A stretch of 64,000 nt of DNA from an archaeon (GTDB lineage: Archaea > Nanobdellota > Nanobdellia > Woesearchaeales > GW2011-AR9). A model generated the notes under the pieces. It ran no database searches. It worked only from the letters and a program-made list of their open reading frames with translations, and was not told where the DNA came from. The stretch lies in assembly GCA_018670085.1 (NCBI GenBank), contig JABHRS010000037.1:28500-92499 (forward strand). Reading direction: 5' to 3'. Both the position numbers and the translations under genes were made by a program. How positions within the stretch are numbered: position 1 is the stretch's first letter; each line of letters starts with the position of its first letter. Below, one piece after another: positions 1 to 64,000 of the stretch.

Positions 1-161
1 TTGTGGCAAAGTCAGTCCAGACACAGTTTTATATCTCATGACAGCTGAGATTTTAAGACTAATTATAAAGGTTTATGTTGTAAATTAGCTATTAAGAATT
101 ATTGCCTCAACACAAACCAAATCGACAGATTAATATACGCATTTTCCTTCATTAATAATGG

Positions 162-2579
162 ATGGCAACTAAGTTCAAAAAAGCGCAAGCAATAGACTAC
201 ATTAAAAAATATGTCAGAGCTGCAGACTATTTAACAGCAACCCAAATATATCTTCAAGACAACTATCTTCTCAAAAAGAGACTACAACATACCGATATCA
301 AGCCAAGGCTCCTTGGCCATTGGGGAACAAGTCCAGGAATAAACTTTGTCTATGCTAACCTCCAACGATTGATCACAGAAACAAATCAAAGTATGTTATT
401 CGTTTTAGGTCCAGGTCATGGGTTTCCAGCACTGCAAGCTAATCTTTTTATGGAAGGAAGCCTGCAAAAATTTTACAAACAAGCTACGCATTCAAAAAAA
501 GGGATAGAACACATTTCAAAAAATTTTTCCTGGCCATACGGTTTTCCAAGTCACAGTAACCCAGGGGCTCCTGGAGTAATTCTAGAAGGTGGTGAACTTG
601 GATACGCCTTAGCAACCAGTTTTGGAGCAGTTCTAAATAATCCAGACTTAATTGTTACCTGTTTAGTAGGTGATGGAGAAGCAGAAACTGGTCCAACAGC
701 AACTGCTTGGCATTGCAATAAATTTATTGATCCGAAAACAAATGGTGCCGTTCTTCCAATTATCCATTTAAATGGATACAAAATTTCAGGTCCTACAATT
801 TATGGTCGAATGTCTAATCAAGAGTTAACAATGCTCTTCAAAGGTTACGGTTATCATCCAATTATAGTGGATGAAAAAACTGATGACAAAATGTTTAGCA
901 GTATGTACGAAGCTACAAATTTGGCTCATAAAATGATTAAAAAAATTCAAACAGTAGCCAGGAAAAAAAATGCTAAAGCAACAATAAAACCAAAGTTCCC
1001 AATGATTATTCTAAGATCCAAAAAGGGATGGACTGGGATTAAAGAATTACATCATAAAAAGATGGAAGGAAATTGTTTAGCACATCAAGTAGTTGGAAAA
1101 AAAGCTAAAAAGGATGATTATGAATTAGAAAAGATAGAAAACTGGTTTAAATCCTACGAATTCAACAAGTTATTCTCTGAAAAAAAAGGATTTTGTAAAG
1201 AGATTAGATCAATTATTCCAAAACAGAATTATTGTATGGGATTAAACAAACATGCTTTTGCTGGAAGAATAAAAAAGAAACTTAAACTTCCAAACATCAA
1301 AAAACTATCTGAAGACTCCAGAATACCTGGAACCATTGGATCAAGTAGTATGAGAAGGGCAGGTGTTTACTTAGAACAACTATCAAAATTAAACCCTACA
1401 AATTTCCGTCTTTTCTCTCCAGATGAAACTTATTCAAACAAACTTGATGCCATTTTTAATTCAACAACAAGAGCTTTTACTTGGCCAAAAAAGTCTTGGG
1501 ATACAGACTTTGCAAGTTCAGGACAAGTAATTGAAATGCTCAGCGAACATACACTTCAAGGTTTAACTCAAGGTTATGTGCTAACCGGACGCCATGCAAT
1601 TTTCGCATCATACGAGGCTTTCGTTGAGATTATTAGCAGTATGGCAGATCAATATGAAAAGTTCATTAGAGTTTCAAGAAAAATACCTTGGCGACGTGGG
1701 GCTCCATCAATTAATTACATCTTAACATCTTCTGGTTGGCGTCAAGAACATAATGGATTTTCTCATCAAAACCCGAAATTTATTAGTGGAATGCTCGAAA
1801 AACCAGGCTGCATTGCAAATGTCTATTTCCCACCAGATGGATCATCTACCTTAGCAGTCTTAGAAAAATGTATGAAAACTGAAGATAGTATCAATGTGAT
1901 TGTTGCTGGAAAAACTGTTGAAGCCAGATGGCTCACAATAGAAAAAGCAAAACAAGAATTAGAAGAAGGATTTATGATTTGGGATTTCATTAGTGATAAA
2001 AATCCAGACATCGTTTTCGCAGCTGTTGGTGATTACCTCACTAAAGAGGCAATTGCGGGAATTGAATGTTTAAAACAAACATTTCCAAAAATAAAAGTTA
2101 GGTTTGTAAATATCATGGAATTAACTTCAATTGGAATTGGCAATAGTGTTGGACATCACCACAAATTGAGTAAATCTGAGCAAGAAAAAGAAAACAACAA
2201 AAAAATTAATCATGTCCAAAAAGCTTTCACCAAAAACAAATCTGTAATTTTCAATTACCATGGTTACCCACATGATGTTAACTCACTTTTAATTCATTAT
2301 GATAATCCAAAAAGGTTCCATGTACATGGCTACACTGAAAATGGTTCTACTACAACCCCATTTGATATGCATGTGAGAAATCAAACTAGTAGATGGCACT
2401 TATGTATTGAAGCAATTGATATACTTGCAAAGGAAGGAAAAATTCCAAAAAAACAAGCTGCTACTGAAATCAAAAAATTCCAAAAGAGATTAGCTGATCA
2501 CCATAACTACATCATCAAATACGGTGATGATCCAAAAGAAATTAAGTACTGGAAATATACTAATAACTCCCAATCCTAA
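162..2579 (+). CDS. xfp: Xylulose-5-phosphate/fructose-6-phosphate phosphoketolase
   Basis: 805 aa, the typical phosphoketolase length. N-terminal GHWGTSPG motif and overall thiamine-PP phosphoketolase architecture. Confidence 0.85.
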   Translation: MATKFKKAQAIDYIKKYVRAADYLTATQIYLQDNYLLKKRLQHTDIKPRLLGHWGTSPGINFVYANLQRLITETNQSMLFVLGPGHGFPALQANLFMEGSLQKFYKQATHSKKGIEHISKNFSWPYGFPSHSNPGAPGVILEGGELGYALATSFGAVLNNPDLIVTCLVGDGEAETGPTATAWHCNKFIDPKTNGAVLPIIHLNGYKISGPTIYGRMSNQELTMLFKGYGYHPIIVDEKTDDKMFSSMYEATNLAHKMIKKIQTVARKKNAKATIKPKFPMIILRSKKGWTGIKELHHKKMEGNCLAHQVVGKKAKKDDYELEKIENWFKSYEFNKLFSEKKGFCKEIRSIIPKQNYCMGLNKHAFAGRIKKKLKLPNIKKLSEDSRIPGTIGSSSMRRAGVYLEQLSKLNPTNFRLFSPDETYSNKLDAIFNSTTRAFTWPKKSWDTDFASSGQVIEMLSEHTLQGLTQGYVLTGRHAIFASYEAFVEIISSMADQYEKFIRVSRKIPWRRGAPSINYILTSSGWRQEHNGFSHQNPKFISGMLEKPGCIANVYFPPDGSSTLAVLEKCMKTEDSINVIVAGKTVEARWLTIEKAKQELEEGFMIWDFISDKNPDIVFAAVGDYLTKEAIAGIECLKQTFPKIKVRFVNIMELTSIGIGNSVGHHHKLSKSEQEKENNKKINHVQKAFTKNKSVIFNYHGYPHDVNSLLIHYDNPKRFHVHGYTENGSTTTPFDMHVRNQTSRWHLCIEAIDILAKEGKIPKKQAATEIKKFQKRLADHHNYIIKYGDDPKEIKYWKYTNNSQS

Positions 2580-2645
2580 TAACTCTTAACCAAAAACAGA
2601 AAAATTAATTTTTAGTATATACCAAAAAATTAGTTCCAGACTAAT

Positions 2646-3797
2646 TTGTTTATGTATATGAAAGTGAATAAAATGCCAATTCCAAAAAACAAAAATTATA
2701 TCTTCATTGCTGTTAATATCGGCAGCACTAGCAAAAAATATTCTGTGTATTCAAATCAAGAAGAAATAACTTCAATTAATGTATCTGAGTTACAAAAAAC
2801 AAAAAATCACCAATCATTTTCTATCAATGAATTTCTAAAACAAACAATGTCGGTGAATGGATTCAATATTAATAAAAATATAAAATTGATTTTTGGAATT
2901 CGAATTGTAGCTCCTGGAACATTTTTCACTAAACATCAAATAATTAATCAACGCTTTCTTGATAAGTTAAAAAAAGCCGAACCATTAGATCCAATTCATA
3001 TTAGTTCAACAATTAAAGAAATAAATGAGATCAGAAAACATTTTCCAAATTCCAAGATAATTGCTGTTTCTGATTCCAAGATCCATACTAACAGACCAGA
3101 ATATGCAAAAAATTATCCATTAAATAAAAAATTAATCAAAAAATTTGACCTTTACAAATTTGGTTACCATGGCCTAGCTGCAGGTTCTGCAATATCTCAG
3201 TTAAAATCAAAAAAAATACTAAAAGCAAAAACAATCATCTGCCATTTAGGTGGTGGTACTAGTGTCACAGCTATCAAAAATGGAAAAAGTATTGAGACCA
3301 CAATGGGTTTTAGCCCTCTTGAGGGAATTATGGGTGTTACAAGATCAGGTAGTTTAGATCCCACAATTCTGGATATATTATACAAAAATAAAAAAATAGA
3401 TTTATCAAAACTTTACCAATACTCCGGATTCCTTGGTCTCACAGGTTCAAGTGATTTGCTTAAGATCACTGAAAAATCAAAAAATAGATCAAATGAAAAT
3501 GAAAAGTTAGCTATTGATCTTTATTGTTATCAAGTACAAAAAGCTGTAGGGTCCGCAATCTCACAGATTAAAGGAGTAGATTTAATTGTGTTTACAGGTG
3601 GAATTGGAACTGGATCAAGCCTAATTAGGAAAAAAATTTGTGCGCAATTTGACTATCTCAATTTAAAATTAGATCATAAAAAAAACAAATATCATCTACC
3701 TGGAATCATTAGTGATAGGTACAGTAAAGTCAAAGTTGCTTTGGTACATATTGATGAAATGCAAGAAATTCTAAAAGTCTGCCAAAATTTTATATAA
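2646..3797 (+). CDS. ackA: Acetate kinase. True start probably at the internal Met near 2673 (MPIPKNK...).
   Basis: N-terminal IAVNIGSTSKKYSVY (cf. LVLNCGSSSxKYQL). HLGGGTSVTAIKNGKSIETTMGFSPLEGIMGVTRSGSLDP matches the acetate/propionate kinase signature. Sits immediately downstream of the phosphoketolase. Confidence 0.8.
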   Translation: MFMYMKVNKMPIPKNKNYIFIAVNIGSTSKKYSVYSNQEEITSINVSELQKTKNHQSFSINEFLKQTMSVNGFNINKNIKLIFGIRIVAPGTFFTKHQIINQRFLDKLKKAEPLDPIHISSTIKEINEIRKHFPNSKIIAVSDSKIHTNRPEYAKNYPLNKKLIKKFDLYKFGYHGLAAGSAISQLKSKKILKAKTIICHLGGGTSVTAIKNGKSIETTMGFSPLEGIMGVTRSGSLDPTILDILYKNKKIDLSKLYQYSGFLGLTGSSDLLKITEKSKNRSNENEKLAIDLYCYQVQKAVGSAISQIKGVDLIVFTGGIGTGSSLIRKKICAQFDYLNLKLDHKKNKYHLPGIISDRYSKVKVALVHIDEMQEILKVCQNFI

Positions 3798-3818
3798 ATT
3801 CTACAAAATTAGCAGTTC

Positions 3819-5339
3819 ATGAATAAATCAAGACACTGGCCGCAAGAGTGGAACACAGATCCAAAGGTTCTACTAGTCAATGCTGGAAACGATGAAGGGA
3901 TGTCCAAAATTGCCAACGATGGATGTTTTCCGGCCCTTGGTGTATTAGCTCTTGGTACGTATATTCAAAAAAATATTCCAGAAATTGAAGTTCTCTGCCG
4001 AGATGGACAGGTTGTTTCAAATAAAAAAATAATGAATTTATATGATTCTGAAAATATCACTTTTTTAGGAATCAGCGTTCTTAGTACCTCATATCAAAAT
4101 GCCTTAGACCTTGCATACCAATCTGCTTGCTATGGTATTCCTGCAGTTTTTGGAAACGACCACGCAGCTCAAACTGCAGAAGCCCTTCTGAATGCTCACC
4201 CATATATTGGAGCTGTAGTAGGAAGTGAGTATGGTGAAGAGGCACTTGAAATGTTAGTTCGTGACAGTATCGGAGAAATCATAGATTTAGATTCAATTCC
4301 TCATCTTACGAGTACTTCCAATCAATTAATTAAGGGAAATCCTCGTATCTTTGATATCAAGAAAAAGCTTTCTGAACTATCGATCATCAATAGCAAACTC
4401 AACAATACTGGTAGCAGAACAACTGCACTGGATATCTTTCCAATTGTCGACCGAAGCCTTTACCCGGAAGACCACTGGGCAACTTACCTTAAACGTTACA
4501 AAGAAAAGTTTGGACATCTCCATAATGATGAAATTACTGGTGTAACTACCATGAATCGTGCTCGTGGATGTTCTCGTCAAGGACATTTAATCTGCAAACA
4601 CTGCGATATGGGTTTAGACATTGCATTTTCATCACCTGAAAAGTTTTGGGAAGAAGTAAAAACTGCACACAAACAAATTGCTGCTAATGTGTTTTATGAA
4701 GTTTGTGATAGCTTTTCAAGTTTTGGCAGATTCGTAAAATCAGTCGCCGACACTAAACCAAAAGATTTAGGTTTTGATCCTCACTTTTTTGTTTATGGGC
4801 AAGCAATTGATTTAGTTAGACGTCCAAAAATGGTTGAATATTTCAAAAAAATTGGAGTTTTTCGAGTAAACATTGGGCTTGAAGCAGGTTCCAACACCAC
4901 ATTACAACATATGAAAGGCAAATTCGATTCAGTTGCTATCAACTATACTGCATTAAAAAAATTAAAGGCAGCTGGTATTCATGCTTATGGTTCATTTGTT
5001 CTTGGAACTGAAGCCGAAACTCCTGAAACCCTCACTCAAACAGTTAATTTTGTTAAAAAAATAGTCACTGAAGGATTACTTCAAGATTTAGAAGTGCAAC
5101 CAATATTGCCTTTACCAAATAATTATTACGGAAGAGATCTTGTAATAAAAGGGATCATTTCAAGAAGAGAAGATTGGCCAAAAGATCTTGGAAGCATCTC
5201 TAGATTATACATTGACCAATGCTCCGGAATTTCTTATAATCAAGCAATCGAAGCTGCAGTAGAACTTCGTGAATTTGCAGCGATGTATGGGATTAATTTT
5301 GGCAGTGGAGTTTCAAATGAATCAACATACCAAAGTTAA
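3819..5339 (+). CDS. B12-binding-domain / radical SAM-like protein with an atypical Cys cluster
   Basis: N-terminal Rossmann-like B12-binding pattern (LLVNAGN...GISVLSTSYQ...FGNDHAA). RGC...CKHC (C-x8-C-x2-C) where CxxxCxxC is expected. VNIGLEAGSNTTLQHMKG resembles the radical-SAM GxE glycine-rich motif. Confidence 0.5.
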   Translation: MNKSRHWPQEWNTDPKVLLVNAGNDEGMSKIANDGCFPALGVLALGTYIQKNIPEIEVLCRDGQVVSNKKIMNLYDSENITFLGISVLSTSYQNALDLAYQSACYGIPAVFGNDHAAQTAEALLNAHPYIGAVVGSEYGEEALEMLVRDSIGEIIDLDSIPHLTSTSNQLIKGNPRIFDIKKKLSELSIINSKLNNTGSRTTALDIFPIVDRSLYPEDHWATYLKRYKEKFGHLHNDEITGVTTMNRARGCSRQGHLICKHCDMGLDIAFSSPEKFWEEVKTAHKQIAANVFYEVCDSFSSFGRFVKSVADTKPKDLGFDPHFFVYGQAIDLVRRPKMVEYFKKIGVFRVNIGLEAGSNTTLQHMKGKFDSVAINYTALKKLKAAGIHAYGSFVLGTEAETPETLTQTVNFVKKIVTEGLLQDLEVQPILPLPNNYYGRDLVIKGIISRREDWPKDLGSISRLYIDQCSGISYNQAIEAAVELREFAAMYGINFGSGVSNESTYQS

Positions 5340-5394
5340 TCAGACAAGATGCCAACACAATATCTTTTTATACAATAGATAATACTATCAATAA

Positions 5395-6000
5395 ATGTCT
5401 AACAAAAAAATAAATTATGATTTCAATTTGATCAACAAAGCTTTCAATATCGCATCCGAGAAACATCAAAATCAAACACGCAAAGGCAGCGATATTCCAT
5501 ACCTAATTCATTTAATGGATGTAGCATCAATTCTATTCCAGTTTAAAGCATCAACTGATCAAGTTTGTGCAGGATTTCTACATGACACAATTGAAGATAC
5601 CCCATACACACTTGAAGAGTTAAAAGAAGATTTTAACCAACAGGTTCATGATTTTGTTAAATTTAGTACAGAAAATATGGAAGAAAAAGGTCCAGATCAT
5701 TCAAATGAATCTTGGGAAAAAAGAAAAATTGAAGTTATTGAAAAATCCAAATTAGCATCCAATGACGAACTGTTAGTTATGTTTGCAGACAAGCTTGCTA
5801 ACATCAGAAGTTTTGTTCAAGATTACAAGGAACTAGGGGAAAAACTTTGGGAAAAATTTAACGGAAACAAAGAAAAACAAAAATGGTTTTATTCATCATT
5901 ATATCAAATATTTAAAGATAAATTTGGTCAAAATCAGGAAGTCAAATTATTCTTAGTAGAATTTGATGAACATGTAGCATCCTTGTGGCCAAAAAGCTAA
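5395..6000 (+). CDS. Small HD-domain phosphohydrolase of the RelA/SpoT (ppGpp-hydrolase/Mesh1-like) type
   Basis: PYLIHLMDVASIL ... GFLHDTIEDT (H...HD with the EDT motif characteristic of RelA/SpoT-family HD domains). About 200 aa. Confidence 0.55.
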   Translation: MSNKKINYDFNLINKAFNIASEKHQNQTRKGSDIPYLIHLMDVASILFQFKASTDQVCAGFLHDTIEDTPYTLEELKEDFNQQVHDFVKFSTENMEEKGPDHSNESWEKRKIEVIEKSKLASNDELLVMFADKLANIRSFVQDYKELGEKLWEKFNGNKEKQKWFYSSLYQIFKDKFGQNQEVKLFLVEFDEHVASLWPKS

Positions 6001-6001
6001 T

Positions 6002-7489
6002 TTATGAATGATACAAATGCTGTATTCCAAGTTTGGACGCATTCTTAACACCAAGTGCACTAAGTAATTCCTTAAACTCATAATTACTATTTTTCACATA
6101 GTTGTAAACCCTTTCTGACTTCGCTTCCACATCAAGTCCTCGTTGCAATACAGGGTCGTGAGTTGTAATACCAGCTGGACAAGTTCCTTTGTTACATTGC
6201 AAAGCTTGAATACACCCAAGAGACAACAAAAATCCACGAGCAGTATAAATTGCATCAGCGCCAGTTGCTAGGGCAGCTATTTGTTTTCCAGGATTGATTA
6301 ATTTCCCTGAAGCTACAACTTTTAATTTATTACGAACTTTTTCTTTTTCAAGCACATTACATACTTGTTTAAGTGATGCAAATAGTGGAACCCCTACATT
6401 ATCCATAAAACTCTTTGGTGCAGCTCCAGTAGCTCCTTCCGCTCCATCAACTGCGATATAATCTGGAAATACTTTTTGCTTTTTCATCTCTTTAATTAAA
6501 ACTGAGAATTCTTTAATATCACCTAAACAGAATTTAATTCCAACAGGTAACTCAGATAAATCCTGAATTTTTTTAATGAATTTCACGGTGTTTTTTGGAT
6601 TATCACATTCCATATGCCTTGATGGTGAAACAACGTCTTTATCCATCCCTACATGTCTGATTTTTGCAATCTCTTCAGTAATTTTCTCTTTAGGTAAAAG
6701 TCCACCTTTCCCAGGTTTTGCTCCTTGTGAAAATTTAATCTCAACCATTTTTACTTGATGAGTTTGGGCAATCTTTTGAAATTTTTCTTCATTTAATGTA
6801 CCATCATTATTTCGGCAACCAAATTTAGCGGTTCCCATTTGATAGATCACATCAGCTCCACCAGACAAATGATAAGTAGATAATCCACCTTCACCAGTAT
6901 TAATTGGAATTCCTGCTTTGTGCGCTCCAAGTGAAAGTGCCATAACAGCGTTTGCACCCAAGGATCCAAAACTCATTGCACTAATCATTATTGCTTTGTT
7001 AATTGTAAATTGGCTTTTTAATTTACGTTCATCTCCAAAAGTTAATGAAAATTCTTCAACATCCTTTTTTGAAAGTGGGAACATTGAATGGCGAAGCATG
7101 GTAGCTCCTTTATCGATATCAAGTTGAGTTCCAAAACTTTCAGTAGAATCGATATTTTTTGATTTACGGTAAACATCCGCACGTTCAGTTCTGTTAAATG
7201 GCCGCTCTTCTGTATCACTGAGGTAAAAATATTGCCTCATTTCAGGACCAATACTCTCCATAAAATACCTTACTGTTGCTAAAATTCCAAAGTTTCTGAG
7301 TAAAGCATGTTTTGTTTGAATATTTTTTAGATAAAAATTAAATCCAGACAAAATCCCAAAGATTACAAATAGTACTATGTATCCTGGATGCAGATAAATT
7401 CCTAGGAATAATGTGATGATTGTAATTAAGTAAAGAAATTTTGCTCCCCATTGTGCTGTTTCTTGTAAGTCAATTGCCAGGCGTACCAT
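6002..7489 (-). CDS. FMN-binding glutamate synthase (GltB domain-2-like) family protein with N-terminal TM helices
   Basis: GEGGLSTYHLSGGADVIYQMGTAKFGCR and the G-rich FMN/Fe-S segment GKLINPG...GADAIYTARG are typical of glutamate synthase central-domain homologues. Two N-terminal hydrophobic helices. Confidence 0.65.
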   Translation of the reverse strand: MVRLAIDLQETAQWGAKFLYLITIITLFLGIYLHPGYIVLFVIFGILSGFNFYLKNIQTKHALLRNFGILATVRYFMESIGPEMRQYFYLSDTEERPFNRTERADVYRKSKNIDSTESFGTQLDIDKGATMLRHSMFPLSKKDVEEFSLTFGDERKLKSQFTINKAIMISAMSFGSLGANAVMALSLGAHKAGIPINTGEGGLSTYHLSGGADVIYQMGTAKFGCRNNDGTLNEEKFQKIAQTHQVKMVEIKFSQGAKPGKGGLLPKEKITEEIAKIRHVGMDKDVVSPSRHMECDNPKNTVKFIKKIQDLSELPVGIKFCLGDIKEFSVLIKEMKKQKVFPDYIAVDGAEGATGAAPKSFMDNVGVPLFASLKQVCNVLEKEKVRNKLKVVASGKLINPGKQIAALATGADAIYTARGFLLSLGCIQALQCNKGTCPAGITTHDPVLQRGLDVEAKSERVYNYVKNSNYEFKELLSALGVKNASKLGIQHLYHS

Positions 7490-7586
7490 TTAATGTTTAG
7501 AATATGTTTGTAGTATAAAAAGTAGTCTGTTGTGAGGATAAGATAAAAGAGATTAAAAATAGTCAAAAAAAGAAAAAAAGAAAAAA

Positions 7587-8762
7587 TTACCTTCGAAACA
7601 TCCTAGTTCTGCCAATTTGTTTAGCACCTTTACGTGCAGACTGTTTCTTAAACCCAAGTTGCAATGCCCTAAACACTGATCGAATAGCAGCATCAAGTTT
7701 CCACTCATTGCTATCTGCCATCAATATTCCATGGCTACCTTCAACTTTTAATTTCACATCATATTGATGTGCAGCCCCAGTTCTTTTTCCAACTTTAAGA
7801 TGCATTGAAAAATTTAATTCCTCACCAACTTTTCTTTGTAATTTCAAAGCTTCACTTCGAATTAGTGCCAAAAATCTAGCTTCTTGCAGATCATGTAAAT
7901 CTAACTTTTTTAATCCACGGATATTAAGTTGCAATGGTGCTTGAATCTCTTGATGTATAAATGCACCTAGAATAGTTTTCAAAGTAACCAAACCATATAC
8001 TTTACCATTTTCTTGAACTATCAAATCCCGGATATTTCGTTTATGCATAACCGCCATTGCATCTAGCAGACTATTTCCTCTTGTGATTGTAAGCAATTGT
8101 CCATGGCTCATAAAAGAATCCACAGGTAAATTCAATGGAGAATTTCTATCAACAACCGCACTTGGACTACCAATTCCACCAGCAGCTTTTCCAGGGTTCG
8201 ATACTCTTTGGTTTTGCTGCATAGCAACTTTCATTACATCACGAATTGAGAGTAATCCATCTAATTCCCTATTTGTAAAAACTAATACATGGTCAACTTT
8301 TTCCTTAATCATTATTGAAAGTGCTTTTCCAACAGAGTCTACACTTTTCATTGGGCTTGGTTTTATTAAATCCAAAGATCCAACAATTTGTTTAGCAGCA
8401 TCAAGTTCTAATGAAAGTTCTTGTAAAACATCAATTAATTGAACAAGACCAACTAACTTACCTTTATTTTCAACAGGTAAAGTTTGGACTCCAGTTGAGT
8501 GCATCAATTTTGCACAGTGCATTAAATCTAAATCTTCAAGAATGATCGGAGTTTTAATTACCACATTATGTGCTTTACTTGTAGCATCGTATTTACGACC
8601 AAGTAATTTTCGTCGACTAACAATTCCAATGAAGCTGCCTTTTTCGTTTAGTACAACTGCACTGCGTTTTTTATGTTTAATTAATGAGCCTACCACCTTT
8701 GATAGTTCATCGTTATTGTTAAAGGAAAGAAAATTTGTATGCATAATATCTTTTGCTTTCAT
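7587..8762 (-). CDS. CBS-domain (x4) protein fused to a C-terminal ribosome hibernation factor (HPF/RaiA, S30AE)-like domain
   Basis: Repeated CBS-type segments (IGIVSRRKLL, VGLVQLIDVL, DGLLSIRDVM, YGLVTLKTIL). C-terminal approx. 110 aa LNIRGLK...HLKVGK...HQYDVKLKV...KLDAAIRSVFRALQ aligns by eye with E. coli HPF (LNITGNN...VLKVEK...ATLHVNGGEIHA...MYAAIDGLIDKLARQL). Confidence 0.55.
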   Translation of the reverse strand: MKAKDIMHTNFLSFNNNDELSKVVGSLIKHKKRSAVVLNEKGSFIGIVSRRKLLGRKYDATSKAHNVVIKTPIILEDLDLMHCAKLMHSTGVQTLPVENKGKLVGLVQLIDVLQELSLELDAAKQIVGSLDLIKPSPMKSVDSVGKALSIMIKEKVDHVLVFTNRELDGLLSIRDVMKVAMQQNQRVSNPGKAAGGIGSPSAVVDRNSPLNLPVDSFMSHGQLLTITRGNSLLDAMAVMHKRNIRDLIVQENGKVYGLVTLKTILGAFIHQEIQAPLQLNIRGLKKLDLHDLQEARFLALIRSEALKLQRKVGEELNFSMHLKVGKRTGAAHQYDVKLKVEGSHGILMADSNEWKLDAAIRSVFRALQLGFKKQSARKGAKQIGRTRMFRR

Positions 8763-9164
8763 AACCTGTGCCCCCGAGATATTTAGTGATTATAAAATCT
8801 CAAGTCTTAATATGAATTATTAATATTTAAATTTGATTGAACTGGAGCACAACTACTAAGCATCATCATTGCAACTAAAAGAACCATTCCTACAATCAAG
8901 ATCACATTTTTTCTTGTATTCATTTTTTCACCTTTAATCTTTTTAATTAAGTAAAGGATTTAAGTTTAAAAGAGTTATGAGAAAATTGCCACAAACCCAA
9001 CAGAAATCCAACAATAGCTTTATAAATCACGATCAAATATCCAACATATACAGAGATGTGGGTCATGGCGCACCTGAATCTGTAGAAAAATATCAAAAAA
9101 AACAACAAATATACAAGAATCATGAAACATCTTGTACTAACCGCAACGCGGAGGCCGAAATAAA

Positions 9165-9740
9165 ATGGGAATGTACCAATATGTACGAAAACTTTGGAAG
9201 CAACCAAAGAAAAATTTAGCAGAACTTTACCGAGAGAGATTAATCGCTTGGAGACAACAACCTTCTACTATTAGAATTGAAAGACCAACAAGAATCGATC
9301 GTGCTCGTGCCCTTGGATATAAAGCAAAACAAGGATACGTTGTAGTACGTGAGAGAGTTATTCGTGGTGGACACAAACGTCCAATGCTTAAAGGTGGACG
9401 ACGTCCAAAGCGTTACACACAAAGATTAAACTTAAGAAAAAGTTACCAAGTTGTAATTGAAGAACGTGTTCAGAAAGCTTTCAAAAACTTAGTTGTATTA
9501 AGCAGTTATTGGGTAGCAGAAGACGGAAGACATTATTGGTATGAAGTTATCTTAGTTGATCCAGATCATCCAGTAATTAAAGCTGATAAAAACATTAATT
9601 GGACTAGTAAAAAAGCAAACCAATCCAGAGTTCACCATGGAAAAACTTCCGCAGGAAGAAAATCTCGTGGTATGGCAGGAAAAGGTAAAGGATTCGAAAA
9701 AGCAAGACCATCACGTCGTGCTCATCAGCGAAGACAATAA
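9165..9740 (+). CDS. rpl15e: 50S ribosomal protein L15e
   Basis: MGMYQYVRKLWKQPKK...RPTRIDRARALGYKAKQGYVVVRERVIRGG..SAGRKSRGM: a canonical L15e sequence. Confidence 0.9.
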   Translation: MGMYQYVRKLWKQPKKNLAELYRERLIAWRQQPSTIRIERPTRIDRARALGYKAKQGYVVVRERVIRGGHKRPMLKGGRRPKRYTQRLNLRKSYQVVIEERVQKAFKNLVVLSSYWVAEDGRHYWYEVILVDPDHPVIKADKNINWTSKKANQSRVHHGKTSAGRKSRGMAGKGKGFEKARPSRRAHQRRQ

Positions 9741-9869
9741 ACTAGATCAGTTGAATCAATGGGACGTTTGTTCCTTGTTCATTTTTTTTATTTTTATTTT
9801 TTATTAATTCTCAAATACTTCAAAAATTCTCAATAATCATTATATAGAAACAAACATATTAAACAATCT

Positions 9870-10538
9870 ATGTTATACCAGGCATTAATTCCAATTCCAA
9901 CAGAAGATATGCAACAAGTAGAATTTGGATTTCTACACCCAGCATTAATTAATCCAATTGCATCTGTTTTAGGTTTGAACCAGAATGATCCAAACATTCC
10001 TGCCAGAGCATACCATATTACTGTACCAATGAATTGCAACATTCTCGCACCAATTGAAGGCACCATTATTGCAAAAAATTACTCAGAAACTATTCCTAAA
10101 AAAAATGCAGAAGCACATCAATGTAACTACATAGAAATTCAAAATGCAGATTTAATTCTTAGAATCAATCATATGTCAACTCACCTAACAACAGGAAGCA
10201 AAGTTAGGCAAGGCGAGACTATTGGTGAATTGTATGGATTTATTGGAAGACATCAAGATACTGATGCACATATCCATGTGCAGGTAAAAATGCCAATAAA
10301 TTCCAAACTTCAATTACTTGGCCTGCCAAATCATTGGAAAGATTATCGACGTGTTGTAGCAAATGATTCTATTGACGCTGTATTAGAAGCTAATCTTCCT
10401 TACCAAATTGCAAGAAACAGGATTTGGGCGCCACATGGCCCAAGGCAACAAATTAAAGATACAATTAGAGCTTGCATTAAAAATGAAAGGCAGCATCGTA
10501 AAGATGTAAAAGAAGTACGTTTCGATTTAGATTTCTAA
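9870..10538 (+). CDS. M23/LytM-like peptidase-fold protein (first metal motif degenerate)
   Basis: INHMSTHLTTGSKVRQGETIGELYGFIGRHQDTDAHIHVQV fits the M23 core pattern H.nG..t.Y.HL...V..G..IG..G.tG...HLHfE. The upstream HxxxD is not evident. Confidence 0.4.
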   Translation: MLYQALIPIPTEDMQQVEFGFLHPALINPIASVLGLNQNDPNIPARAYHITVPMNCNILAPIEGTIIAKNYSETIPKKNAEAHQCNYIEIQNADLILRINHMSTHLTTGSKVRQGETIGELYGFIGRHQDTDAHIHVQVKMPINSKLQLLGLPNHWKDYRRVVANDSIDAVLEANLPYQIARNRIWAPHGPRQQIKDTIRACIKNERQHRKDVKEVRFDLDF

Positions 10539-10604
10539 AAATCAGCTCAATAAATTATTCTTACACTAAACTTATAAAACAATAAGAAATTAAAAATAAC
10601 AATC

Positions 10605-11087
10605 ATGGCAAAAATCTTAGTCGCACTTGGAATGGGTGGACACACATCACAAATCCTAAGGTTAGTTGATAAAATCGATGACAAACATGAATTATGTTAT
10701 CTAATTTGTAGTGATGATCAAACTAGTAAAACTAAAATCAGAAAACCAGGCACAATTTACTATATGAAAAATCCAAGAGACATGAAAGATAAGTTTCTTG
10801 GCAAAGTTGTGTTAAAAATGATTCCAGCAACTTTGGATGCCAATAAAATATTAAGTCACGCAAAACCTGATGTTGTTCTTTGTAGTGGTCCTAGTATGGC
10901 AATTCCTCTTTTTTGGATGGCAAAACTTCGCGGTGTAAAAACAATTTTCCTAGAAAGTTGGGTACGTGTGCATCATAAAAGTCAAGCGGGTAGGTTTGTA
11001 TCACCTGTGACTAATTTGTTTATTGTTCAGTGGAAGAGTATGTTGCATCAATATAAGAAAGCCGAGTTTAGGGGAAGATTATCATGA
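10605..11087 (+). CDS. Alg14-like glycosyltransferase membrane-anchoring subunit
   Basis: GMGGHTSQIL (Alg14 GSGGHTxEM motif) and C-terminal FLESWVRVHH...FIVQW (Alg14 ESxAR...FxVQW). 4-bp overlap with the downstream Alg13-like gene. Confidence 0.65.
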   Translation: MAKILVALGMGGHTSQILRLVDKIDDKHELCYLICSDDQTSKTKIRKPGTIYYMKNPRDMKDKFLGKVVLKMIPATLDANKILSHAKPDVVLCSGPSMAIPLFWMAKLRGVKTIFLESWVRVHHKSQAGRFVSPVTNLFIVQWKSMLHQYKKAEFRGRLS

Positions 11088-11614
11088 ATCAAGAACCTAA
11101 AGCAGCAGATAGTGAAGGAATCTTCGAATCAGTTTTTGTAACTGTAGGTAATGGAAACTTCGACCCTCTAATCAAAGAGATCGACAAACTCAAAGCAGAA
11201 GGTAAACTTCCTGGCAAGGTTATAATTCAAATTGGTCATGGAAAATATGAACCAAAACACTGTGAATTCTTTAAGTTCGCCCCAACTTTACAGCCTTATT
11301 ACCTTAAGGCAACTTTAGTTATTAGTCATGGTGGCCCTGGAACTGTCTTTGAAATACTTAGAAAAAAACTTCCACTTATTGCTTTAGCAAATCGTGATCG
11401 AACTGACCCTATGCATCAAGTAGAATTTCTTGAAGCTATTAGTGCAGAGAGTAATGGATTAATTTATTGTCCTAGTATCCAAAAACTAGCAGAAAAAATC
11501 GAATCTGCAAAAGGACACGATTTTATTCCATATCAAAGACCAGACTGTACGATGCATGAGTTAGTGAATGACTTTTTAGATAAAATAGATGCGAAAGAGT
11601 TTCGGTATAAGTAG
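11084..11614 (+). CDS. Alg13-like glycosyltransferase catalytic subunit (GT28 C-terminal-domain-like)
   Basis: VFVTVGNGNFDPLI (Alg13 VFVTVGTTxFDxLI) and ISHGGPGTVFEIL (ISHAGAGSxLE). Confidence 0.65.
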   Translation: MNQEPKAADSEGIFESVFVTVGNGNFDPLIKEIDKLKAEGKLPGKVIIQIGHGKYEPKHCEFFKFAPTLQPYYLKATLVISHGGPGTVFEILRKKLPLIALANRDRTDPMHQVEFLEAISAESNGLIYCPSIQKLAEKIESAKGHDFIPYQRPDCTMHELVNDFLDKIDAKEFRYK

Positions 11615-11699
11615 TTTTCAACTAACTAACTTAAACTATAACATTCCATTCTACTGCAAAACACAAATCAATATAAAACAATCTTAGTGAATTAATCAT

Positions 11700-12122
11700 A
11701 TGAGTGATAACAATATGAGTGATGAAAATCTGTATATACCTATTCGCATGGAATTAAAACCATCTTCAGCTCAAGATACTTCAGATTTGAGACATAAATT
11801 ATCTCAGCCAGCTTTTAGAGAAAGTTTGAGAAAAGATTTAGGATATTTTGTCCGTGAAGAACTATTACTAGGAACTCTTGAAAATGTGTTTAGAGATGAT
11901 CAAGTCCCAAGTATGGAACGACTAAGGATTACTCAACTTGCACAAGATTCATATCAATCAGGTAAAAATGGTTCTGCGTTTGACAATTCAAATTTAGATA
12001 CACCATATAGTGGATTAATTGCTTTGTTCCATGATTTAGGAGAGGTATCTAAATTAGGTCCAGAACTAGAAGTTAAAAAAAGAGAAGAAGAATTTTATGC
12101 TAGAATGTTAAAAATGAGATAA
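11700..12122 (+). CDS. Hypothetical protein
   Basis: ORF with AT-rich upstream region. No recognisable motif. Confidence 0.4.
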   Translation: MSDNNMSDENLYIPIRMELKPSSAQDTSDLRHKLSQPAFRESLRKDLGYFVREELLLGTLENVFRDDQVPSMERLRITQLAQDSYQSGKNGSAFDNSNLDTPYSGLIALFHDLGEVSKLGPELEVKKREEEFYARMLKMR

Positions 12123-12179
12123 AAAATATCAAACATAGTATAGATCAATTTATTAAACTATTAATTTTCTATAAACATC

Positions 12180-13253
12180 ATGAAGAAATATCTTGGCACG
12201 ATTCTAATTGTAATCATTGCATTAACCACCTACACATATACAGATATATCCCTTGATGACTTCAGCAGTATAGCAAGTCTCACAGGTAAAGCAAGCGAAA
12301 CCCAAAACCAATTTATCCAAGAAACAATTGATACTGGCAGCGTTTCAATTACTTTCTGCCCAAACGGTCTTTGCGAAGAAACACTATTAGATTTCATCAA
12401 CAACGCAGAAGACAGTCTTCACTGTGCTTTTTATGATATTGGACTTGAGTCCGTGCAAGACGCTTTGCTTCAAAAATATGAAGAGATAGAAGTGCAAGTT
12501 GTAACAGATAATGATTACTTTCACAAGTTCCCATATAATGGATTTGTCAAACAAGACAGATCAGCTTACATGCACAACAAATTTTGTATCACAGGCAACA
12601 AAGTAATCACAGGTTCAATGAATCCAACTGATAATGGTGCCAATAAAAACGATAACAATTTACTAGTAATTGAATCACAAGAACTAGCAAATAATTTTGA
12701 AACAGAATTTCAAGAACTCTGGAGTGGAACTTTCAAAAAAGGGGACCCCAATGCATTGATTGTAAATCTTTCAACAACAGAACAGCAATTAGTCATTGAA
12801 AGTTATTTCTGCCCAGATGATGATTGTGCAACCGCAGTTGAAACCGAAATCCAAGCAGCAACTGAATCAGTTTATTTTATGACATTCAGTTTCACCCATG
12901 ATGGAATTGCAAATAATATTCTAGTTAAACACCAAGAAGCAATAGAGCAAGCTACAGAATTCGATGTTAGAGGAATTTTTGAATCAAGGCAGAATTCCAA
13001 ATATAGTAAATTCGATGTCTTTGATTATCAAGGGGTTGAAGTTTATACTGATGCCAACAAAAATACTATGCATCATAAAGTCTTCATAATCGATGCCGAA
13101 ACTGTGATCACAGGCAGCATGAATCCAAGTAATAACGGTGTTGATGGGAACGATGAAACTTTATTAATCATCCACTCTGATGAAGTTGCCAAAGCATTCA
13201 CAACTGAGTTTGAGAGAATTTTTAATGAAGCAAAAAGCAAAGCAGAATCTTAA
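12180..13253 (+). CDS. Secreted or membrane-anchored phospholipase-D-superfamily protein with two HKD motifs
   Basis: N-terminal hydrophobic anchor. HHKVFIIDAETVITGSMNPSNNG (HxKx4Dx6GSxN) and an upstream degenerate copy HNKFCITGNKVITGSMNPTDNG. Confidence 0.6.
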   Translation: MKKYLGTILIVIIALTTYTYTDISLDDFSSIASLTGKASETQNQFIQETIDTGSVSITFCPNGLCEETLLDFINNAEDSLHCAFYDIGLESVQDALLQKYEEIEVQVVTDNDYFHKFPYNGFVKQDRSAYMHNKFCITGNKVITGSMNPTDNGANKNDNNLLVIESQELANNFETEFQELWSGTFKKGDPNALIVNLSTTEQQLVIESYFCPDDDCATAVETEIQAATESVYFMTFSFTHDGIANNILVKHQEAIEQATEFDVRGIFESRQNSKYSKFDVFDYQGVEVYTDANKNTMHHKVFIIDAETVITGSMNPSNNGVDGNDETLLIIHSDEVAKAFTTEFERIFNEAKSKAES

Positions 13254-13262
13254 TTTCTAAGT

Positions 13263-13952
13263 TCAATATCGAATCAATAAATTTTCAATATCATCCATTG
13301 CAAAACTTGTAGCTTCATATCCAAATTCAACTAACCCATCATAGCCAGTTGCAGGATTTGAATCTGGTTGAGTTGAGATGGAAGATGAGAATAATAATTT
13401 ATCAGGATTCCCATTTGAGATAGTAGTACCAACAGAACTACCATCTGTTGCATAAAAAGTAGTATTTACATTCCAATAAGAATTTTGTCCAGTATTTTCA
13501 TAAGCCGAACAAATGAGTGTTACTTCTCCACTGTTAAATATTAATTTTGAAGAATTATATTGATCCCCAGAACTGTTAACAAATGCAGGTTGCAAATCAT
13601 CTGGTCTATCTTCAAAATAATCTAACATATCATCTGCCAAATCTTTAATTTGTTGATATTGTGAGTCACAATCAATGTAAGTTAAATTTCCTGGATTTTC
13701 TGGCAACATTTCTTCAAAGTTGTCGCATAATTCTTCATCAGGCATTGTTGCCAAAGCAGCACAGAGATAAAGGTCCTCCATCGGATCTGCTGCTCCAAAT
13801 AAATATCCATCATCTTTTATTCTGTGTGATCCAAGATTATCATCTTGTTGATCTAATGGATGTAATCCCTGTTCATTACATCCAAATGTTAAACTAGTAA
13901 CAACTGCGGTTAATGTTACAATGGATTGATTTCTTCTGTGATTATGCATCAA
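13263..13952 (-). CDS. Acidic secreted or lipoprotein-like hypothetical protein
   Basis: N-terminal hydrophobic segment ending LTFGC (lipobox-like). Asp/Glu-rich. Confidence 0.45.
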   Translation of the reverse strand: MMHNHRRNQSIVTLTAVVTSLTFGCNEQGLHPLDQQDDNLGSHRIKDDGYLFGAADPMEDLYLCAALATMPDEELCDNFEEMLPENPGNLTYIDCDSQYQQIKDLADDMLDYFEDRPDDLQPAFVNSSGDQYNSSKLIFNSGEVTLICSAYENTGQNSYWNVNTTFYATDGSSVGTTISNGNPDKLLFSSSISTQPDSNPATGYDGLVEFGYEATSFAMDDIENLLIRY

Positions 13953-14101
13953 TCTCTATAAGTGAGTCTACATTATAAAATCAATCTTAAAAAATTGAGT
14001 TCACTCAAAAAAAGTTAAAGATAGGATAAATTCTTATGAACAAAAATAAAAACAGAAGCTAGAAACAATAAATATATAACCAAAAAAACATTCTCTAAAT
14101 C

Positions 14102-14800
14102 ATGGCATTGTTTTCCAAACACACTCATTTAATCCATAATTTTCCTAAGAACTATCCTTGGTACAAAAAAACATTTGCAAACATTATCTATTTCATTAGT
14201 GGTTTAGTGATACATCATCGTAAAAATGAGTTAACACATTTAGACATTGTTCATGCAAGGCGCAAAATGCGTAAGGGTGATGTAGTTTTAGTTGCAAATT
14301 ACAGAGAACTATCAAGTCTTGCAATTAATGGAATCTCAACTCACGCAATGCTTTATTTAGGTAAAAGAAGATTCATTGGAGCTGAAGGTGATGGTGTTAG
14401 CATTTCAACTTGGCATCATTTGCATACAGAGTATGATATTTTGATAATTTTAGAAGTCCCGCAATACATTAACAATCGTAAAAAAATAATTAATAAAGCA
14501 TGTTTGTTTGCAGAAAAACAAATTGGCAAACCATATGACTTTTTTTTTGAAGGAGATTATGCCAAATACTTTTGCACTGAACTAGTAAATGTCGCATTTC
14601 ATCATGCTAAGTTTCACACTGGAGTTGCATCAGTTAAGCCAACCCATAATATTTTAGAAAAAATTGAGAAAAAGATGTTTAGCTCAACTTTCAAACCACT
14701 GCACCCGGACGAATTCCTTAAAGCAAATTTTCAAATCAAATTTTTATCCCATAATTTAGAATATAAGAAAGGTCATATCCATTATGTTAGTAAGAAATAA
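14102..14800 (+). CDS. Permuted papain-fold (YiiX/YaeF-like, C92) putative amidase
   Basis: GKPYDFFF...YFCTELV resembles the GxxYD...YxCSELV Cys motif of the YiiX family, followed by His residues. Confidence 0.4.
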   Translation: MALFSKHTHLIHNFPKNYPWYKKTFANIIYFISGLVIHHRKNELTHLDIVHARRKMRKGDVVLVANYRELSSLAINGISTHAMLYLGKRRFIGAEGDGVSISTWHHLHTEYDILIILEVPQYINNRKKIINKACLFAEKQIGKPYDFFFEGDYAKYFCTELVNVAFHHAKFHTGVASVKPTHNILEKIEKKMFSSTFKPLHPDEFLKANFQIKFLSHNLEYKKGHIHYVSKK

Positions 14801-14834
14801 AAGAAAGGAAAGAAAAAAAAAGTGAATTTTCTAG

Positions 14835-15464
14835 TCACTCCAACTGCACAGAATACAACTCTTCACGACAAGTACAACCATCACCAATTTGATAAATTGA
14901 AACTGTTGATGCCTTAAATTTTATGGGCAAAGAGATATTTTCCAATAACATTTCTTTTTCTTCAAAATCAAAACAACCAAGACTAATATGTGCATGATAG
15001 TTCTCAAACGCATAATCTTTCAAAAAATTATTCAAAAATCTAGAAGAGCTCTCACTGATACCAGTTTTCTCCCCTTCAACTAAAACACTTGCATCTTTAC
15101 AAGGCAGAAGGTAGGGTCTAACAATCTCTGCTACCTTAGTATGTAGCGCCAGAAGTTTATCATTAAGTTCAATTTGAAAATAAGCTTTTTTCTGCACATT
15201 TAATTTTTCATACAGACCAAATCCACTAAGTTCCAGATCTAATACAGAATAGTCCACAACTAATTGCTGCAATAATTTTTGAATCTTTGGGATTGACGTT
15301 TCTTCAACACAGCCAAGGATTAAAGTAATATGAGGCACATAGTCATTTTGACCAAATTCAAAGCGAGACTTAGCAACCTTTGCAGCAGCTTTGTTCACAG
15401 CAAAACATAAAACCTGAATTTCTTTTGGTGGTACAAGAACGATATCAATTGCTTTTATTGCCAT
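14835..15464 (-). CDS. 2H phosphoesterase (LigT/2'-5' RNA ligase-like) family protein
   Basis: Two H-x-T/S-x motifs (HITLIL and HAHISLG) spaced as in the LigT/2H family. Confidence 0.55.
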   Translation of the reverse strand: MAIKAIDIVLVPPKEIQVLCFAVNKAAAKVAKSRFEFGQNDYVPHITLILGCVEETSIPKIQKLLQQLVVDYSVLDLELSGFGLYEKLNVQKKAYFQIELNDKLLALHTKVAEIVRPYLLPCKDASVLVEGEKTGISESSSRFLNNFLKDYAFENYHAHISLGCFDFEEKEMLLENISLPIKFKASTVSIYQIGDGCTCREELYSVQLE

Positions 15465-15499
15465 ATTAGTTCAAAATCAAGTTCTAAATAAAAAGATTT

Positions 15500-16480
15500 C
15501 TACCCAACCCGATCCAATATCCCATGCGCATCACTAGTTGCCAAAAATTCTCTCAGTTCTGATAAATCCTTTCGAAGCAAAAACTGAGACCTAAGTCTAG
15601 ACTTTTCCCTATCAGAAACTCGAGCTAACCTATCAACTAAAATCAGAGGATATGGATAACCCAAAAAGATTGGATCAGTTGATAATTCAATTAACAATGC
15701 TGCATATTCCTTTGATCCACTAAAGCGAAAAATATGATTTGACTTTGGATGTAATTTTACAAAATGCAAATGACTATCGAATGAATGTATCCAAGCACTT
15801 TCTAAAAATGGAGACAATTTAGACAACGAAACAGTAGGACTTCCACCACTAGCAGTAAATAACTGTGAAGACTTTGCTAGAGCAACAACATTTTCTGGTA
15901 ACAAAGACACAATTTTTTCTTCACCAGGATACCTAGCATCTAAAGTTCCATCTAAAACCACAACAGATCCTTCTTTTGAAGAGATTTCTTTGGCTAAACC
16001 AAGTTCCAAAAACCGCCTAGTCATGCTAACAAGTTTTGTAATCGGAGCTCGCCCAATACCTGAACGGAATAATTGATCTTCAGAGTTTACTTTTAACAGT
16101 TCATTATCCACTAAAGAACTAGCCTTACCTTTAACATCAAAAAGTTTAGCAGAGTAGACAATTGACCCATTATTTCCAGAAGCACTCACAAGTACATACG
16201 CTTCAAAAGTTTCAATTGCAGTTTTCTTTAATCCTTTGAATCCAACGGCTGCAACACGCAGATATGCTAACACAAAATTGCTGGCAACTAATAACTCTGC
16301 TTGTCCGCCATCGATGAAAAATACTTCTTTCTCTAAATTCAAATTTTGTAAAGGAGAAAAATCATCAGAATTTATTGGCAGCTGTTTTCCTTGAAATAGT
16401 AATGAGTCGTTCTGATTCAAAGGTATTGTTGCAACCTGTTTTAATGCAGATACTATTGATTCAGCTACCATAAATTCCAT
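15500..16480 (-). CDS. NurA-like 5'-3' nuclease domain protein (tentative)
   Basis: FFIDGGQAE and VVVLDGTLDARY (NurA iDGS / lDGsL motifs) and C-terminal SDAHGILDR. No adjacent HerA ATPase. Confidence 0.4.
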   Translation of the reverse strand: MEFMVAESIVSALKQVATIPLNQNDSLLFQGKQLPINSDDFSPLQNLNLEKEVFFIDGGQAELLVASNFVLAYLRVAAVGFKGLKKTAIETFEAYVLVSASGNNGSIVYSAKLFDVKGKASSLVDNELLKVNSEDQLFRSGIGRAPITKLVSMTRRFLELGLAKEISSKEGSVVVLDGTLDARYPGEEKIVSLLPENVVALAKSSQLFTASGGSPTVSLSKLSPFLESAWIHSFDSHLHFVKLHPKSNHIFRFSGSKEYAALLIELSTDPIFLGYPYPLILVDRLARVSDREKSRLRSQFLLRKDLSELREFLATSDAHGILDRVG

Positions 16481-16664
16481 CAGTTATATCCAAAACAAAA
16501 CTCTTTAAATGTTTTTAGTTAATTCAGTTCCAACCAACACCACTTATCCAATACAGCTGATAATGATTTCACTTTGACAGTTGAAGACAAGTTTCCAGGA
16601 GTTTTAGAATTATTTAAAGTTTAATTTGCAACTGATAACAAAAAAAAGAAAATATTAATGTTCA

Positions 16665-17294
16665 TTATTTTAAAAGCGCATCAAGTGCCGCTTGGAAGAA
16701 ATCTTTCCCTAGGGCTGTATCTGTCGTCCTATCTGCCAAATCACTTCGTATAAGAGTTGGACGAAAAAACGCTTTAGCAAAATCTGGATTTCCCCTAAGT
16801 GCAGAATAATCCCTATTAGTCAACACAGACGGTAAGCTGGCGGTTCCAAAAACATGACCACGCGGTAAAGATTCAAGGTGAAGACCATAATGTAATCCAG
16901 TGATCCTATCAGCACCCCATTCACCATCTCTGAAAACCATAACCATATCTCCAGATTTTACATATCTTTTATCTTCTGGTCCATCTGTCAGACGAAGACC
17001 AGGGACAGTTGCAACAGATCGATCACCATTCATAATCGGATGAAATACTCGATCATAACCTTCTGGCCGTGATAATTCCTCAACACTATGAAATCTGTTC
17101 AACACATTAAGTGTTCTACCAAAACGCAAAAAATTATCTGCTCCAAGATCATATTTACCTTCCAATTCTAGTGGATTTCCAGCTTCAATGCCAAAATACC
17201 GTTTAACATAGCTTCCAAACCGTTCTTCAATTGATTTTCCCATACACTCAAAATACTCACAGCAGTTATAAATATTACTACTAAAAAAAGACAA
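16665..17294 (-). CDS. Hypothetical protein, compositionally atypical (about 43% GC)
   Basis: Clear ORF with GC well above the surrounding 30-35%. No confident motif. Confidence 0.5.
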   Translation of the reverse strand: MSFFSSNIYNCCEYFECMGKSIEERFGSYVKRYFGIEAGNPLELEGKYDLGADNFLRFGRTLNVLNRFHSVEELSRPEGYDRVFHPIMNGDRSVATVPGLRLTDGPEDKRYVKSGDMVMVFRDGEWGADRITGLHYGLHLESLPRGHVFGTASLPSVLTNRDYSALRGNPDFAKAFFRPTLIRSDLADRTTDTALGKDFFQAALDALLK

Positions 17295-17332
17295 ATCATT
17301 ATGTGTCCTATAATATTAAAAATTAAAAAAAC

Positions 17333-17569
17333 TTAATCTTCAGGCAGGCCATCAAACTCCTGCTTCCTTTCTTCAAACCACGCTTTCATTGCAACTGGGT
17401 CTTTCATTAAATCCATCATTTTCTGCATAGCTTCCATATGAGCAGCGTCTTTAACAGCAAACATTTCCATTCCATGTTTTTTACTCAATTCTGCCATTTC
17501 TTCAAAAGTTTCGGCTTTAAAATCTAAGTCGCAAGCACCGCCAAGTTGTTTACAGTTCATTGTTTTCAT
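17333..17569 (-). CDS. Small DUF1059-like metal-binding protein
   Basis: 78 aa, MK..C...GACD...ETFEE....H....HMEAM pattern as in DUF1059. Also GC-elevated. Confidence 0.4.
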   Translation of the reverse strand: MKTMNCKQLGGACDLDFKAETFEEMAELSKKHGMEMFAVKDAAHMEAMQKMMDLMKDPVAMKAWFEERKQEFDGLPED

Positions 17570-17590
17570 TTTATATCTCCTAATTTTTAA

Positions 17591-20500
17591 TCAAACTTTA
17601 TCAAAAGCCATCACAAAACTTTGCTTCTTAACATTAAATTCCAAAACATGTTTATGTGACCTCGCAGCTTTAGTTTGAGCCAGTAAAAGTTTATCAGCTC
17701 CAACTTTTCTTGCGATCATTGATTCAAATTCTTTCAGATCATTCTCCAGAACATCTGGAACCTGTACATGCAGAACAATTGAATCAGTTTTTTCTAAACC
17801 TGCTTCCTTTCTTTGGTTCTGAACAGCACGCATAATTTCTCTTGCATACCCCTCAGCTTCCAAAGCAGGACTTCGTTCTAAGTTCAGATATACAAATCCT
17901 CCTTTAAACCCTGATTCTGAAAATCCTTTTGGCACTTCTCGGTTAATAGTGAAATCATCTAAAACCAATTTAGCTTCACTACCATCAATTAGTTTGAAAG
18001 AATAATTTCCTTCACTATTAATTGTAGAGATAATATCAGCCATCTTTTGCGATTTAATATGCTTAATTACTTGAACTGAATTTTTACCATATTTTGGTCC
18101 AAGTGATCTCATATTAATCTCAGCTTCAATCGAAACACCTGGTAATTCAGAAAGCAAAGTCACATCTTTTACATTCAATTGCGCTTTTAATAGATCACGA
18201 ACAGCTTCAACTGATTTGAAAACAACATCATCACTGCTTACCACAACCAATTCTTTCATTGGCCAACGTAGACCCATCCTAACTTTCTCACGAGCATTTA
18301 ATCCAGCTTGTAACACTCCAGCTAAAATTGCCATCTGTGATTCCAACTCTGAATTATGCAAATTATTATCAACTTGTGGCCATGCAAAATGACTAATACT
18401 TTCTTCATTAAAAGTAAATTCTTCTTTTAAATTTAAAAATATAATCTCAGTTGAAAATGGACAAAGTACTTGTAACATTTTTAATCCGCCAAATAATACT
18501 TCAGCAATCGTAGCAAGTACTACGGCCTTTTCTTCTTTGCTTCCTGTTGCCAACTGATCTCTTGACATTTGAATATACTCACGAGATAAGTCAAAGAATA
18601 ATGATTCAATAACAGTTCCGATTTTATCAAGTTGATATTTATTCATCATTTCAGTCACAGTAGCAATTGTACTTTGAAGTCGGCTCAAAATATATTTCTC
18701 TTCTAAACCAGTTTCCATCTGCTCAAGTTTGTTGTTCATCTCAAACGGATTGACTCCAGCTTCTTTTGAATTGGAAATCAACAGTTTGTGCACATTCCAA
18801 ATAATCTTCAAAAACCGCTCCTTAACAATCAACTCTTCCCAAGAGAAGTTAGCATCTTCACCAGCATTATTTCCAATCATATACAAACGCAAAACATCTG
18901 CTCCATGTTTATCAATAACTTCGTAAGGACTGATAATATTACCAATACTTTTTGACATCTTAACTCCGTCAACATCGGTTACAAATCCATGCATATACAC
19001 ATTTTCAAATGATGGGACTCCCATGTCAATATGTGAGCAAGTCCAAAGCAGATTAAACCATGCTCGAATTTGATCTTTTCCTTCAACAATAAAGTTAGGT
19101 GGATAAAATCTATCCATATTTTCTTCATTATCGAGCATAATCCATGATTGACAACCAGGATCGATCCAAACATCAAGTACATCAGGCAATCGGTAATACT
19201 TTTTCCCATCTTTTTCTAAAACCACATCATCAATCCATGGTTTATGTAAGTTTTCAGGTACTGGTGTTTCTTTACTTGCTAGTTCCTTCAATTCTTCAAT
19301 TGACCCAATTACAATGATATCATCTTTGTCACCATCTGCTTGCCAGATAGGAACTGGTGTTCCCCAAAATCTTTGTTTAGTGATAGAGTTATCTCTAAGA
19401 CCACTTAACCAACTTCGAAATCCGTTTTTACCAGCTTCAGGATTCCAATATACTTTTTCATTGTTAGCCAGCATTTTTTCTTTCAAATCATTAACTTTCA
19501 AAAACCATTGTTCGGTTGTTCGAAAAATTACTGCAGCTTTGCTTCGTTCACCATGAGGGTATGAATGTCTAATTTTTTTCTTTGCAATTAAAGATCCATT
19601 TTCTTCCATCAACTCAATAAATTTAGCATCATCTTTTTTTGCAACCAATCCCGCAAATAATTTTGATTCATCTGGATATACCCCATATTCATTAATTGGA
19701 TTAAATGGTTGCACTCCATTTCTAAGGCATAGTTCATAATCAGTATCACCGCAACCTGGCGCCATATGTACAAGTCCAGTTCCTTCATCTAAATGAACGG
19801 CGTCTGGTGACATTAAAACTGAATAAATTTTGGAATTTGTTTTTCGTACTTCTTCAACTTCTGCAAATTCTCCTTCAAACGGAGCAGTATATTCTAGCCC
19901 TTCAAATGTGGACCCTTTTACTGTTTCTATAATCTCAAATTCTTTACCAGCAACTTCTTTGATTACTTTCTCTGCCAATTTTTCAGCAACAATCCAAACT
20001 TCTTCTCCGACTTTACATTTCACATAGTCATAGTCAGGATGTAAAACCACCATTAAGTTCAGTGGAATTGTCCAAGGAGTAGTTGTCCAAATCAGTAAAT
20101 GTTCATTTTCAGTTCCTTTAATTTTGAATTTTAAATAAATGGAATCATCAGTAATATCTTTGTATTCTAATTCATGTTTAGCAAGCGCACTTCCATCTTT
20201 TGGATCCCAATGCAAAGCCCTTTTCCCAAGATATAATCTTTCATTGTTATGTGCTTTTTTTATAAAACTCCAAACTTTTTCAATTCGTTTAGGTTTAATT
20301 GGTTGATCAGGATCAGAATAGTCAAGAGTTGTTCCAATTCTTTCAAAGTCTACGATCATTGCGTCCATCATTTCAATACAGAAATTATAACATTCGTTGG
20401 AAAATTTATCATAACCAAATTTTTTAATATCTTCTTTAGTTTTCAGATTAAACTTCGCCATTACTTTGTGTTCAGTTGGCAAACCGTGCATATCAAATCC

Positions 20501-20737
20501 TGCTCTATCCCAAACATCAAATCCTTGAAGACGTTTGTATCTCAAGACCATATCTTTGAGTGATTTGTTCCATGCGTGTCCTAAATGAATTTTTCCGCTG
20601 GTGTATGGTGGTCCATCTAAGAAGTAGAATGGGTCTCCTTGTTTGTTTCGTTTTCGCAGATGATCTACGATTTTTTTAGATTTCCAAAACTTCAAAATTT
20701 GTTCTTCATTTTCCAGAGAATATTCGTTAAATTTCAT
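17591..20737 (-). CDS. ileS: Isoleucyl-tRNA synthetase (archaeal/eukaryal type)
   Basis: HIGH-type motif PYTSGKIHLGHAW and KMSKSIGN. 1048 aa class-I synthetase with editing and anticodon-binding regions. Confidence 0.95.
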   Translation of the reverse strand: MKFNEYSLENEEQILKFWKSKKIVDHLRKRNKQGDPFYFLDGPPYTSGKIHLGHAWNKSLKDMVLRYKRLQGFDVWDRAGFDMHGLPTEHKVMAKFNLKTKEDIKKFGYDKFSNECYNFCIEMMDAMIVDFERIGTTLDYSDPDQPIKPKRIEKVWSFIKKAHNNERLYLGKRALHWDPKDGSALAKHELEYKDITDDSIYLKFKIKGTENEHLLIWTTTPWTIPLNLMVVLHPDYDYVKCKVGEEVWIVAEKLAEKVIKEVAGKEFEIIETVKGSTFEGLEYTAPFEGEFAEVEEVRKTNSKIYSVLMSPDAVHLDEGTGLVHMAPGCGDTDYELCLRNGVQPFNPINEYGVYPDESKLFAGLVAKKDDAKFIELMEENGSLIAKKKIRHSYPHGERSKAAVIFRTTEQWFLKVNDLKEKMLANNEKVYWNPEAGKNGFRSWLSGLRDNSITKQRFWGTPVPIWQADGDKDDIIVIGSIEELKELASKETPVPENLHKPWIDDVVLEKDGKKYYRLPDVLDVWIDPGCQSWIMLDNEENMDRFYPPNFIVEGKDQIRAWFNLLWTCSHIDMGVPSFENVYMHGFVTDVDGVKMSKSIGNIISPYEVIDKHGADVLRLYMIGNNAGEDANFSWEELIVKERFLKIIWNVHKLLISNSKEAGVNPFEMNNKLEQMETGLEEKYILSRLQSTIATVTEMMNKYQLDKIGTVIESLFFDLSREYIQMSRDQLATGSKEEKAVVLATIAEVLFGGLKMLQVLCPFSTEIIFLNLKEEFTFNEESISHFAWPQVDNNLHNSELESQMAILAGVLQAGLNAREKVRMGLRWPMKELVVVSSDDVVFKSVEAVRDLLKAQLNVKDVTLLSELPGVSIEAEINMRSLGPKYGKNSVQVIKHIKSQKMADIISTINSEGNYSFKLIDGSEAKLVLDDFTINREVPKGFSESGFKGGFVYLNLERSPALEAEGYAREIMRAVQNQRKEAGLEKTDSIVLHVQVPDVLENDLKEFESMIARKVGADKLLLAQTKAARSHKHVLEFNVKKQSFVMAFDKV

Positions 20738-20875
20738 ATAGTACAGGAGAGTTAGAGATTATATAAAAAGCTTGCTTGTGTATTATCAGATCCACTCCAA
20801 AAATAACCCATTAAATCAGCTTAAACAAGTAGCAACAAAGAAATCTTTAAATAAGAATCTTGTCCTATCCCTAAC

Positions 20876-21553
20876 ATGGCTGACGCAAAAAAAAAAGAAG
20901 TACCTGCACATATTAAAGAATTTTACGATCGAACTCAAAGTATTGAAAACATTATCAATAACACTAGAAATGTACATTCTGATGCATATGTAACTGCCAC
21001 CAGTGTCCTTAAAGGTGAGAATGACAAACATCCAGTTTATTCCAAATTAGATGACGAAGACATTAGAAATAAATTCATCGACAAGTTAATTGATTCTTAC
21101 CTTCAATTTGCAATAAAAGAATCAGGATCAAACCCTCAAACTAGTTTTGAGAAAGATGTCCTATTACAAAAATACGTAGGTATCACTAGACAACAATTAG
21201 CAGGAATTGTAGAAAAGGAAGGATCCAACTATACTATAGATACTCACGAGAAATTAAGAGAATCGCTAGTCAAAGAACAAGAAAAAAAATTAAGGCCACT
21301 TGCCAGCGGTCATCTTAAAGATGAACATATTGATGACATTCTTGAACACACTGGAACTAAACAATACTTCAACAAAAATGTACTAGAATTAGAAAAAGCT
21401 GCTTCTTTGTTAGGTTTGTACAAAAACAATGGTGAGATTGGAATTGGTGCCATGAGGCAACTTAAAGACCAATTTGGTGGAGATGCTTATTTTACCACAG
21501 ATACCATCAAACAAATGAAGAATTTAAAGGATAACTACAAAAAAGGAAATTAA
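20876..21553 (+). CDS. Hypothetical protein, paralogue A of a tandem pair
   Basis: Shares EFY.R...I...I......HS..Y.....LK...,...ID.L.DSY...., GIT...L.G and DDIL.HT.T...FN..L motifs with the adjacent ORF. Confidence 0.55.
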   Translation: MADAKKKEVPAHIKEFYDRTQSIENIINNTRNVHSDAYVTATSVLKGENDKHPVYSKLDDEDIRNKFIDKLIDSYLQFAIKESGSNPQTSFEKDVLLQKYVGITRQQLAGIVEKEGSNYTIDTHEKLRESLVKEQEKKLRPLASGHLKDEHIDDILEHTGTKQYFNKNVLELEKAASLLGLYKNNGEIGIGAMRQLKDQFGGDAYFTTDTIKQMKNLKDNYKKGN

Positions 21554-21769
21554 TTCTTTTTGTTCATTTTTTATTCTATTTTTTTTATTTTTATTCAATT
21601 TCTACACTTGTCACAGATTCTAAAGCCAAACTTGATCAAAATTGCTCACTTTTTCAATTAATTTTAAATAAATCAGAGATATCTATCTATAATTGATGGC
21701 AATTATGTCACAGAAACAATTTGCTTCATGTAACATTTTGATTCATGAACCTAAAAACAAAATAAAAAA

Positions 21770-22456
21770 ATGGTAAAATACGAAGAAGGAGTTCCAAAAT
21801 CTGTACAAGAGTTTTACTCTCGAGGTGATAAAATAAAAGAGATGATAGATTTGTCTGAACAAATGCATTCAGCTGTCTACCTTGACGCACGAAGAAAATT
21901 AAAAGCACACACAGGTGAAGCTGGACTACAAAATTTAGAATCAAAAGAAAATCAAGAATTTTTAATCGACGCTTTAGTTGACTCGTACATATCCCACATC
22001 GCAGACAATCAAGGAAGAGAAGCACCAACTGATGCATTTAAAAAAGAGGTTTTTTTGCAACAACAAACAGGTATCACTAAGTCTGCACTTGGCGGCTACA
22101 TTAGAAGTGCAAAAAGTGATTACACTTTATCACGTCATGAACAGGTAAGAAAAACATTTGTTGACAAACAAAGAAATGAGTTAGCAGCAACTAAGACCAG
22201 CCATATGACTGATAGTGATTTAGATGACATCTTAAGACATACCAAAACTGATAAGATGTTTAATAGAGATTTATTAAACACTCAACTTGGCGGAATTATT
22301 TTGGATGTCTACAGAAGTAATGGTGTCTTTGATTACGGAACTATTGACCAAATTGCTCAAAGTACAAAAGGAGAAACAGATTTCAATCAATACTTGACAG
22401 CAGACGCTAAAAAGCAAAAAAAAGATATGGTCAATAATTATGCTATGTCACGATAA
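21770..22456 (+). CDS. Hypothetical protein, paralogue B of a tandem pair
   Basis: See 20876..21553. Similar length (228 vs 225 aa) and collinear motifs. Confidence 0.55.
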   Translation: MVKYEEGVPKSVQEFYSRGDKIKEMIDLSEQMHSAVYLDARRKLKAHTGEAGLQNLESKENQEFLIDALVDSYISHIADNQGREAPTDAFKKEVFLQQQTGITKSALGGYIRSAKSDYTLSRHEQVRKTFVDKQRNELAATKTSHMTDSDLDDILRHTKTDKMFNRDLLNTQLGGIILDVYRSNGVFDYGTIDQIAQSTKGETDFNQYLTADAKKQKKDMVNNYAMSR

Positions 22457-22500
22457 AGAAACAAATCATAACAAAACAATCAAAACATAAACCTCAAAAA

Positions 22501-23241
22501 CTACTGCAACTTACACAATAATGGTCTTTTTCCGTTTATCTTAAGATCATATATGTCACCTGAATCGATCTTAAACAATTCCTCCCTAGTTATGTCAAAC
22601 CGATGATCATAAGAAAAAGTATCACCTTCTTTTAACATTCCAGAAAAACAGGTTCTAAAATAACAATCCCACTCTGAGACATCAAAAGTATAAACGCCAT
22701 CAGAATTCTCCACATAAAAGATATAATTAGCAACATGTGCTTTCCCTTCCGGTCTTCCTACGTGTCCTTCTTCTACAATTTTTGATTCAATGCCAACAAC
22801 AACACCTTCTACTTGATCTCTCATATGACCCTCATTCACTTCATGCAATGAATACCCAGCATGAGCAATTCCTCCCCATAAAGCTAATTGTAAAACACCA
22901 AGCAGTGCAGATCCCAACAGTTTCATCCCATAACCCACAGAAGTAGTCGCTTGAACATCACTATCGCCACTCACTTGACATCTAAAATCTTCATATAGGA
23001 AACTTAATTCATTTTCATCCAACCCATATCTATCCCTAGCTTCTGTGATTAAGGTATTTAGTCGATCTCTATCACTTGATGGAGCATTTTCACCCAAGGC
23101 AACCGCCCTTCTATCAATTAAATTTTCAAGTAATAATAACTCATCTTCTTTAACTGGACGTCCAAGTATTCCCTCTAACTCTTTGATATGGTCTGTCATA
23201 AAATGTTCAAAACAGCCATTTTTTAAAAAGTTATATCTCAA
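22501..23241 (-). CDS. Hypothetical protein with one central TM helix, GC-elevated (about 40%)
   Basis: ORF with a hydrophobic segment LLGSALLGVLQLALWGGIA. No recognisable motif. Confidence 0.45.
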   Translation of the reverse strand: MRYNFLKNGCFEHFMTDHIKELEGILGRPVKEDELLLLENLIDRRAVALGENAPSSDRDRLNTLITEARDRYGLDENELSFLYEDFRCQVSGDSDVQATTSVGYGMKLLGSALLGVLQLALWGGIAHAGYSLHEVNEGHMRDQVEGVVVGIESKIVEEGHVGRPEGKAHVANYIFYVENSDGVYTFDVSEWDCYFRTCFSGMLKEGDTFSYDHRFDITREELFKIDSGDIYDLKINGKRPLLCKLQ

Positions 23242-23423
23242 AATAGTAAATAAATCAACAAAACAACCTAACTTAACTCAAATGTCCCACTCGCTCCCAA
23301 AGCATTAAATAGCTTGTGAATATAGTATATATGTAGTAGACATTTTTGTCACACAAAATACTATTAATAATTGGGGAAAATTGGGGTTTTTGGTAAAATA
23401 ATACAAGAAAAGGAGATATATCT

Positions 23424-25349
23424 ATGGCAAAAAAAACATCAAAAAAAGGGACTAAATCATTAAAAGCAAAATCAGTTAAAACAGTTAATCCAAAAGATCA
23501 AGCTGTTGCAACAATTCCACCGGCACCAACTGGAGCAAACACACCTAACATCCCTCCAGAGATGCAACAAAAACTATCAAAATTACAAGAAAAATTAACC
23601 AAATTCAAAGATCAAGTTCTCGATAAATTTGGGGATTATATTGTTGGAATTACTGTTCTTCCACCACAAAAAAACCCAATTCCAGATCCATCTAACCCTA
23701 ATCAACAAGAAAATAAAAATGCAAAACCAAATCCTAATGAAGTACCAATTTTGGTTTTAGTAGATGATACAACCAGTAAAAAGATGACCAAAGATGAACT
23801 TCATAAAAAGTTCTCAACCATCATTAATGAAATTGCAGGTAAAGTTGATAAAAATTTCAAAGCACAAAGTATGTTATTAACTGACCTTTGGCAAAATTAT
23901 TACGACTCCAAGTATGAAATTTCTAAATTAATTGCAATGGGTGCACCAATCCATGATACTGGAATGTTAGCTGCGATTAAAATTTCCGAAATTCACAAAA
24001 CTATGGTTTTAAAGAAATTCGAAAAATACATTTTAACTTATGTTCTAGCAGGATCTTTAACACAAGGCCGTGCTACTGAAAAATCCGACATTGATGTTTG
24101 GATTGTAATTGATGACACCGATGTTAAGAAAATGTCAAGACTTGAACTTAAGGAAAAGTTAAGATCAATCATTATTGGAATGGGTGCTGAAGCTGGTCAA
24201 ATGACTGGAATCACAAACAAACTAAACATCCAAGTATACATTTTAACTGACTTTTGGGATTCACTAAAAGAAGCAAACCCAATAATTTTCACTCTATTAA
24301 GAGATGGAATTCCAATGTATGATCGTGGAATCTTTATGCCTTGGAAACAGTTATTACGACTTGGAAAAATTAAACCTAGCCGTGAAGCAATTGACATTTT
24401 CATGCAAAGTGGAGAACAGATGCAAAAGCGTATTCAGTTCAAACTTCGTGAAATTGGAATGGAAGATTTGTACTATGCAGCTTTAACTCCAAGTCAGGCA
24501 GCTATCATGCTTTATGGTTTGCCGCCACCAACTCCAAGAGAAACTCCTGAAGTACTTGAAGAAGTATTTGTTAAAAAGGAAAAAATGCTTGAAGCTAAGT
24601 GGGTAAAAATCTTAAAGAGAAATGTACAAGTTAGAAAAGATCTTGAGCACGGCGATAAAAAAGCAATATCAGGTATTGAAATTGATAAAATCATTAAAGA
24701 GACTGAAGAATTTTTAGCGAGGATTAAAAAACTTTTCACTCAAATTGAAGAAAGAAAAGAGCAAAAAAGTTTAATTCACCTTCATGACGAAGTTGTTACA
24801 ATTATTCGTGACATCTTAAGTTTAGAAGGAGTTAAGCGTGCTAAAGAATCTGAAATTGTTAAAATCTTTGAAAATGAGTTAATTACTTCAGGTAAAGTAC
24901 CTAACAAATTTTTAAGAGATCTAAACGAAGTTATTGTAGCTAAGAAGAAATCTGAAAGTGGAAAACTTACTAAAACTGACTTACATAAAGCAAAGAAAGG
25001 CAGTATGGGTTTAATTCGATTTTTAGTAGATTACTTACAGATGAAGCGTGGACGTGAATTACAACGTGCAAAGATCAGAGTAAAACATGGATCCAAATTT
25101 GCTGAGATTACTTTAATCGATGCTGAAGCTTTTATTATCCGTGATATTGATGCACGTGATGGTAAGATCGAAAAAGCTGCAATGAGTAAAGACGGCAGTT
25201 TTGGAGTTGCTAAAAAAAGTAATATGGAAGAGTTTGAAAAAGCTCTTGCATCAGCTAAGTTTCCGCAGCGTGTCTTCATTAAAGAACCAGTGTTTGAAGC
25301 AATTAAGAAACACTTTGGTCCTGAAGCTGAAGTCTTGCTTCATTACTAA
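23424..25349 (+). CDS. Large lysine-rich hypothetical protein with a nucleotidyltransferase (Pol-beta-like) motif
   Basis: AGSLTQGRATEKSDIDVWIVIDD matches the GS...SDiD nucleotidyltransferase signature. Strong SD-like aaaggaga upstream of the ATG. Confidence 0.5.
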   Translation: MAKKTSKKGTKSLKAKSVKTVNPKDQAVATIPPAPTGANTPNIPPEMQQKLSKLQEKLTKFKDQVLDKFGDYIVGITVLPPQKNPIPDPSNPNQQENKNAKPNPNEVPILVLVDDTTSKKMTKDELHKKFSTIINEIAGKVDKNFKAQSMLLTDLWQNYYDSKYEISKLIAMGAPIHDTGMLAAIKISEIHKTMVLKKFEKYILTYVLAGSLTQGRATEKSDIDVWIVIDDTDVKKMSRLELKEKLRSIIIGMGAEAGQMTGITNKLNIQVYILTDFWDSLKEANPIIFTLLRDGIPMYDRGIFMPWKQLLRLGKIKPSREAIDIFMQSGEQMQKRIQFKLREIGMEDLYYAALTPSQAAIMLYGLPPPTPRETPEVLEEVFVKKEKMLEAKWVKILKRNVQVRKDLEHGDKKAISGIEIDKIIKETEEFLARIKKLFTQIEERKEQKSLIHLHDEVVTIIRDILSLEGVKRAKESEIVKIFENELITSGKVPNKFLRDLNEVIVAKKKSESGKLTKTDLHKAKKGSMGLIRFLVDYLQMKRGRELQRAKIRVKHGSKFAEITLIDAEAFIIRDIDARDGKIEKAAMSKDGSFGVAKKSNMEEFEKALASAKFPQRVFIKEPVFEAIKKHFGPEAEVLLHY

Positions 25350-25372
25350 AAAAAAAATACATTGGCGCGTGG

Positions 25373-25496
25373 GTCCACATGCTGGAATATGAAAGAAAAC
25401 TTGCGAACTTTCACAAGCAATTTTGGTTTGTCATAAACCAAAATAGTAAGCGAAGTGAAATGAAGTAGCCCAGCCTGACCACCGCCAAAATTTTGT
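25373..25496 (+). ncRNA. Candidate structured small RNA (class unknown) in a GC-rich island within an AT-rich intergenic region
   Basis: 5' UGGCG..UGGG and 3' CCCA..CGCCA ends are complementary. Internal perfect hairpins CUUG-CGAACUUUCA-CAAG and UUUGGUUU-GUCAUA-AAACCAAA. No ORF. Poly-A/T flanks. Confidence 0.25.
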
Positions 25497-25605
25497 AGCT
25501 ATGATTTTTTTCTTCTTTTTTCTTTTATTTACATTTACTTCCAGATACTTTGGATTCTTTTGGAATTTGAACCTGTTATTCTGTTGAGACTTAGTTTCTA
25601 CTCAG

Positions 25606-26904
25606 TTGTGGTTAATCAGACAAAATATTTATAAAAAAGGCTTAGAAAATCATACTATGTCAAACATTACACTCCACTCAGGGCAAATAGCTGCTTTAGA
25701 ACAACTTACTAAGATTCTTTCAGAGCCCCAACCAATAGACAAAGCAAGAATTCTCGCATTAACTGGAATCAGTGGAGTTGGTAAAGATACAGCTTGGAAA
25801 ACAATTGCTGCAGATTATCCAGATAAAATATTTACACCTCATTATATGTTAAGGTCGCCAATCATAGGAAAAGGTTATACTAGAGTTACAACAACAACTC
25901 AATCTGAATTTTCAAAATATTCAAGAGACCCAGTTACTGCAATTATTGTAAAAGGAATGAATGAAGAAGAAACTGTTAGATATTTAGATTCTTCTGGCAA
26001 AGATTTTGGAAAAATTTCAATGGATCAATTGATTGAACATAGTCTTGGAATTCCACTACTTGCTGATCGGCTTTTGCAAAATCCAGATCTTGATGAATCA
26101 CAACTTGCAATGATTGCAGGGTCATACTTAAGAGTCAATTTCAGTTATCAACAAGCAGAGGAGATTAGATTAGATAAAACACAGCTTGAAAAATATTTTA
26201 ATCTGCCAGTGAGTGAAAGTATAAAAACAACCTTTGAGAATTTAAGTTATAGACAAGGAAAAATTGATTTTAGTTGGGATTTATCCAGAATATTGAAAAA
26301 GCAAGCACTTGTGAAAAAAAGATATGGTTATAAATTATTAAATCCATTTCTGAAGTGTCCAGCAAGTTCAGATTTATACAAATCTGTGGGACGAGATTAC
26401 GGCAATGATCCCAGATTAAATCTTTTTGCAGCTAATTTAAGTGAAGAACAGTGTAAATTAATTGAACATGAATTATTTCCAAGGGTATATTTGAATAGTC
26501 ATACTGGTACTCGATTTGATATGTTTTCAGCAGACTTTCGAAAAGTAACCATGCAAATGCAAGATCATCAAAAAGAACATGTGATTTGTGAAGAAGGTAT
26601 TGCTGAACATTTTAGGTCTTATCAAGATTATAGTATTCAAGGAAATTTACCAATTACTAGTCTTCAGGGAAAAAAAGGAACTTTCAAATTTCATGCACAT
26701 GAACATGATGGGATGGTTACTAACCAATTACATGGGGCAATGGCAGTTGAATCACTACTGCAACATATGGGTGTTCCCTACATTATTGATTTTGGAATGC
26801 TTAAAAAAGGATTTAAATATCATCCAAAAACTAATCAATTAGAAGAGATAGATCAGTTTGATCAAAGGTTGTCTCGGGTTAGAAATGAGCGCTCGAATTG
26901 GTGA
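25606..26904 (+). CDS. P-loop NTPase-like hypothetical protein. Likely start at the Met near 25657.
   Basis: Walker-A-like LTGISGVGKDT near the N-terminus. The remainder is unassigned. Confidence 0.5.
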   Translation: MWLIRQNIYKKGLENHTMSNITLHSGQIAALEQLTKILSEPQPIDKARILALTGISGVGKDTAWKTIAADYPDKIFTPHYMLRSPIIGKGYTRVTTTTQSEFSKYSRDPVTAIIVKGMNEEETVRYLDSSGKDFGKISMDQLIEHSLGIPLLADRLLQNPDLDESQLAMIAGSYLRVNFSYQQAEEIRLDKTQLEKYFNLPVSESIKTTFENLSYRQGKIDFSWDLSRILKKQALVKKRYGYKLLNPFLKCPASSDLYKSVGRDYGNDPRLNLFAANLSEEQCKLIEHELFPRVYLNSHTGTRFDMFSADFRKVTMQMQDHQKEHVICEEGIAEHFRSYQDYSIQGNLPITSLQGKKGTFKFHAHEHDGMVTNQLHGAMAVESLLQHMGVPYIIDFGMLKKGFKYHPKTNQLEEIDQFDQRLSRVRNERSNW

Positions 26905-26983
26905 GAAAGTTAAATAAATTCCAATTGGAAATATCTATTCAAAACGTAACATTAAAAAAGCCAAAAATCTTTCTAAGTAATGG

Positions 26984-27655
26984 ATGGTAGTTAAAAAAAA
27001 AGTTTCTAAAAAAAAGAAAACTAGTGTAGCTACTAAATCCAGAACCAAAACTTCAAAATCCAAATCTAAAAAAAGAGTTACCACCAGACAAATTGATTCT
27101 AAACTTAAGAAAGTTCTAAACGTAGAAAAACATATTGAATCTGAACTTAAAGGGTTAAAAAAATTAGAAAGAAAAGTTGAAAAAGAAGAGCGAGCAGCTT
27201 TGAAAGCTCAAAAAGAAATCAAAAAAGAAGAAAAAAGAATAGAAAAACAACTTTTCAAAATCGGAAAATTCACATTCAAACGTAAACATATGCTTGAAGC
27301 AATTCGTGGAACGGCTGGAGCATTCTTAGGTGTTGGTCTTGGAAAAAGTCTTTTGAGTTTTGAAACTTTAGCAACAGAATTACCTTGGTTCAATATCATC
27401 GGGATCTTAATATTTATCATTTTAGTATCAGCGCTTTTAATTTACAAAAACGAACATGATTTCATCAAAAAAGAAGGCATGCAAATTGTATACAAAAAGC
27501 TAATTTTTCTTTACGCAATCAGTATTACTATAGAATTCTTTGCACTTTGGTTATTTGGTGGTTTAACTGGTCTAGCTGGATTAGAAATGTTAAAAATAAT
27601 CATCCTTGGTAGTTATGCTGCGATGGCTGGTGCTGTTACTTTTACAATGGCATAA
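26984..27655 (+). CDS. Membrane protein with a Lys-rich coiled N-terminus and three C-terminal TM helices
   Basis: [10 protein letters not shown]... basic/coiled N-terminal region followed by hydrophobic helices. Confidence 0.45.
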
Positions 27656-27729
27656 TAGGCTGTAAATTACTACCATTGAATGACTAATTAGGGAAGATTT
27701 ATAAAAAATCAAGCATATTCACATAAACT

Positions 27730-28236
27730 ATGCAATTTGATGAAACATGTTTAATCTTTCACGGAACCACTGAAGAATATTTACAAAGTCAATTTCGAAA
27801 ATTTACTGGCCTATACAGAGGTGAACCTACAACCGGCAGCCCACTGTATTTTGGAGCCTTAGAAAGAGTACAACCAGATACAGATTGGGAAGAACCACTC
27901 TACCGAGGAGCATTTATTGACAAATCTGTTGAAATGCCAATGTATTGTGCTACAATGCATGCAATATCATTCAAAGCAAAACCAATTATGTTAATTACGA
28001 ATTTGGACTTAATTAGAGACAGAATATCTTATGACAATTCTTGTTATCCACTAATTAGAGGTGGCTGGCCAGAAAGAACTTTCATTCAAGTTGATTTAAG
28101 CTATATCGCAAATTTTCAAGAACCATCAGATTTCAATAGAGAACTCTTAGCAACAACCCTCAAAGAAGCAACAGCCAATCAAAAAAGATTCAAGGTGCCA
28201 GAAAATATTCACTGGGATAATATACTCCAACACTAA
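27730..28236 (+). CDS. Hypothetical protein
   Basis: ORF with N-terminal LIFHGTTEEY and later YRG. Reminiscent of HGT-motif ADP-ribosyltransferase-fold proteins but not assignable. Confidence 0.4.
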   Translation: MQFDETCLIFHGTTEEYLQSQFRKFTGLYRGEPTTGSPLYFGALERVQPDTDWEEPLYRGAFIDKSVEMPMYCATMHAISFKAKPIMLITNLDLIRDRISYDNSCYPLIRGGWPERTFIQVDLSYIANFQEPSDFNRELLATTLKEATANQKRFKVPENIHWDNILQH

Positions 28237-28397
28237 AAAACAAAAAACATCCAGAACTAAAAAGAGATTACTTCTACACTAGATAAAATAATTCATTACT
28301 TATTTCAAACTCTTCAAATGGATAATTCCAAAGAATACTCTATATGTTGGAGAAATCACTACTATTGGATGACTAATTACAAAAGATTTATAAATAA

Positions 28398-29870
28398 TTG
28401 GCCTATCAAGCTGTTATGACAGTTCAAGATTCCACAGACAAGAAATATTCTCTCCCTGAGCTCCCATCTAATTTTGAGTTTCAACCAAACCCACTAAATA
28501 GTATAATCCAAAAATATAATCAATTAAAAGAATTTTTACAACCTGATAATTATGGTGTCAACGGCTGTGGAGTTATAGAAAAAGAGGAATATTATGCAGA
28601 AATACCTATAATAAAGACAGAACTACCACTCATTAACTATTTATCACTCCACCACAAAGGCTATGAAGAAATTTCTCCACAAAACCCTAACTTTGGCCAA
28701 GACGCTGATTACGAGTTTATTAAATCACTACCCCCTCACCTTTCCGATAGCAAGATTCAACTTTCTAATCTAAGTGAATTACTCAAGCAACTAGCACCAC
28801 CAATTATCGCTCAAGAAGAATGTGAAGTCTATAAACAAGCACTAATAGAAGCCCCAACAATTATTCCTGTAGATGATTTAGATGAAATTGTTGAGATGAT
28901 GCTTGCAACTGATTATACAATGGCTTATCGAGAGTTAAGCCCTGTTGTAATGAGTACATCCAATCAATTACCAAGCTATCAACGACGAAGAGTAAAAAGA
29001 CTACTTGAGATTGGTAGAACCATTGGTGAAAATACTTTACTCTCACCATTGTTTAAACAAACTGTAAGTGATGGCTATCAGATTAGAGTTATTCAGCCAG
29101 GTGGATCACAAGATGACCTCAGAAGTGATCTTGCAAATGTAAAATTATGCTGGATTAATCAATCAAACGAACACGCAGCAAGATCAATGGATCAAAGCAG
29201 ATGGTTACAAAATGACACAGACCTTGGTGCTTGTGTTCAATTAATTGGTGAACAGGTTGATAGTTCTTCAAGAATACCCAAAGTTTACATGAGAAACTAT
29301 GTAGCAGAGACTAAAGATGGAGAAAGAATGTTATTTTTGGATACTATTGAAGGAGGAAATATTGCTTGGTCGGACCCTAAATCTTGGATAGATCAAGGAA
29401 GAGGAAAAGAATTATTATATCATTTAGCAGCAACAATTTGCATGGCAAAAACAATGCAATTAAAAAAAATTGGACTTGGAGAAAGAGAATTTCAAAATAT
29501 TGCTTCAACTTTTGGTTACAGAGAAGAGACATTATTTGATACTGCACAAGCATATAGAAAATTGGGAATTCAAACTGATATATTAAAACGTATTGGACCA
29601 TATAATTTTCAAATGTATGCAAGTACTAGCAGAAGAGTCATTAATATTGATGAAATATATGCCCCATCTTTAGACGAATTACAGGTTAGTGTTGACCAAA
29701 TAACTCAGTTTATGACAACTGCAAAAAAAACTATAAAAAAAAATGTTTCAAAAAGAGAAGAAGTTTCATTGTATGTTCAAGCAATGGAAGGTATTAATCA
29801 GACATTGTATCAAAACCAGGGAATTCAAGATTCTTTAGATTCTATTAAAAGTACAATTGCTCTATATTAA
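28398..29870 (+). CDS. Hypothetical protein (490 aa)
   Basis: Long ORF, no recognisable motif. Confidence 0.5.
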   Translation: MAYQAVMTVQDSTDKKYSLPELPSNFEFQPNPLNSIIQKYNQLKEFLQPDNYGVNGCGVIEKEEYYAEIPIIKTELPLINYLSLHHKGYEEISPQNPNFGQDADYEFIKSLPPHLSDSKIQLSNLSELLKQLAPPIIAQEECEVYKQALIEAPTIIPVDDLDEIVEMMLATDYTMAYRELSPVVMSTSNQLPSYQRRRVKRLLEIGRTIGENTLLSPLFKQTVSDGYQIRVIQPGGSQDDLRSDLANVKLCWINQSNEHAARSMDQSRWLQNDTDLGACVQLIGEQVDSSSRIPKVYMRNYVAETKDGERMLFLDTIEGGNIAWSDPKSWIDQGRGKELLYHLAATICMAKTMQLKKIGLGEREFQNIASTFGYREETLFDTAQAYRKLGIQTDILKRIGPYNFQMYASTSRRVINIDEIYAPSLDELQVSVDQITQFMTTAKKTIKKNVSKREEVSLYVQAMEGINQTLYQNQGIQDSLDSIKSTIALY

Positions 29871-29886
29871 ACTAATTAATACAAAA

Positions 29887-30780
29887 TCATTTTTGCACCA
29901 GATAAAACAACTCATTACTGGTTTCGAACTTCTCTACTGTATACTCTAATCTTTTACAAAGCAGTTCAACCCATTTTCTTTGTGGATAACGCATAGGCTT
30001 ACCACTACGTGTAACTGTTGGAAAAGAGATTAAAACAAAACTAGCAGCAACTGCATTCAAAACTTTCTCAGTTTGTTTATGTCCATTTCCTCGATCCAAA
30101 TGATCAGTTAATTTTAGCATTAAAGCCAGATCCACTGATTTTAAAGATCCAAGTAATTTAATATCTTTGGAATTTGTCAAATTCAAAATTTTAGAATTCC
30201 CTTCAAAACCATCATAAAATAAAGCCAATTTAGAAAATAACAATTCCAACAATTCCTTCTCTGAATTATTAATATCAACTGCAGTATAACTCATCCCTTG
30301 TAATTTACTTTTTGTCAAATAAACTAAAGAAAACGGATGTAAACCAGCACCTAAGTCAAGAACAGTTTGCAATTTTGGGATTTTAGATATAATCCATTTA
30401 TAGAAAACTTGATAATCTTCTACCCTTTCAGAGCTTGATGCATGTGCAATCAAAATTTTCTTTGAAACATTCTTCAAATGAGTCAATGAAGCAAGTTCTG
30501 AAAGTTCATCTGCAAAGCGCAGATAATCTAAACTACGATTTCCTACACCAAACATTGAATGTGCGCGTCTAAGTTTTGAGCGAACAGCACTAACTATTCG
30601 TTTAAACTCTTTGCTACGAGGGTTAATCTTTTTAGAGTTCAGATATTTTTTTGCAATCGAATCCCTCATTAAAAAAGCTTTAAACTCAGAAATAGCAAAC
30701 GATCTATCAACGGAGCTTAATTCTTTTTTTATTAAAATAGCATCAACCATCAATTTTTGATTACTAGAAACAGCCACCAT
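29887..30780 (-). CDS. Class I SAM-dependent methyltransferase (possibly RNA methyltransferase)
   Basis: VLDLGAGLHPFSL (motif I GxGxG) followed by AVDIN (motif II acidic residue). Confidence 0.55.
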   Translation of the reverse strand: MVAVSSNQKLMVDAILIKKELSSVDRSFAISEFKAFLMRDSIAKKYLNSKKINPRSKEFKRIVSAVRSKLRRAHSMFGVGNRSLDYLRFADELSELASLTHLKNVSKKILIAHASSSERVEDYQVFYKWIISKIPKLQTVLDLGAGLHPFSLVYLTKSKLQGMSYTAVDINNSEKELLELLFSKLALFYDGFEGNSKILNLTNSKDIKLLGSLKSVDLALMLKLTDHLDRGNGHKQTEKVLNAVAASFVLISFPTVTRSGKPMRYPQRKWVELLCKRLEYTVEKFETSNELFYLVQK

Positions 30781-30842
30781 CTATCAAAGAATAGTCTCTC
30801 AATATAAAAAGCTTTTTAAGGATTGAAAAAAACATTAAGACA

Positions 30843-31523
30843 GTGAAGACTTACGATAAACTTAAACTACTTGGACGAAAGACCTGGCACTTTCTCTGGC
30901 ATGACGAATCCATGTGGAGTTGGCTTGCAAATATTGTAATTGCATTCATCATTATTAAATTTATTTTCTACCCATTATTAGGATTAGTCCTAGGTACTGG
31001 GTTTCCAGTTGTTGCTGTTGTATCAGAAAGTATGGAACATAAATTATACAATGGAGAAATTTGTGGACAAGAATACGATTACTTCCCAAGTGGGTTTGAT
31101 AATTGGTGGGAAGTTTGTAGTTATTGGTATACAAATGAAGAGATTGATATTACAAAAGAGCAATTCGAAGAATTCCCCATACACAATGGATTCAATAAAG
31201 GTGACATCATAGTTCTTTGGCGTGCGAATGTTAACAACATTGATGTTGGTGACATCTTAGTATTTCAGTCTACAAAATCACAACCTATTATTCATCGAGT
31301 GGTTAAAATTTGGACAACTGAAAAAGAGAACGGAGAATTAGAATACCATTATCAAACCAAAGGAGACCATAATAGCGACTCATTTGCTGGATATCTTGGA
31401 GAAGATGACATCACAATTGATCGAGTTTATGGACAATCATTGTTTAGAATTCCTTTCCTTGGGTATATTAAAATCATCTTTGCAACTATTTTGCAATTGT
31501 TTGGAATTAATATTGTTGGGTAA
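30843..31523 (+). CDS. Signal peptidase I, archaeal/eukaryal SPC18-like (S26B)
   Basis: N-terminal TM, then PVVAVVSESMEH (SxSMxP box) and GDHN (archaeal/eukaryal GDNN/GDHN box). Confidence 0.75.
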   Translation: MKTYDKLKLLGRKTWHFLWHDESMWSWLANIVIAFIIIKFIFYPLLGLVLGTGFPVVAVVSESMEHKLYNGEICGQEYDYFPSGFDNWWEVCSYWYTNEEIDITKEQFEEFPIHNGFNKGDIIVLWRANVNNIDVGDILVFQSTKSQPIIHRVVKIWTTEKENGELEYHYQTKGDHNSDSFAGYLGEDDITIDRVYGQSLFRIPFLGYIKIIFATILQLFGINIVG

Positions 31524-31554
31524 GTTTATATCTATAATCACCATAAATTGAAAC

Positions 31555-32022
31555 ATGACAACAACAACTGCAAACCCAAGTGATATGATTCAAGTAGCAC
31601 AGCTTCTCAAAGAGTTCTATCCAACTCACAATTTATTCAATCAAACTGAAGACAAAATAGCAACTTACTTACAAACAGAATCAATTAATCATAAACTATT
31701 AATTTGCAAAAATGAAAATAAAGAAATTGTTGCAAGTAGTTTCGTTGTCAAAACCGGCGAATCTAGTGATCAATCACATAGCAGGTGGAAATTTCGCCAT
31801 TTCGCCTTTGTAAGTGAAGCAGCTGCAAAAGAATTATTGACTGCCTCTGAAGATTTAGTTAAAGGTCAATCCAAAACTGCAAAAATTGAACTCACAATTT
31901 CTGAAAGAGAAAAGAGTCTAAGTTTCTTTGAATCAAATGAATATAAGAAAGAAGGAACTTTAGCTAATCATTATCGTTGGAACGAATCCTGCTATATTCT
32001 TAGTAAAAGTTTTAGCAAATAA
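31555..32022 (+). CDS. GNAT-fold acetyltransferase-like protein (tentative)
   Basis: C-terminal ...FESNEYKKEGTLANHYRWNESCYILSK resembles the GNAT beta6-beta7 motif. Confidence 0.4.
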   Translation: MTTTTANPSDMIQVAQLLKEFYPTHNLFNQTEDKIATYLQTESINHKLLICKNENKEIVASSFVVKTGESSDQSHSRWKFRHFAFVSEAAAKELLTASEDLVKGQSKTAKIELTISEREKSLSFFESNEYKKEGTLANHYRWNESCYILSKSFSK

Positions 32023-32094
32023 GTATAATTAGCTTCAAAAGATATTTAAAGCATTAAATTTCTGTTAAACTATAACAAACATAAAGGTGAAAGA

Positions 32095-32613
32095 ATGAAT
32101 CTATTAACTGATATTGCCCCTGGAACTGAAGACAACATGAATGTAATCATTGAAATTCCAGAAGGCTCAAGAAACAAATACGAATACGATAAAAAAAACA
32201 ATATTTTCGCATTAGATAGGCCACTAAATAGTAAATTTGCATATCCTGCGGACTACGGTTTTATTCCGCAAACACACTGCGATGATGGTGATCCATTAAA
32301 TGCATTTGTATTAATGCGTGAACCTGTATTTCCAGGAATTTTAGTACCAGCAAGACCTGTTGCTGTTTTGATTATGGAAGACGGTGGCGAACAAGATGAC
32401 AAACTAGTTTGTGTTCCAATCAAAGATAAGTATGCAGATAAAATTCAAGACAAAGAAGATCTCCCAGAACAACTTCTAAAAGAGATCAAACACTTTTTAG
32501 AACATTATAAAGATGTTAAAGGTGGGAATGTGAAAATTACTGCAATCGAAGGTAAAGCAAAAGCAATTGAAGTGTTTAAAGCATCAATTGAACTTTACAA
32601 ACAACAAAAGTAG
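32095..32613 (+). CDS. ppa: Inorganic pyrophosphatase
   Basis: IIEIPEGSRNKYEYDK...DGDPLD: canonical family I PPase motifs. Confidence 0.9.
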   Translation: MNLLTDIAPGTEDNMNVIIEIPEGSRNKYEYDKKNNIFALDRPLNSKFAYPADYGFIPQTHCDDGDPLNAFVLMREPVFPGILVPARPVAVLIMEDGGEQDDKLVCVPIKDKYADKIQDKEDLPEQLLKEIKHFLEHYKDVKGGNVKITAIEGKAKAIEVFKASIELYKQQK

Positions 32614-32722
32614 ATTATTTTTTCTTTTTAATTTTTATTTCTCTTATTTTTTTCTCTTATCAAGATTAAATTTATAAATTCAAGCAGAACAGTTATTAAA
32701 AAACAACCAAAACTCAAAGATT

Positions 32723-33163
32723 ATGCACCGAGAACCACTTTACTACATAGCACCAGTTGATAGTTTAGACTCAATTCTAAAAAAAGGAATTCTCACTCCA
32801 AAAGAAGTGCAAAGATTAATTGCAGAAAAAGAACTCCCTGCAGAAGTCTTAGGAGTTTCTTACGGTGGATTAGATTCATCAAATTTTCCAGATTATGTGT
32901 CAATGATTAGCAGTTTCAGTTTTGCAAAAGCAGTTGCAGAACAGATTTGTTTTGCCAAAACAGGACGATACAATGATTTTAATTTTACGGCAATTGGCTA
33001 CCGGATAAGAGCTGAGATCAGAGATTTGCCAGGATTCAAAAACGAAGATCAAGTTAAAGAGATGAGTCAAGAACCTTACCCTTCAGAAGTATTATTTGAA
33101 GGAAATATCCCCCCAGAATATATTCTCAAAAGAAGATTCAATGTTAGAACATATTCTTACTAA
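32723..33163 (+). CDS. Hypothetical protein
   Basis: ORF only. Confidence 0.4.
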   Translation: MHREPLYYIAPVDSLDSILKKGILTPKEVQRLIAEKELPAEVLGVSYGGLDSSNFPDYVSMISSFSFAKAVAEQICFAKTGRYNDFNFTAIGYRIRAEIRDLPGFKNEDQVKEMSQEPYPSEVLFEGNIPPEYILKRRFNVRTYSY

Positions 33164-33225
33164 AAAACTACAGACAAAAAATATTAAACAAAAGATTTAA
33201 CTAAAACAAAAAAAATAAAACAATC

Positions 33226-33798
33226 TTGGTAACATTCAACACAATTCTTGGGATTTTTGCAATCATCATTTCACTAATTGCCTACATCCCATATTTTAGA
33301 GACATATTCAAAGGTAAAACAAAACCGCACGCTTATACTTGGCTTGTTTGGTCAATCTTAACTGCAATCGCTTTCGTCGCTCAAATTCTTGATGGTGCAG
33401 GAGCTGGTGCTTGGATTACAGCAGTCATATCAGTTGTTAGTATTACAATTTTTGTTTTAGCTTTAAACAGAGGAGAAAAAAACATCACCAAATCTGACAA
33501 GCTTAGTTTAGCTGCAGCATTTATCGCTTTACTACTTTGGTGGCTAACAAGCAGCCCATTAACTTCAATTATTTTGATAACTTTAGTTGACTTTTTTGCA
33601 TTCTATCCAACTATTCGAAAATCATACCACAAACCAATGGAAGAAACACTTTCAACTTACCTACTAGATGGAATTGCTTTTGTGTTTGCTGTCATCGCAC
33701 TTGAAAACTTCAGCATCATTTCAGCCTTGTACCCAGTTGCTTTAGTCTTTCTAAATCTAGGATTTGTATTGTTTTTAATGATTAGAAGAAAAAAATAA
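33226..33798 (+). CDS. Polytopic membrane protein (5-6 TM)
   Basis: Alternating hydrophobic helices throughout. Confidence 0.5.
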   Translation: MVTFNTILGIFAIIISLIAYIPYFRDIFKGKTKPHAYTWLVWSILTAIAFVAQILDGAGAGAWITAVISVVSITIFVLALNRGEKNITKSDKLSLAAAFIALLLWWLTSSPLTSIILITLVDFFAFYPTIRKSYHKPMEETLSTYLLDGIAFVFAVIALENFSIISALYPVALVFLNLGFVLFLMIRRKK

Positions 33799-33825
33799 AA
33801 TTCGTAATAAACTAAGAACAAAAAA

Positions 33826-34227
33826 TTAATCATACATCCTAGGATCTACGCCCTTAAACTCCTGTACACCTTCAAACAAAGCCTCAGCAATGTTTACATC
33901 TTCATCATACAAAGCAGAAATTATTGCCCGATTTCTAATTTCTGGCAGAACATATAATTCACAATTCCTCTCAACTTCTTTTGCCCGAACTGCATAACAA
34001 TAATCTTCTTCAATTTTACGAACCAGGTCTGCAATGTCTCCTGGTCTATAATCTAAAACTCTACCAACTTCAGCAGCTTCAAACAAATAACTTGTTGAAA
34101 CACCCAAACGATACAATTCAGACTCATATTTATCCATATTTTCAAAAGAATCAATATCAACACCATCCCCCACTAATTGATCATATAATCTCTGATTTCT
34201 AGCCCAAGTATCTAAATTTAAACCCAT
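33826..34227 (-). CDS. Acidic hypothetical protein
   Basis: ORF only. Confidence 0.4.
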   Translation of the reverse strand: MGLNLDTWARNQRLYDQLVGDGVDIDSFENMDKYESELYRLGVSTSYLFEAAEVGRVLDYRPGDIADLVRKIEEDYCYAVRAKEVERNCELYVLPEIRNRAIISALYDEDVNIAEALFEGVQEFKGVDPRMYD

Positions 34228-34372
34228 TTCAGATATAAAAACATATACAGTATTTATAAGAATTATAGTTTCACAGTATATAGCTTTGGAAGAAAAAGAA
34301 AAAACACCCCTTAATTTAAATAATATCCAAAATAATTTCTAAACCAAAGAGTCATAATATTCACTAAGCAAA

Positions 34373-34987
34373 ATGAATTACGAAAGCCAACTATTTGAAA
34401 TCGCACCTTCAATCAGAGAAGTAATGCTAAGTTCCAAGAGGTTGAACAATGGCAGTTTCTTAAGAGGCCGAACTGGGTGGATCAGAAGAGGAATAAAAAA
34501 TCCAGAATCAATTTATGAACATTCTTGTAAAGTTGCATTAGCTGCGTTCTACTTATTTGGAAATAATGAAGCACTTGAACTTGGAGCAATTCATGATTTT
34601 CCAGAGATATTCGAAGTAGACCATATCCCATGGGAAATTGATAATCTTGAAAAAATGTCCAGGGAGTATGCAGTTATGAGAAAATTAAAAGAGATTTTAC
34701 CAAATGGAAATCATTGGTATAATGTTTGGGACAAATATGAAACTAGAACAGGTATTGGAGAACTGGTTTATGAGTTAGATAAAATTTGTCCAGTGATTCA
34801 AGCAATAGAATATCTACCTGATTATCCTAACAACGATCTTGAAGAGTTCTATTCTTACACAAAAAAGAAAATAAGAAATCCTAAACTTCTCACATTACTA
34901 GACGAAATGTGGCTAAAGAGAGAAGAACATACAAAAAATGTTTATCAAGTATATTTTGACAAATTAAAAAAAATTCAGATAAATTAA
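34373..34987 (+). CDS. HD-domain phosphohydrolase (YfbR-like 5'-deoxynucleotidase type)
   Basis: IYEHSCKVALAA...GAIHDFPEIFEVDHIP (H...HD...D). Confidence 0.5.
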   Translation: MNYESQLFEIAPSIREVMLSSKRLNNGSFLRGRTGWIRRGIKNPESIYEHSCKVALAAFYLFGNNEALELGAIHDFPEIFEVDHIPWEIDNLEKMSREYAVMRKLKEILPNGNHWYNVWDKYETRTGIGELVYELDKICPVIQAIEYLPDYPNNDLEEFYSYTKKKIRNPKLLTLLDEMWLKREEHTKNVYQVYFDKLKKIQIN

Positions 34988-35032
34988 CAACAAATGATTA
35001 AAAAATAAAAATTACAAAAGATTATAGAAAAC

Positions 35033-35818
35033 TCAGACCTTCACAGTATACACAAAGACTTCATCCCAAGGATTTTCTAAATGCATCATTTCTTTAACAC
35101 TAAGTTTCTCAAAATAACGACGCAATGGGCGCATAGAGTTCCCATGCACAGAAAGCGCAACGTTCACATGATACTTCTTAGAAATATTCAACAAGTCAGA
35201 GATAAATGATTTAACCCGTTTCTCAACATCTTTAATCGATTCTCCACCAGGAGGAGTAACTGAATATCCTCGTCTAATATGCATCAAATCCTTTTTACCA
35301 AATTTATCAATTAGTTCTTTCGTTTTGTTATAATTCAAAAAATCAGTTTTATGCCAATGCAGATATTCAACTAGATCGTGTTTACCTTCACTTTTTACAA
35401 ACCAAGTATGAGTTTTCCCTTCTAACTCACCGTATGAACGTTCAATTAATCTGTCATCACATAGCTTCACCTTCAGTTCAGAATGACCAGATAACGCAAT
35501 TTCCATGGTATCAACACTTCGAGAAAGTGATGAGTGAAAAGCAACGTCCACATGTTTTGAGTGCATTTTTTTGGCAACTTTTCTAGCATCCACTTTACCA
35601 AGATCAGTAAGTTTTGAATCACGCCATCCACAAAATTTGTGTAATTGATTAAATGAAGTATGCCCATGACGAAATACAAATATCTTTACAGTTTTACGCG
35701 CAGCATGTTTTTTAGTCCATTCATGTTTGCGATTCAAAACTGCCATCCGTGATTCTAAATATGTCATAAAAGAAGGATAATTTTTAAGTAGAAAAAGCTT
35801 TCTGTTATCATATGTCAA
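35033..35818 (-). CDS. Histidine phosphatase (phosphoglycerate mutase family) protein
   Basis: IFVFRHGHTSFN (RHGxTxxN catalytic motif) plus downstream His and Glu residues. Confidence 0.65.
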   Translation of the reverse strand: MTYDNRKLFLLKNYPSFMTYLESRMAVLNRKHEWTKKHAARKTVKIFVFRHGHTSFNQLHKFCGWRDSKLTDLGKVDARKVAKKMHSKHVDVAFHSSLSRSVDTMEIALSGHSELKVKLCDDRLIERSYGELEGKTHTWFVKSEGKHDLVEYLHWHKTDFLNYNKTKELIDKFGKKDLMHIRRGYSVTPPGGESIKDVEKRVKSFISDLLNISKKYHVNVALSVHGNSMRPLRRYFEKLSVKEMMHLENPWDEVFVYTVKV

Positions 35819-36426
35819 TATTCACAAAGATCAGATCATTCTTTGCAAAAAAAGAACCAGAAGCAGCAATTGTTCCAGTTACAAAAAAAGCAAACAAACA
35901 ACCAAGTAAAGAAGAGATCAGAGCAAAACAAAATAGAGCAAATCAACTTCTAAAAGATCAATTAGCAAAAGAAAAAACAAAAAAAGAGAATAAAGCAAAG
36001 AAACAAGCTTCAAAGACAACTAAGATTCCAGGAGCAAAAATTACAAAAGAAAAAACAACAACAAAGAAAAAAATGTATTCCCCCTCTAAAGAAAAACAAG
36101 CAGCATCTTTAGCCACAAAAAATAATACAGTTCTTTACATCACAGCTACTACTAAACGGCTTAAAGTAATTGAGTGGAGAAAATTAAAACCAAAAACATT
36201 ACTCAACAAAGAGCGTGAAGTAAGACGTACTCATAAAGGTGGGTTTAGTCAGGAAAAGTTTCAAAGTTTTGTAGATTCTCAAAAAGCCAAGACAGCTGAT
36301 TGGGTAGAAAGTAACCTGACAAAACATGGCGTACTTAGGCCACCGTTTGATGAAATTATTATTGATATTGTAGATGAGAAAGTTAAGAGAAGAGTAGAAA
36401 AGGTAGTTGAAAGTTTGAAGTTCTAA
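35812..36426 (+). CDS. Lys-rich hypothetical protein
   Basis: ORF. Extremely basic N-terminal half. Confidence 0.4.
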   Translation: MSIFTKIRSFFAKKEPEAAIVPVTKKANKQPSKEEIRAKQNRANQLLKDQLAKEKTKKENKAKKQASKTTKIPGAKITKEKTTTKKKMYSPSKEKQAASLATKNNTVLYITATTKRLKVIEWRKLKPKTLLNKEREVRRTHKGGFSQEKFQSFVDSQKAKTADWVESNLTKHGVLRPPFDEIIIDIVDEKVKRRVEKVVESLKF

Positions 36427-36628
36427 AATCCCAGTAAGATTACTAGTAAACTACAAAAATCACCATTTTTGAGCTTCTAGGATTTTTACACAAATCCTAG
36501 TAAACTTTATAAACCAGATTCAAATAAACCACTTGTTACAATTAAGCGCCAAAGAAGTGATGCTCTAAGGTACTTAGCTTCAAAAAATCATAAAAAATTA
36601 ATCAAAATAACAATTTAGGAGAATAAAT

Positions 36629-37333
36629 ATGGCAAAACAAAGTGTAGATGCATTAATTGAAGGTGGAAAGGCAACAGCAGCACCACCATTAGGTCCAGCT
36701 CTTGGTCCAACCGGAGTAAATATTGGTCTAGTAGTAGCTGAAATTAACAAAAAAACTGGCGATTTTAAAGGAATGAAAGTTCCAGTAAAAGTAACCATCG
36801 ATACTGAAACAAAGGAATTCGAAATTTCAATTGGAACCCCACCAGCTGCTCAACTAATCAAAAAAGAAGCTGGAGTAAAATCAGGTGCAGCTAATCCATT
36901 AACAGAAAAAGTTGCAGATTTACTTATTGAACAGATCATTAAAGTTTCAAACATGAAGCAAGACTCATTGCTTGGTAACGATACCAAAGCAAGAGTACGT
37001 GAGATTGTCGGAACTTGTCAATCAATGGGTATTATGGTTGAAGGAATGTCAGCAGCTGACGCTCTTGTAGCTATTGCTGAGGGTAAATTTGATGCAAAAA
37101 TTGCAAGCGGTAAAACAGAATTAACTGCTGAAGAACTAAAACATCAAGAAGAAGAAAAAATCAGATTAGCAGGAGAACTTGCTGAGAAGAAAAAAGTCTT
37201 TGTTGCTGAAGGAAATACTATCTTGAAATTAATGGAAGGAAAAGATGTTAAGAAAATCAGACAGAAAATGACTGAATCCGGAATTCCAATGACTGTGGTT
37301 AATGAATTAGCTCCAGCAGAAGAAAAGAAGTAA
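36629..37333 (+). CDS. rpl11: 50S ribosomal protein L11 with an approx. 90-aa C-terminal extension
   Basis: AAPPLGPALGPTGVNIG...KEFEISIGTPPAAQLIKKEAG canonical L11. SD taggagaa 8 nt upstream. 234 aa vs about 160 aa typical. Confidence 0.85.
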   Translation: MAKQSVDALIEGGKATAAPPLGPALGPTGVNIGLVVAEINKKTGDFKGMKVPVKVTIDTETKEFEISIGTPPAAQLIKKEAGVKSGAANPLTEKVADLLIEQIIKVSNMKQDSLLGNDTKARVREIVGTCQSMGIMVEGMSAADALVAIAEGKFDAKIASGKTELTAEELKHQEEEKIRLAGELAEKKKVFVAEGNTILKLMEGKDVKKIRQKMTESGIPMTVVNELAPAEEKK

Positions 37334-37464
37334 ACTTCTAATTTCTAAATTTTTATTTTTTTTATTTTTTTTAGTATACCAATCAGACAGAAGAAAAGTT
37401 ATGAATCCTCTCACAACATGGATCCTAAATTTTAAAGAATTTTATAAGAACTTACTTTATTACT

Positions 37465-37836
37465 TTACTGCTTCTTTGTAGGGATAGGCCTTGATCTTAC
37501 ACCAGTTCTGGTCTTAGATCTAACGCTTGATCTGTTTACAGTTCCAGAACTTACTGGAGCTCTAACTGGCGAACTTAGCACAGGTCTTAATCTGCCACCA
37601 CCAACTTTCAAATGATCCAACTCCTCAATTTCAGCTTTTTTAATTGACAAAATAGAAGAAGATAGATTTTCAACCAGCTCCAATACTTTTTTCGCTTTAT
37701 TCATTTGTTTCATTAAAAGCATCACAACAACAATTGCTTCAAGTAGCAAGAGCCCAGCTATAATAGAGAGAACAAATACTATTTCAACTAAAGGAACATC
37801 AACACCAAATACTAACATTTCATCCAAACCTCTCAA
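37465..37836 (-). CDS. Small membrane protein with a Ser/Arg-rich tail
   Basis: One long hydrophobic helix, then a basic, low-complexity C-terminus. Confidence 0.4.
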   Translation of the reverse strand: MRGLDEMLVFGVDVPLVEIVFVLSIIAGLLLLEAIVVVMLLMKQMNKAKKVLELVENLSSSILSIKKAEIEELDHLKVGGGRLRPVLSSPVRAPVSSGTVNRSSVRSKTRTGVRSRPIPTKKQ

Positions 37837-37912
37837 TAAAACAATTTACTATGACCTTTACTATAACCATAATTATGATCATAACTACGATCACCAATTA
37901 TAACTATCATTT

Positions 37913-40900
37913 TCATGCATTTAAATCTTTCCTTAATTCCCCTAGATGATCTTTCATCCCACCTAAAGTATCAAACAATACTGGTCGAACTGGACCAAAA
38001 ACAAAAATAATCAAACATCCCCCAACAATCAATAATAAAAACAGAAATGCAATTTTTGCTTCTCGGTTTGGCAGAGTATCTTGATAAATAATGTAGGCTG
38101 CTTCTTCAGTCTGTTCATAAGCTACACTCACAATTTGAGAAAACGAAATTGCAGCAGTCATATCTGAAACTAATGCACCAGTCAACGAGTTCCCACCTTC
38201 CTCATAATTTTCCAGATCAGTTGATTCAGATTCCAATTCACTAGCTGCTATTTCGGATTCAATAGTATCTTGCAGATCATTTTCTGAGTCCAAATCAAGT
38301 AAAAAAGACTGAGAAGACAATTTACCCCTATCATCAGAGATCACCATATCAACAACATATTTACCACTTGAAAGCTGATCTGGATTATAACCAAACTTCT
38401 GTGCAAATACAAATCCTTCTTGATCAGAATCCACCCCTTCTAATTGAGTCGAAATATCATACGGTCCATAAACATCAGTAAATAAAATTCTTGAATCTGA
38501 TCCAGTCAGTAATGATCCTAAAAATGAAAATTTCCCACCTAAGTTTCCGAAACTACCTTCAGAAACATCTCTTAAACTAATTTCTAAATACTGACCATCG
38601 TAAACAGTGAACCCTGAATACGGATCAAATGAATCAATTAATTCACCTGGAATTCCAGCAATTGCTCCTGTTAAGCCATTAGCACTAACAGAATCAGTTA
38701 CAGACTGGATTAAAGAAGAATCAGTTTTTTCTCTTTCAATAATTACTGCAAAAACATCAATACTATTTCCATCTTCACTAGGTACAACTGAACTTGTAGT
38801 CACAACTTCACGCTTTATTTCTAATTCTTGAGTATAAACAGCTTCATCAGAAAGGTCCCCATCTTCTCCAGCAAAAAATGCCACTGTCACAAAAGTGTTA
38901 CTTGTAGTTGCATAACCACCTGTAACTTCTACTTGAACATTTTCAGTACTTCCAGGTGCAATTACAATTCTTTCAATTGCCCCAAGTGATGCACTAACCA
39001 TATCACTAGACACAGCAGATGAGGAAACTTTTAATGCACTGCCACCACTAGTGGCACCATCATATACTTTTCTTGTGATTACAGGTTTTACATCTTCAAC
39101 TTCTTGTGTTGCAATTGGTTTTAGAACCATTGATTTTTCTAAATCAGTATTTTGAATCGATAAAGTAATTTTTTCTCTTGGCAATTCTGCAACTCTTCTT
39201 GCATCATATGAACTATCTACTACAGCTGCAGTTTTTTGAGAGATATCAGAACTACCAAAATCAGCCTCAGATCCAGATTCAGATCCAGAACTATCACCAG
39301 TAGATGATCCACTTGAAGTACTGCCAGCATCGCCTGCTAAATTAGAACTTTCACTACCAGTATCATCAGTTTCACCTGACACTTCACTTATTTCTCCATC
39401 AGGACCAATAATTGTTCCGATGACAGGTGCATCCACAGGTTCAGAATCAATTAAATTTACTATTAAATTCTCTTTAACTAATTCAGGCGCCAATATTTCA
39501 TCAGCTGGAGGTAACTCAGCATTTATTGGTCCAACTACTTGACCTTCTTGTGTTGGTGCATATGCAACTGACCCATCAGAATCAGTGTTGCCTGAATCAG
39601 CTATATTACTATCAGCATCACTCCCCTCAGTTTCCGAATTTTCAGATTCTGAATTACTCTCTTCTGAAGATTCACTTTCACCACTATTCCCACTACTCCC
39701 ACTACTTCCGCTACCGCTACTTTCACAATCTTTTACTTCAATTGGTTTTCCATTATCTACACCACAAGCATTTGAATCCACACAACTTCTTGCTTGGGTA
39801 CTCCCAGTACATGCTTGCCATGCTCCACAAGACCAACTTGGAGAACAACTAAGTAATGGGAAATAATCCTCTACAGGTTCGGAATCAGTTATAGACACAG
39901 TATATGGAAGCAAAGTATCACCAACACCATCATAACTTACATTATTAGGATAAGATGAACCAGATCCATCATCTAAACCAGTATAGTTTTGCCAATAATT
40001 TCCACCAGTACAATTTCCACTGAGAATATTCAAATAATCATCTGAACAACCATAACTAATATTGTAAGTATTATTCCCTGCTGCCAAAATATTATTTCTA
40101 GTAGCGTTAAATTTATTATTATAAATTGAATTATCAAAACCCCAAGATAAATTTAATCCAGTGACTAAATTCTCAGCAACATTTCCTTCAATAGTACTAC
40201 TGTTCACATCTTCAAGTAAAAAACCATATTCTTCCGCACTAATAATTGACACATTAGTGATATTAACTGAACTTGCATGTCTAATTACAAAAGAATTTTC
40301 AAAGTCATCTACAAATCCATTTTTGATAACTAAACTACTTATATTCCCAATTGAAAAAGCATTTCCAGTATCATCACCGTTTATAGAATAACCTGCAAGG
40401 TCAATTACCAAACTGTTAGTTTCGATATCAAAACAATCTCCAGCAGCGTTAATATCTTCTGTTAAAGTCACACTACTAGTGAGAGTTCCACAACTAAGAT
40501 CAGCATCAGAGACGTTAATAATCACAGTTGCATTAGCATGACTAAGGCTAGTCAAGTTGATAGTTGAATTAACTGCGATGTCATATCCACTTTTTATTCC
40601 TTCAACAAAATGAGGTGTAGCATAATCCCATCCAGTAGAACTGATGGTTCCCTCAGACACAATTTGTCCAAGCACAAAACCATCACTTCCAGTTGTTGCA
40701 CTTAAAACAGACAGATTACTAATATTATAAATGTTAACTGTCGCTGCATTTACAGCTATTCCTGTTGAATTACTAACATTTACATCAACATACCACTGAA
40801 GCAAAATACTCGCATTTGACCCTGGATCAAAAGAGACATTATTTTTATCAAAAGTTACATTTCTAAAAATATGATCCCCTTGTAAACCAGCAACTTCATT

Positions 40901-43900
40901 CTCCCCAGGTGAATTCTTCACAAATGTATCATTCACAAAAGTTGAATTAGAACCATTTTCCAAATATACAATTGTGTTAGCTGTAGAAATTAAAGTGTTA
41001 TTAATGAATTCAGTATGATGTGGTTCATAATTTTCACTACCAAAATGAACTGCATAAAATCCAGAAACAATATCATTTGAATCAAAGATATTCTCATCAC
41101 CAATAATTAAAACCGCAGGATATAGCACAGATAATGAAGTGATATTATTAGTTGTAAAATTACCATCTGATCCTGAAACAACAGTATTTTGAGCAGAGCT
41201 GAGATTATTATCCAGGAATATATTACTCGCACCGACTGTACTTACGTTTACAGCTGTTCCTTCATAAGCAAAAACATCATTTCTATAAAATCTATGGCTA
41301 GAACTAGAACCAACTTGAATAGCATCATTATTTCCAGATGCGATGATAGTGTTAGACTCCAATGTGGCCCCACTGGACCCAGCAAGAAAGGCAACATTTG
41401 CATTTAAACCACCACTACAGTTACAATCAATAATGCTGTTATTAACTACGGTCCCATCACTTCCAATAAAAATCCCATACTCTCCTTGAGTTGTGTTAAT
41501 TGTCACATTGTTTACAAGATTATTAGCTCCAGCAGATCCAAGCTGAATCCCAGAACTAAAATTCAAAATATTTGCAAAATTAATAATTGTGACATTGGAG
41601 TTATTTCCAACACTAATTCCATGCCCACTACTATCACCTTGAATAGAATAACCCTTCCCATTCAGTTCTATATTACTTGCATTAATAGTAAAACAAGTTC
41701 CAGTTGCGTTATTGTTCTGAGTTACATCAAAATCAGCGTTGATGGTAGTACAGTCTGTAGAACTAGAGCTAGTACTATAATTACTAAACCCAGTAACATT
41801 TGCTGACAAAATACCTGAAGACACATCATAACTAATGTTACAAAGTGAAAGATCATTATCACAACGAGTACCATCTTTCAAAAGTTGAGGCGTTTCAGGA
41901 TAAGACAAATTTTCAATAGTAATCTGAATTACTCTAGTTGCATTCAAAGTACTAAGGCTAGTATTCATCTCAAATCCGATATTATTTTGTTCTAAATAAT
42001 GTGAATCACCAAACAGCAAGTTTGTATCTGTAGATAAATTAGTAGAATTAAAGAACAAAATACTTCCATAAAAATTCTCAAATTTCAATGAACTGGTCTC
42101 AGTTAAATCAGTTCTATCATCAATCTGAAAAAAATCATCATTTTCATTTACTGTGATATTTGTGAAGAGATTACTGTTTGAATTAACCTGAAACACAAAT
42201 GATCCATTTCTAATTGAAATCTCGCTAACATTACTATCGGTTATTGATTCTAAAATTAGCTCATCATTTGTGATAGTAAAATTCTTAATTGTGATTAAAG
42301 AAGAACCAGTCATAAAAAAACCATCATTAAAATTATCATAAAGAATTATATCTTCAAAAGTTGTATAATTAGCTCCACCTAAAACATTAATACCTTTCTG
42401 GGAATGATTTACAAAAGTAAGATTATAAAAAGTACTATTTGGAGTAGAAATTTGTATCCCATTTGAATTATTGATAAAGTCAGAGTGAAAAACACTGATA
42501 TTGTTATCACCAACAACATCTGCCATAATTCCTGCTCCTTGCATATCCTTAAACCTAGAAGCTTCAATAAGAGTATTTGTAGCAGAATCCTCCAATTCAA
42601 CTCCACCGTTCCCATTAGTCATGTTTACATAACTCACTGTTGTGTTCTCAGAAGACTCCAACCCAACTGCAACACTAAAACCATCAATCTCCAAATTTTG
42701 AATTACCACATTATCAAAATCGCTCACATTAATTCCAAACCCACTACCATTCCCCGACAAACTAAATTGATTGAACCCATCAATTGTAATACCGCTTGCA
42801 TTGATAGTAAAGCAAGTTCCAACAGTTGTAATTGATTCACTAAATTCATAATCTGCATTTAAAAAAGTACAATCAGCATGCACAACTTCTGCAGTAGTAA
42901 AATTACTAAAACCAGATACATTTGCAAATAATGCAGTTTGGTTATAACTTACATTACAAAAATTAGTATCATCACATCTAACTCCATCTTTGAATAAGCC
43001 AGGAGTGTTTGAGTAAGATAAGTTATCAATCACGATTTGTGATGACACATTCAGATTCAAGTTGCTACCATTAATAGTGATACCAATGTTATTATTCTCA
43101 AAAATAAAAATCAGTCCAGGTTCCAGTTTAGTTGAAACTGTCAAATTAGTTGAACTAGTATTTATTGAACCATATGTTACATTACGATTAACAATATTAT
43201 TTGAATGTTCCAAACCAGTGAGGTCATTAATAGAATGATTTACTTGATTGGTCACAGTTATATCCCGAAGTTCATTTGATTCAGAATCCCCACTCAAAAT
43301 AATCCCAGTATTGAGATATTCTCCTAAATTGATCAGACTATTATTGACAGTATCCAACCTTAGAGTATTATTTGTTACAATATTTTCAGCAAATAAAATA
43401 TTATCTGAATGAAAAATATCTACACCACTAAAATTATGATCAGTAAAAAAATTCGATGAGATATTAGTCGAGTTTGAATCATTCAAGTAAATCCCAAAGG
43501 CACCATTTTCATAAATATTATTGCTGTCAATCACAGAGTTTATAACTTTAATATCAAGACCACTCAAGCTTTGATTAAATACTTTGTTTTCAGAGAGGTT
43601 CATCCCAGTTGCCACATTCTCCACTAGATACATTCCTTTCACATTAGAATGGATCTCATTTCCACTGAATGTGATATTATTCACATCTCCTGTTGAAAAA
43701 ACACCATAGTTTGCATTAATAGAGATACTGTTCATTGAAAAAGTGACAGTATCTATGTCCCCCAGTTCCATCCCTTCATTAAAACTTTCAATTGCACAGT
43801 TTTGAACAGTCACATTCTCAACACTAACAACTGTCAAACCGACATTTGTTTTAGCAGTTGTTCCTGTGATAGGAAAACCATTACAATCCAAAACAAGGTG

Positions 43901-44413
43901 ATCTTCACCAATTGTCAAACCATTTACCCCACTACATTTAGTAATATTATCAGTTGCATTTAATGTACGAGAAACCGTTAAAGTGTCACCGCAGTTACAA
44001 GGACTAACTCCACAATCAACTTGAGCCAATACTCCACCACCATCACCATCACTGGTTCCAGATAAAATATCACTACCACCAACCGCAGCACCAGTTAAAG
44101 AATTTCCAGAATCAGAAGAGAATAAATTAAAAAATTTTAAAACTATAGAACTTGATTCATCAGTAATTTCAGAATCCAAAGAGCTAACAGGATTATTTGG
44201 GTTAATAAGCTCAGTTTCAGTGATCTCAGAGTCCAGAGAATCAACGCCACCATAAGTTCCAGCACTAGTTACAATCGCACCAGTAATTTCTTGATCTAAT
44301 GGTGCACCAACATCAGAAGAGACCAGGATCACAATTCCAAGAATAACTGCAAGTAAACAAAATAATACTGTCCCTAGAACTACTTCTCTTTTAAACCGTT
44401 TTTGAGCACCCAT
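37913..44413 (-). CDS. Giant (2166 aa) cell-surface protein with at least 4 tandem right-handed parallel beta-helix (NosD/pectate-lyase-like) modules, Ser/Gly-rich linkers, an N-terminal signal anchor and a C-terminal TM anchor
   Basis: Repeated module C..TINA..G.CF.I.A..I.LdG.g..I.G....GI.v....v.I.N. Very many N-x-S/T sequons. N-terminal VVLGTVLFCLLAVILGIVILV and C-terminal IAFLFLLLIVGGCLIIFVFGPV hydrophobic segments. Confidence 0.85.
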   Translation of the reverse strand: MGAQKRFKREVVLGTVLFCLLAVILGIVILVSSDVGAPLDQEITGAIVTSAGTYGGVDSLDSEITETELINPNNPVSSLDSEITDESSSIVLKFFNLFSSDSGNSLTGAAVGGSDILSGTSDGDGGGVLAQVDCGVSPCNCGDTLTVSRTLNATDNITKCSGVNGLTIGEDHLVLDCNGFPITGTTAKTNVGLTVVSVENVTVQNCAIESFNEGMELGDIDTVTFSMNSISINANYGVFSTGDVNNITFSGNEIHSNVKGMYLVENVATGMNLSENKVFNQSLSGLDIKVINSVIDSNNIYENGAFGIYLNDSNSTNISSNFFTDHNFSGVDIFHSDNILFAENIVTNNTLRLDTVNNSLINLGEYLNTGIILSGDSESNELRDITVTNQVNHSINDLTGLEHSNNIVNRNVTYGSINTSSTNLTVSTKLEPGLIFIFENNNIGITINGSNLNLNVSSQIVIDNLSYSNTPGLFKDGVRCDDTNFCNVSYNQTALFANVSGFSNFTTAEVVHADCTFLNADYEFSESITTVGTCFTINASGITIDGFNQFSLSGNGSGFGINVSDFDNVVIQNLEIDGFSVAVGLESSENTTVSYVNMTNGNGGVELEDSATNTLIEASRFKDMQGAGIMADVVGDNNISVFHSDFINNSNGIQISTPNSTFYNLTFVNHSQKGINVLGGANYTTFEDIILYDNFNDGFFMTGSSLITIKNFTITNDELILESITDSNVSEISIRNGSFVFQVNSNSNLFTNITVNENDDFFQIDDRTDLTETSSLKFENFYGSILFFNSTNLSTDTNLLFGDSHYLEQNNIGFEMNTSLSTLNATRVIQITIENLSYPETPQLLKDGTRCDNDLSLCNISYDVSSGILSANVTGFSNYSTSSSSTDCTTINADFDVTQNNNATGTCFTINASNIELNGKGYSIQGDSSGHGISVGNNSNVTIINFANILNFSSGIQLGSAGANNLVNNVTINTTQGEYGIFIGSDGTVVNNSIIDCNCSGGLNANVAFLAGSSGATLESNTIIASGNNDAIQVGSSSSHRFYRNDVFAYEGTAVNVSTVGASNIFLDNNLSSAQNTVVSGSDGNFTTNNITSLSVLYPAVLIIGDENIFDSNDIVSGFYAVHFGSENYEPHHTEFINNTLISTANTIVYLENGSNSTFVNDTFVKNSPGENEVAGLQGDHIFRNVTFDKNNVSFDPGSNASILLQWYVDVNVSNSTGIAVNAATVNIYNISNLSVLSATTGSDGFVLGQIVSEGTISSTGWDYATPHFVEGIKSGYDIAVNSTINLTSLSHANATVIINVSDADLSCGTLTSSVTLTEDINAAGDCFDIETNSLVIDLAGYSINGDDTGNAFSIGNISSLVIKNGFVDDFENSFVIRHASSVNITNVSIISAEEYGFLLEDVNSSTIEGNVAENLVTGLNLSWGFDNSIYNNKFNATRNNILAAGNNTYNISYGCSDDYLNILSGNCTGGNYWQNYTGLDDGSGSSYPNNVSYDGVGDTLLPYTVSITDSEPVEDYFPLLSCSPSWSCGAWQACTGSTQARSCVDSNACGVDNGKPIEVKDCESSGSGSSGSSGNSGESESSEESNSESENSETEGSDADSNIADSGNTDSDGSVAYAPTQEGQVVGPINAELPPADEILAPELVKENLIVNLIDSEPVDAPVIGTIIGPDGEISEVSGETDDTGSESSNLAGDAGSTSSGSSTGDSSGSESGSEADFGSSDISQKTAAVVDSSYDARRVAELPREKITLSIQNTDLEKSMVLKPIATQEVEDVKPVITRKVYDGATSGGSALKVSSSAVSSDMVSASLGAIERIVIAPGSTENVQVEVTGGYATTSNTFVTVAFFAGEDGDLSDEAVYTQELEIKREVVTTSSVVPSEDGNSIDVFAVIIEREKTDSSLIQSVTDSVSANGLTGAIAGIPGELIDSFDPYSGFTVYDGQYLEISLRDVSEGSFGNLGGKFSFLGSLLTGSDSRILFTDVYGPYDISTQLEGVDSDQEGFVFAQKFGYNPDQLSSGKYVVDMVISDDRGKLSSQSFLLDLDSENDLQDTIESEIAASELESESTDLENYEEGGNSLTGALVSDMTAAISFSQIVSVAYEQTEEAAYIIYQDTLPNREAKIAFLFLLLIVGGCLIIFVFGPVRPVLFDTLGGMKDHLGELRKDLNA

Positions 44414-44555
44414 CCCCAGTTAGATTTATACTCTATTCCTTTATAAATATTTGTAAGTCTAAAAATCTGCATTTTTTTAGATAGATAGTTATAAAAACAA
44501 GATATAAAAAATAAAAATAAAAAAGAGTTATTAATTAGTAGAATCCTTAATTTGT

Positions 44556-45341
44556 TCAAACATTTTTTTCTTTTAAACTAAGTTTCCATTTAGAAACAAT
44601 TTCATCAAAACTCATCCCAGAAACTAAGTCATCAACATATAGTTTATACATTTGTAATTCATAGACATGTTCCTTAATCAAAGCCATCATCCTTTCCTTA
44701 GTTGAATTCATAGCCTTCAAATTTGCTCCCTTACTTCGATAATAATTCTCTTCTAAGATAGTGCAATCTTCATCTTTTTGTCGACCAGCCTTTGGAACAA
44801 TTAGACGTAAAACTCCGTCTTTAGTAAAATCAAAACTAAAAGGAAACATTCGACACACAGCAGGCCGATGATTAAAAACTTGACATCCTTCCCCATCGAC
44901 TAAAAAATGACAATGATCATTTTTTCGGATTAATTGTAAAACTTTTCCATCCCGAACAGCCTCAAAAAAGAAAGGATCATTCTCTTCTAAATTTTCTACC
45001 CAAACAGGGTTATCAATTTTTTTAAAGACAGCAATCTCCTCAAGTGACATTTTGTTATGTGCTTGAATTCTGAGTAAGTCATGCAAAGTTACAAATATTC
45101 CACTTCCTGATCCAGTACAACATCCACCACCTGCAGCAACACAACGGTCACATGCAGACATATTAGAATAATCATCATCAACTACAGTTAAAGGAATAGA
45201 GCTTTTACTTGTTGCAGTGTTTATGGATTTTACAGAGTCCACAACGTTATTTTTTGAATCAAGATTTATTTCATCCATAGCGAAAAAATTTATGTTACAT
45301 GCTTTTAAGTGTTTGCTATTTCTGCAGAATTCACTTTTCAA
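44556..45341 (-). CDS. YkgJ-family (CxxCxGxCC) putative Zn/Fe-S-binding protein
   Basis: ACDRCVAAGGGCCTGSG...LLRIQ matches the PF03692-type Cys cluster. Confidence 0.55.
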   Translation of the reverse strand: MKSEFCRNSKHLKACNINFFAMDEINLDSKNNVVDSVKSINTATSKSSIPLTVVDDDYSNMSACDRCVAAGGGCCTGSGSGIFVTLHDLLRIQAHNKMSLEEIAVFKKIDNPVWVENLEENDPFFFEAVRDGKVLQLIRKNDHCHFLVDGEGCQVFNHRPAVCRMFPFSFDFTKDGVLRLIVPKAGRQKDEDCTILEENYYRSKGANLKAMNSTKERMMALIKEHVYELQMYKLYVDDLVSGMSFDEIVSKWKLSLKEKNV

Positions 45342-45343
45342 GA

Positions 45344-46534
45344 TTATTCAAATAATTCCAAAAACTCAGCATAACCTTCTGATTCCATATTATCAATTGG
45401 TACAAATCTAAGAGCTGCAGAATTCATACAATAACGCATTCCGCCTTTATCAGTTGGACCGTCTGCAAACACGTGACCCAAATGTGAATCAGCAAGATTA
45501 CTTCTAATCTCAATTCTAGAATAGAAAAAACTTTTATCTTCTACATACTGAATATTTTCTTCAACTAATGGTTTTGTAAAACTTGGCCATCCAGTTTTAG
45601 AATCATACTTATCAAATGAAGCGTATAACGCTTCACCAGACAAAATATCAACATAGATTCCAACTTCATAAAAAGCATCATACTCTCCAGAGAACGATCT
45701 CTCAGTGCCACTTTCTTGGGTCACATGATATTCCAACTCAGTTAAAATTTCTCGCAGCTCAGCATCACTTGGTTTTTCAAAAACTTTAGCTGCAACATTA
45801 TTTGAAACTAAAGTAATATCCTCAGAGTACAGAAAAGATTCAAACAAATCCAAATTCTCCTGAGTCCAAATTTCTTCAAGGAATTGATCACGCCCACTAT
45901 TACCCCGGTAATAAGAATAGCGGATAGGATTTTTTGTATGATAATCTTGATGATAATCTTCAGCGAAATAAAATGCTTCGAATGGTAAAACTTCTACTGA
46001 AAATTCATTCCCCTCATAAAGATTCAAAGTAGCAAGTTCAGATAAGACCTGCTCTGCAATTTGCATTTCACTTTCACTGCTGTAAAAAATAGCACTTCGA
46101 TATTGATCTCCTCGATCAACAAAAGAACCAGTTGCATCAGTTGGATCAATTTGTAACAACAGCAGATGCACTAATTCTTCAAAGCTGACAACAGTTTCAT
46201 CATAGTGAACTTCTACAGTCTCAGTATGACCAGTAGTGCCAGAAGAAGCTTCAGCATAGCTAGGATCAACTGTCACTCCTCCACTAAAACCAGAGTATAC
46301 TTCAATAACTCCATCAAGTTTTTCAAAAGCAGATTCTGTGCACCAAAAACAACCACCTGCAAAATGTGCAACTGAGTAACTTGCATTCTCAATGTGTTCT
46401 GAGTTATCAGAAGAGGGTGTTGGTTCAAGTTCAGATTCAGCTGATGGACCAATCATTTCCAGTTCAGAAACAGAGCTACAGCTTGACAATATCAAAAATG
46501 AGAAGATTACAAAAATAAAAATAAATTTTTTCAT
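45344..46534 (-). CDS. msrAB: Bifunctional peptide methionine sulfoxide reductase MsrA-MsrB, lipoprotein-type signal
   Basis: N-terminal LILSSCSS lipobox-like signal. GCFWCTE (MsrA active site). C-terminal GWPSF...RSNLADSHLGHVFADGP (MsrB). Confidence 0.9.
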   Translation of the reverse strand: MKKFIFIFVIFSFLILSSCSSVSELEMIGPSAESELEPTPSSDNSEHIENASYSVAHFAGGCFWCTESAFEKLDGVIEVYSGFSGGVTVDPSYAEASSGTTGHTETVEVHYDETVVSFEELVHLLLLQIDPTDATGSFVDRGDQYRSAIFYSSESEMQIAEQVLSELATLNLYEGNEFSVEVLPFEAFYFAEDYHQDYHTKNPIRYSYYRGNSGRDQFLEEIWTQENLDLFESFLYSEDITLVSNNVAAKVFEKPSDAELREILTELEYHVTQESGTERSFSGEYDAFYEVGIYVDILSGEALYASFDKYDSKTGWPSFTKPLVEENIQYVEDKSFFYSRIEIRSNLADSHLGHVFADGPTDKGGMRYCMNSAALRFVPIDNMESEGYAEFLELFE

Positions 46535-46627
46535 GTGATATCAGAATCATTAATCACTAATAAATGTTTAGAATTGATTATCAAATTTAATTAACATAAA
46601 AAGAAAAAAGAAAAAAATAAAAACTAA

Positions 46628-47362
46628 TTAATTAGCATACAATTCCAAAACATCAGCATTAACACTGCTCTCCATAAGAACATCAACTATTTTTTTCATA
46701 GCAGTACCCAACGCTTTATACGTTACTGGATCACCTCTATCAATCCCAACAATTTTTACGGCCTCTTCAGTCATAACAACTGCTGCAGCACCAAGTTCTA
46801 CAAAGGATTGAACATAAATATTCTCAGTTGGAAAAATTTCAGTTACAGCATATTTTATTGCACCATCAGCGATCGCTGCTTCGAGACCATCAGATTCAGC
46901 TTTTGTAATCAAAAGGTTAACCACATTATCTCTTTTCACAGCATAAGAAACAATATCATCAATTGCAGCATTCATATTACTAAGGTCAAAATTTTCGGGA
47001 ATAGCAATAACAGTAGTAAATCTATCAAAATGTGCTCTGAGATAACTTCCACTTTGAGTCCAGGTCCTTTCAACTTCCTTAATTCTCTTTGGAAGGTCAG
47101 ACAATTCAGACAAGCTCCGTTCGAATGCAGCATATGTAGTTGCAGATTCAGCTACCCCAATTCTTCCATGAATAACATTTTCCCTAAGTTCAGTTCGAAA
47201 TTCAGTATCCACCCGCAGAATTTCTTTCTCTAATGAAGACCCATCTTTGTAAAGCCCCCTAGTAATATTTCCAAAATAATCGGCAATAGCCATTCTAATC
47301 ATATGTTCAGTTTCCATTTTTGTATCTCCATCGGATTTATCGTTATAACATGCCAAAAACAC
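46628..47362 (-). CDS. Hypothetical protein, GC-elevated
   Basis: ORF only. Confidence 0.45.
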   Translation of the reverse strand: MFLACYNDKSDGDTKMETEHMIRMAIADYFGNITRGLYKDGSSLEKEILRVDTEFRTELRENVIHGRIGVAESATTYAAFERSLSELSDLPKRIKEVERTWTQSGSYLRAHFDRFTTVIAIPENFDLSNMNAAIDDIVSYAVKRDNVVNLLITKAESDGLEAAIADGAIKYAVTEIFPTENIYVQSFVELGAAAVVMTEEAVKIVGIDRGDPVTYKALGTAMKKIVDVLMESSVNADVLELYAN

Positions 47363-47587
47363 CCATATTTATAAAGTTGTCGTAAAATAACTACGGCAAA
47401 GTAGTGTATTCAGAGAAATGTGACAAATTGACAATATCTGAACTTTTATCAAAAATCGGTCCTAAAAAATATAATTAAAAATCTAAAACATATTAATCAG
47501 TTATTAGAACAAAAAAATCCAAACAGAAATAACAAAACAATTAGAATAATAAAAAAAAAATAAAAAAAATAAAAAAATCAAGAAGCT

Positions 47588-47914
47588 TTATTTCCCTTCA
47601 ATAATCTCATACTCTTTAACAATCACCCACAAGAACAGAAGTAATAACACTGCTCCAGCTAGCATATACCAAGCTCCAGCAACCAAGGAATCGTTGGATA
47701 AAGATTGATACATCCCAAAACCCATTACTGCAAATCCAAGCCATAGAAATTTATCAAGTACCAATTTCATAATTTCAAATTCTTGAGCTTCACTCATTTT
47801 CCGCTTACCTGAACGAGAAGATCTAGATTTTGAAGCTGCAACTGATTTTGCTGTCACCCTTCTAACTTTTGTTCGACTTCGACTCACTTTTCTTTTTCTT
47901 ACCATCACCATCAC
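47588..47914 (-). CDS. Small membrane protein with an Arg/Lys/Ser-rich N-terminus
   Basis: Basic N-terminal tail and two hydrophobic helices. First gene downstream of the pilin-like gene. Confidence 0.4.
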   Translation of the reverse strand: MMVMVRKRKVSRSRTKVRRVTAKSVAASKSRSSRSGKRKMSEAQEFEIMKLVLDKFLWLGFAVMGFGMYQSLSNDSLVAGAWYMLAGAVLLLLFLWVIVKEYEIIEGK

Positions 47915-47956
47915 CTGTATAATTTATTAAAAAAATAAAAAACCAATCAAAAAAAC

Positions 47957-48598
47957 CTATGAGGTTTTAATGAAAAAGGTTGTACTATCATATTCTTCCC
48001 AACTTGTACCATCATCTTCGCTTTCTTCAAGGACTGCCTTATACAAGTATGTACCTTGTTTACTCGGTGCTACAATTGAAAATGAGATCACCTGTGTTTC
48101 TCCAGCTGGAAGTGATTGTGCTGAGTTATCCCAAAGTATTTCAGCTTCAGCTTCGCCAAACTCCAACTTTTCACCTGGAGTAAAATCCACAAAACCATCA
48201 CCATCATTAACTTGGAACCCTAATCTAAAATGTTTAGACTGATCATCAACATTTTTTATTCCAACAGCCAGTACATCTTCTTCTTTAGTTTCATAAACTA
48301 AGTCATTACTTGGAAAACTAAGTCGATTATTACTTCGTCTTAAATCTTCTTGAATTTGTTCTGCGATTTGTGTTTGAACGGAACTTGATGTATCAGTAAT
48401 TTGCTCGAATTGACCCTTAACAAAACCTAAACCTAAACCTAAAACAACGAATGCAATTACAACTATTACAATTGCTTCAATAGAAAGATTCAATGAAGCC
48501 TTTTTCCCACTAGAAAAAATACTAAAAAAACCCTGATTTTCCCCTGCTTTTTTTCTAAACCATCCTTTAACCATTTGACCACCTCTTTGTATACACAC
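47957..48598 (-). CDS. Archaeal type IV pilin-like protein with a class III (prepilin) signal peptide
   Basis: KKASLNLSIEAIVIVVIAFVVLGLGLG resembles the archaeal pilin N-terminus ([KR][GA] then a hydrophobic helix with SLEAAIVLIAFVV). Adjacent to the prepilin peptidase gene. Confidence 0.55.
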   Translation of the reverse strand: MCIQRGGQMVKGWFRKKAGENQGFFSIFSSGKKASLNLSIEAIVIVVIAFVVLGLGLGFVKGQFEQITDTSSSVQTQIAEQIQEDLRRSNNRLSFPSNDLVYETKEEDVLAVGIKNVDDQSKHFRLGFQVNDGDGFVDFTPGEKLEFGEAEAEILWDNSAQSLPAGETQVISFSIVAPSKQGTYLYKAVLEESEDDGTSWEEYDSTTFFIKTS

Positions 48599-48662
48599 AT
48601 TATATCATGAGTGTTCTGATATTTACTATTAATTATTACTAATAAAATATAAACATTCTTGC

Positions 48663-49535
48663 CTATAAAAAGCTTTGCAATATTGGCATCCAATTTTCTT
48701 GAGTTAGAAGCAGAATATAACCAAACAAAAATGCTGGAACAAATGGTACACCTTCTTTAATCACTACGTTTTTAACAATTCCAGTTCCGTACCATTTTAA
48801 TAATTTTTGAAGGTCACTTCTCTCAATTGTTTTAGGATAAATTGTTGCCCCTTTTTCACCCCTAACTTTTTCAACCAACCAATCACCTTCAACCAAATCA
48901 AGAATATTTCTTTTTTGAACAAAACATGATCTTTCAACTGCTACAATCCCAACAAATAACAAATAACTTAGGATCACAATTAATCCAAGTGATGAAAAAA
49001 TCCAATGAACTCTCATTCCTAAAAAAATACTTACAACAAAAACTCCGATTGCAGCTTTAAAATATCCACTTGACTCATAAAATAATTGTCTAAATTCATG
49101 TATGAAAGCACCTCTGTGTTCAATTGCCAAACCGATACTCCAAAGAAGAGAATAAGCAGCTCCGGAAAAAAGAAGTAACAAGATAAAAGCTAACAAATCA
49201 AATCCGATTATACCAAGTTCAGTTGATAATGATTTAAACAAAAAATCAACGCCAATAACCGCACCCATTCCGATTAAAAGTTTACTATCAGCTCCCCCCC
49301 ATTGTCCAGTGTAATACAATAATAAAGCAATTATAAAACAAATTACAAGTCCAATTAATCCACTAATGATTAATTCTACACCTAAAGTGAAGGAGAATAA
49401 CACACGTAAAATTAAAGCTGCAATTACCAAACCCCAACTAAGCAGATCAGCAACTTCGCGATGTTTAATATCAGAAATTGAACTAGCTATTAAGATAAAA
49501 AAAACCACAACTGACATCACAGAACTAAAAACCAT
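48663..49535 (-). CDS. Archaeal prepilin/preflagellin peptidase (A24 family, FlaK/PibD-like)
   Basis: SISDIKHREVAD (DxKxREIPD first catalytic Asp box) and QWGGADSKLLIG (GGADxKL second Asp box). Polytopic membrane protein. Confidence 0.7.
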   Translation of the reverse strand: MVFSSVMSVVVFFILIASSISDIKHREVADLLSWGLVIAALILRVLFSFTLGVELIISGLIGLVICFIIALLLYYTGQWGGADSKLLIGMGAVIGVDFLFKSLSTELGIIGFDLLAFILLLLFSGAAYSLLWSIGLAIEHRGAFIHEFRQLFYESSGYFKAAIGVFVVSIFLGMRVHWIFSSLGLIVILSYLLFVGIVAVERSCFVQKRNILDLVEGDWLVEKVRGEKGATIYPKTIERSDLQKLLKWYGTGIVKNVVIKEGVPFVPAFLFGYILLLTQENWMPILQSFL

Positions 49536-49540
49536 TTATT

Positions 49541-50545
49541 TCACTTCTTACGAATTCTTGGCGGAGGTGGCAAAGGTAACTCTCCAATCACTTCATCTTG
49601 AATTTTTGATTCTTCAGCAGCAGATAAACCACCTTGTGATAATTTTGATTCCAAATTAGACATGTGTTCACCTGATTCAGCAGTACTTTCAACTGTTGAA
49701 ACATTAGCTGCACCCATCATCATAGTATGTTTAATTTCCATGTTATTATCTTGAACCTCAGTTCCAGAAAGTCCTACAACACCCTCTTGATCTAAAGAAA
49801 TTTTTTCATCAGGTGAGTCAGGCAAGTCAACAATGTTTTGAACATTCAATTCTTCATGTACATCAGGATACTTATGTTGAATATCTTGGATTTTCATTTC
49901 AAGTTCTGTAATTTGAGTTTGGATTTTCTTTAATTGAATTGGATTCAAATTAGAAGTTTCAGCTTTCAATTCTAATTCATGTTTGACACTTCTAATTCGG
50001 TGAAATAAGATTGAAGCCCGACGAACTTTTAATGAATTTTCAGAATCAACTGATTCAGATGTTGGTTTAGAAACTAATTTCCTAGAAGAGTTACGCTGTT
50101 TAACATCTGTGTTAGGCTTAACTTGATTTAATTCTTTCAATAAAGATTGCGAAAGTGCTACATCTTTTTTTAGTTCAGATTTTGCAAGTAACTCTGACAA
50201 GATGTGATAAAGTTTAGTGACTTTTTCTTGTAGCTCTTTATCTTCAGCTGCGTTTATCCTATTTTTTAATGAAGTGATTTGCCTTTTCAAAGAACTAACT
50301 TTTTGAGACTCTTTTGCCTCATTTTTCAACAGTTTATCCTCGAGGACAAAAATATGTTCTAATTTTTTTTCCAAATGAACAATCTCTTTTCTAAGACTAA
50401 GTCTTGGCACATTTTTTTGAGTAGAGAGATATTTAATTTCATCAATTTTTTGAGAAATTTCTTTTTTATTGATTTTTTGCCTCATACCATCTTGAGCTGA
50501 TGCTAATGAGTGTAACAATTTTTTTGCTCTAAATGCTGTAGCCAC
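49541..50545 (-). CDS. Coiled-coil protein with a proline-rich C-terminus
   Basis: Heptad-like charged repeats. C-terminal LPLPPPPRIRKK. Confidence 0.5.
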   Translation of the reverse strand: MATAFRAKKLLHSLASAQDGMRQKINKKEISQKIDEIKYLSTQKNVPRLSLRKEIVHLEKKLEHIFVLEDKLLKNEAKESQKVSSLKRQITSLKNRINAAEDKELQEKVTKLYHILSELLAKSELKKDVALSQSLLKELNQVKPNTDVKQRNSSRKLVSKPTSESVDSENSLKVRRASILFHRIRSVKHELELKAETSNLNPIQLKKIQTQITELEMKIQDIQHKYPDVHEELNVQNIVDLPDSPDEKISLDQEGVVGLSGTEVQDNNMEIKHTMMMGAANVSTVESTAESGEHMSNLESKLSQGGLSAAEESKIQDEVIGELPLPPPPRIRKK

Positions 50546-50639
50546 TTTTTTACCTTCTTATTGAGATTAATTTTTTTGATTCTGTATATTTTGATTCTAT
50601 ATATCAAATAAAAATTATAATTCTAAAATAATTAAAAAA

Positions 50640-51218
50640 TTAAAAAAATCCATGTCTTTTTTTACTTTTTTCCAATCCAGGCGGTGGAGGTGGAATTCCT
50701 CCAATACCAGCAACACTTGCTGAACCCATAGTAGGAAGTGGTGGAACCATTGAAGCACCAACACCTGCACTCATCATATTAGGAGGAGCAGAAAAAGAAC
50801 CACCCTGCATATTACTTGGCATACCTGTGTTTGCTGAAGGGATACTCTGCACTGCAGCAACAGGTTTACTTGAATTTGTAAATTGTTCAATCTTATCTGA
50901 AATAGCAATCATTCCTCTTGCAATAGTTTCGTTTTGAGTTACAACGGCATCAATTCTTTCATTCAAATGTTTAATTGATTTGAAGATATCTTCATCTGCT
51001 GTTGTGTCTAATGCTTTTTTGAATACATCATTCAATTCATGAATTGAATCTTTCAAACTTTCAATCTCCAAGATAAGTTCATTTGTTTTGGTATCTGGTT
51101 CTTGTAATTTCTTTTTTAATGCCTCAACATCATATTTGAGATCCTCAAGTAAACTGTGAGGAAGAATTTCATAATCTTGCTTTGTCATCCCTGCCACCTC
51201 TTTGTAATCGATAATCAC
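50640..51218 (-). CDS. Coiled-coil protein with a Gly/Pro/Met-rich C-terminus
   Basis: N-terminal coiled coil. C-terminal ...PPLPTMGSASVAGIGGIPPPPPGLEKSKKRHGFF. Same architecture as 49541..50545. Confidence 0.5.
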   Translation of the reverse strand: MIIDYKEVAGMTKQDYEILPHSLLEDLKYDVEALKKKLQEPDTKTNELILEIESLKDSIHELNDVFKKALDTTADEDIFKSIKHLNERIDAVVTQNETIARGMIAISDKIEQFTNSSKPVAAVQSIPSANTGMPSNMQGGSFSAPPNMMSAGVGASMVPPLPTMGSASVAGIGGIPPPPPGLEKSKKRHGFF

Positions 51219-51413
51219 TTAACTTATGATCACCAAAATTATTATAATTATAATGATTAAATATTTTCCTTATCAAAAATAGAGGAAGTGAGGTATATAA
51301 AGTTTTGCGTCAATTAAACAATTATCTTAATTGATTTTATTCGAAAATTGATTATACAACTGGTTAAACAATTGAAACTAACACATAGTTTTAAATACTA
51401 ATTTTCTTAAATA

Positions 51414-51599
51414 ATGTTTACCATGATAGTTGTAAGAACTCAAATAAAGGATCTATTGAAAGAAAGTGGCACTGACGTACAAAATATCTCAAGTGATTTT
51501 TGTGAAAAACTTGATGCAAAGGTACGTGAATTAGTTACAGAAGCTTGCAAACGCGCAGCAGCTAATAGCAGACGCACAGCAATGGCAAGAGACATTTAA
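51414..51599 (+). CDS. Small histone-fold-like protein (tentative)
   Basis: 61 aa. Pattern I.KD.....G...VS.D....L...V.E......K.A....RRT....DI parallels archaeal histone alpha1-L1-alpha2. Confidence 0.35.
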   Translation: MFTMIVVRTQIKDLLKESGTDVQNISSDFCEKLDAKVRELVTEACKRAAANSRRTAMARDI

Positions 51600-51632
51600 T
51601 TAATTAAAATAAAAAAATCAATAAAATTAAAA

Positions 51633-52025
51633 ATGGATTCATGTATTTTTTGCAAAATTGTTGTAGGTGAGATACCTAGTTACAAAGTTTTTGAAGATGA
51701 GAATTTTTTAGCCTTCTTAGATATTACACCAAAAAAAGAAGGTCATACATTGGTGATTCCCAAGAAACATTATAGATGGGTTTGGGATGTAAAAGAAAAT
51801 TATTCAGTAACTACAAATAAAGTTGCTAATGCTCTTAAGAAAGCATTTGACACCGATTGGGTTGTGTCTTTTGTGATGGGCGAAGAAGTTCATCATGCTC
51901 ATATCCATTTAGTCCCAAGGCAACGTGATGACGGGCACGGATCATTAATTAATGTAGATTCTAAAGTTGAAATAAATAAAGAAGAAATGCTTGAAATCGC
52001 TCAAAAAATTCGTGATTCTTTTTGA
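51633..52025 (+). CDS. HIT-family (histidine triad) nucleotide hydrolase
   Basis: CIFCKI..., HTLVIPKKH, HHAHIHLVP (HxHxHxx). Confidence 0.8.
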   Translation: MDSCIFCKIVVGEIPSYKVFEDENFLAFLDITPKKEGHTLVIPKKHYRWVWDVKENYSVTTNKVANALKKAFDTDWVVSFVMGEEVHHAHIHLVPRQRDDGHGSLINVDSKVEINKEEMLEIAQKIRDSF

Positions 52026-52106
52026 TTATCTAAATCAAGATACTACAGATTATAACCAGTAACTTTTTAAATAGGATTAATGGTCTATTGAATTACAGTG
52101 CATTTT

Positions 52107-52266
52107 GGCGAAGTGGCTTAACCTGGTTATAGCGCCACATGGAAAGAGAAATTCTCTTCTCAGGGCGAGGCTCATAAGAGATGAGCGATGAGACCCTCGG
52201 GTCAATGATTAACATCTCAGCTTCTGGGTTACGTGGAAGTCGGGAGTTCAAATCTCCCCTTCGCCA
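52107..52266 (+). tRNA. tRNA gene carrying an approx. 85-nt intron. Anticodon not confidently assigned (GAA/GGA readings both imperfect).
   Basis: Acceptor stem GGCGAAG/CTTCGCC with discriminator A. U8. D-arm GCUu...AGC with a ..CCUGGUUA.. loop. T-arm GGGAG-UUCAAAU-CUCCC. Anticodon-stem halves CCAC(A) at 52135-39 and (C)GUGG at 52232-36, separated by an intron-like insert with internal hairpins. Confidence 0.75.
52253..52266 (+). repeat. 14-bp direct repeat, copy 1 (3' end of the tRNA: ctccccttcgccac)
   Basis: Exact 14-mer recurs at 53096..53109. Confidence 0.8.
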
Positions 52267-52284
52267 CTATGCACTATTTTACTT

Positions 52285-52305
52285 GGGCCACTACCCACTG
52301 GTCAT
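52285..52305 (+). repeat. Left inverted repeat (gggccactacccactggtcat) of the LAGLIDADG mini-element
   Basis: Reverse complement of 53078..53098 with 2 mismatches over about 21 bp. Confidence 0.7.
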
Positions 52306-52346
52306 CTTCTACTAACCTTTATTAATTTTCATACCAAATTAACAAT

Positions 52347-52961
52347 ATGAAAATCACTAAAAATTTCGCAATTCTCTATGGAATCCTACTAGGAGATGGT
52401 TGTTTATCAAATACTTCCAAAGCAAGATATATTTGTATTACTTGTGACAGATATTCTGATAAAGAGTTGTTCAAAAAATTAACACCTATTATTGAAAAAA
52501 TAAGAGGTAAAAAAATTAAAATAAAAGATAGAGGAACACATGGAACAATTGAGATTAAATTCTCAGATAAAAAGATGTTTGAAACATTTAAAAAAATTGG
52601 TTTTCCAGTTGGGAAAAAAGGAGTAAATCTTTTCATCCCGAAAATTTTTAAAAATCATTTGAAGGAAGTTATTCAAGGTCATTTTGCAACGGATGGGTGT
52701 GTTGTAATCACAAACAATAATGGAATTAGATATCCAAGAATTGAATTTTCAAGTATCTCTAAAGGTCTTTTAGAACAAATAAACAAATATCTCATAAACA
52801 GTAATATTAGAAGTAAAATATATCTTTCAAAGAGATACACTAATGGATGGAATAATTTGTACAGAATTCAGATAAATGGAAAGAAACAACTATGTATTTT
52901 TGAAGAGAAAATAGGATTTTTCAACCCAAAACACAAAAAAATAGCAGATTCATTCAAATAA
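52347..52961 (+). CDS. LAGLIDADG homing endonuclease (double-motif, free-standing)
   Basis: ILYGILLGDGCL (first LAGLIDADG) and IQGHFATDGCV (second), separated by about 100 aa. Typical basic DNA-binding surface. Confidence 0.8.
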   Translation: MKITKNFAILYGILLGDGCLSNTSKARYICITCDRYSDKELFKKLTPIIEKIRGKKIKIKDRGTHGTIEIKFSDKKMFETFKKIGFPVGKKGVNLFIPKIFKNHLKEVIQGHFATDGCVVITNNNGIRYPRIEFSSISKGLLEQINKYLINSNIRSKIYLSKRYTNGWNNLYRIQINGKKQLCIFEEKIGFFNPKHKKIADSFK

Positions 52962-53077
52962 ATGCCTCCCCTTATGAACCAATTATTTCAAAAAATCTAG
53001 GTACCTGAGTTCTAACTTTAACAACTACATGCCAAGTATCATTTGGTTTACGTACTGTTCCTCCTTTATCCCTATGT

Positions 53078-53098
53078 ATGACCAGTGAGTAGTGGCTC
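53078..53098 (+). repeat. Right inverted repeat (atgaccagtgagtagtggctc) of the LAGLIDADG mini-element
   Basis: See 52285..52305. Confidence 0.7.
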
Positions 53099-53109
53099 CC
53101 CTTCGCCAC
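53096..53109 (+). repeat. 14-bp direct repeat, copy 2 (partial duplicate of the tRNA 3' end, no T-loop)
   Basis: ctccccttcgccac identical to 52253..52266. GC-rich 14-mer in an AT-rich genome. Confidence 0.8.
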
Positions 53110-53221
53110 CATTTTCTTTTAGTAGTAAGTTATAACTCTAAAGAAGTTGCTGATTTTATTTGGACAAGGAGAGAATGGCAGATGAGAAATATTCAAAAAT
53201 ATTAATAATAAAAATTAAAAA

Positions 53222-53659
53222 TCAAAGCATAAATGTAAGTCCACTGTATATTCTAGTCATTTTACTAGCACGTAAAAGATTACAATAATCATTATGTTCA
53301 GTAAAAACCTCTTCTATTGGTCTTGAAAGGAAACCATTTTTCATTTTAACTTCTTGTCCATCAGCAAAATTGAAACTTAATCTGTTTGGCTGATCTCCTT
53401 CAAACACTTGCGAACCTAAATAATAAACTCCAGAACCACCAATTCTAAGTTGATTACATTTCCTCCCTGTAGTCTCCATCCCACGTCGGATTGCTGAACT
53501 TTCATACATGAATACCATCTTATCATCAACCTTTACTTCGAGTAGATCTTCTCTTACTAATCCACTATAAAATGGAAGACTTTCTACAGTTCCGATCGCA
53601 CCGGAATCTTCCCATTTTTTCCAAAACCTAGGATTATTTTTTTTACTTTGATTTACCAT
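53222..53659 (-). CDS. Hypothetical protein
   Basis: ORF only. Lies between the two tRNA-fragment repeats. Confidence 0.45.
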   Translation of the reverse strand: MVNQSKKNNPRFWKKWEDSGAIGTVESLPFYSGLVREDLLEVKVDDKMVFMYESSAIRRGMETTGRKCNQLRIGGSGVYYLGSQVFEGDQPNRLSFNFADGQEVKMKNGFLSRPIEEVFTEHNDYCNLLRASKMTRIYSGLTFML

Positions 53660-53934
53660 TTTTATCTAGTCCATATCAGAAAACTCTAATTGGTTATCTG
53701 AAATTTTTTATTTTATCAAACTGATTTAAGAAAATTAATTTACTTCTTATTTATTAAAACAGTCAACTTCAACTGTCTAAAAAACAACACACTATATAAA
53801 GTTGCTCCTTAATTATAGTGACACTCAATGAATGCATGTGTCAAATAATCTTGAATTTTTTAAAACTCACCCAAAACCACCAAGCTCTCCACACAACAAC
53901 AATCATTAAATATTAAACACAAATTATCAATTCT

Positions 53935-54567
53935 ATGGTTATGTATCCCAATTATGTACTAGGAGAAACAACTCTCTCATTGCTTCAAATGCACATAGCA
54001 CTTTATGAGCAAGGCAAAGATCAATTTAAATCAGAACAACCCATGATCCTCGCAGCTGTTGAAGCAACTATGCCAAGAGTAGAATTAGAGTTAGGGTTAT
54101 TTTATGGAAAAGTGGATCCAATAAATTCTGCAATTAATCAAGAAAGAGAGATCCCCCCATATTCACCTGGAGAAGCAATCGTTTTAGTACTGAAAAAACC
54201 AAATCAGAGTTTACATGCAGTTCAGTTAAAATTTTGTGGATCAAATGAGAGAGTGAATTGGAAAGAGTGGAGAATTGAAGGAATAGCTGAAGGAGAATTC
54301 ACTGAATCTCATTTTGCACCATATGGCTCCGCTAAAATTGAAGATATAACAAACTCCAATGCTAAATTTTACAGTAATTCTCCAAAAGAGGTTGGCAGAC
54401 GCGAAACTTCCATAACAGATCATCCAATAGAGATGATTATTCAAGAGGTACAAGAATTAGAGAGATCAGCGAGGTACAGATATGTTCATCAGTTAGAATT
54501 TCCAAAAAACTTGAGCCCTTCGGAAAAATCAGTACTCGCAAGCTTAAATAAAGCACAATATTTATAA
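53935..54567 (+). CDS. Hypothetical protein
   Basis: ORF only. Confidence 0.45.
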   Translation: MVMYPNYVLGETTLSLLQMHIALYEQGKDQFKSEQPMILAAVEATMPRVELELGLFYGKVDPINSAINQEREIPPYSPGEAIVLVLKKPNQSLHAVQLKFCGSNERVNWKEWRIEGIAEGEFTESHFAPYGSAKIEDITNSNAKFYSNSPKEVGRRETSITDHPIEMIIQEVQELERSARYRYVHQLEFPKNLSPSEKSVLASLNKAQYL

Positions 54568-54590
54568 AACAATTCTAGAACTTCAATAAT

Positions 54591-54604
54591 ACGCCAACGT
54601 GGCA
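54591..54604 (+). repeat. 14-bp direct repeat (acgccaacgtggca) duplicating nt -2..+12 of tRNA-Ser, 67 bp upstream of the gene
   Basis: Exact match to 54658..54671. Followed by a perfect AT hairpin agaaaaat-cta-atttttct. Confidence 0.75.
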
Positions 54605-54659
54605 TACTTAGAAAAATCTAATTTTTCTGGTCGCCACTTAAGTGTTCATAAAAATTCAC

Positions 54660-54742
54660 GCCAACGTGGCACAATCTGGTACTGCGCAAGACTGGAAATC
54701 TTGTTTCCTCTGGATATCCCGGTTCAAATCCGGGCGTTGGCG
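54660..54742 (+). tRNA. tRNA-Ser (anticodon GGA), class II
   Basis: Acceptor GCCAACG/CGUUGGC, discriminator G. U8. 3-bp D-stem. Anticodon stem CAAGA/UCUUG with loop C-U-GGA-A-A. 14-nt variable arm. T-arm CCCGG-UUCAAAU-CCGGG. 83 nt. Confidence 0.85.
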
Positions 54743-55040
54743 CTTTTTCTTTTACCTAGCGCCGCACCTTAGAAATAGGGCATATTTGAGTATTGGACTT
54801 GTACTAACTTAAAAGATCCTATTCTAGGCTCTTTCAACAAGTGTAAGTCCTAATGGCCAAAGTAATCACTTATGGAATTCTATAAGCAGTTTCTTTGTTT
54901 TTGGAGTAAATAAGCCTCTGAACTATATAATATTTTCTTGGTAACATGGCCATTAGTGGTCCAGGAGGAATAAATACTCTTTTTCCCCATATTAGATCTG
55001 AACAATTCATCTGGTTCAAAATAATTTAGGGGGAAATACA

Positions 55041-55286
55041 ATGGAAGCATTGGATATGAAAGTATTACAAGAAGATAGAAGTGAACATATTGAGTACTGC
55101 CTTAGACAAATTGGATCTTTAGTTAATTCTGGATTTGTAATGTCGGCAGAACCGTATGTAGATCACTTGTGTGGTAAAGAACTTGGATTGTATGCTAGTG
55201 AATTTGAAACGTTGTGTTTCAATTTTGCCATTGAGCACAGTTTACGCACTGGTGAGATCAGCCCATATCTTTGGGGTGCACAATGA
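55041..55286 (+). CDS. Hypothetical soluble protein, first gene of an ATGA-coupled operon
   Basis: SD-like tagggggaa upstream. Stop overlaps the next start (ATGA). Confidence 0.5.
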   Translation: MEALDMKVLQEDRSEHIEYCLRQIGSLVNSGFVMSAEPYVDHLCGKELGLYASEFETLCFNFAIEHSLRTGEISPYLWGAQ

Positions 55287-55429
55287 AGTGTCTTGTCTGT
55301 AAAGGGGATGCCAATCAAGAACTTTGCGACACCTGTGCACAAATTCTGCTTGACAAATATCCTAACGAATCCATTTGGGATATCATCAAGCGTTACGAAG
55401 AATATTGCTATGGAGGTGAAGAAGAATGA
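55283..55429 (+). CDS. Small zinc-ribbon protein (48 aa, not in the supplied ORF track)
   Basis: MKCLVCKGDANQELCDTCAQ... (CxxC-x8-CxxC). Start and stop both in ATGA overlaps with neighbouring genes. Confidence 0.45.
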   Translation: MKCLVCKGDANQELCDTCAQILLDKYPNESIWDIIKRYEEYCYGGEEE

Positions 55430-55689
55430 TAGTAGGAGATTGGAAAGCAATACTTGCTACACTGTGGGTTGCATTGTGTCTTGTCTTTATTGTGTATATG
55501 ATAGAAGCGGCAAGTTATGATGTGGCTCTTGGTTTTATCGTAGGAGTAGCAGTTGTGTCAGTTTTCTTTTTGATACAACCAAACAAGTGCCGTGTTACTC
55601 AAGAAGAAGCTCCAGAAATTCTAGAAGAAGGAGATGACAGTTTACTAACACGGGTGTTTACACCTGGTTTTGTGGAGGTGAGACAATGA
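55426..55689 (+). CDS. Small two-TM membrane protein
   Basis: Two hydrophobic helices. ATGA-coupled on both sides. Confidence 0.5.
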   Translation: MIVGDWKAILATLWVALCLVFIVYMIEAASYDVALGFIVGVAVVSVFFLIQPNKCRVTQEEAPEILEEGDDSLLTRVFTPGFVEVRQ

Positions 55690-56012
55690 AACAAATATTT
55701 TCAGTCTTATTTTTGTTATTGCTGATTGCACCAATGGCATTTGCAGAAATAGACTTTGACGGAGAAGAACTCAGTACAGAAGAAGAAGCATTGCTTGATG
55801 AGATCATGGATCCAATATTCACAATTTACAATGCTCTGAAATATGTGGCAACTGTAATTGGTGTAATGGTTCTTGTCTTTGCAGGAGTTAGTTTAATGAC
55901 AGCTTCAGAACCTGCAAAAAAAGATCGAGCAAAGAATATGCTAATGGGAGTAGTTATTGGATTAACTATTATCTGGACAGCACCATTAATTGTGGAGTTA
56001 GTGTTCACATGA
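55686..56012 (+). CDS. VirB2/TrbC/CedA1-like pilin-type protein (signal peptide plus two TM helices)
   Basis: Cleavable signal MKQIFSVLFLLLLIAPMAFA, acidic segment, then two hydrophobic helices separated by a short K/R loop (SEPAKKDRAKNM). 108 aa. Confidence 0.5.
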   Translation: MKQIFSVLFLLLLIAPMAFAEIDFDGEELSTEEEALLDEIMDPIFTIYNALKYVATVIGVMVLVFAGVSLMTASEPAKKDRAKNMLMGVVIGLTIIWTAPLIVELVFT

Positions 56013-58045
56013 AACTAGCTCCATATTTTTTTCTTTTTGTATTATTAGTTAGCTCTGCGCTAGCTTTTGATTGCTCTTATGCTTCTGATAGCGAAGTTTG
56101 TGAAGAAGTGTTAGACTCTGATTTGGGTCGCTCTGAAATAGAAGAAGCTTTGTCTTCTCTTTTTTATGAAAAAACCAGTAATCCAGATCATGATTTTGTT
56201 TCAGAGTATAATAAGGCAATTGAAGTAAATTCTGCACCAAACGATGTTGAAATAATTGATTCTTCTTACATTTACGATGCATGGGTTTCTTTAGACACAC
56301 TGTCCCCTTCTGTTTATGAAACAGATGAGTTGTTAGTTCCGCCAGAAGTTGAAGCTATTTTTCACTCTGATTATTCTGTATCAATTCCTGGGTCTTACAC
56401 TGCAAGTAAATATCCTTACACCAATAGTGGCTACTGTAAACGCAGGTATTCATTGGCCTCTGAAGATGTAAAAGAATGGTTTTCAGTAAATGATGAATTA
56501 TTTGAAACCAATGAACTAACTGTAGGTAGCTCAAGTATAATATCTTATCATCAAAAAATTACTGTTAAGGTTAATGAAGCACAGTATAAATGGAAAGAAG
56601 TATGGAATAGTCATTATCACATGTATCAATGGAAGTGTGAATACTATAGAACTCTTACTCACACAGACGTTGTAGATTTAGAAGATAGTAAAGACGTAAG
56701 TAGGCGCACGCTAGATCCAAGTTATGCTATTCTTTGGTCATCACGTTATCGTGGCACTTCAACAGGCGAATTTTATGCGCACAACTACGCGCAAATAGAA
56801 TTGTCTTTTGGAAATTCCAGTTACACAGAGCAAGCGTTTGTGTACTATGTTGTGTTTGAAAAAGAACCGTACGATTTTGCAGTGTTAGTTGCCAAAGAAG
56901 TGGACAACACAGCAATTCAAGGAATGTATGTTGATGAAAACCTGTTTTATGTTGCTAACACTGCCTTGTGTCAAATAGTTGGTTACAACCATTTCTTCTC
57001 AATCACAGAAGATTGTGAAGTAGATGAAGATATTGAAGAATTAAGTGCTTCTTTTTCAACAGAGGAATCAAACTTTGATCTTACACTGTTGTATTATTTC
57101 ATTTTATTGGGTTTAGTATGCTATCTTCTTTTCAAGTTACTTGGTTCGCAGCTACGTAAAATTCTTCCATACTTTATTTTGCCGTTGTTATTGATTCCGA
57201 ATGTTTTGGCTGCGGATGAAGACTGTGGTCTTACCAATTTATCAAGTTGTATTCCTGAAGCGATGTATGATTTTATTTTAAGTATAATTAACTTGACATT
57301 ATCTCCAAGTTTAGAAATCATTCAAAATTTACTTACAAGTGATATTGACATTTCTCTCTTTTATCACGCATGGTCTGTAATACGCTATATGATTTCATTC
57401 TTCTATGTATTCTTTTTTGTCTACGCGGGCTGTGTGCTTTTGATGGGAAGTGCCAGTCCAATTCAGAGAGCGCACGCCAAAGATATGCTCAAGAACACGT
57501 TCATAATGATACTTCTGATTCACGGATCGTATTATCTTTATGATTTGTTTATTACACTTTCCAGTACAATGAGTGGGGCTATTTTAGAAATGATTGACCC
57601 TACATTCTTTATGCTGACAGCTGACAATATAATTAATATCGGGCTAGAGTTCATGTTTACTTGGTTCTATAGTTTGACATTAACATTCACAATATTATTT
57701 TTGACCTTTCGTTATATTGTTGTTGTTACAGGAGTGATTGTATTACCTATTGCACTTTTTTGTTTCTTTATTCCTCCTTTGAAAGCCTATGGTAAGTTTA
57801 TGCTTTCTGTAATTGGATTAATGCTCTTCATAACATTCATTGACTTGCTAATTATCTTAGCCTGTGCATCATTGGTAGAAATTACTCTGTTTGAAAGTAT
57901 GAAAATTTTAGTAATGATTGTTTGTTTTCTTTTCATCAATTACACACTATGGCTGTGCACTAAGTTTGCCTTTGCCATGAGTGTGAATGGTTCAATCAAA
58001 GATGATGTTAAGCAAGCTGCGAAGTATGTGGCATTGTTAGTGTAG
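56009..58045 (+). CDS. VirB6/TrbL/CedA-like polytopic membrane protein with a large N-terminal extracytoplasmic domain
   Basis: Signal peptide, an approx. 330-aa Cys-containing soluble domain, then at least 6 C-terminal TM helices. Operon partner of the VirB4-like ATPase. Confidence 0.5.
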   Translation: MKLAPYFFLFVLLVSSALAFDCSYASDSEVCEEVLDSDLGRSEIEEALSSLFYEKTSNPDHDFVSEYNKAIEVNSAPNDVEIIDSSYIYDAWVSLDTLSPSVYETDELLVPPEVEAIFHSDYSVSIPGSYTASKYPYTNSGYCKRRYSLASEDVKEWFSVNDELFETNELTVGSSSIISYHQKITVKVNEAQYKWKEVWNSHYHMYQWKCEYYRTLTHTDVVDLEDSKDVSRRTLDPSYAILWSSRYRGTSTGEFYAHNYAQIELSFGNSSYTEQAFVYYVVFEKEPYDFAVLVAKEVDNTAIQGMYVDENLFYVANTALCQIVGYNHFFSITEDCEVDEDIEELSASFSTEESNFDLTLLYYFILLGLVCYLLFKLLGSQLRKILPYFILPLLLIPNVLAADEDCGLTNLSSCIPEAMYDFILSIINLTLSPSLEIIQNLLTSDIDISLFYHAWSVIRYMISFFYVFFFVYAGCVLLMGSASPIQRAHAKDMLKNTFIMILLIHGSYYLYDLFITLSSTMSGAILEMIDPTFFMLTADNIINIGLEFMFTWFYSLTLTFTILFLTFRYIVVVTGVIVLPIALFCFFIPPLKAYGKFMLSVIGLMLFITFIDLLIILACASLVEITLFESMKILVMIVCFLFINYTLWLCTKFAFAMSVNGSIKDDVKQAAKYVALLV

Positions 58046-58103
58046 GTTAGCTAGGTGCATACTAGTTAGTCTTTAGAAGTGGTGAGGAAGGTAACGCTTC
58101 CTT

Positions 58104-58427
58104 TTATTTTCTTGGTTTACCTGAATTCACATGAAAATGTAAGTGTTTAGAATCTTGATAGTTTCCTAAATTCGTAAGAACTCTGCATTGTCCGTGTTCC
58201 TCTGTCACTTCTTTAGATACTCTTTGTAACACATCCATAATTTCTATGATTAATGATCTATCAGTCAATGTGAGTAAAGAATTAATATGCTTCTTTGGTA
58301 CAACAACAATATGTACTGGCCAAAATGGCTTCGTGTGATAATAAGCAAGCACATTTTCAGTTTCTAGTACCTTCTTAACAGGAGTCTTCCCACTGAAAAC
58401 TTCATCACAATAAAAGTCGTCTGTCAT
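58104..58427 (-). CDS. HIT-family protein
   Basis: HIVVVPKKHINSLL and HLHFHV (histidine triad). Confidence 0.75.
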   Translation of the reverse strand: MTDDFYCDEVFSGKTPVKKVLETENVLAYYHTKPFWPVHIVVVPKKHINSLLTLTDRSLIIEIMDVLQRVSKEVTEEHGQCRVLTNLGNYQDSKHLHFHVNSGKPRK

Positions 58428-58430
58428 CTT

Positions 58431-58826
58431 CTACCTTTTTGAAATAACTAGTTCTTTAAATTTAGTTGTTTCATCAACCTTCCTTTCAAACCTTAAATCC
58501 CCAATTTCTCCAATGATAATTTCTGCGGTTGTGTAAATTATACATCCTTCTTTGAGATGTCCACCAAAGGTGTTACCATCTTTATCAGAGATAGAAAGAT
58601 GAAGATGTACTCCATCTGGTGAAAGAGTTCCCACAAGACTTACAATCTCAAACTTCTCTACAAATTCCTTTTTAATGTTTTCATCAGCTAATCGAAGTGT
58701 TGCTTTTGATAAAGAACCAACACAAGTAAGTATAACTCCTGCTTGAATTTTATTCTCATTGCAAAATTTGATTACTCTTTTTTTAAGATCTTGACCAGGA
58801 TGCAGCCGTATAGCATATGTTCTCAT
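58431..58826 (-). CDS. DUF296/PPC-domain (COG1661-like) predicted DNA-binding protein
   Basis: ILTCVGSLSKATLRL...GVHLHLSISDKDGNTFGGHL pattern typical of DUF296. Confidence 0.5.
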   Translation of the reverse strand: MRTYAIRLHPGQDLKKRVIKFCNENKIQAGVILTCVGSLSKATLRLADENIKKEFVEKFEIVSLVGTLSPDGVHLHLSISDKDGNTFGGHLKEGCIIYTTAEIIIGEIGDLRFERKVDETTKFKELVISKR

Positions 58827-58863
58827 GGTACCTCAATGTTTACTTCAATTATAAATTCTTCTC

Positions 58864-61800
58864 ATGGCATACGACATACCACCACCACTAAGGCACAAGG
58901 AAGCCATTCTCTGGGGCCTGAACTGGAACCAGATCGGCTACGCAGCGCCAGCTCTGATCTTCAGCCTCTTTATCATCCTTAAAGCACCTTTTCCAATCGA
59001 AGTGTCTTTAGCAATTTCTGGTATTATTGTCACAATTGCTGTCTTCTTCATGTTCTTCAACGGCTTAAACAGAGCAAAGAACTTGATTCATCACCTTTTT
59101 AATCAAGAAGTAGAAGTTAATTCTGATACACTCAAAAGTATTGTAGACATTCAAAAAATTGAAAACGATATTGTATACAATTCATCACAAAAATTAGCAG
59201 TTTTAGAAATCATCCCCTTGAACTTCCTCATCAAAACAAAGGAAGAACAAGAAACAATCATTCTTGGATTTCAGAAGTTTCTCAATAGCTTAGATTTTCC
59301 AATCCAAATTCATGTGAGTAGCCATGAAATAGATTTGAAAGAGCATTTTGCAAAAGTATCAAAGAAATCAAAGAACTACAAAGAACTTTTCAAGTCATAC
59401 AAACAGTTTATTGAGGAGTCTACTAAAGATATCAAAAACAGAAAATTCTACATCATTATCAACGAGAAAGACAACTTAGAAATTCAAACAAAAGTCTGCG
59501 AAGAAAAATTACGTTGCTTAGGATTGAAAGTACAAAGACTGCAAAGTAATCAATTACTCAATTTATTCTTTGAATATATTGCAAACAATAAACAAAAAGA
59601 ACTGAAGGAAGGAGAAGAAATAGAAAATTATACTCATCATTTGCTTTCACCCAACAAAATCACCTTTTTTCATGATTTTTTGCAAGTAGATGATAATTTC
59701 TATAAAATTATTGCAGTCACAGGTTATCCTCATTCTGTTGAGATGGGTTTTCTGGATAAAATAATTTCATCTGGTGATAATTATGATGTCTCCTTGCATA
59801 TTGATCCCTTTCCAATTGAAGATATGATGATTCAACTCAATAGAGAATTACAAAAACAACAATCAGACTTGTATGCAGATAGTAACAAAGGAATCATTAA
59901 TCCTTCTTTAGAGATCAAATACAAATCAACTAGAGCTGTGTTAGAAGATTTGCAGAAAGGTAAGCAAAAACTCTTCGATGTGTCTTTGTATGTGATGTGC
60001 AAGGGATCCAGTAAGGAAGAAGCTGCCTTGTTATCTAAGAAGGTGAAAGCTGATTTTGATGGCCTGATGATTCAAAGTACGCAGCCAACTTTTCAGATGC
60101 AACATTGCTATGAATCAATGCTTCCGTTAGGGCGCGACACTGTAAAGATCAAGCGAAATATTCACACTACTGGATTATCAGCGTTCTTTCCCTTTAGTTC
60201 GCCTTTCTTAGATGTTGATAATGATGGGATATTATTAGGTCTTAACAAGAATGGAATTCCTTACATCAAAGACATTTTCCAATTAACTAATCAAAATGGT
60301 TTAGTCCTGGCTACTAGTGGTGCTGGGAAGAGTTATTATGTGAAGTTAATGATTTCTCGTCAGCACCTCAATGGCTGTGATGTGATCATAATTGACCCAC
60401 AAGGAGAGTATTTAGCAATTACAGAACATTACAAGGGAGAAACAATAACCATCTCTAAGGACTCAGAAACGATCATCAACCCTCTTGATTTAATGGGTCA
60501 TGAATATCTTGAGAAACGATTGTCTTTAATGGATTTATTTCAAATTATGTTTGGTGAATTAACAGAAATTCAAAAAGCTATTTTGGATAAATCAATTGAT
60601 TTAACCTATGCTAGAAAAGGAATCAATAGAGATAGTTATGATAAGAAGCCTCCAAAATTACAAGATTTGTACCAAGTTCTCAAAAGTTTAGAAGGTGAAT
60701 GTGCACAACAAGAGAAAGTTACCTATCGTGCATTATTGAATCGTTTAGGAATGTATACTGGCAATGGTGTGTTTTCTTTTTTGGATAAAGACACCAATAT
60801 TGATTTTGATAACAATTTTGTCTGTTTCAATATAGGAGATATGCCAAAACAAGTCAAACCAGTTGTGATGTATTTAGTTCTAGATTTTGTCTATATGCGA
60901 ATGAAGAAGTCTTTGCAAAGAAAGATTTTAGTGATCGATGAAGCATGGAGTTTATTGCAGACCGCAGAAGAATCATCATACATCTTTGAGATCGTTAAAA
61001 CCTGCCGTAAATACAATATGGGCCTATTAATGATAACTCAAGATGTAGGTGATTTAGTTGGTTCCAAAGCAGGAGCTGCGGTACTCGCGAATACTTCCTA
61101 CACATTTCTTTTACGTCAAAAATCAGCTATTATCAGCAATGTTGCTAGAACCTTTAATCTTAGTTCTAATGAGAAAGATTACTTGGTGACTGCTGAAGCA
61201 GGCAATGGAATTATGATCTTGGAGAATGAACATCAAGAATTGAAAGTGATTGCCTCAGAGAAAGAACATGAATTAGTCACAACCAACCCTGATGAAATGA
61301 TCAAGAAAAATGAGAAGAAGAAAGGCAAGAAGATACCTAAAGGTGAAGTTGAGATCATGTTAAGTATTGAGCAAGATGTGTATCCAGCAAATGACTTAAC
61401 TATTGAAGATCAAAATTTCTTGGTTAATCATGACTATGTTCTTGGCAGTTATCATGGTTTGAGCAAAGGCAGGCAAAAAGAATACTTTGTGAAGAAAAGA
61501 AAACCAGAGGGAGCCTTGCATACCTATTATGTGAATTTGATCTATGAAGAGATTAGAAAGCATACTAAGAATGCTTTGAAGAGTAGAACTAAAGAACCAG
61601 ATATTGTGTTTACTAACGCACAAGGAGAGAAGATAGCAATTGAAGTAGAGTCTGGGATTGATGTGAAATATCTGAATAAGAAAAGATATCACAATGAAAA
61701 ATTTGCAATAAGAAAAAAACAATACGGGATGAATTGCTACATATTTTTACACAAGGTAAGGTTAGAGAATAGTTACAAACGTCATGATCTTCCTATTCTC

Positions 61801-61971
61801 TTTAGAGATAATATAGAAAACTTTGTGACCTCCCAAATGAGAGGTTACAAAGAGAATATATCGTTGAAGAATCAGACATCACAAATGGCTAATTCTAAGG
61901 GTAGAAGGTCTAAAACGCCAAAATCAGAGGTCACAAGAGACATCACAAAAACAGGAGGTAAATTAACATGA
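58864..61971 (+). CDS. VirB4/TrbE/CagE-family (CedB-like) DNA-transfer ATPase with N-terminal TM helices and a C-terminal nuclease-like extension
   Basis: Walker A LATSGAGKSYYVK. Walker B ILVIDEAWSLL (DEAW). MITQDVGDL sensor. Two N-terminal TM helices (VirB3-like). The last approx. 250 aa contain EPDIVF...KIAIEVESG. Confidence 0.85.
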   Translation: MAYDIPPPLRHKEAILWGLNWNQIGYAAPALIFSLFIILKAPFPIEVSLAISGIIVTIAVFFMFFNGLNRAKNLIHHLFNQEVEVNSDTLKSIVDIQKIENDIVYNSSQKLAVLEIIPLNFLIKTKEEQETIILGFQKFLNSLDFPIQIHVSSHEIDLKEHFAKVSKKSKNYKELFKSYKQFIEESTKDIKNRKFYIIINEKDNLEIQTKVCEEKLRCLGLKVQRLQSNQLLNLFFEYIANNKQKELKEGEEIENYTHHLLSPNKITFFHDFLQVDDNFYKIIAVTGYPHSVEMGFLDKIISSGDNYDVSLHIDPFPIEDMMIQLNRELQKQQSDLYADSNKGIINPSLEIKYKSTRAVLEDLQKGKQKLFDVSLYVMCKGSSKEEAALLSKKVKADFDGLMIQSTQPTFQMQHCYESMLPLGRDTVKIKRNIHTTGLSAFFPFSSPFLDVDNDGILLGLNKNGIPYIKDIFQLTNQNGLVLATSGAGKSYYVKLMISRQHLNGCDVIIIDPQGEYLAITEHYKGETITISKDSETIINPLDLMGHEYLEKRLSLMDLFQIMFGELTEIQKAILDKSIDLTYARKGINRDSYDKKPPKLQDLYQVLKSLEGECAQQEKVTYRALLNRLGMYTGNGVFSFLDKDTNIDFDNNFVCFNIGDMPKQVKPVVMYLVLDFVYMRMKKSLQRKILVIDEAWSLLQTAEESSYIFEIVKTCRKYNMGLLMITQDVGDLVGSKAGAAVLANTSYTFLLRQKSAIISNVARTFNLSSNEKDYLVTAEAGNGIMILENEHQELKVIASEKEHELVTTNPDEMIKKNEKKKGKKIPKGEVEIMLSIEQDVYPANDLTIEDQNFLVNHDYVLGSYHGLSKGRQKEYFVKKRKPEGALHTYYVNLIYEEIRKHTKNALKSRTKEPDIVFTNAQGEKIAIEVESGIDVKYLNKKRYHNEKFAIRKKQYGMNCYIFLHKVRLENSYKRHDLPILFRDNIENFVTSQMRGYKENISLKNQTSQMANSKGRRSKTPKSEVTRDITKTGGKLT

Positions 61972-62171
61972 AAACAGAATTGTTATGGTATTCCCTTGGA
62001 GGGTTGGTGCTTAGTTTTGGGTTATACTTTATCCAAAAATGGGTTACATTCTTTCCAGAGATTGTAGTGCAAGTAGTCTTCTGGATCTGTCTTGGCGTAT
62101 TTGGATTAGCTATGTTGATGCAGGTGTTGGTAGCTGTGAAGAAGTGGTGGGGAGAGATGCGTGGTGATTGA
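61968..62171 (+). CDS. Small two-TM membrane protein, ATGA-coupled to the VirB4-like gene
   Basis: 67 aa, two hydrophobic helices. Start overlaps the VirB4 stop. Confidence 0.45.
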   Translation: MKTELLWYSLGGLVLSFGLYFIQKWVTFFPEIVVQVVFWICLGVFGLAMLMQVLVAVKKWWGEMRGD

Positions 62172-62225
62172 GGTATTCAACCAAATTTTACAGAGTTTAA
62201 CTCTAATTATTTGTTCCTTAAAGTA

Positions 62226-62843
62226 CTATATTCTAAGATTTAACTTTTCAACAACAACTGGGTGAAGACGAACTTTAGAAAAATCACACTCACCAATAGG
62301 TGCATACTGCCAACCATTTTTATAACTAGATGGTACAAATCCCTCTCGATATTCTGGAATTTCTGTAGGAATAACACCTGCATCTGAGATTGGTTTGCGA
62401 AATCCAACTAAACTACCTCTCTGACCAATGTTAACTATATCTGGAAGAACACAAAGTTCTAACCCAACTGTTTCAAATCCCCTACTCAGTAAAGAATTTT
62501 GAATGACTGTATTATGAGTTGTTCCCTGTGCTTCTAAATATCTAAAACTTTTTTGATTAATAACTTCATCTCTCAATTTATTTAATTCTTTAAACACTCC
62601 TCTGTTTTGATAACCTGGTTTTACAAAAGAACGGCAAAGAACACCATAATCTTCTTGACTTGCCAGAGCTATATGGCCTACTACTTCATCATTACCAATA
62701 CCAATAAATGAATCATTTTTTTCTACAAATTCCTGCCATGATTGAACAGACCCATAATGTGGAAATGGTAATGTCTCATAAACTTCTTCTACCAAAGACA
62801 CAATTCTTGAAGCATCTTCTTTTGTGGCTTTTCTATGCTCCAT
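62226..62843 (-). CDS. GNAT-family N-acetyltransferase. Start placed at the internal Met (MEHRKATKEDAS...) rather than the track's 62966.
   Basis: IRKATKEDAS (typical GNAT N-terminus). VVGHIALA...VKPGYQNRGV (motif A Q/RxxGxG/A). Confidence 0.55.
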   Translation of the reverse strand: MEHRKATKEDASRIVSLVEEVYETLPFPHYGSVQSWQEFVEKNDSFIGIGNDEVVGHIALASQEDYGVLCRSFVKPGYQNRGVFKELNKLRDEVINQKSFRYLEAQGTTHNTVIQNSLLSRGFETVGLELCVLPDIVNIGQRGSLVGFRKPISDAGVIPTEIPEYREGFVPSSYKNGWQYAPIGECDFSKVRLHPVVVEKLNLRI

Positions 62844-64000
62844 TTTCCCTAGTGATTCTCGAACGTGCATGAGTGACTTCTGCGATAGGTTCAACAGAAT
62901 CAGGGAGCCCATACTGAGAAACATATTCTCTTGCAAAATCCACTCCGAATTTATCGATAAAAACACAACGAGAATAAAATGGGAGAGCAGTCATTAAATG
63001 AAGAGCTTGATTCTGGTGAACAGTTGCTTGAAATTCTTTTGCCAATTCTTTATTTGCAGGCATGGGATCTTGTCCATCAACAGTATAAGCATAATGAACT
63101 GCAAGATCACCCATTAATTGAACATTTCCTAAACCTAACTCTTGATGTCTTTGAGGATTATCTCCATCTTGTGTATGTTTAGAAAGATGATACACCAAAG
63201 CAAGATGTCCTCCAGCTAAGTAGTCCATATCCTTAATGGTTTCTGCTGTGGTGAGTACATCTTTTTGTGATTCACCAGGTATCCCAATCATGGTAAAAGC
63301 GAATGGAGCAATCCCTAACTCGTGTGTTCTTTGTAGAATTTGTAAATCGTAACGTGATGTTTTTCTCTTTGCTTCTCTTTGTATTGTTTCAGCAGAAACA
63401 GTTTCTAGACCATACATCATTCGACGATGGGGACCTCCTCTAAGAATTTCTGCCCTATCATTTAGAATCCATTTCTCAACATTAGAAAATGTTTCTAACT
63501 TAAATGGAAGTTCTCTTTTAGTGACCTCTTCAGCTACATACTTGGCAATAACTGGGTGGTGCGCTTCAATAGTATCTTTGAAAAATGTAACGCCATATTG
63601 GTCGTAGTGTGATTCTAATTCTTCCAAAAATTGTTCTGGTGTTTTCATTTGAAATCTTCCAGACATTCGAGGGATTGGACAGAAATTGCAACTATCCGCA
63701 TAGCACCCCTCACCTGATCTTACTGGAAGAGCACGTTCTGGACTAAAATATAAATCAAGATCTAAATCGGAAAAATCAGGTGTTGGCTCACTACGAACTA
63801 CAAACTTGCTAGGATTTTTCAGAACTTCATCGATAGAATTGTCTGATCTAAACGCTTTTACAATAGAAACAAAAGCAGTTGCTTGTTCATTACTCAAACC
63901 AACATCGTATGTATCTCTAAGTTCAGTTGCTTCTAACTCTGGTTTTATTCTACTAAACAGATTTCCACCTACAACAACTTTCGCACCAGTATTCTCTTTG
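62833..64000 (-). CDS. B12-binding radical SAM protein, N-terminus truncated by the window edge. The supplied start is a TTG codon.
   Basis: Reading frame stays open upstream to nt 64000, encoding ...GAKVVVGGNLFSRIKPE (B12-binding-domain signature). Cys cluster GCYADSCNFC (C-x4-C-x2-C). GLETVSAETIQ (rSAM GxE motif). Confidence 0.7.
   Translation of the reverse strand, partial: KENTGAKVVVGGNLFSRIKPELEATELRDTYDVGLSNEQATAFVSIVKAFRSDNSIDEVLKNPSKFVVRSEPTPDFSDLDLDLYFSPERALPVRSGEGCYADSCNFCPIPRMSGRFQMKTPEQFLEELESHYDQYGVTFFKDTIEAHHPVIAKYVAEEVTKRELPFKLETFSNVEKWILNDRAEILRGGPHRRMMYGLETVSAETIQREAKRKTSRYDLQILQRTHELGIAPFAFTMIGIPGESQKDVLTTAETIKDMDYLAGGHLALVYHLSKHTQDGDNPQRHQELGLGNVQLMGDLAVHYAYTVDGQDPMPANKELAKEFQATVHQNQALHLMTALPFYSRCVFIDKFGVDFAREYVSQYGLPDSVEPIAEVTHARSRITRENGA

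Follow-up and report, generated by a model that had tools for sequence, protein, structure and literature searches.

A probable adhesin-like surface protein with four tandem parallel beta-helix modules in a DPANN archaeon

Methanogen adhesin-like proteins (ALPs) are rich in Asn and Thr; their beta-helix repeats precede beta-sandwich repeats, and transmembrane (TM) helices occur at the N terminus or at both termini (PMC11532034). Nanobdella aerobiophila, a DPANN archaeon in cultivation, encodes pectin-lyase-like proteins of 908–1320 residues with 36–52 sequons, which have been proposed to act on the glycosylated wall of its host (bioRxiv 10.1101/2023.10.27.564410). For DPANN S-layers, the structures predicted in the literature are tiles of beta-sandwich rather than beta-helix type (bioRxiv 10.1101/2024.05.28.596244). 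Here we describe a giant gene in a stretch of 64,000 nucleotides (the window) from a DPANN (Woesearchaeota-type) archaeon. Its product is a 2166-residue surface protein that resembles the first two of these systems in architecture. As the original prediction had noted, this 6.5-kb gene is the window's largest single investment, being the largest ORF there. Its features and immediate surroundings are as follows.

37913..44413, minus strand: whole gene, 2166 codons plus stop, ATG start
44440..44447, minus strand: TATA-box-like element TTTATAAA, read from the sequence, 27–34 nt upstream of the ATG
44315..44413, minus strand: aa 1–33, basic N terminus (MGAQKRFKRE), then a 23-residue hydrophobic helix (hydropathy)
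44015..44314, minus strand: aa 34–133, acidic, Ser-rich low-complexity linker with two [IL]TGA..[VI] copies
42878..44014, minus strand: aa 134–512, beta-helix module A (NosD 4.2e-12, Beta_helix 7.4e-10)
41759..42877, minus strand: aa 513–885, beta-helix module B (Beta_helix 2.7e-12; AF2; Foldseek)
40499..41758, minus strand: aa 886–1305, beta-helix module C (Beta_helix 5.1e-4, 20.1 bits), entry CTTINA...GTCFTI
39854..40498, minus strand: aa 1306–1520, NosD-type beta-helix module D (NosD 9.6e-11, ortholog alignment)
39722..39853, minus strand: aa 1521–1564, 6-Cys mini-domain, spacing C-x5-C-x5-C-x8-C-x5-C-x12-C
39179..39721, minus strand: aa 1565–1745, acidic Ser/Gly/Glu/Asp-rich stalk, predicted disordered, free of sequons
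38738..39178, minus strand: aa 1746–1892, first beta-strand-rich block, a putative beta-sandwich with few relatives
38594..38737, minus strand: aa 1893–1940, low-confidence loop with motif copy 3, NGLTGAIAG (aa 1914)
38294..38593, minus strand: aa 1941–2040, second beta-rich block, signature F.D.YGPY...EGFVFAQ.F.Y.P
38066..38293, minus strand: aa 2041–2116, acidic segment with motif copy 4, NSLTGALVS (aa 2077), and conserved juxtamembrane helix SVAYEQTEEAAYIIYQDTLP
37916..38065, minus strand: aa 2117–2166, C-terminal TM helix and 19-residue cytoplasmic tail (hydropathy, homologs)
37465..37818, minus strand: gene for a 117-aa single-pass membrane protein, 95 nt downstream of the giant gene

The TATA-box-like element is a possible archaeal promoter of the giant gene. 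The downstream gene, which may be co-transcribed with it, is syntenic at the positional ortholog, L004, where the encoded protein is 56% identical across the first 41 aa.

The ORF is intact and real. At least 20 contigs, assembled independently with different assemblers from different samples, encode the identical protein, which NCBI lists as MBT4446934.1 ('hypothetical protein [archaeon]') and MBT6762863.1. Neither an interrupted reading frame nor a repeat collapse, either of which would have undone the original prediction, was found. Modular repetitive architecture and low-complexity linkers could come from mis-assembly or collapse of repeats, or from a pseudogene taken as one ORF, and two independent ENA contigs (NODE_5538 and NODE_5320) have low coverage, about 4–5.5x. 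However, the gene's DNA is identical in five of seven contigs compared, with G162W in one of the others and a synonymous change in the last, its longest internal repeat spans 46 nt (76% identity), and orthologs and paralogs also have comparably long intact ORFs. Such an artefact is thus effectively refuted. The same data speak against the earlier suggestion that the gene is recombination-prone and size-variable, at least at the population level: all seven copies compared, from different samples, are 6501 nt long with no length variant among them, and the modules share only 27–42% amino acid identity. On the evolutionary scale, orthologs and paralogs do differ in how many modules they have and in what order.

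We scanned four segments separately against Pfam (A, aa 134–512; B, 510–885; C, 885–1305; D, 1305–1525), and every one of them matched beta-helix models, although module C scanned alone scored below the gathering cutoff. The whole protein scored 60.3 bits on each of Beta_helix and NosD (cutoffs 25.9 and 23.6). The predicted multi-module parallel beta-helix is therefore borne out. The modules are paralogous. The proposed shared entry motif held in part: the literal G.CF.I is present in three modules (B at 532, C at 905 and D at 1325) and is degenerate in A, whereas a C-x18-C pair is kept in all four (C141/C160, C515/C534, C888/C907 and C1308/C1327). Module A has a Cys-rich entry (C134, C139, C141, C160, C177 and C206) and closes in the C-terminal cap LFKDGVRCDDTNFCN...FSNFT; module B enters with C515...GTCFTI and closes in LLKDGTRCDNDLSLCN...FSNYS, so that a conserved LLKDGxRCD...FSNYS cap terminates both. 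Module D runs from CGTLTS...GDCFDI to GGNYW...DGVGDTLLPY, and its match covers positions 83–212 of the 212 in the NosD profile. A small beta-sandwich probably follows in module C (about aa 1212–1246), where a CarboxypepD_reg-like match is very weak (E = 0.18). In the alignment of modules, certain NxT sites are among the conserved structural columns. Modelled with AF2, module B is all-beta, its strands short (pLDDT 69 overall, above 85 in the first 120 residues). Its best PDB folds by Foldseek are beta-helices that bind or cleave glycans: the Sf6, HK620 and P22 tailspikes, alginate epimerase/lyase and a Klebsiella phage depolymerase, with further matches to DFA-IIIase/inulin lyases, GH87 glucanase and phage depolymerases, at TM-scores (0.2–0.43) so low that they support only the general beta-helix fold.

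Outside the helices, the spacing of the 6-Cys mini-domain is identical in the L004 ortholog, and neither this domain nor the first beta-strand-rich block matched a Pfam family. The signature in the second block is the most conserved of the C-terminal region. The C-terminal models are of low confidence (pLDDT 51) and tentatively suggest two beta-sandwich domains of a rare, lineage-specific type. The tail, GPVRPV..DT..G.K.......KDLNA, is 47–56% conserved in P0011 and P0012; the TM helix and tail are missing from L004. The linkers at aa 34–133 and 1565–1745 are the Ser/Gly/Glu-rich (and Asp-rich) stretches originally described, and the hydrophobic segments at aa 11–33 and 2117–2147 are the anchors described at both ends. 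Between these two segments lie 26 cysteines, an even number. The leader, which resembles those of relatives, would be a Sec signal peptide or an N-terminal signal anchor. A positive-inside N terminus, the two TM-like helices and a sequon-rich ectodomain holding those cysteines all agree with a surface protein.

We counted 85 NxS/T sequons, all within aa 100–1500, making good the 'dozens' first reported. Shuffles of aa 134–1520 gave 40.8 ± 5.2 (z = 8.5), and the reversed motif occurs 43 times, so sequons are enriched. By contrast, the 552-aa region at aa 1565–2116 has none, against 4.4 expected. The protein contains 10.3% N, 13% S and 8.1% T. The beta-helix part is probably heavily N-glycosylated, as judged from sequence; part of the excess may follow from the repeat consensus of the beta-helix.

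The family comprises 55 loci in species-representative genomes, nearly all labelled Woesearchaeota, Nanoarchaeia, Micrarchaeota or Aenigmatarchaeota, and is in this sense taxonomically restricted. Several genomes carry two or more loci, and paralogs of 3084 and 2313 aa sit in tandem in a Woesearchaeota genome; the ORFs are giant, with 3–8 sequons per 100 aa. The giant protein diverges rapidly relative to its surroundings: it is 29–32% identical to its positional ortholog, compared with 58.5% and 56% for the flanking genes. That ortholog has 1827 aa, a different module set and no C-terminal TM helix; family members thus do not all share one way of anchoring.

A short motif, [IL]TGA[AV][VI]G, stands behind the N-terminal TM helix of 19 of 31 family members and appears again in linkers. 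We found no description of it in the literature, and it is a previously undescribed detail. The motif lies 3–45 residues past the N-terminal TM helix in those 19 giant relatives, as against 2 of 57 small TM proteins; family ORFs hold 29 copies (5.6 expected), and the giant protein holds four, with none in the window's other 57 ORFs (0.58 expected). The first two copies, EITGAIV at aa 43 and NSLTGAAVG at aa 106, lie in the N-terminal linker beside a SLDSEIT duplication. All copies lie in linkers or low-confidence loops, and the motif stands as a conserved island amid variable sequence in homologs, the aa 1914 copy included. These observations would fit a precursor that is cut at the motif by a dedicated processing or sorting enzyme, releasing a beta-helix 'head', the stalk and a membrane stub. 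We think this unlikely: no candidate enzyme was found, the motif is short, the first copy may simply be a signal-peptidase region (small residues at −1 and −3), and a leader profile search returned nothing informative.

Another explanation is that the protein is an anchored extracellular polysaccharide depolymerase, a lyase or hydrolase in which at least one module cleaves host-envelope or environmental polysaccharides, breaching the host wall or feeding a sugar-fermenting cell. The fold matches point to glycan-active enzymes, sugar hydrolases commonly carry NosD/CASH-type domains (Pfam), the window encodes a phosphoketolase and an acetate kinase that fit sugar fermentation, and the authors of the Nanobdella study proposed that its pectin-lyase-like proteins degrade the host wall. 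However, most solved beta-helices are enzymes, which biases such matches, and their TM-scores are low. Pec_lyase, Glyco_hydro_28 and Pectate_lyase_3, like other CAZy-type Pfam families, found no match at E ≤ 1 in the whole protein or its segments. What stays invariant in an alignment of ten modules is Cys, Asn, Leu and the cap, with no invariant Asp, Glu, Lys or Arg in the helix body. We therefore regard this role as doubtful. The original prediction also named an S-layer role, and a lattice protein or S-layer anchor would suit the window's largest, sequon-rich gene, its C-terminal anchor and stalk, as in some archaeal S-layer proteins, and the existence of bacterial S-layer proteins with beta-helices. 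Yet the tiles predicted for DPANN S-layers are MSTP-like, a domain search of the giant protein found no S-layer or MSTP-type domain, genomes carry multiple divergent paralogs, and the positional ortholog has another module set and another mode of anchoring, as would be unusual for a lattice protein. An S-layer role is decidedly unlikely; adhesion or host interaction, the other functions first proposed, are the better reading.

We therefore favour, as probable, a fast-evolving, probably glycosylated, adhesin-like glycan-binding cell-surface protein. Its leader would direct Sec export, the C-terminal TM helix would hold it in the membrane with its short conserved tail in the cytoplasm, and the N-terminal helix, if uncleaved, may stay embedded too. 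About 1390 residues would make up four right-handed parallel beta-helix rods in succession, modules A and B each closed by a small disulfide-bonded cap domain; a 6-Cys knot, an acidic disordered stalk of about 180 residues and two beta-sandwich-like domains adjoining the membrane would come next. The long lateral grooves of the helices would bind polymers of repetitive structure, most likely glycans from the envelope of a partner or host cell or from the extracellular matrix, tethering a small, metabolically limited cell to its partner. One module may also cleave glycans, by analogy with phage tailspikes.

Module B's best structural matches, the Sf6, HK620 and P22 tailspikes and Klebsiella phage K64-1 S2-4 (Foldseek E 6e-5 to 1e-3), are likewise glycan-recognising right-handed beta-helices. 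They differ in that TM-scores stay at 0.2–0.43 with 7–11% identity, no catalytic residues were identified in the giant protein, its conserved chromosomal synteny gives it no virion context, and its four helices would stand in tandem on a membrane anchor, not as a trimeric spike. The Pfam model of NosD (PF05048), a periplasmic accessory in nitrous-oxide reductase maturation, is matched by modules A and D, including its C-terminal end. The giant protein is about five times larger, four-moduled and surface-anchored, and nosZ, nosF and nosY neighbours are absent; we rejected a NosD function, the match reflecting a shared CASH/beta-helix fold. Giant bacterial adhesins, namely filamentous haemagglutinin/TpsA and autotransporter passengers such as Fap2 and Pmp, are also very long, fast-evolving, repeat-rich beta-helical rods whose binding surface is held out from the cell, but they show no detectable sequence homology and use type V secretion across an outer membrane, whereas this single-membrane archaeon would rely on Sec and TM helices. 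Nanobdella MJ1_0451, MJ1_0701 and MJ1_0776, likened here by their published description, share a DPANN episymbiont-type source, parallel beta-helix and Ig-like folds, dozens of sequons and a proposed host-surface interaction; they are shorter and have one beta-helix, not four. The ALPs of Methanobrevibacter smithii and Methanosphaera stadtmanae ('Asn/Thr-rich large proteins', PMC11532034) are likewise archaeal, large and Asn/Ser/Thr-rich, with N-terminal right-handed beta-helix repeats, beta-sandwich domains after them, a TM helix at the N terminus or both termini, many paralogs and a presumed role in adhesion. Apart from the generic Pfam Beta_helix and NosD models, no relationship in sequence was detected, Big/ABD Pfam domains had no match in the giant protein, and the lineage here is DPANN. 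The LLKDGxRCD...FSNYS cap, the 6-Cys mini-domain, the long acidic stalk and the orphan C-terminal domain pair are the present family's own. With its proposed glycan-binding grooves and tethering, the protein would work like the ALPs and the beta-helix adhesins, and it most likely belongs to a kind of cell- or glycan-attachment protein that archaea are already known to have.

The open reading frame at 37913..44413 on the minus strand encodes a giant protein that is best explained, from its sequence, as an exported, membrane-tethered and probably N-glycosylated adhesin-like protein. The frame begins with ATG and runs for 2166 codons, with the position, strand and length given in the original prediction, and it is indeed the largest gene in the window by far, the next-longest frames encoding 1048 and 1035 amino acids. 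The window has a GC content of about 33%, and we assign its source organism to the DPANN archaea on two grounds: the ribosomal protein L11 encoded there is of archaeal type (NF002232, 198.9 bits), and the top named homolog of the giant protein belongs to a Candidatus Woesearchaeota MAG.

NCBI holds the exact 2166-amino-acid sequence as MBT4446934.1 and MBT6762863.1 ('hypothetical protein [archaeon]'), and JGI names the same sequence 'parallel beta-helix repeat protein'. We found the exact protein encoded by at least 20 contigs (ENA, Logan and NCBI), which derive from independent samples and assemblers; samples with the identical gene include SRR7620419, SRR7618073, SRR3725355 and ERZ27250236. 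The 6501-nt gene had the same length in all seven copies compared; five were identical, one carried G162W and one a single synonymous change. Within the gene, the longest direct DNA repeat was 46 nt at 76% identity, and tandem repeats were trivial. Because identical copies occur in independent contigs and the gene has no long internal repeats, collapse, a frameshift or a pseudogene is excluded as an explanation of this frame; neither an interrupted frame nor a collapse of repeats, the two artefacts that the original prediction had provided for, was found. It had also expected the module repeats to make the gene prone to recombination and size variation. This did not hold in this population: the seven copies gave no sign of size variation, and the internal-repeat scans led us to reject recent internal duplication or recombination substrates.

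As predicted, the protein carries a hydrophobic segment at each terminus, and its long Ser/Gly/Glu linkers correspond to acidic stretches (aa 34-133 and 1565-1745).

Features of the giant protein (minus strand, window 37913-44413)
aa 1-33: basic stretch MGAQKRFKRE and a 23-residue hydrophobic helix
aa 34-133: acidic Ser-rich linker
aa 134-1520: four beta-helix modules (A, 134-512; B, 513-885; C, 886-1305; D, 1306-1520)
aa 1521-1564: 6-Cys mini-domain, C-x5-C-x5-C-x8-C-x5-C-x12-C
aa 1565-1745: acidic Ser/Gly/Asp/Glu stalk, predicted disordered
aa 1746-2040: two beta-strand-rich blocks
aa 2041-2116: acidic segment and conserved amphipathic helix
aa 2117-2147: TM helix
aa 2148-2166: 19-residue tail

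Between the two hydrophobic helices lie 26 cysteines, an even number that is consistent with an oxidised ectodomain. The spacing of the 6-Cys mini-domain is identical in an ortholog. This segment had no Pfam match at E ≤ 1, so a TSP1-like reading is not claimed. A class III (prepilin) signal peptide, an idea prompted by a gene for an A24 peptidase 4 kb away and by K-K/R-G before the hydrophobic stretch in several relatives, was not adopted, as no [KR][GA] directly precedes the N-terminal helix of the giant protein. We also rejected a substrate of archaeosortase (PGF-CTERM, PEF-CTERM) or of LPXTG sortase, since the tripartite C-terminal signal is absent. The residues preceding the C-terminal TM helix (...YQDTLPNREAK) lack PGF, PEF or LPXTG, the LTG motif closest to that helix lies 40 residues upstream, and the NCBIfam CTERM and LPXTG models gave no match to the protein at E ≤ 1.

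The domain matches were those that the original prediction led us to expect. The whole protein matched PF13229 Beta_helix (60.3 bits, cutoff 25.9) in six stretches and PF05048 NosD (60.3 bits, cutoff 23.6) in modules A and D, which places it among the right-handed parallel beta-helix repeat proteins (PF13229; CASH/PbH1); TIGR03804 scored 16.3 bits, below its cutoff of 19.45. Scanned alone, module A matched NosD (4e-12) and Beta_helix (7e-10), module B matched Beta_helix (3e-12), module C gave a weak Beta_helix match below the cutoff (5e-4, 20.1 bits) and module D matched the C-terminal two thirds of the NosD model (1e-10); segments A and B thus passed the Beta_helix cutoff on their own. The four modules are old paralogs: identity is 30-40% between A and B, which can be aligned from end to end, and 28-42% among the entry regions of B, C and D. 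The predicted set of four beta-helix modules stands, and the entry motif they were said to share needs qualification: the C-x18-C entry pair is kept in all four, whereas the literal motif G.CF.I is present only in B, C and D. Modules A and B close with the strongly conserved cap NLSY..TP.L(L/F)KDG.RCD....CN.SY......L.ANV.GFSN(Y/F), and the modules of homologs end in the same cap.

Searched by sequence, the whole protein had no match in the PDB at E ≤ 1. An AlphaFold2 model of module B, built with a 10-sequence module alignment, was an all-beta solenoid of short regular strands (mean pLDDT 69, above 85 in the first 120 residues and poor in the insert 259-316). Foldseek searches of the PDB with this model returned 35 matches at E ≤ 1e-3. 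Essentially all were right-handed beta-helices that have glycans as ligands or substrates, among them the Sf6, HK620 and P22 tailspikes, an alginate epimerase/lyase, DFA-IIIase, inulin lyases, a GH87 glucanase and a Klebsiella phage depolymerase. Because the TM-scores were just 0.2-0.43, the model supports the beta-helix fold of module B and nothing finer. For the C-terminal region the model was poor (pLDDT 51), with two beta-rich blocks followed by helices, and Foldseek matched it to adhesins and biofilm scaffold proteins, in their tandem Ig-like domains, at TM-scores of 0.13-0.19; the blocks are probably two beta-sandwich stalk domains.

By sequence, the C-terminal 445 residues are rare: when 1.84 billion representative proteins were scanned exhaustively with HMMER, just 11 matched at E ≤ 1e-3, mostly fragments. 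The best-conserved signature of this region is F.(D/E)(L/V)YGPY....EGFVFAQ.F.Y(D/N)P. In the two closest C-terminal fragments, the juxtamembrane helix, TM helix and tail are 47-56% identical to those of the giant protein, and the conserved tail end reads GP.RPV..DT..G.K.......KDLNA.

The dozens of glycosylation sequons that had been predicted came to 85 NxS/T sites, all within aa 100-1500. Shuffling aa 134-1520 gave an expectation of 40.8 ± 5.2 (z = 8.5); in the same region the count for the reversed motif [ST]xN is 43. By contrast, the 552-residue stalk (aa 1565-2116) has 0 sequons against 4.4 expected (P about 0.005), a pattern in keeping with a distal region that is glycosylated and a proximal stalk that is bare. 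The excess may in part be intrinsic to the beta-helix fold, because some NxT positions fall in structural columns of the repeat that the module alignment shows to be conserved.

One detail that appears to be undescribed is a short linker motif, [IL]TG.[AVIL][VIA], which occurs four times in the giant protein.

Copies of the linker motif (minus strand)
aa 43, window about 44270-44287: EITGAIV
aa 106, window about 44081-44098: NSLTGAAVG
aa 1914, window about 38657-38674: NGLTGAIAG
aa 2077, window about 38168-38185: NSLTGALVS

Each of the four copies is in a linker or a low-confidence loop, and the other 57 ORFs of the window contain none (0.58 expected overall). In C-terminal homologs the motif forms a conserved island amid variable linkers, and the form [IL]TGA[AV][VI]G is found family-wide, including in the related loci from other genomes. 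The long ORFs of the family hold 29 copies against 5.6 expected. Among giant ORFs with complete N-termini, 19 of 31 have a copy 3-45 residues past the N-terminal TM helix, compared with 2 of 57 small TM-bearing ORFs, one of these inside the TM helix. The N-terminal copy could simply be a conserved signal-peptidase region. A leader profile (TM helix plus motif) retrieved three tiny fragments from a set of 5.8 billion proteins, the profile being too short to inform, and the motif strings gave chance matches only and no description in the literature searched. We think it quite unlikely that DPANN archaea have an undescribed processing or sorting step of their own for giant surface proteins, with [IL]TGA[AV][VI]G as its recognition site and with the 2166-residue chain as a precursor, cleaved or covalently handled at four linker sites.

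A search of species-representative genomes with back-translated cap motifs yielded 55 related loci. Almost all are labelled Candidatus Woesearchaeota, Nanoarchaeia, Micrarchaeota or Aenigmatarchaeota or carry generic MAG labels ('archaeon', 'uncultured Methanosarcinales'), and several genomes contributed two or three each. Their open frames are giant as well (up to more than 2400 residues within clipped loci), with 3-8 sequons per 100 residues. A Woesearchaeota MAG (GCA_018303375.1, JAGVYG010000005.1, 754-16939) encodes tandem beta-helix paralogs of 3084 and 2313 residues; HEPN/nucleotidyltransferase toxin-antitoxin-like pairs lie on both flanks of this tandem pair. One ortholog, L003, is colinear with aa 1-959 of the giant protein at 40% identity. 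A positional ortholog, L004 (1681-7164, JABHSG010000004.1), is flanked upstream by a CxxCxxCC protein (58.5% identical) and downstream by a small membrane protein (56%), and its 1827-residue giant protein has a different module set and is only 29-32% identical to the window protein in alignable parts. It stops directly after the second beta-rich block (the YGPY domain), without the C-terminal TM helix and tail, so anchoring differs between orthologs, L004 having the N-terminal helix only. The family thus keeps a conserved blueprint (leader, capped beta-helix modules, NosD-type last module, 6-Cys domain, acidic stalk and YGPY pair), while sequence, module number and even anchor change quickly, the behaviour expected of a surface-exposed interaction protein. 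Targeting by a diversity-generating retroelement was considered and set aside, as the Pfam or NCBIfam scans, which covered roughly 50 ORFs of the window, showed no reverse transcriptase.

The neighbours of the giant gene encode L11, a histidine phosphatase, a CxxCxxCC protein, MsrAB and unknowns. In the L11 gene (36629-37333, plus strand; 234 residues), the archaeal L11 model covers residues 1-160 only, and the C-terminal extension of about 74 residues weakly matches an 'L11/unknown domain fusion' model. A possible type IV pilus/archaellum-like locus lies at 46628-51218 (minus strand), 4 kb from the giant gene; it contains the A24 prepilin-peptidase homolog (48663-49535, PF01478 2.2e-9) amid small ORFs with no Pfam match, two of them with one TM-like segment. 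Farther along, 55686-61971 (plus strand) holds a conjugation/type-IV-secretion-like gene set, whose content we take to resemble archaeal Ced/Ted DNA-transfer systems.

Genes of the secretion-like set
55686-56012, plus strand: TrbC/VirB2-type pilin (PF18895 5.7e-11, PF04956 1.2e-7)
56009-58045, plus strand: 678-aa polytopic membrane protein, about nine hydrophobic segments, no Pfam match, VirB6-like by position only
58864-61971, plus strand: VirB4-like ATPase (NF045971 323.6 bits, cutoff 325)

Just upstream lies the only tRNA gene of the window, tRNA-Ser(GGA) at 54660-54743, which coincides with a local GC rise at 54000-56000 (0.374 versus about 0.33); this site may be a mobile-element integration site. 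A free-standing LAGLIDADG homing-endonuclease-like ORF (52347-52961, plus strand, PF14528 6.9e-17) has no obvious intron or intein around it. An FmrO-type ribosomal RNA methyltransferase homolog is encoded at 29887-30780 (minus strand, PF07091 8.9e-16), in a family known from aminoglycoside-resistance 16S rRNA methylases. At 162-3797 (plus strand), a phosphoketolase gene (NF003616, 948.7 bits) adjoins one for acetate kinase (PF00871 1.9e-72), a pair that we read as a compact heterofermentative module for turning sugar into acetate, in an archaeon with a small genome.

A life attached to other cells is the usual view of DPANN archaea, and to our knowledge almost nothing has been learned of the molecules responsible for this contact. 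The giant protein is a concrete and well-delimited candidate attachment protein, with a conserved blueprint and 55 related loci, and its rate of evolution far exceeds that of its neighbours, as is usual for host-interaction proteins. It would be exported and tethered to the membrane, with its tandem beta-helices offering long grooves to repetitive ligands, most likely glycans of a partner cell envelope or matrix, and with the acidic disordered stalk and beta-sandwich domains serving as a spacer. The module definitions and the linker motif should be useful for annotation and for the design of binding and processing experiments.

The main rival to this adhesin-like reading is a catalytic polysaccharide depolymerase. 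Neither the whole protein nor its segments matched Pec_lyase_C, Pectate_lyase_3 or Glyco_hydro_28 at E ≤ 1, and in the helix body of 10 aligned modules no position was an invariant Asp, Glu, Lys or Arg, a comparison made on aligned residues, the AlphaFold2 model being too inaccurate for the grooves. These results count only weakly against the rival, since a catalytic site may differ from one paralogous module to the next. The surface role in the original prediction survives as a beta-helix adhesin or host-interaction protein; its other suggestion, an S-layer protein, is unlikely. For the S-layer proteins of DPANN archaea, the prediction is MSTP-like beta-sandwich tiles (bioRxiv 10.1101/2024.05.28.596244), whereas the giant protein matched no MSTP/DUF1608-like or other S-layer family (Pfam and NCBIfam, E ≤ 1) and lacks archaeosortase and sortase signals, and the genes of its family are multi-paralog and fast-shuffling, unlike those of lattice proteins. 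A phage tailspike or receptor-binding protein was rejected on the housekeeping flanks (L11, MsrAB) and on chromosomal synteny conserved in another species.

Among known systems, NosD shares the PF05048 match with the giant protein. However, NosD is associated with nosZ, nosF and nosY and has about 400-450 residues; at 2166 residues, and with neighbours such as L11, histidine phosphatase and MsrAB in place of these genes, the giant protein has both size and gene context against a NosD function. Methanogen adhesin-like proteins (ALPs) are Asn/Thr-rich; in them beta-sandwich repeats come after the beta-helix repeats, and a TM helix is present at the N terminus or both termini (PMC11532034). The giant protein is likewise large and Asn/Thr-rich, with RBH repeats (four modules here) and TM anchors. 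Where ALPs have archaeal Big-like (ABD) repeats after the RBH repeats, it has two low-confidence beta-rich blocks (pLDDT 51), and its segments matched no Big-type Pfam domain at E ≤ 1. None of the 10 homologs found is named ALP, and the likeness is one of composition, repeats and anchors. Nanobdella aerobiophila, a DPANN archaeon that is in culture, has pectin-lyase-like proteins of 908-1320 residues with 36-52 sequons, for which an action on the host's glycosylated wall has been proposed (bioRxiv 10.1101/2023.10.27.564410). These proteins and the ALPs are the closest described analogues, and with beta-helix adhesin-like giants known from methanogens and from a cultivated DPANN archaeon, the giant protein is not surprising.

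Follow-up and report, generated by a model that had tools for sequence, protein, structure and literature searches.

For DPANN archaea, a dependence on physical attachment to hosts is assumed, and their surface filaments are almost uncharacterised. In Haloferax volcanii, the pilins PilA1-6 carry a class III signal with a charged residue at position -2 and Gly, Ala or Ser at -1, their H-domain is almost fully conserved among the members, and there is a single general A24 peptidase of the PibD/FlaK type (PMC4371748). The pilA1-6 genes are unlinked to pilB and pilC and are not co-regulated with them (PMC4371748), and it was documented that archaeal major pilin genes are typically located outside the type IV pilus operons (PMC4858521; PMC4371748). 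The prepilin peptidase EppA of Methanococcus maripaludis shares a locus with the genes of its Epd pilin substrates, and this enzyme, a 9-TM form of arCOG02300, requires Gln at +1 (PMC4858521, PMC4371748). In Woesearchaeota, flaI, flaJ and flaK were found in the majority of MAGs (PMC11606122). The peptidases FlaK (PDB 3S0X) and PibD show the A24 fold region with two catalytic Asp residues, the second within a GG(A/G)D motif. Other archaeal type IV pili are the Aap pili of Sulfolobales and the pili of Saccharolobus islandicus. The Aap locus has its own ATPase and platform.

The locus described here lies in a stretch of 64,000 nucleotides (the window) from a tiny marine archaeon of the DPANN (Woesearchaeota-type), and it shares features with all of these systems. 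As in H. volcanii, its pilin has a class III signal and a conserved H-domain and is not linked to pilB/pilC-type genes in the window, and its peptidase is probably the general prepilin peptidase of the cell. On the other hand, the window pilin has no detectable sequence similarity to PilA1-6, carries Ser at +1 in the motif SLNLSI(E/Q), belongs to a DPANN host, and is encoded beside the peptidase gene and followed by a conserved small gene for a two-TM protein. The pairing of peptidase and substrate in one locus is shared with EppA/Epd, and SLNLSI(E/Q) is similar to the QxSxE of Epd, as both show a polar and then an acidic or amide residue shortly after the cleavage site. In contrast to EppA, the window enzyme can be aligned with the FlaK-type core and has a weakly matched type II C-terminal domain, its substrate lacks the Gln at +1, and no Epd ATPase or platform is found in the window locus. 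The enzyme has the A24 fold region and both catalytic Asp of FlaK, the second in the same type of motif, but it measures 290 aa and has additional TM segments and a soluble domain at its C-terminus (weak PF06847). The predicted N-terminal hydrophobic helix, the predicted beta-sandwich head and a presumed adhesive role agree with the Sulfolobales and S. islandicus pili, whereas no sequence match to solved pilins was obtained and none was among the best 50 Foldseek matches.

The best explanation, to which we give a probability of about 0.68, is that the peptidase, the pilin and the small gene are a housekeeping type IV pilin locus, and that the two neighbouring coiled-coil genes (cc192 and cc334) are a separate conserved unit, which in the lineage of the window happens to point the same way.

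Results

Gene arrangement

The locus consists of five minus-strand genes between positions 47588 and 51218 (Table 1). This confirmed the sequence-only reading, which had listed a pilin, a peptidase, two coiled-coil proteins and a fifth gene on the same strand. The gap between cc334 and the peptidase gene is only 5 bp. Promoter and terminator signals were judged by eye in the spacers, because the host is archaeal and a sigma-70 scanner is unsuited to it. A TATA-like box and a ribosome-binding site precede the pilin gene, the latter being a GAGGTG-like site just 5' of the ATG at 48574. Oligo-T runs were seen 3' of cc192, and three more lie 3' of the pilin gene. The spacer carrying these three could be an archaeal terminator or attenuator, for which the oligo-T runs are weak evidence because the genome has only ~33% GC.

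Table 1. Features of the pilin locus and the coiled-coil gene pair (positions in the window; a slash marks the predicted cleavage site).
Feature	Position	Strand	Remarks
cc192, coiled-coil protein	50640-51218	-	Likely true start ATG 51188, as in homologues, giving 182 aa
cc334, coiled-coil protein	49541-50545	-	Second gene of the coiled-coil pair
A24 prepilin/preflagellin peptidase, PibD/FlaK-type	48663-49535	-	290 aa; PF01478, FlaK 3S0X alignment
Catalytic codon D22 of the peptidase	49470-49472	-	
Catalytic codon D83 of the peptidase	49287-49289	-	
Type IV pilin-like protein	47957-48574	-	205 aa from the likely start ATG 48574; ORF extends to GTG 48598
Class III signal peptide and H-domain of the pilin, MVKGWFRKKAGENQGFFSIFSSGKKA/SLNLSIEAIVIVVIAFVVLGLGLGFV	48419-48574	-	Read from sequence and conservation
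T-rich spacer 3' of the pilin stop codon	47915-47956	-	Three oligo-T runs of 6-7 bases each
Small two-TM protein, basic N-terminus	47588-47914	-	69-108 aa depending on start

Prepilin peptidase

The peptidase matched PF01478 with 38.1 bits, above the curated cut-off of 26.5, and the same family was matched by all eight of its orthologues (best E = 6e-15). Against FlaK 3S0X it gave E = 6.5e-8 as a single sequence and 2.2e-11 as a profile. In this alignment, SISD22IKHREV and WGGAD83SKL of the peptidase fell on the two catalytic motifs of FlaK, and D22 and D83 were invariant in the 8 orthologues. The two catalytic Asp boxes (DIKHREVAD and GGADSKL) proposed from the letters were therefore verified by alignment. 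The loss of this Asp pair in an alignment to A24 profiles had been named as one part of what would refute that reading, and both residues were found in place in a protein scoring above the family cut-off. Judged by its sequence, a genuine A24 prepilin peptidase adjoins the pilin-like protein.

FlaK was the top NCBIfam match of the peptidase, but the score against the FlaK equivalog NF040695 was 45.1 bits with a cut-off of 330, and the match was limited to residues 13-95. We therefore call the protein an A24 peptidase and not a FlaK orthologue. It appears to be polytopic, with about 8 hydrophobic segments (7 hydropathy peaks and one sub-threshold segment), and this topology is inferred only. 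A conserved soluble domain of about residues 201-256 lies at the C-terminus, probably in the cytoplasm. Weak matches to Arc_PepC_II (PF06847), which is the type II C-terminal domain of archaeal A24 enzymes, were obtained for 5 of the 8 orthologues.

Pilin-like protein and small two-TM protein

For the class III signal we applied the rule of a short charged leader, a charged residue at -2, G/A/S at -1 and cleavage before the H-domain (PMC4371748). The N-terminus of the pilin reads ...GKKA/SLNLSIEAIVIVVIAFVVLGLGLGFV and hardly varies within the family, and processing at KKA26/S27 (KKA/SLNLSIEAIVIVVIAFVV) was predicted, with a leader of 26 aa. This is much longer than the median leader of the family, which is 6 aa. 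Among the 120 listed homologues, 115 showed the processing-site pattern, 113 of them with [KR][GA] at -2/-1. The class III signal that had been noticed at the pilin-like N-terminus is thus well supported by the family, and Ser at +1 and Asn at +3 may lie outside the strict FlaFind motif.

The H-domain comprises residues 27-52, with a mean Kyte-Doolittle value of 3.06 for the segment AIVIVVIAFVVLGLGLGFV, and together with the whole alpha1 helix it is nearly invariant across orthologues of 45-55% identity. The AF2 model (pLDDT 82) consists of a 50-residue N-terminal helix (30-80) followed by an Ig-like beta-sandwich (residues 85-205). The family has 281 homologues (clusters at 90% identity), and their labels are archaeal only, namely Woesearchaeota, Nanoarchaeota and plain "archaeon". 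Pfam and NCBIfam gave no significant curated pilin or archaellin match for the pilin, PDB sequence and profile searches gave nothing specific and no solved pilin, and the best 50 Foldseek matches of the model were generic Ig/PapD-like domains with no solved pilin among them. A regex and hydropathy scan of the six frames of the window found no further pilin with a class III signal, and pilin-like paralogous genes lie nearby in other genomes. Taken together, the protein shows all the features that mark archaeal type IV pilins in sequence and in predicted fold, whereas the missing curated and structural matches, the long leader and the residues at +1 and +3 speak against this reading.

The small protein shares 58-75% identity with 6 orthologues; its core is QEFEIMKLVLDKFLWLGF...AGxWY..AGAVLLLLFL.IIVKEYE, and it had no family match in Pfam or NCBIfam. 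Its gene lies directly 3' of the pilin gene in 9 of the 10 other pilin-carrying loci, with gaps of 10-42 bp. We presume that it is a membrane co-factor of the pilin.

Assembly genes

A scan of 48 window ORFs, with every ORF of at least 190 aa among them, gave no T2SSE or T2SSF domain (PilB/FlaI and PilC/FlaJ). This agreed with the sequence-only reading, which had reported no such ATPase or platform in the operon. The search for FlaI and FlaJ homologues, which it had proposed for the genome, covered these window ORFs and the 10 related loci (+/-10 kb; +/-6 kb in two), and none was found in either.

Coiled-coil proteins

Pfam and NCBIfam searches with cc192 and cc334, as with the pilin and the small protein, returned only sub-threshold coiled-coil or Ig noise. 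The two coiled-coil proteins showed no NTPase motif, and neither a TM segment nor a signal peptide was found by hydropathy inspection. Both are predicted to be cytoplasmic proteins. For cc192, 328 homologues and 701 representative clusters were found. Its AF2 model shows a helical hairpin (H21-75/H78-116) and a disordered tail; no PDB relative of the protein was found, and Foldseek with the model gave nothing with E below 1. The disordered linker is rich in Pro, Met and Gly with an invariant PPPP motif, and the tail is conserved as (I/F/L)PPPPP...KKRxG(L/F)F, the window version being KKRHGFF with a basic-hydrophobic C-terminus. For cc334, 153 homologues were found with archaeal labels only (Woesearchaeota/Nanoarchaeota), and a PDB search gave only generic coiled-coil matches. 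The N-terminal ~120 aa and a VKHxxLF motif are conserved, and the C-terminal ELPLPPPPR is invariant. The Pro-rich tails described earlier for both proteins are therefore a conserved property, and the two genes form a conserved, DPANN-restricted pair. Candidate identities as FlaC_arch or FliS (E about 0.03) were dropped as coiled-coil artefacts, and a paralogous relation of cc192 and cc334 was ruled out by an hhalign probability of 2.8%.

Gene neighbourhood

The synteny of 11 genomes was compared, that is the window and 10 related loci, each with +/-10 kb (+/-6 kb in two). The pilin gene adjoins the peptidase gene or sits within two genes of it in all ten other pilin-carrying genomes. The cc192 and cc334 genes likewise lie close together: 2-34 bp separate them in seven other loci, as against 94 bp in the window. 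Their position relative to the peptidase gene varies: the pair is divergent from it in 7 genomes, and the window lineage and L016, a relative of ~80% identity, are the only ones in which both point the same way. The distance is three genes in one genome, and other genes intervene in L006, L012 and L014. In L015, which carries a distant family member, the two genes are next to no peptidase or pilin gene and stand together with just a small histone-fold gene. The pair is within ~4 kb of the peptidase gene in 10 of the 11 genomes. However, the wider region is itself syntenic, since HIT and histone-fold genes recur at almost all loci and TIM, Lit and CxxCxxCC genes in subsets, so this proximity is weak evidence of a functional link.

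The compact five-gene operon suggested from the window alone was therefore upheld in part. The peptidase and pilin genes stay together, usually followed by the small gene, while the placement of the coiled-coil proteins in the same module was not sustained, as their order and orientation vary and they are unlinked in L015. Also in view of the lack of TM segments and signal peptides in cc192 and cc334, the coiled-coil pair probably stands apart from the filament system.

Discussion

The gene content, catalytic residues, signal motif, predicted fold, synteny pattern and taxonomic range, which are direct observations, led us to propose the following mechanism. The prepilin would enter the membrane via its hydrophobic H-domain, and the A24 aspartyl peptidase, acting with D22 and D83 at the cytoplasmic side of the membrane, would cut off the basic leader behind Lys-Ala, so that Ser27 becomes the N-terminal residue. 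In its mature form the pilin, with its long N-terminal helix and Ig-like beta-sandwich, would be assembled into a surface filament that is probably adhesive. The ATPase (FlaI/PilB-type) and the platform (FlaJ/PilC-type) that polymerise it are presumably encoded elsewhere in the genome. For the missing ATPase and platform, the sequence-only reading offered two options, namely assembly genes at another place or a non-canonical filament or adhesion module. The second option is not called for, because archaeal major pilins are usually unlinked to their assembly genes and most Woesearchaeota MAGs reportedly carry flaI and flaJ.

Cleavage of the pilin-like protein may also serve an end other than a filament, such as a membrane-anchored surface Ig-domain protein or a short pseudopilus-like assembly, and we regard this as unlikely. 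The Sulfolobus bindosome, which consists of sugar-binding proteins bearing class III signals, would be its analogue. FlaFind-type signals have also been described for numerous surface proteins that are not pilins (PMC2910488, PMC4371748), and the generic Ig/PapD-like Foldseek matches and the lack of an ATPase or platform in the scanned window ORFs and related loci are consistent with such a role. Against this, a near-invariant H-domain and alpha1 helix is what helix-helix packing in a filament core is expected to produce, the modelled single-domain lollipop shape and the size (~160 aa when mature) would fit a structural pilin, and the neighbouring paralogues seen in other genomes are similar to the sets in which major and minor pilins occur. 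It is highly improbable that the protein is instead a very divergent archaellin, that is, a subunit of a rotating motility filament and not of an adhesion pilus. Woesearchaeota reportedly carry fla genes and express them highly (PMC11606122), FlaK is the best NCBIfam match of the peptidase, and 4 of 60 members of the pilin family weakly match Arch_flagellin (best E = 0.0065). These matches are below threshold and confined to few members, though, and the FlaK score is far under its cut-off; FlaF, G, H, I and J are absent near all 11 loci, and those MAGs annotated with flaB must hold a separate, recognisable archaellin.

The neighbourhood data bear on a single non-canonical filament or adhesion module of all five genes, in which the Pro-rich proteins would stand in for the ATPase, for the platform or for accessory functions, or would dock the machinery. 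The co-directional order in the window and L016, the 5-bp gap between cc334 and the peptidase gene, and the frequent closeness of the pair to this gene argue for such a module, and the C-terminal domain of the peptidase, which is conserved and probably cytoplasmic, could receive the PPPP tails if the inferred topology is right. We consider it very unlikely, since the pair is divergent, separated or unlinked in most genomes, proteins with neither an NTPase motif nor a TM segment cannot power or template assembly, and the broad regional synteny makes the proximity weak evidence.

The proposed housekeeping pilin locus reveals no new kind of machine but an ordinary-looking, unnamed, probable type IV pilin beside its predicted processing enzyme. 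It defines a widespread family outside the curated models, with a near-invariant N-terminal helix and genetically tied to a peptidase and a small membrane protein, and in Woesearchaeales the pilin is a good candidate for the main adhesion filament.

The coiled-coil pair, as a conserved DPANN-only module, is of interest in its own right. The flexible Pro-rich tails of cc192 and cc334 end in PPPP motifs of docking type, and the two proteins are most likely a membrane-associated cytoplasmic scaffold, whose link to the pilus is the conserved neighbourhood only. It is quite unlikely that they are DPANN-specific cytoplasmic adaptors, with cc192 tethered to the membrane by its C-terminus and the (F/L)PPPP and LPLPPPPR tails docking the C-terminal domain of the peptidase or the pilus platform. 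If this were true, pilin processing or assembly would be coupled to a cytoskeleton-like scaffold in genome-reduced episymbionts, and the pair would count as a new class of accessory proteins for type IV filaments and as a case of archaeal docking by polyproline motifs. The cc192 tail may resemble the C-terminal amphipathic membrane-targeting sequences of MinD/FtsA type, which are short basic-hydrophobic ends after a flexible linker, whereas the window tail is shorter and the hairpin domain has no known relative. Distant cc192 relatives end in KKGLFGKLFKK, and this C-terminus looks like a membrane-targeting helix.

The Pilin-like Protein and the A24 Peptidase

The five genes of the pilin locus are all on the minus strand (table). 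The window has a GC content of about 33% and carries the archaeal markers ribosomal protein L15e, L11 and NurA. The JGI, ENA and Logan assemblies contain 17 metagenomic contigs, up to 159 kb long, with an identical copy of the peptidase gene, and the gene order agreed in all six of the places shown.

Features of the pilin locus and its surroundings (window positions)
Feature	Position	Strand	Remark
Beta-helix protein, 2166 aa	37913-44413	-	NosD/beta-helix repeats
MsrA-MsrB fusion	45344-46534	-	PMSR + SelR
Small basic/2-TM protein	47588-47914	-	
Pilin-like protein	47957-48598	-	Likely start ATG 48574 (205 aa); GAGGTG-like ribosome-binding site just upstream
A24 peptidase, 290-aa polytopic protein	48663-49535	-	
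cc334, coiled-coil protein	49541-50545	-	
cc192, coiled-coil protein	50640-51218	-	Homologues start at the position of internal ATG 51188
Histone-fold/DUF1931-like protein	51414-51599	+	56-61 aa in the loci
HIT-family hydrolase	51633-52025	+	
LAGLIDADG homing endonuclease	52347-52961		Free-standing; PF14528, 61.9 bits
tRNA-Ser(GGA)	54660-54743		Near the LAGLIDADG gene and several ORFs without family match
Conjugation/T4SS-like cluster	55160-61971	+	
TrbC/VirB2-type T4SS pilin	55686-56012	+	PF18895, 42.8 bits
678-aa protein of T4SS-like cluster	56009-58045	+	No Pfam match
HIT-family hydrolase, second copy	58104-58427	-	Inside T4SS-like cluster; adjoins PCC-domain gene
VirB4/TraC/TraG-P-loop ATPase, 1035 aa	58864-61971	+	

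The pilin-like protein matched 281 database clusters, and wherever a taxon label was given for these, it was Woesearchaeota, Nanoarchaeota or unclassified 'archaeon'. Members of the family share an almost unchanged N-terminus, [KR][KR][GA]|SLNLSI[QE]AIVIVVIAFVVLGLGLGFV. The processing-site pattern fitted 115 of the 120 homologues listed; 113 of these have [KR][GA] directly before the conserved Ser, and in the other 5 of the 120 this Ser is replaced by Ala. The median leader of the family is 6 residues long, and that of the window protein and the relatives nearest to it is longer, at 12-26 residues. The processing site obeys the archaeal rule, by which position -2 is charged and position -1 is G, A or S, PibD being little stringent at +1 and +3 (PMC4371748). 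The AlphaFold2 model, built on a 60-sequence alignment, has a 50-residue N-terminal helix (30-80) and a beta-sandwich head, with a mean pLDDT of 82. At the sequence level, the protein bears all the hallmarks of archaeal type IV pilins, in agreement with the class III signal that the sequence-only reading had noted. As these hallmarks are present and none of the Pfam, NCBIfam and PDB sequence models searched recognised the family, it is an unannotated pilin family and not a member of a named one; JGI occasionally gives it the automatic name 'pseudopilin PulG'. The top 50 Foldseek hits of the model in the PDB included no solved pilin, only generic Ig/PapD-like sandwiches.

A scan of all six frames of the 64-kb window yielded no other protein with a class III signal. 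In other Woesearchaeota, extra pilin-like paralogues (22-28% identical) are located near the main pilin, at 9385-9909 and 13245-13796 in locus L006 and at 12168-12731 in L009. They have class III-type N-termini such as MKRGSIGLSVNILVVVIISLVILGLG and adjoin large Cys-rich secreted proteins; no paralogue of this sort was found in the window.

The polytopic protein next to the pilin scored 38.1 bits against PF01478 (cut-off 26.5). It aligned to the solved FlaK structure (3S0X) with E = 6.5e-8, or 2.2e-11 when the orthologue profile was used, and its D22 (SISDIKHREV) and D83 (WGGADSKL) fall on the FlaK catalytic motifs. Both Asp residues are invariant among eight orthologues, which are 35-45% identical, and five of these eight gave a weak match to the archaeal A24 C-terminal type II domain (best E = 2e-4). 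The protein is thus a real A24 enzyme with the catalytic Asp pair, as had been proposed. The FlaK equivalog threshold was not reached (45 bits vs 330), so that FlaK proper was rejected and the protein was named a PibD/FlaK-type A24 peptidase.

Two Units in Related Genomes

The window was compared with the corresponding neighbourhoods in ten further genomes (L006, L008, L009, L011, L012, L013, L014, L015, L016 and L017); orthology was confirmed by BLASTP for L006, L008 and L009, and assigned elsewhere by gene size, order and Pfam hits. In every pilin-bearing genome, the peptidase is co-directional with the pilin and either adjacent or separated by one or two genes. The small 2-TM gene starts 10-42 bp after the pilin in every such locus except L014, and its product is 58-75% identical between genomes, a conservation that exceeds that of the pilin.

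The gene of cc334 always follows that of cc192; the gap is 94 bp in the window and 2-34 bp in seven other loci. This coiled-coil pair points away from the peptidase in seven loci (L008, L009, L011, L012, L013, L014 and L017), and in two of these (L012 and L014) other genes are inserted between pair and peptidase. L006 has the pair on the opposite strand, three genes off. Pair and peptidase share their direction only in the window lineage and in L016, the pilin of which is about 80% identical. In L015, a locus with a distant cc192 family member, the pair and a small histone-fold gene are still together, and neither peptidase nor pilin was present in the 20 kb around the pair.

The five genes are therefore two units, peptidase-pilin-small gene and coiled-coil pair. 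The single operon of five same-strand genes that had been proposed is not supported: given the variable orientation and linkage of the pair, this order is a recent local inversion and not an ancestral operon. In the window, only 5 bp separate the end of cc334 from the start of the peptidase, and because of this short gap, read-through from cc334 into the peptidase is likely. A TATA-like box and a ribosome-binding site of its own precede the pilin, and there are oligo-T runs after cc192 and after the pilin; in an AT-rich genome, these signals are weak evidence.

The small histone-fold/DUF1931-like gene always flanks the pair, even in L015, and the truly conserved triad is cc192, cc334 and this protein. 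The HIT-family hydrolase gene beside it is kept in synteny with the locus in nearly all related genomes.

The Coiled-coil Proteins

The cc192 family comprised 328 close clusters and 701 representative clusters at 50% identity, and its distant members with a source taxon name came from Woesearchaeota or Nanoarchaeota. AlphaFold2 predicted a confident antiparallel helical hairpin (H21-75, H78-116) and then a disordered tail, in which a Pro/Met/Gly/Gln-rich linker leads to a PPPP that is invariant and to a basic-hydrophobic C-terminus, which reads KKRHGFF in the window protein and KKGLFGKLFKK in distant members. We take this C-terminus to resemble an amphipathic membrane-targeting sequence. The cc334 family (153 clusters) is strongly conserved in its N-terminal helical region, shares a VKHxxLF motif and always ends in ELPLPPPPR. 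The Pro-rich tails noticed at first are thus conserved in both proteins; homology between the two was rejected (hhalign 2.8%). Neither protein has a TM segment or signal peptide, and neither found a specific relative in Pfam, NCBIfam or PDB, nor cc192 in Foldseek. Our best guess is that the pair is a cytoplasmic, membrane-associated putative scaffold with polyproline docking motifs. Docking of the Pro-tailed pair on the peptidase or pilus machinery is improbable.

Assembly Genes and Proposed Mechanism

No T2SSE or T2SSF gene was found among the 48 window ORFs scanned, including every ORF of 190 aa or more, or within 10 kb in the related loci (6 kb in two of them). The lack of an ATPase or platform gene in the locus had been noted from the sequence, with either assembly genes elsewhere or a non-canonical module as the explanation; the second is not called for, as pilin genes unlinked from their machinery are normal in archaea. 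According to Makarova et al., in most archaea there are pilin genes located outside T4P operons, and these often encode the major pilins (PMC4858521). The genes of H. volcanii pilA1-6 and of the M. maripaludis major pilin lie apart from those of the machinery (PMC4371748), and flaB/H/I/J/K were reported in most MAGs of a Woesearchaeota study (PMC11606122). On these cases, the absence near the pilin is normal for archaea, and we infer that ATPase and platform are present in this organism.

Most likely, the prepilin would be inserted into the membrane and cleaved at KKA|S by the A24 peptidase on the cytoplasmic face, and the helix-plus-Ig subunit would then be assembled by a FlaI/FlaJ-type machine encoded elsewhere into a surface filament, which is probably adhesive. 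The small 2-TM protein would be a co-factor. Among the closest known systems, H. volcanii PilA/PibD shares the conserved H-domain and the unlinked assembly genes, and M. maripaludis EppA/Epd shares the location of the peptidase gene beside those of its substrates. The pilin family is unannotated and of a known kind; the locus bears on DPANN surface biology and is mechanistically ordinary.

Neighbouring Elements

A 2166-aa protein encoded on the strand of the locus, four genes further downstream, combines an N-terminal signal anchor and a C-terminal TM segment with NosD/beta-helix repeats and is a candidate adhesin. Giant beta-helix proteins also follow the locus in L017, and giant genes with no family match recorded follow it in L013 and L016. 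The MsrA-MsrB fusion gene also lies after the locus, and one gene closer in L016; its N-terminal lipoprotein-like signal (MKKFIFIFVIFSFLILSSCSS) suggests an extracytoplasmic methionine-sulfoxide reductase.

The conjugation/T4SS-like cluster, possibly Ced/Ted-like, is located about 4 kb from the pilin locus and includes several small membrane ORFs. It adds an unrelated second pilus-type system to a DPANN genome and could be an apparatus for DNA transfer. In L013, LAGLIDADG and phage-integrase fragments occupy the equivalent position beyond the HIT gene. As the window also has a LAGLIDADG gene near tRNA-Ser(GGA), its 52-62 kb region may be an integrated mobile element that carries the T4SS-like genes.

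Follow-up and report, generated by a model that had tools for sequence, protein, structure and literature searches.

Results

Just downstream of a tRNA-Met(CAT) gene in the window, by which we mean the whole 64,000-nucleotide stretch of DNA analyzed here, lies a gene with its own promoter that probably encodes a free-standing homing endonuclease that targets tRNA-Met genes, carries replacement tRNA sequence along with it, and leaves displaced pieces of tRNA behind. The host of the locus is a Woesearchaeota-like DPANN archaeon. The features that bear on this conclusion are listed here in order.

52107..52266, + strand: tRNA-Met(CAT) gene with exons at 52107-52138, 52170-52176 and 52231-52266
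52139-52169 and 52177-52230: BHB introns of the tRNA-Met gene (31 nt at position 30/31 and 54 nt at position 37/38)
52254..52267, + strand: copy 1 of the 14-mer, i.e., T-stem 3′ strand, acceptor 3′ strand, A73 and C, within the functional tRNA
52285..52305, + strand: left inverted-repeat arm, the promoter-upstream motif of the family, with the core CCCACTGGTCA at 52294-52304
52318..52325, + strand: TATA-like box TTTATTAA, 29 nt upstream of the ATG and in the same place in homologous loci
52347..52961, + strand: free-standing gene for a monomeric two-motif LAGLIDADG endonuclease of 204 aa, from Pfam matches
52966..52981, + strand: copy 3, a decayed tRNA 3′ end CTCCCCTTATGAACCA, 5 nt past the endonuclease stop codon
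52982..53077, no strand: non-coding spacer of 96 nt without Rfam matches or ORFs that match a family
53078..53098, − strand: right inverted-repeat arm, in which the promoter-upstream motif recurs in inverted orientation
53096..53111, + strand: copy 2, an orphan tRNA 3′ exon whose CCA is encoded, followed by the T-run TTTTCTTTT at 53112-53120

The gene encodes a monomeric two-motif LAGLIDADG protein

According to the original prediction, the repeats enclose a single gene, for a two-motif LAGLIDADG endonuclease, and on this Pfam, the invariant Asp pair and a structural model agree. The 204-aa ORF is the sole substantial ORF between the repeats, and its product matches LAGLIDADG_3 at 7e-17 (the Pfam pair found is PF14528/PF03161) as well as LAGLIDADG_2. 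D17 (in GDG) and D116 (in TDG) are invariant in 44 homologues, and in an AlphaFold2 model with a pLDDT of 96.7, helices 5-17 and 99-116 terminate at the catalytic Asp residues. LAGLIDADG monomers contain the alpha-beta-beta-alpha-beta-beta-alpha fold twice in one chain, and the hallmarks of the monomeric two-motif class, two helices with catalytic acids and a duplicated fold, are found here. The best Foldseek match is I-Tsp061I (2dch, 3e-12), with PI-PfuI and I-DmoI among the others, and a search with the family profile matches I-Tsp061I, intein endonuclease domains and I-DmoI; the single protein run with phmmer against PDB sequences gave 0 matches. The window protein shares its fold and both invariant catalytic aspartates with the monomeric archaeal LAGLIDADG enzymes, and its gene is apparently intact.

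Residence in an intron or intein is usual for LAGLIDADG homing endonucleases, though not obligatory. This gene was predicted to be free-standing, and we find that it has its own start codon and TATA-like box; an intron or intein context was not found. The TATA-to-ATG spacing suggests a near-leaderless mRNA. A search for group I introns (Rfam Intron_gpI) across 51950-53350 gave no match at E <= 10, and no canonical BHB was found at the ends of the 842-nt segment that carries the gene, using a finder that recovers, as a control, the T-loop and 37/38 introns of the related locus L096 and the 30/31 and 37/38 introns of the window. Candidate BHBs for a giant intron ending at copy 2, or built from the inverted-repeat arms, were rejected; the best of them have 3/4 H2 pairs and need a slipped plain helix. 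Nearby, a 145-aa ORF at 53222-53659 on the − strand has no Pfam or PHROGs family, and its NCBIfam match is at chance level.

The neighboring tRNA-Met gene contains two introns

The neighboring tRNA had been described as intron-containing, and two BHB introns could be located in it. In the BHB search, intron 1 has the H2 pairing CGCC/GGCG with bulges AC|A and AG|G, and intron 2 has the H2 pairing CTCA/TGGG. Splicing in silico gives a 75-nt tRNA that default ARAGORN calls tRNA-Met(CAT) and that shows no difference from the spliced tRNA of L096. The cloverleaf fold of the contiguous window gene is already perfect. In its unspliced form, the locus is called neither by default ARAGORN nor by Rfam at the gathering score. 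The low-score mode of ARAGORN proposes a Pro(GGG) tRNA with one 83-nt intron, which is wrong and was ruled out by comparison with L010, L013 and L096 together with in-silico splicing. Introns of the tRNA family to which this gene belongs lie at 30/31, 37/38, 53/54 and 59/60. For annotation, this means that default tRNA finders miss the window tRNA-Met and that orphan fragments may be misread as att sites or as the ends of transposons.

The tRNA 3′ end is present three times and the left inverted-repeat arm is a promoter-upstream motif

The positions and sequences on which the original prediction was built were all recovered. The 14-mer CTCCCCTTCGCCAC occurs at 52254-52267 and 53096-53109, with no further match at up to 2 mismatches in the 64 kb (0.06 expected), and its second occurrence is indeed a fragment and not a second tRNA. 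Copy 2 reads ...GCCACCA and then TTTTCTTTT, while copy 1 is followed by TATG. The proposed duplication of the tRNA 3′ end is correct in that the exact 14-mer is found twice, but there are three copies in all, the third being the decayed one at 52966-52981. The pattern CTCCCCTTNNNNACCA, which was chosen after inspection of the sequence, occurs only at copy 3 and at 53096 (0.00 expected). A T-loop-like TTCAAAT at 52953-52959 lies near copy 3.

An imperfect inverted repeat with arms of 19–21 nt is also present, as had been reported (52285/7-52305 and 53078-53096/8). Its arms are 95% complementary over 19 nt or, taken as 21 nt, depart from full pairing by a C-A mismatch and a G-T pair; the duplex has an energy of −34.9 kcal/mol, and a comparable inverted repeat was found in 0/300 shuffles. 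The arms had been thought to lie just inside the direct repeats, but they are not flush with the 14-mers: a gap of 17–19 nt separates copy 1 from the left arm, and the right arm overlaps copy 2 by 1–3 nt. Folding of the arms, suggested as a check for a BHB substrate, gives a plain 21-bp helix instead.

The left-arm motif (core CACTGGWCA) is found as a single copy in ~20 homologous genes, 13–16 nt upstream of the TATA box. Locus L063 has the left-arm 18-mer GCCACTACCCACTGGTCA in common with the window, and in L010 CCCACTGGTCA stands at −53, as it does in the window. Among the loci fetched, the inverted second copy of the motif occurs in the window lineage only. Matches to CACTGGACA at 34787 (inspected) and 49303 (inside an ORF) are chance-like. 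From its architecture only, we infer that the 96-nt spacer is the relic of an older antisense cassette.

The endonuclease family is linked to tRNA(CAT) genes

We found 146 homologues at E <= 1e-3, all the named ones being from DPANN archaea, and the endonuclease family has >130 members in Woese-, Pace- and Nanoarchaeota. Genome loci numbered 134, and 80 of them, from 80 different assemblies, were fetched. A tRNA(CAT) lies within about 120 nt of the endonuclease gene in at least 65 of the 80, with more visible by eye, and the family genes are mostly convergent with the tRNA(CAT) and sometimes co-oriented with it. The endonuclease gene lies in synteny with HIT and tRNA-Met in 51/80 loci, which fits long vertical inheritance with losses too. 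The identities of HIT and the endonuclease correlate weakly (rho 0.36), a value that we set aside as evidence because the window carries two HIT paralogues; the mismatch between HIT and endonuclease identities is likewise confounded by the second paralogue. Nine contigs of the same population (L001–L009) are 99.95–100% identical here, or one base apart, so there is no variation in orientation or presence among them.

The gene is present or absent at the same locus in related lineages

Six loci are syntenic with the window, three with the endonuclease gene and three (L096, L120 and L121) with HIT and the tRNA and no endonuclease gene; L096 additionally carries a 210-aa gene. L098 and L122 contain a subfamily-B gene that is antisense and 28–30% identical to that of the window. 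The same syntenic locus in related lineages holds a window-type gene, an opposite-orientation gene (28% identical), or none. Among related tRNA loci in metagenomes, 20/21 have no endonuclease gene, a biased sample picked by a pattern that required no 30/31 intron. Alignment of orthologous tRNA loci had been proposed as a check, with conserved flanking DNA named as the outcome that would count against an inserted segment; the opposite was found, as the gene varies in presence among related lineages and L096 is without it. In the nearest lineage without the gene, HIT is just 78% identical. The exact predicted empty site TTCAAATCTCCCCTTCGCCACCA had 0 matches in metagenome contigs, and the tRNA pattern had 0 matches in viral contigs. 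Extra copies of the whole unit, which it had also been suggested to look for, occur neither in the 64 kb nor in any fetched locus.

Orphan tRNA pieces accompany the gene in relatives

In L096 and L121, the same 14-mer as in the window serves as the 3′ exon that follows a T-loop intron at 59/60, and in the closest relative without the gene, this T-loop intron is 46 nt long, again with the 14-mer as 3′ exon. In L098, the same 14-mer is an orphan. In L098, L021, L024 and L025, relatives whose endonuclease gene is antisense, the reversed motif is followed after a few nt by a 3′ exon of 14 nt and then by a T-run, and the right arm and copy 2 in the window have the same arrangement. Each of these four orphans differs from the complete tRNA that it adjoins, and those of L021 and L024 fully or almost fully match the 3′ ends of complete tRNAs of other lineages. 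Because the acceptor sequences differ, the fragments in relatives are unlikely partners of the adjacent tRNAs; for L098 this was judged by eye, from a mismatch and a wobble in the acceptor stem. Foreign tRNA alleles beside native orphans suggest co-conversion.

Many family members are flanked on the promoter side by orphan tRNA(CAT) pieces. In 19/78 loci, compared with 3.8% of control windows, the TATA box of the endonuclease gene lies directly next to an orphan anticodon arm, the orphan of L020 begins at G31, and in L030 and L049 a second tRNA is interrupted by a block of complete tRNA plus endonuclease gene. The split tRNA of L030 and L049 was also considered as one spliced gene, a candidate that was rejected since there is no BHB. 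Orphan fragments begin at ~27/31 and ~54/61, near the intron positions of this tRNA family; any causal tie between the endonuclease and the intron positions is one that we infer.

Discussion

A model for homing into tRNA-Met genes

Seg and Mob enzymes spread by "intronless homing." Of the traits of such enzymes, we see the intergenic position, the linkage to tRNA(CAT) at ≥65/80 loci and the presence/absence pattern. In the model that we favor, the putative enzyme would cut tRNA-Met alleles that are without its gene, probably in the part from the T-arm to the 3′-acceptor; in other subgroups, the cut may fall near the anticodon stem. The predicted candidate site is GGGAGTTCAAATCTCCCCTTCGCCACCATTTTC. 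Repair would copy the endonuclease gene plus the adjoining donor tRNA sequence, and because donor tRNA is copied along, the recipient tRNA would stay working while its own 3′ part ends up as an orphan farther downstream. Since the 14-mer is found both in the functional tRNA and in the orphan, self-immunity would need a site that reaches the flanks or the intron-interrupted part.

The window may represent at least two generations of invasion, in which the order would be a functional 3′ end, the current sense gene, a decayed 3′ end, a 114-nt relic ending in the reversed motif, and an orphan 3′ end with CCA. Given such generations of cassettes, the "TIRs" would be two copies of one promoter-upstream motif that belong to cassettes of opposite orientation; alternatively, they may be the footprint of an inversion between motif copies.

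Other explanations of the locus

The LAGLIDADG protein might instead be domesticated and vertically inherited in the HIT/tRNA-Met neighborhood, e.g., as a host regulator or nuclease, with the motif serving as an operator and the repeats arising by local duplication and decay with no mobility. We regard this as unlikely, although the synteny of HIT and tRNA(CAT) across Woese-, Pace- and Nanoarchaeota, the fixed distance of the upstream motif from the TATA box, the origin of the 80 fetched loci from 80 different assemblies, and the nine same-population contigs that are identical or one base apart would all suit it. What argues against domestication is that the gene is missing in 3/6 loci syntenic with the window and in 20/21 related tRNA loci, that two subfamilies only 28% identical occupy one locus in opposite orientations in related hosts, and that the orphan tRNA ends stem from other tRNA alleles; the invariant catalytic Asp residues point the same way, but alone they would suit a domesticated nuclease too. 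It is also conceivable, but improbable, that the 842 nt are a giant T-loop (59/60) intron, removed by a splicing endonuclease of relaxed specificity, with copy 2 as the real 3′ exon and copy 1 as intronic sequence. In L096 and L121, a BHB intron occupies exactly this position and precedes the same 14-mer, the T-loop joined to copy 2 gives an identical mature tRNA, and it is copy 2, not copy 1, that has the encoded CCA and a proper T-run. However, the 3′ junction is without a canonical BHB (TGAG is followed by 6 nt rather than 3 and then by CTCCC), the contiguous gene is already a perfect cloverleaf, and the equivalent fragments of relatives adjoin complete tRNAs with different acceptors.

The original prediction itself had offered two explanations, an undescribed miniature mobile element bounded by TIRs with a target-like duplication, or the remnant of a tRNA-targeting integrative element. 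The latter would be the work of an integrase, with the 14-mers as attL and attR and the rest deleted, and direct repeats of a tRNA 3′ end are a classic signature of integration; moreover, Phage_integr_3 or Phage_integrase genes lie 0.3–1.5 kb off the locus in L010–L012, L121 and L122. We nevertheless give this account little credence: no recombinase was found within about 10 kb in the window, the integrase of L121 and L122 adjoins a tRNA-Ser that has scars of its own, the repeat is just 14 nt and its copies are three, and the junction of reversed motif plus orphan recurs with the endonuclease gene, not with integrases. The former, a miniature transposable element with TIRs at its ends and 14 bp of duplicated target site, seems highly improbable. 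It would explain a 19–21-nt inverted repeat and a direct repeat around a single gene, but the arms and the direct repeats do not meet end to end, homologous loci carry the left-arm sequence once only, as a promoter motif, no transposase was found, there is no second unit in the 64 kb or the fetched loci, and the "duplication" is a functional tRNA segment that is present three times.

Relation to known systems

By analogy, the closest counterpart of the window gene, read as a homing endonuclease of tRNA-Met genes, is phage SegB. This GIY-YIG enzyme (T4/T6) is free-standing, co-localizes with tRNA genes across many phages and cuts inside them, and it yields tandem tRNA+segB repeats through microhomology (PMC13096335). 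In our own reading of the motif, the consensus reported for SegB, RAWTSGAAC, is similar to the T-loop region in reverse complement. Like segB, the window gene stands free and is tRNA-linked; unlike SegB, its product is a LAGLIDADG and not a GIY-YIG enzyme, it resides in a cellular DPANN chromosome and not in a phage, and its family is tied to tRNA(CAT) and not to any isotype. The putative enzymes of the window family would also leave partial 3′ exons rather than whole-gene repeats. Our literature search turned up no account of LAGLIDADG enzymes that, as a family, are linked to a single tRNA species in the genomes of cellular archaea. If the model is true, it would answer an old puzzle, namely how a selfish nuclease attacks an essential single-copy tRNA gene without host death: by carrying replacement tRNA sequence.

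Fragmented archaeal tRNA genes, with non-canonical BHB introns and split or tri-split tRNAs, were reportedly described by Marck and Grosjean in 2003, Randau and Soll in 2008, and Fujishima in 2009. The likeness to the present locus lies in the intron positions 30/31, 37/38, 53/54 and 59/60 and in the orphans that start nearby; unlike the parts of split tRNAs, the window's own fragments are not spliceable partners. A broader and tentative proposal is that, in DPANN archaea, one lineage of LAGLIDADG endonucleases encoded by free-standing genes homes into tRNA-Met/Ile2-type (CAT) genes as a cassette with a cleavage-resistant tRNA or its 3′ part, that the odd introns (30/31, 53/54 and 59/60) and broken halves may be footprints of this conflict or immunity devices, and that homing endonucleases may drive the fragmentation of archaeal tRNA genes. 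If true, this would provide a concrete, testable cause for another old puzzle, the odd-position introns and broken genes of archaeal tRNAs.

Integrative elements of tyrosine recombinases resemble the locus in their direct repeats of the tRNA 3′ part and in keeping a functional tRNA, but the window differs in having no integrase, a short repeat and three copies of it, and what recurs beside the orphan is the promoter motif of the endonuclease gene. Intron-encoded LAGLIDADG endonucleases of archaeal rRNA BHB introns (I-Tsp061I, I-DmoI and I-PorI) are monomeric two-motif enzymes as well, and I-Tsp061I together with I-DmoI is nearest in fold and sequence. A further likeness to these intron-encoded enzymes is that, in relatives without the gene, a BHB intron sits at the very point at which the orphan 3′ exon starts; unlike theirs, the window gene is outside an intron, has its own TATA box, and neighbors a tRNA rather than an rRNA. 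The archaeal group I introns reported in PMC6125680 are all in rRNA genes.

The endonuclease gene and its family

The endonuclease gene in the window (52347-52961) is free-standing, with a TATA-like box at 52318-52325, 29 nt upstream of its ATG, and its 204-aa product matches LAGLIDADG_3 (7e-17) and LAGLIDADG_2. We found 146 homologues, and the named ones are all from Woese-, Pace-, Nano- or Aenigmarchaeota. GDG (D17) and TDG (D116) are invariant in a 44-sequence alignment, the family profile matches I-Tsp061I (2dch), intein endonuclease domains and I-DmoI, and the AlphaFold2 model (mean pLDDT 96.7) has I-Tsp061I as its top structural match (3e-12), with PI-PfuI and I-DmoI among the next. The protein is a monomeric LAGLIDADG enzyme of two domains in which the catalytic residues are intact.

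A genome scan found 134 family loci, of which we fetched 80, one per assembly (80 different assemblies); the L numbers used here denote these and other related loci from genomes or metagenome contigs. At least 65 of these 80 loci have a CAT-anticodon tRNA within ~120 nt of the endonuclease gene by two crude tRNA finders, to which inspection by eye adds further loci, and a contig edge cuts off 3 of the loci without a finder-called tRNA(CAT). The tRNA and the gene are usually convergent, with 3′ ends 2-120 nt apart, and are co-oriented in the window, L010, L017, L018, L035, L063, L091 and L094. Distant members (32-34% identity) adjoin initiator-type tRNAs starting AGCGGGG, and 51/80 loci have a HIT gene no more than 2.5 kb away. 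In L010-L012 the closest homologous endonuclease gene is followed, ~1 kb downstream (~4400-5320), by Phage_integr_3 ORFs that are intact or split.

The adjacent tRNA is an intron-containing tRNA-Met

Default ARAGORN and Rfam at gathering score both miss the window tRNA, and a low-score ARAGORN call of Pro(GGG) is wrong, as the spliced sequence is tRNA-Met(CAT). Homologous-locus comparison and a search for bulge-helix-bulge (BHB) splice motifs, validated on the relative L096, place the exons at 52107-52138, 52170-52176 and 52231-52266. At 30/31 lies a 31-nt intron whose central helix is CGCC/GGCG and whose bulges are AC|A and AG|G; the one at 37/38 measures 54 nt and has CTCA/TGGG as its central helix. 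Default ARAGORN calls the in-silico spliced 75-mer tRNA-Met(CAT) with a perfect cloverleaf, and the spliced L096 tRNA has the same sequence.

The 37/38 intron sequence (window 52181-52230; L096, L098, L099-L122, L020-L033) is kept across very distant lineages as TTGAGCGATGAG, a hairpin, (C)GATGA(C/T)TAA, and ACTG(G/A)G just ahead of the 3′ splice site. Its two GAUGA and one CUGA/CUGG resemble box C/D elements, and it could be a cis guide for C34 modification, because its TGAGC is complementary to the anticodon-loop GCUCA. The window leader AGTGCAT (52097-52103) pairs with the trailer ATGCACT (52269-52275), extending the acceptor stem past a 3x3 internal loop, a pairing missing in L096.

Repeats around the gene form an array

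The 14-mer pair, inverted repeat and LAGLIDADG ORF reported in the original prediction are present as described. The 14-mer CTCCCCTTCGCCAC lies at 52254-52267 and 53096-53109, with no further match across the 64 kb at up to 2 mismatches (0.06 expected). The arms (52285/7-52305 and 53078-53096/8) form an inverted repeat of 19 nt with 95% complementarity, or 21 nt if one C-A mismatch and one G-T pair are allowed, of a kind seen in none of 300 shuffles, and they fold as a plain helix (-34.9 kcal/mol, single 1x1 internal loop). The tRNA trailer GCCACTATGCACT is similar to the left arm GCCACTACCCACT. A third tRNA 3′-end copy, CTCCCCTTATGAACCA, lies at 52966-52981, 5 nt past the endonuclease stop codon, with a T-loop-like TTCAAAT (52953-52959) just upstream; the pattern CTCCCCTTNNNNACCA, picked after the sequence had been seen, occurs only at this copy and at 53096 (0.00 expected). 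Given this third, decayed copy, the window locus is therefore an array.

Elements of the array
Element 1: tRNA with 3′-end copy 1
Element 2, 52268-52965: motif, TATA box and endonuclease gene
Element 3: decayed tRNA 3′ end
Element 4, 52982-53095: 114-nt putative relic ending in the reversed motif
Element 5: orphan tRNA 3′ end with CCA, then a T-run

Relatives with and without the gene

We used the HIT protein as an anchor for finding relatives without the endonuclease gene. L096 retains HIT (78% identical), the tRNA and the 210-aa gene (60%) and lacks the endonuclease gene; in its tRNA a 46-nt insert (1244-1289) separates the T-loop from CTCCCCTTCGCCAC and is a textbook hBHBh′ intron at 59/60 (H1 GGGAG/CTCCC, H2 TTCA/TGAG, bulges AA|T and AG|T). 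Also lacking the gene are L121, where the same 3′ exon follows a 22-nt T-loop intron (about 4338-4359), and L120, where the T-arm is contiguous; presence/absence variation, as envisaged earlier, is found at syntenic tRNA loci. L098 and L122, by contrast, carry a gene of subfamily B in antisense; these two genes are 46% identical to one another and 28-30% identical to that of the window. One syntenic locus therefore holds subfamily A (the window type) in sense, subfamily B in antisense, or nothing.

A metagenome scan on the tRNA D and anticodon arms gave 21 loci, 20 of them without the gene, in a sample biased because the scan pattern demanded absence of the 30/31 intron; in many, an intron interrupts the T-arm at 59/60 (length 16 to about 170 nt) or at 53/54. 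A search of metagenome contigs did not find the exact predicted empty site. T-arm BHB introns (59/60, 53/54) are common in tRNA-Met of relatives without the gene (L096, L121, L099-L119), those at 59/60 have the consensus 3′ end TGAAAGT|C, and the ~170-nt intron of L103 holds a TATA-like GAGATATAAAC, similar to endonuclease promoters.

A promoter motif and orphan tRNA pieces

In ~20 Woese-type loci the TATA box is preceded, at a distance of 13-16 nt, by the core CACTGG(A/T)CA, often as a pair of direct copies. The window and L063 (protein 54% identical) have the 18-mer GCCACTACCCACTGGTCA in common, CCCACTGGTCA occupies the same -53 position in L010, and the motif is confined to the promoter side in all fetched loci but the window. 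As judged by this sequence comparison, the left arm is a promoter motif. In antisense-gene relatives the promoter side runs TATA box, reversed motif, a few nt, a 14-nt tRNA 3′ exon and a T-run, and the right arm and second 14-mer of the window match this recurrent junction. The L098 junction is ATGTCCAGTGACCAGTGGACA-AAATTCAATT-CTCCCCTTCGCCAC, its 14-mer identical to the window's, and the complete tRNA of L098 ends differently (CTCGGCACCGCCA). Three further loci have these pieces:

L025: orphan 3′ exon CTCCCCTTCGGCAC
L021: orphan 3′ exon CTCGTCACCGCCAC
L024: orphan 3′ exon CACGCCACCGCCAC

Each of the four orphans differs in sequence from its adjacent complete tRNA, and in L021 and L024 the orphan is the same, or nearly the same, as the 3′ end of complete tRNAs from other lineages. 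Larger orphans occur elsewhere: that of L020 begins at G31 and has a 37/38 intron and a T-loop intron. In both L030 (rc 2402-3250) and L049 (rc 2379-3245), a complete tRNA(CAT) 'X' together with an antisense endonuclease gene forms a block that splits another tRNA(CAT), 'Y', leaving positions 1-26 on one side and 27-73 on the other. The two acceptor halves belonging to 'Y' are still perfectly complementary, and a BHB search on the split 'Y' found none. In 19/78 loci an orphan anticodon arm lies directly against the TATA box of the endonuclease gene, versus 3.8% of control windows.

Proposed mechanism and alternatives

We infer that the endonuclease/tRNA system involves cleavage, a target site and immunity. 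At each cassette arrival, donor tRNA sequence would keep the tRNA working while pushing aside the resident 3′ part, and the two 'TIR' arms would be promoter motifs of the current sense cassette and an older antisense cassette; the arms may alternatively be the footprint of an inversion between such motif copies. The closest precedent is phage SegB, which is free-standing, enriched beside tRNA genes and cuts inside them, making tandem tRNA+segB repeats via microhomology (PMC13096335); the window endonuclease is likewise free-standing and tRNA-linked, with cleavage presumed. Literature searches found no description of an archaeal tRNA-linked free-standing LAGLIDADG family, and the interest lies in a possible tie of homing endonucleases to archaeal tRNA gene fragmentation.

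The main rival is a domesticated, vertically inherited endonuclease gene, and it keeps that place because synteny of the locus is broad. The TIR-bounded mobile element of the original prediction does not hold, since the arms do not abut the repeats exactly, no transposase is present, and other loci carry the left arm as a single copy; nor does its remnant of a tRNA-targeting integrative element, here taken as an integrase att pair, as no recombinase lies within ~10 kb and the integrases of relatives adjoin tRNA-Ser. A group I intron was rejected because no Rfam intron family matched at E <= 10; known archaeal group I introns are all in rRNA genes, about half with LAGLIDADG ORFs (PMC6125680). 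The BHB search led us to reject a giant BHB intron.

Other features nearby

A 145-aa ORF with no family match (53222-53659, minus strand) separates the orphan 3′ exon from the 210-aa gene; L096 and L098 lack it at this place, and it is therefore a second lineage-specific insertion beside the endonuclease gene. Just past tRNA-Ser(GGA) (54660-54743), a cluster at 55340-62000 contains a TrbC/T4SS-pilin-like gene, a 678-aa gene, a PCC-domain gene, a 1035-aa TraC/VirB4-like ATPase and a second HIT paralogue (58104-58427, minus strand); the cluster may be an integrated element, or may encode a conjugation-like or cell-contact apparatus. In L121, a tRNA-Ser (4385-4720) directly followed by a Phage_integrase gene has several inserts, with a second complete tRNA-Ser apparently inside one; this may be a case of integration scars within one another, or of a tRNA lying inside an intron.
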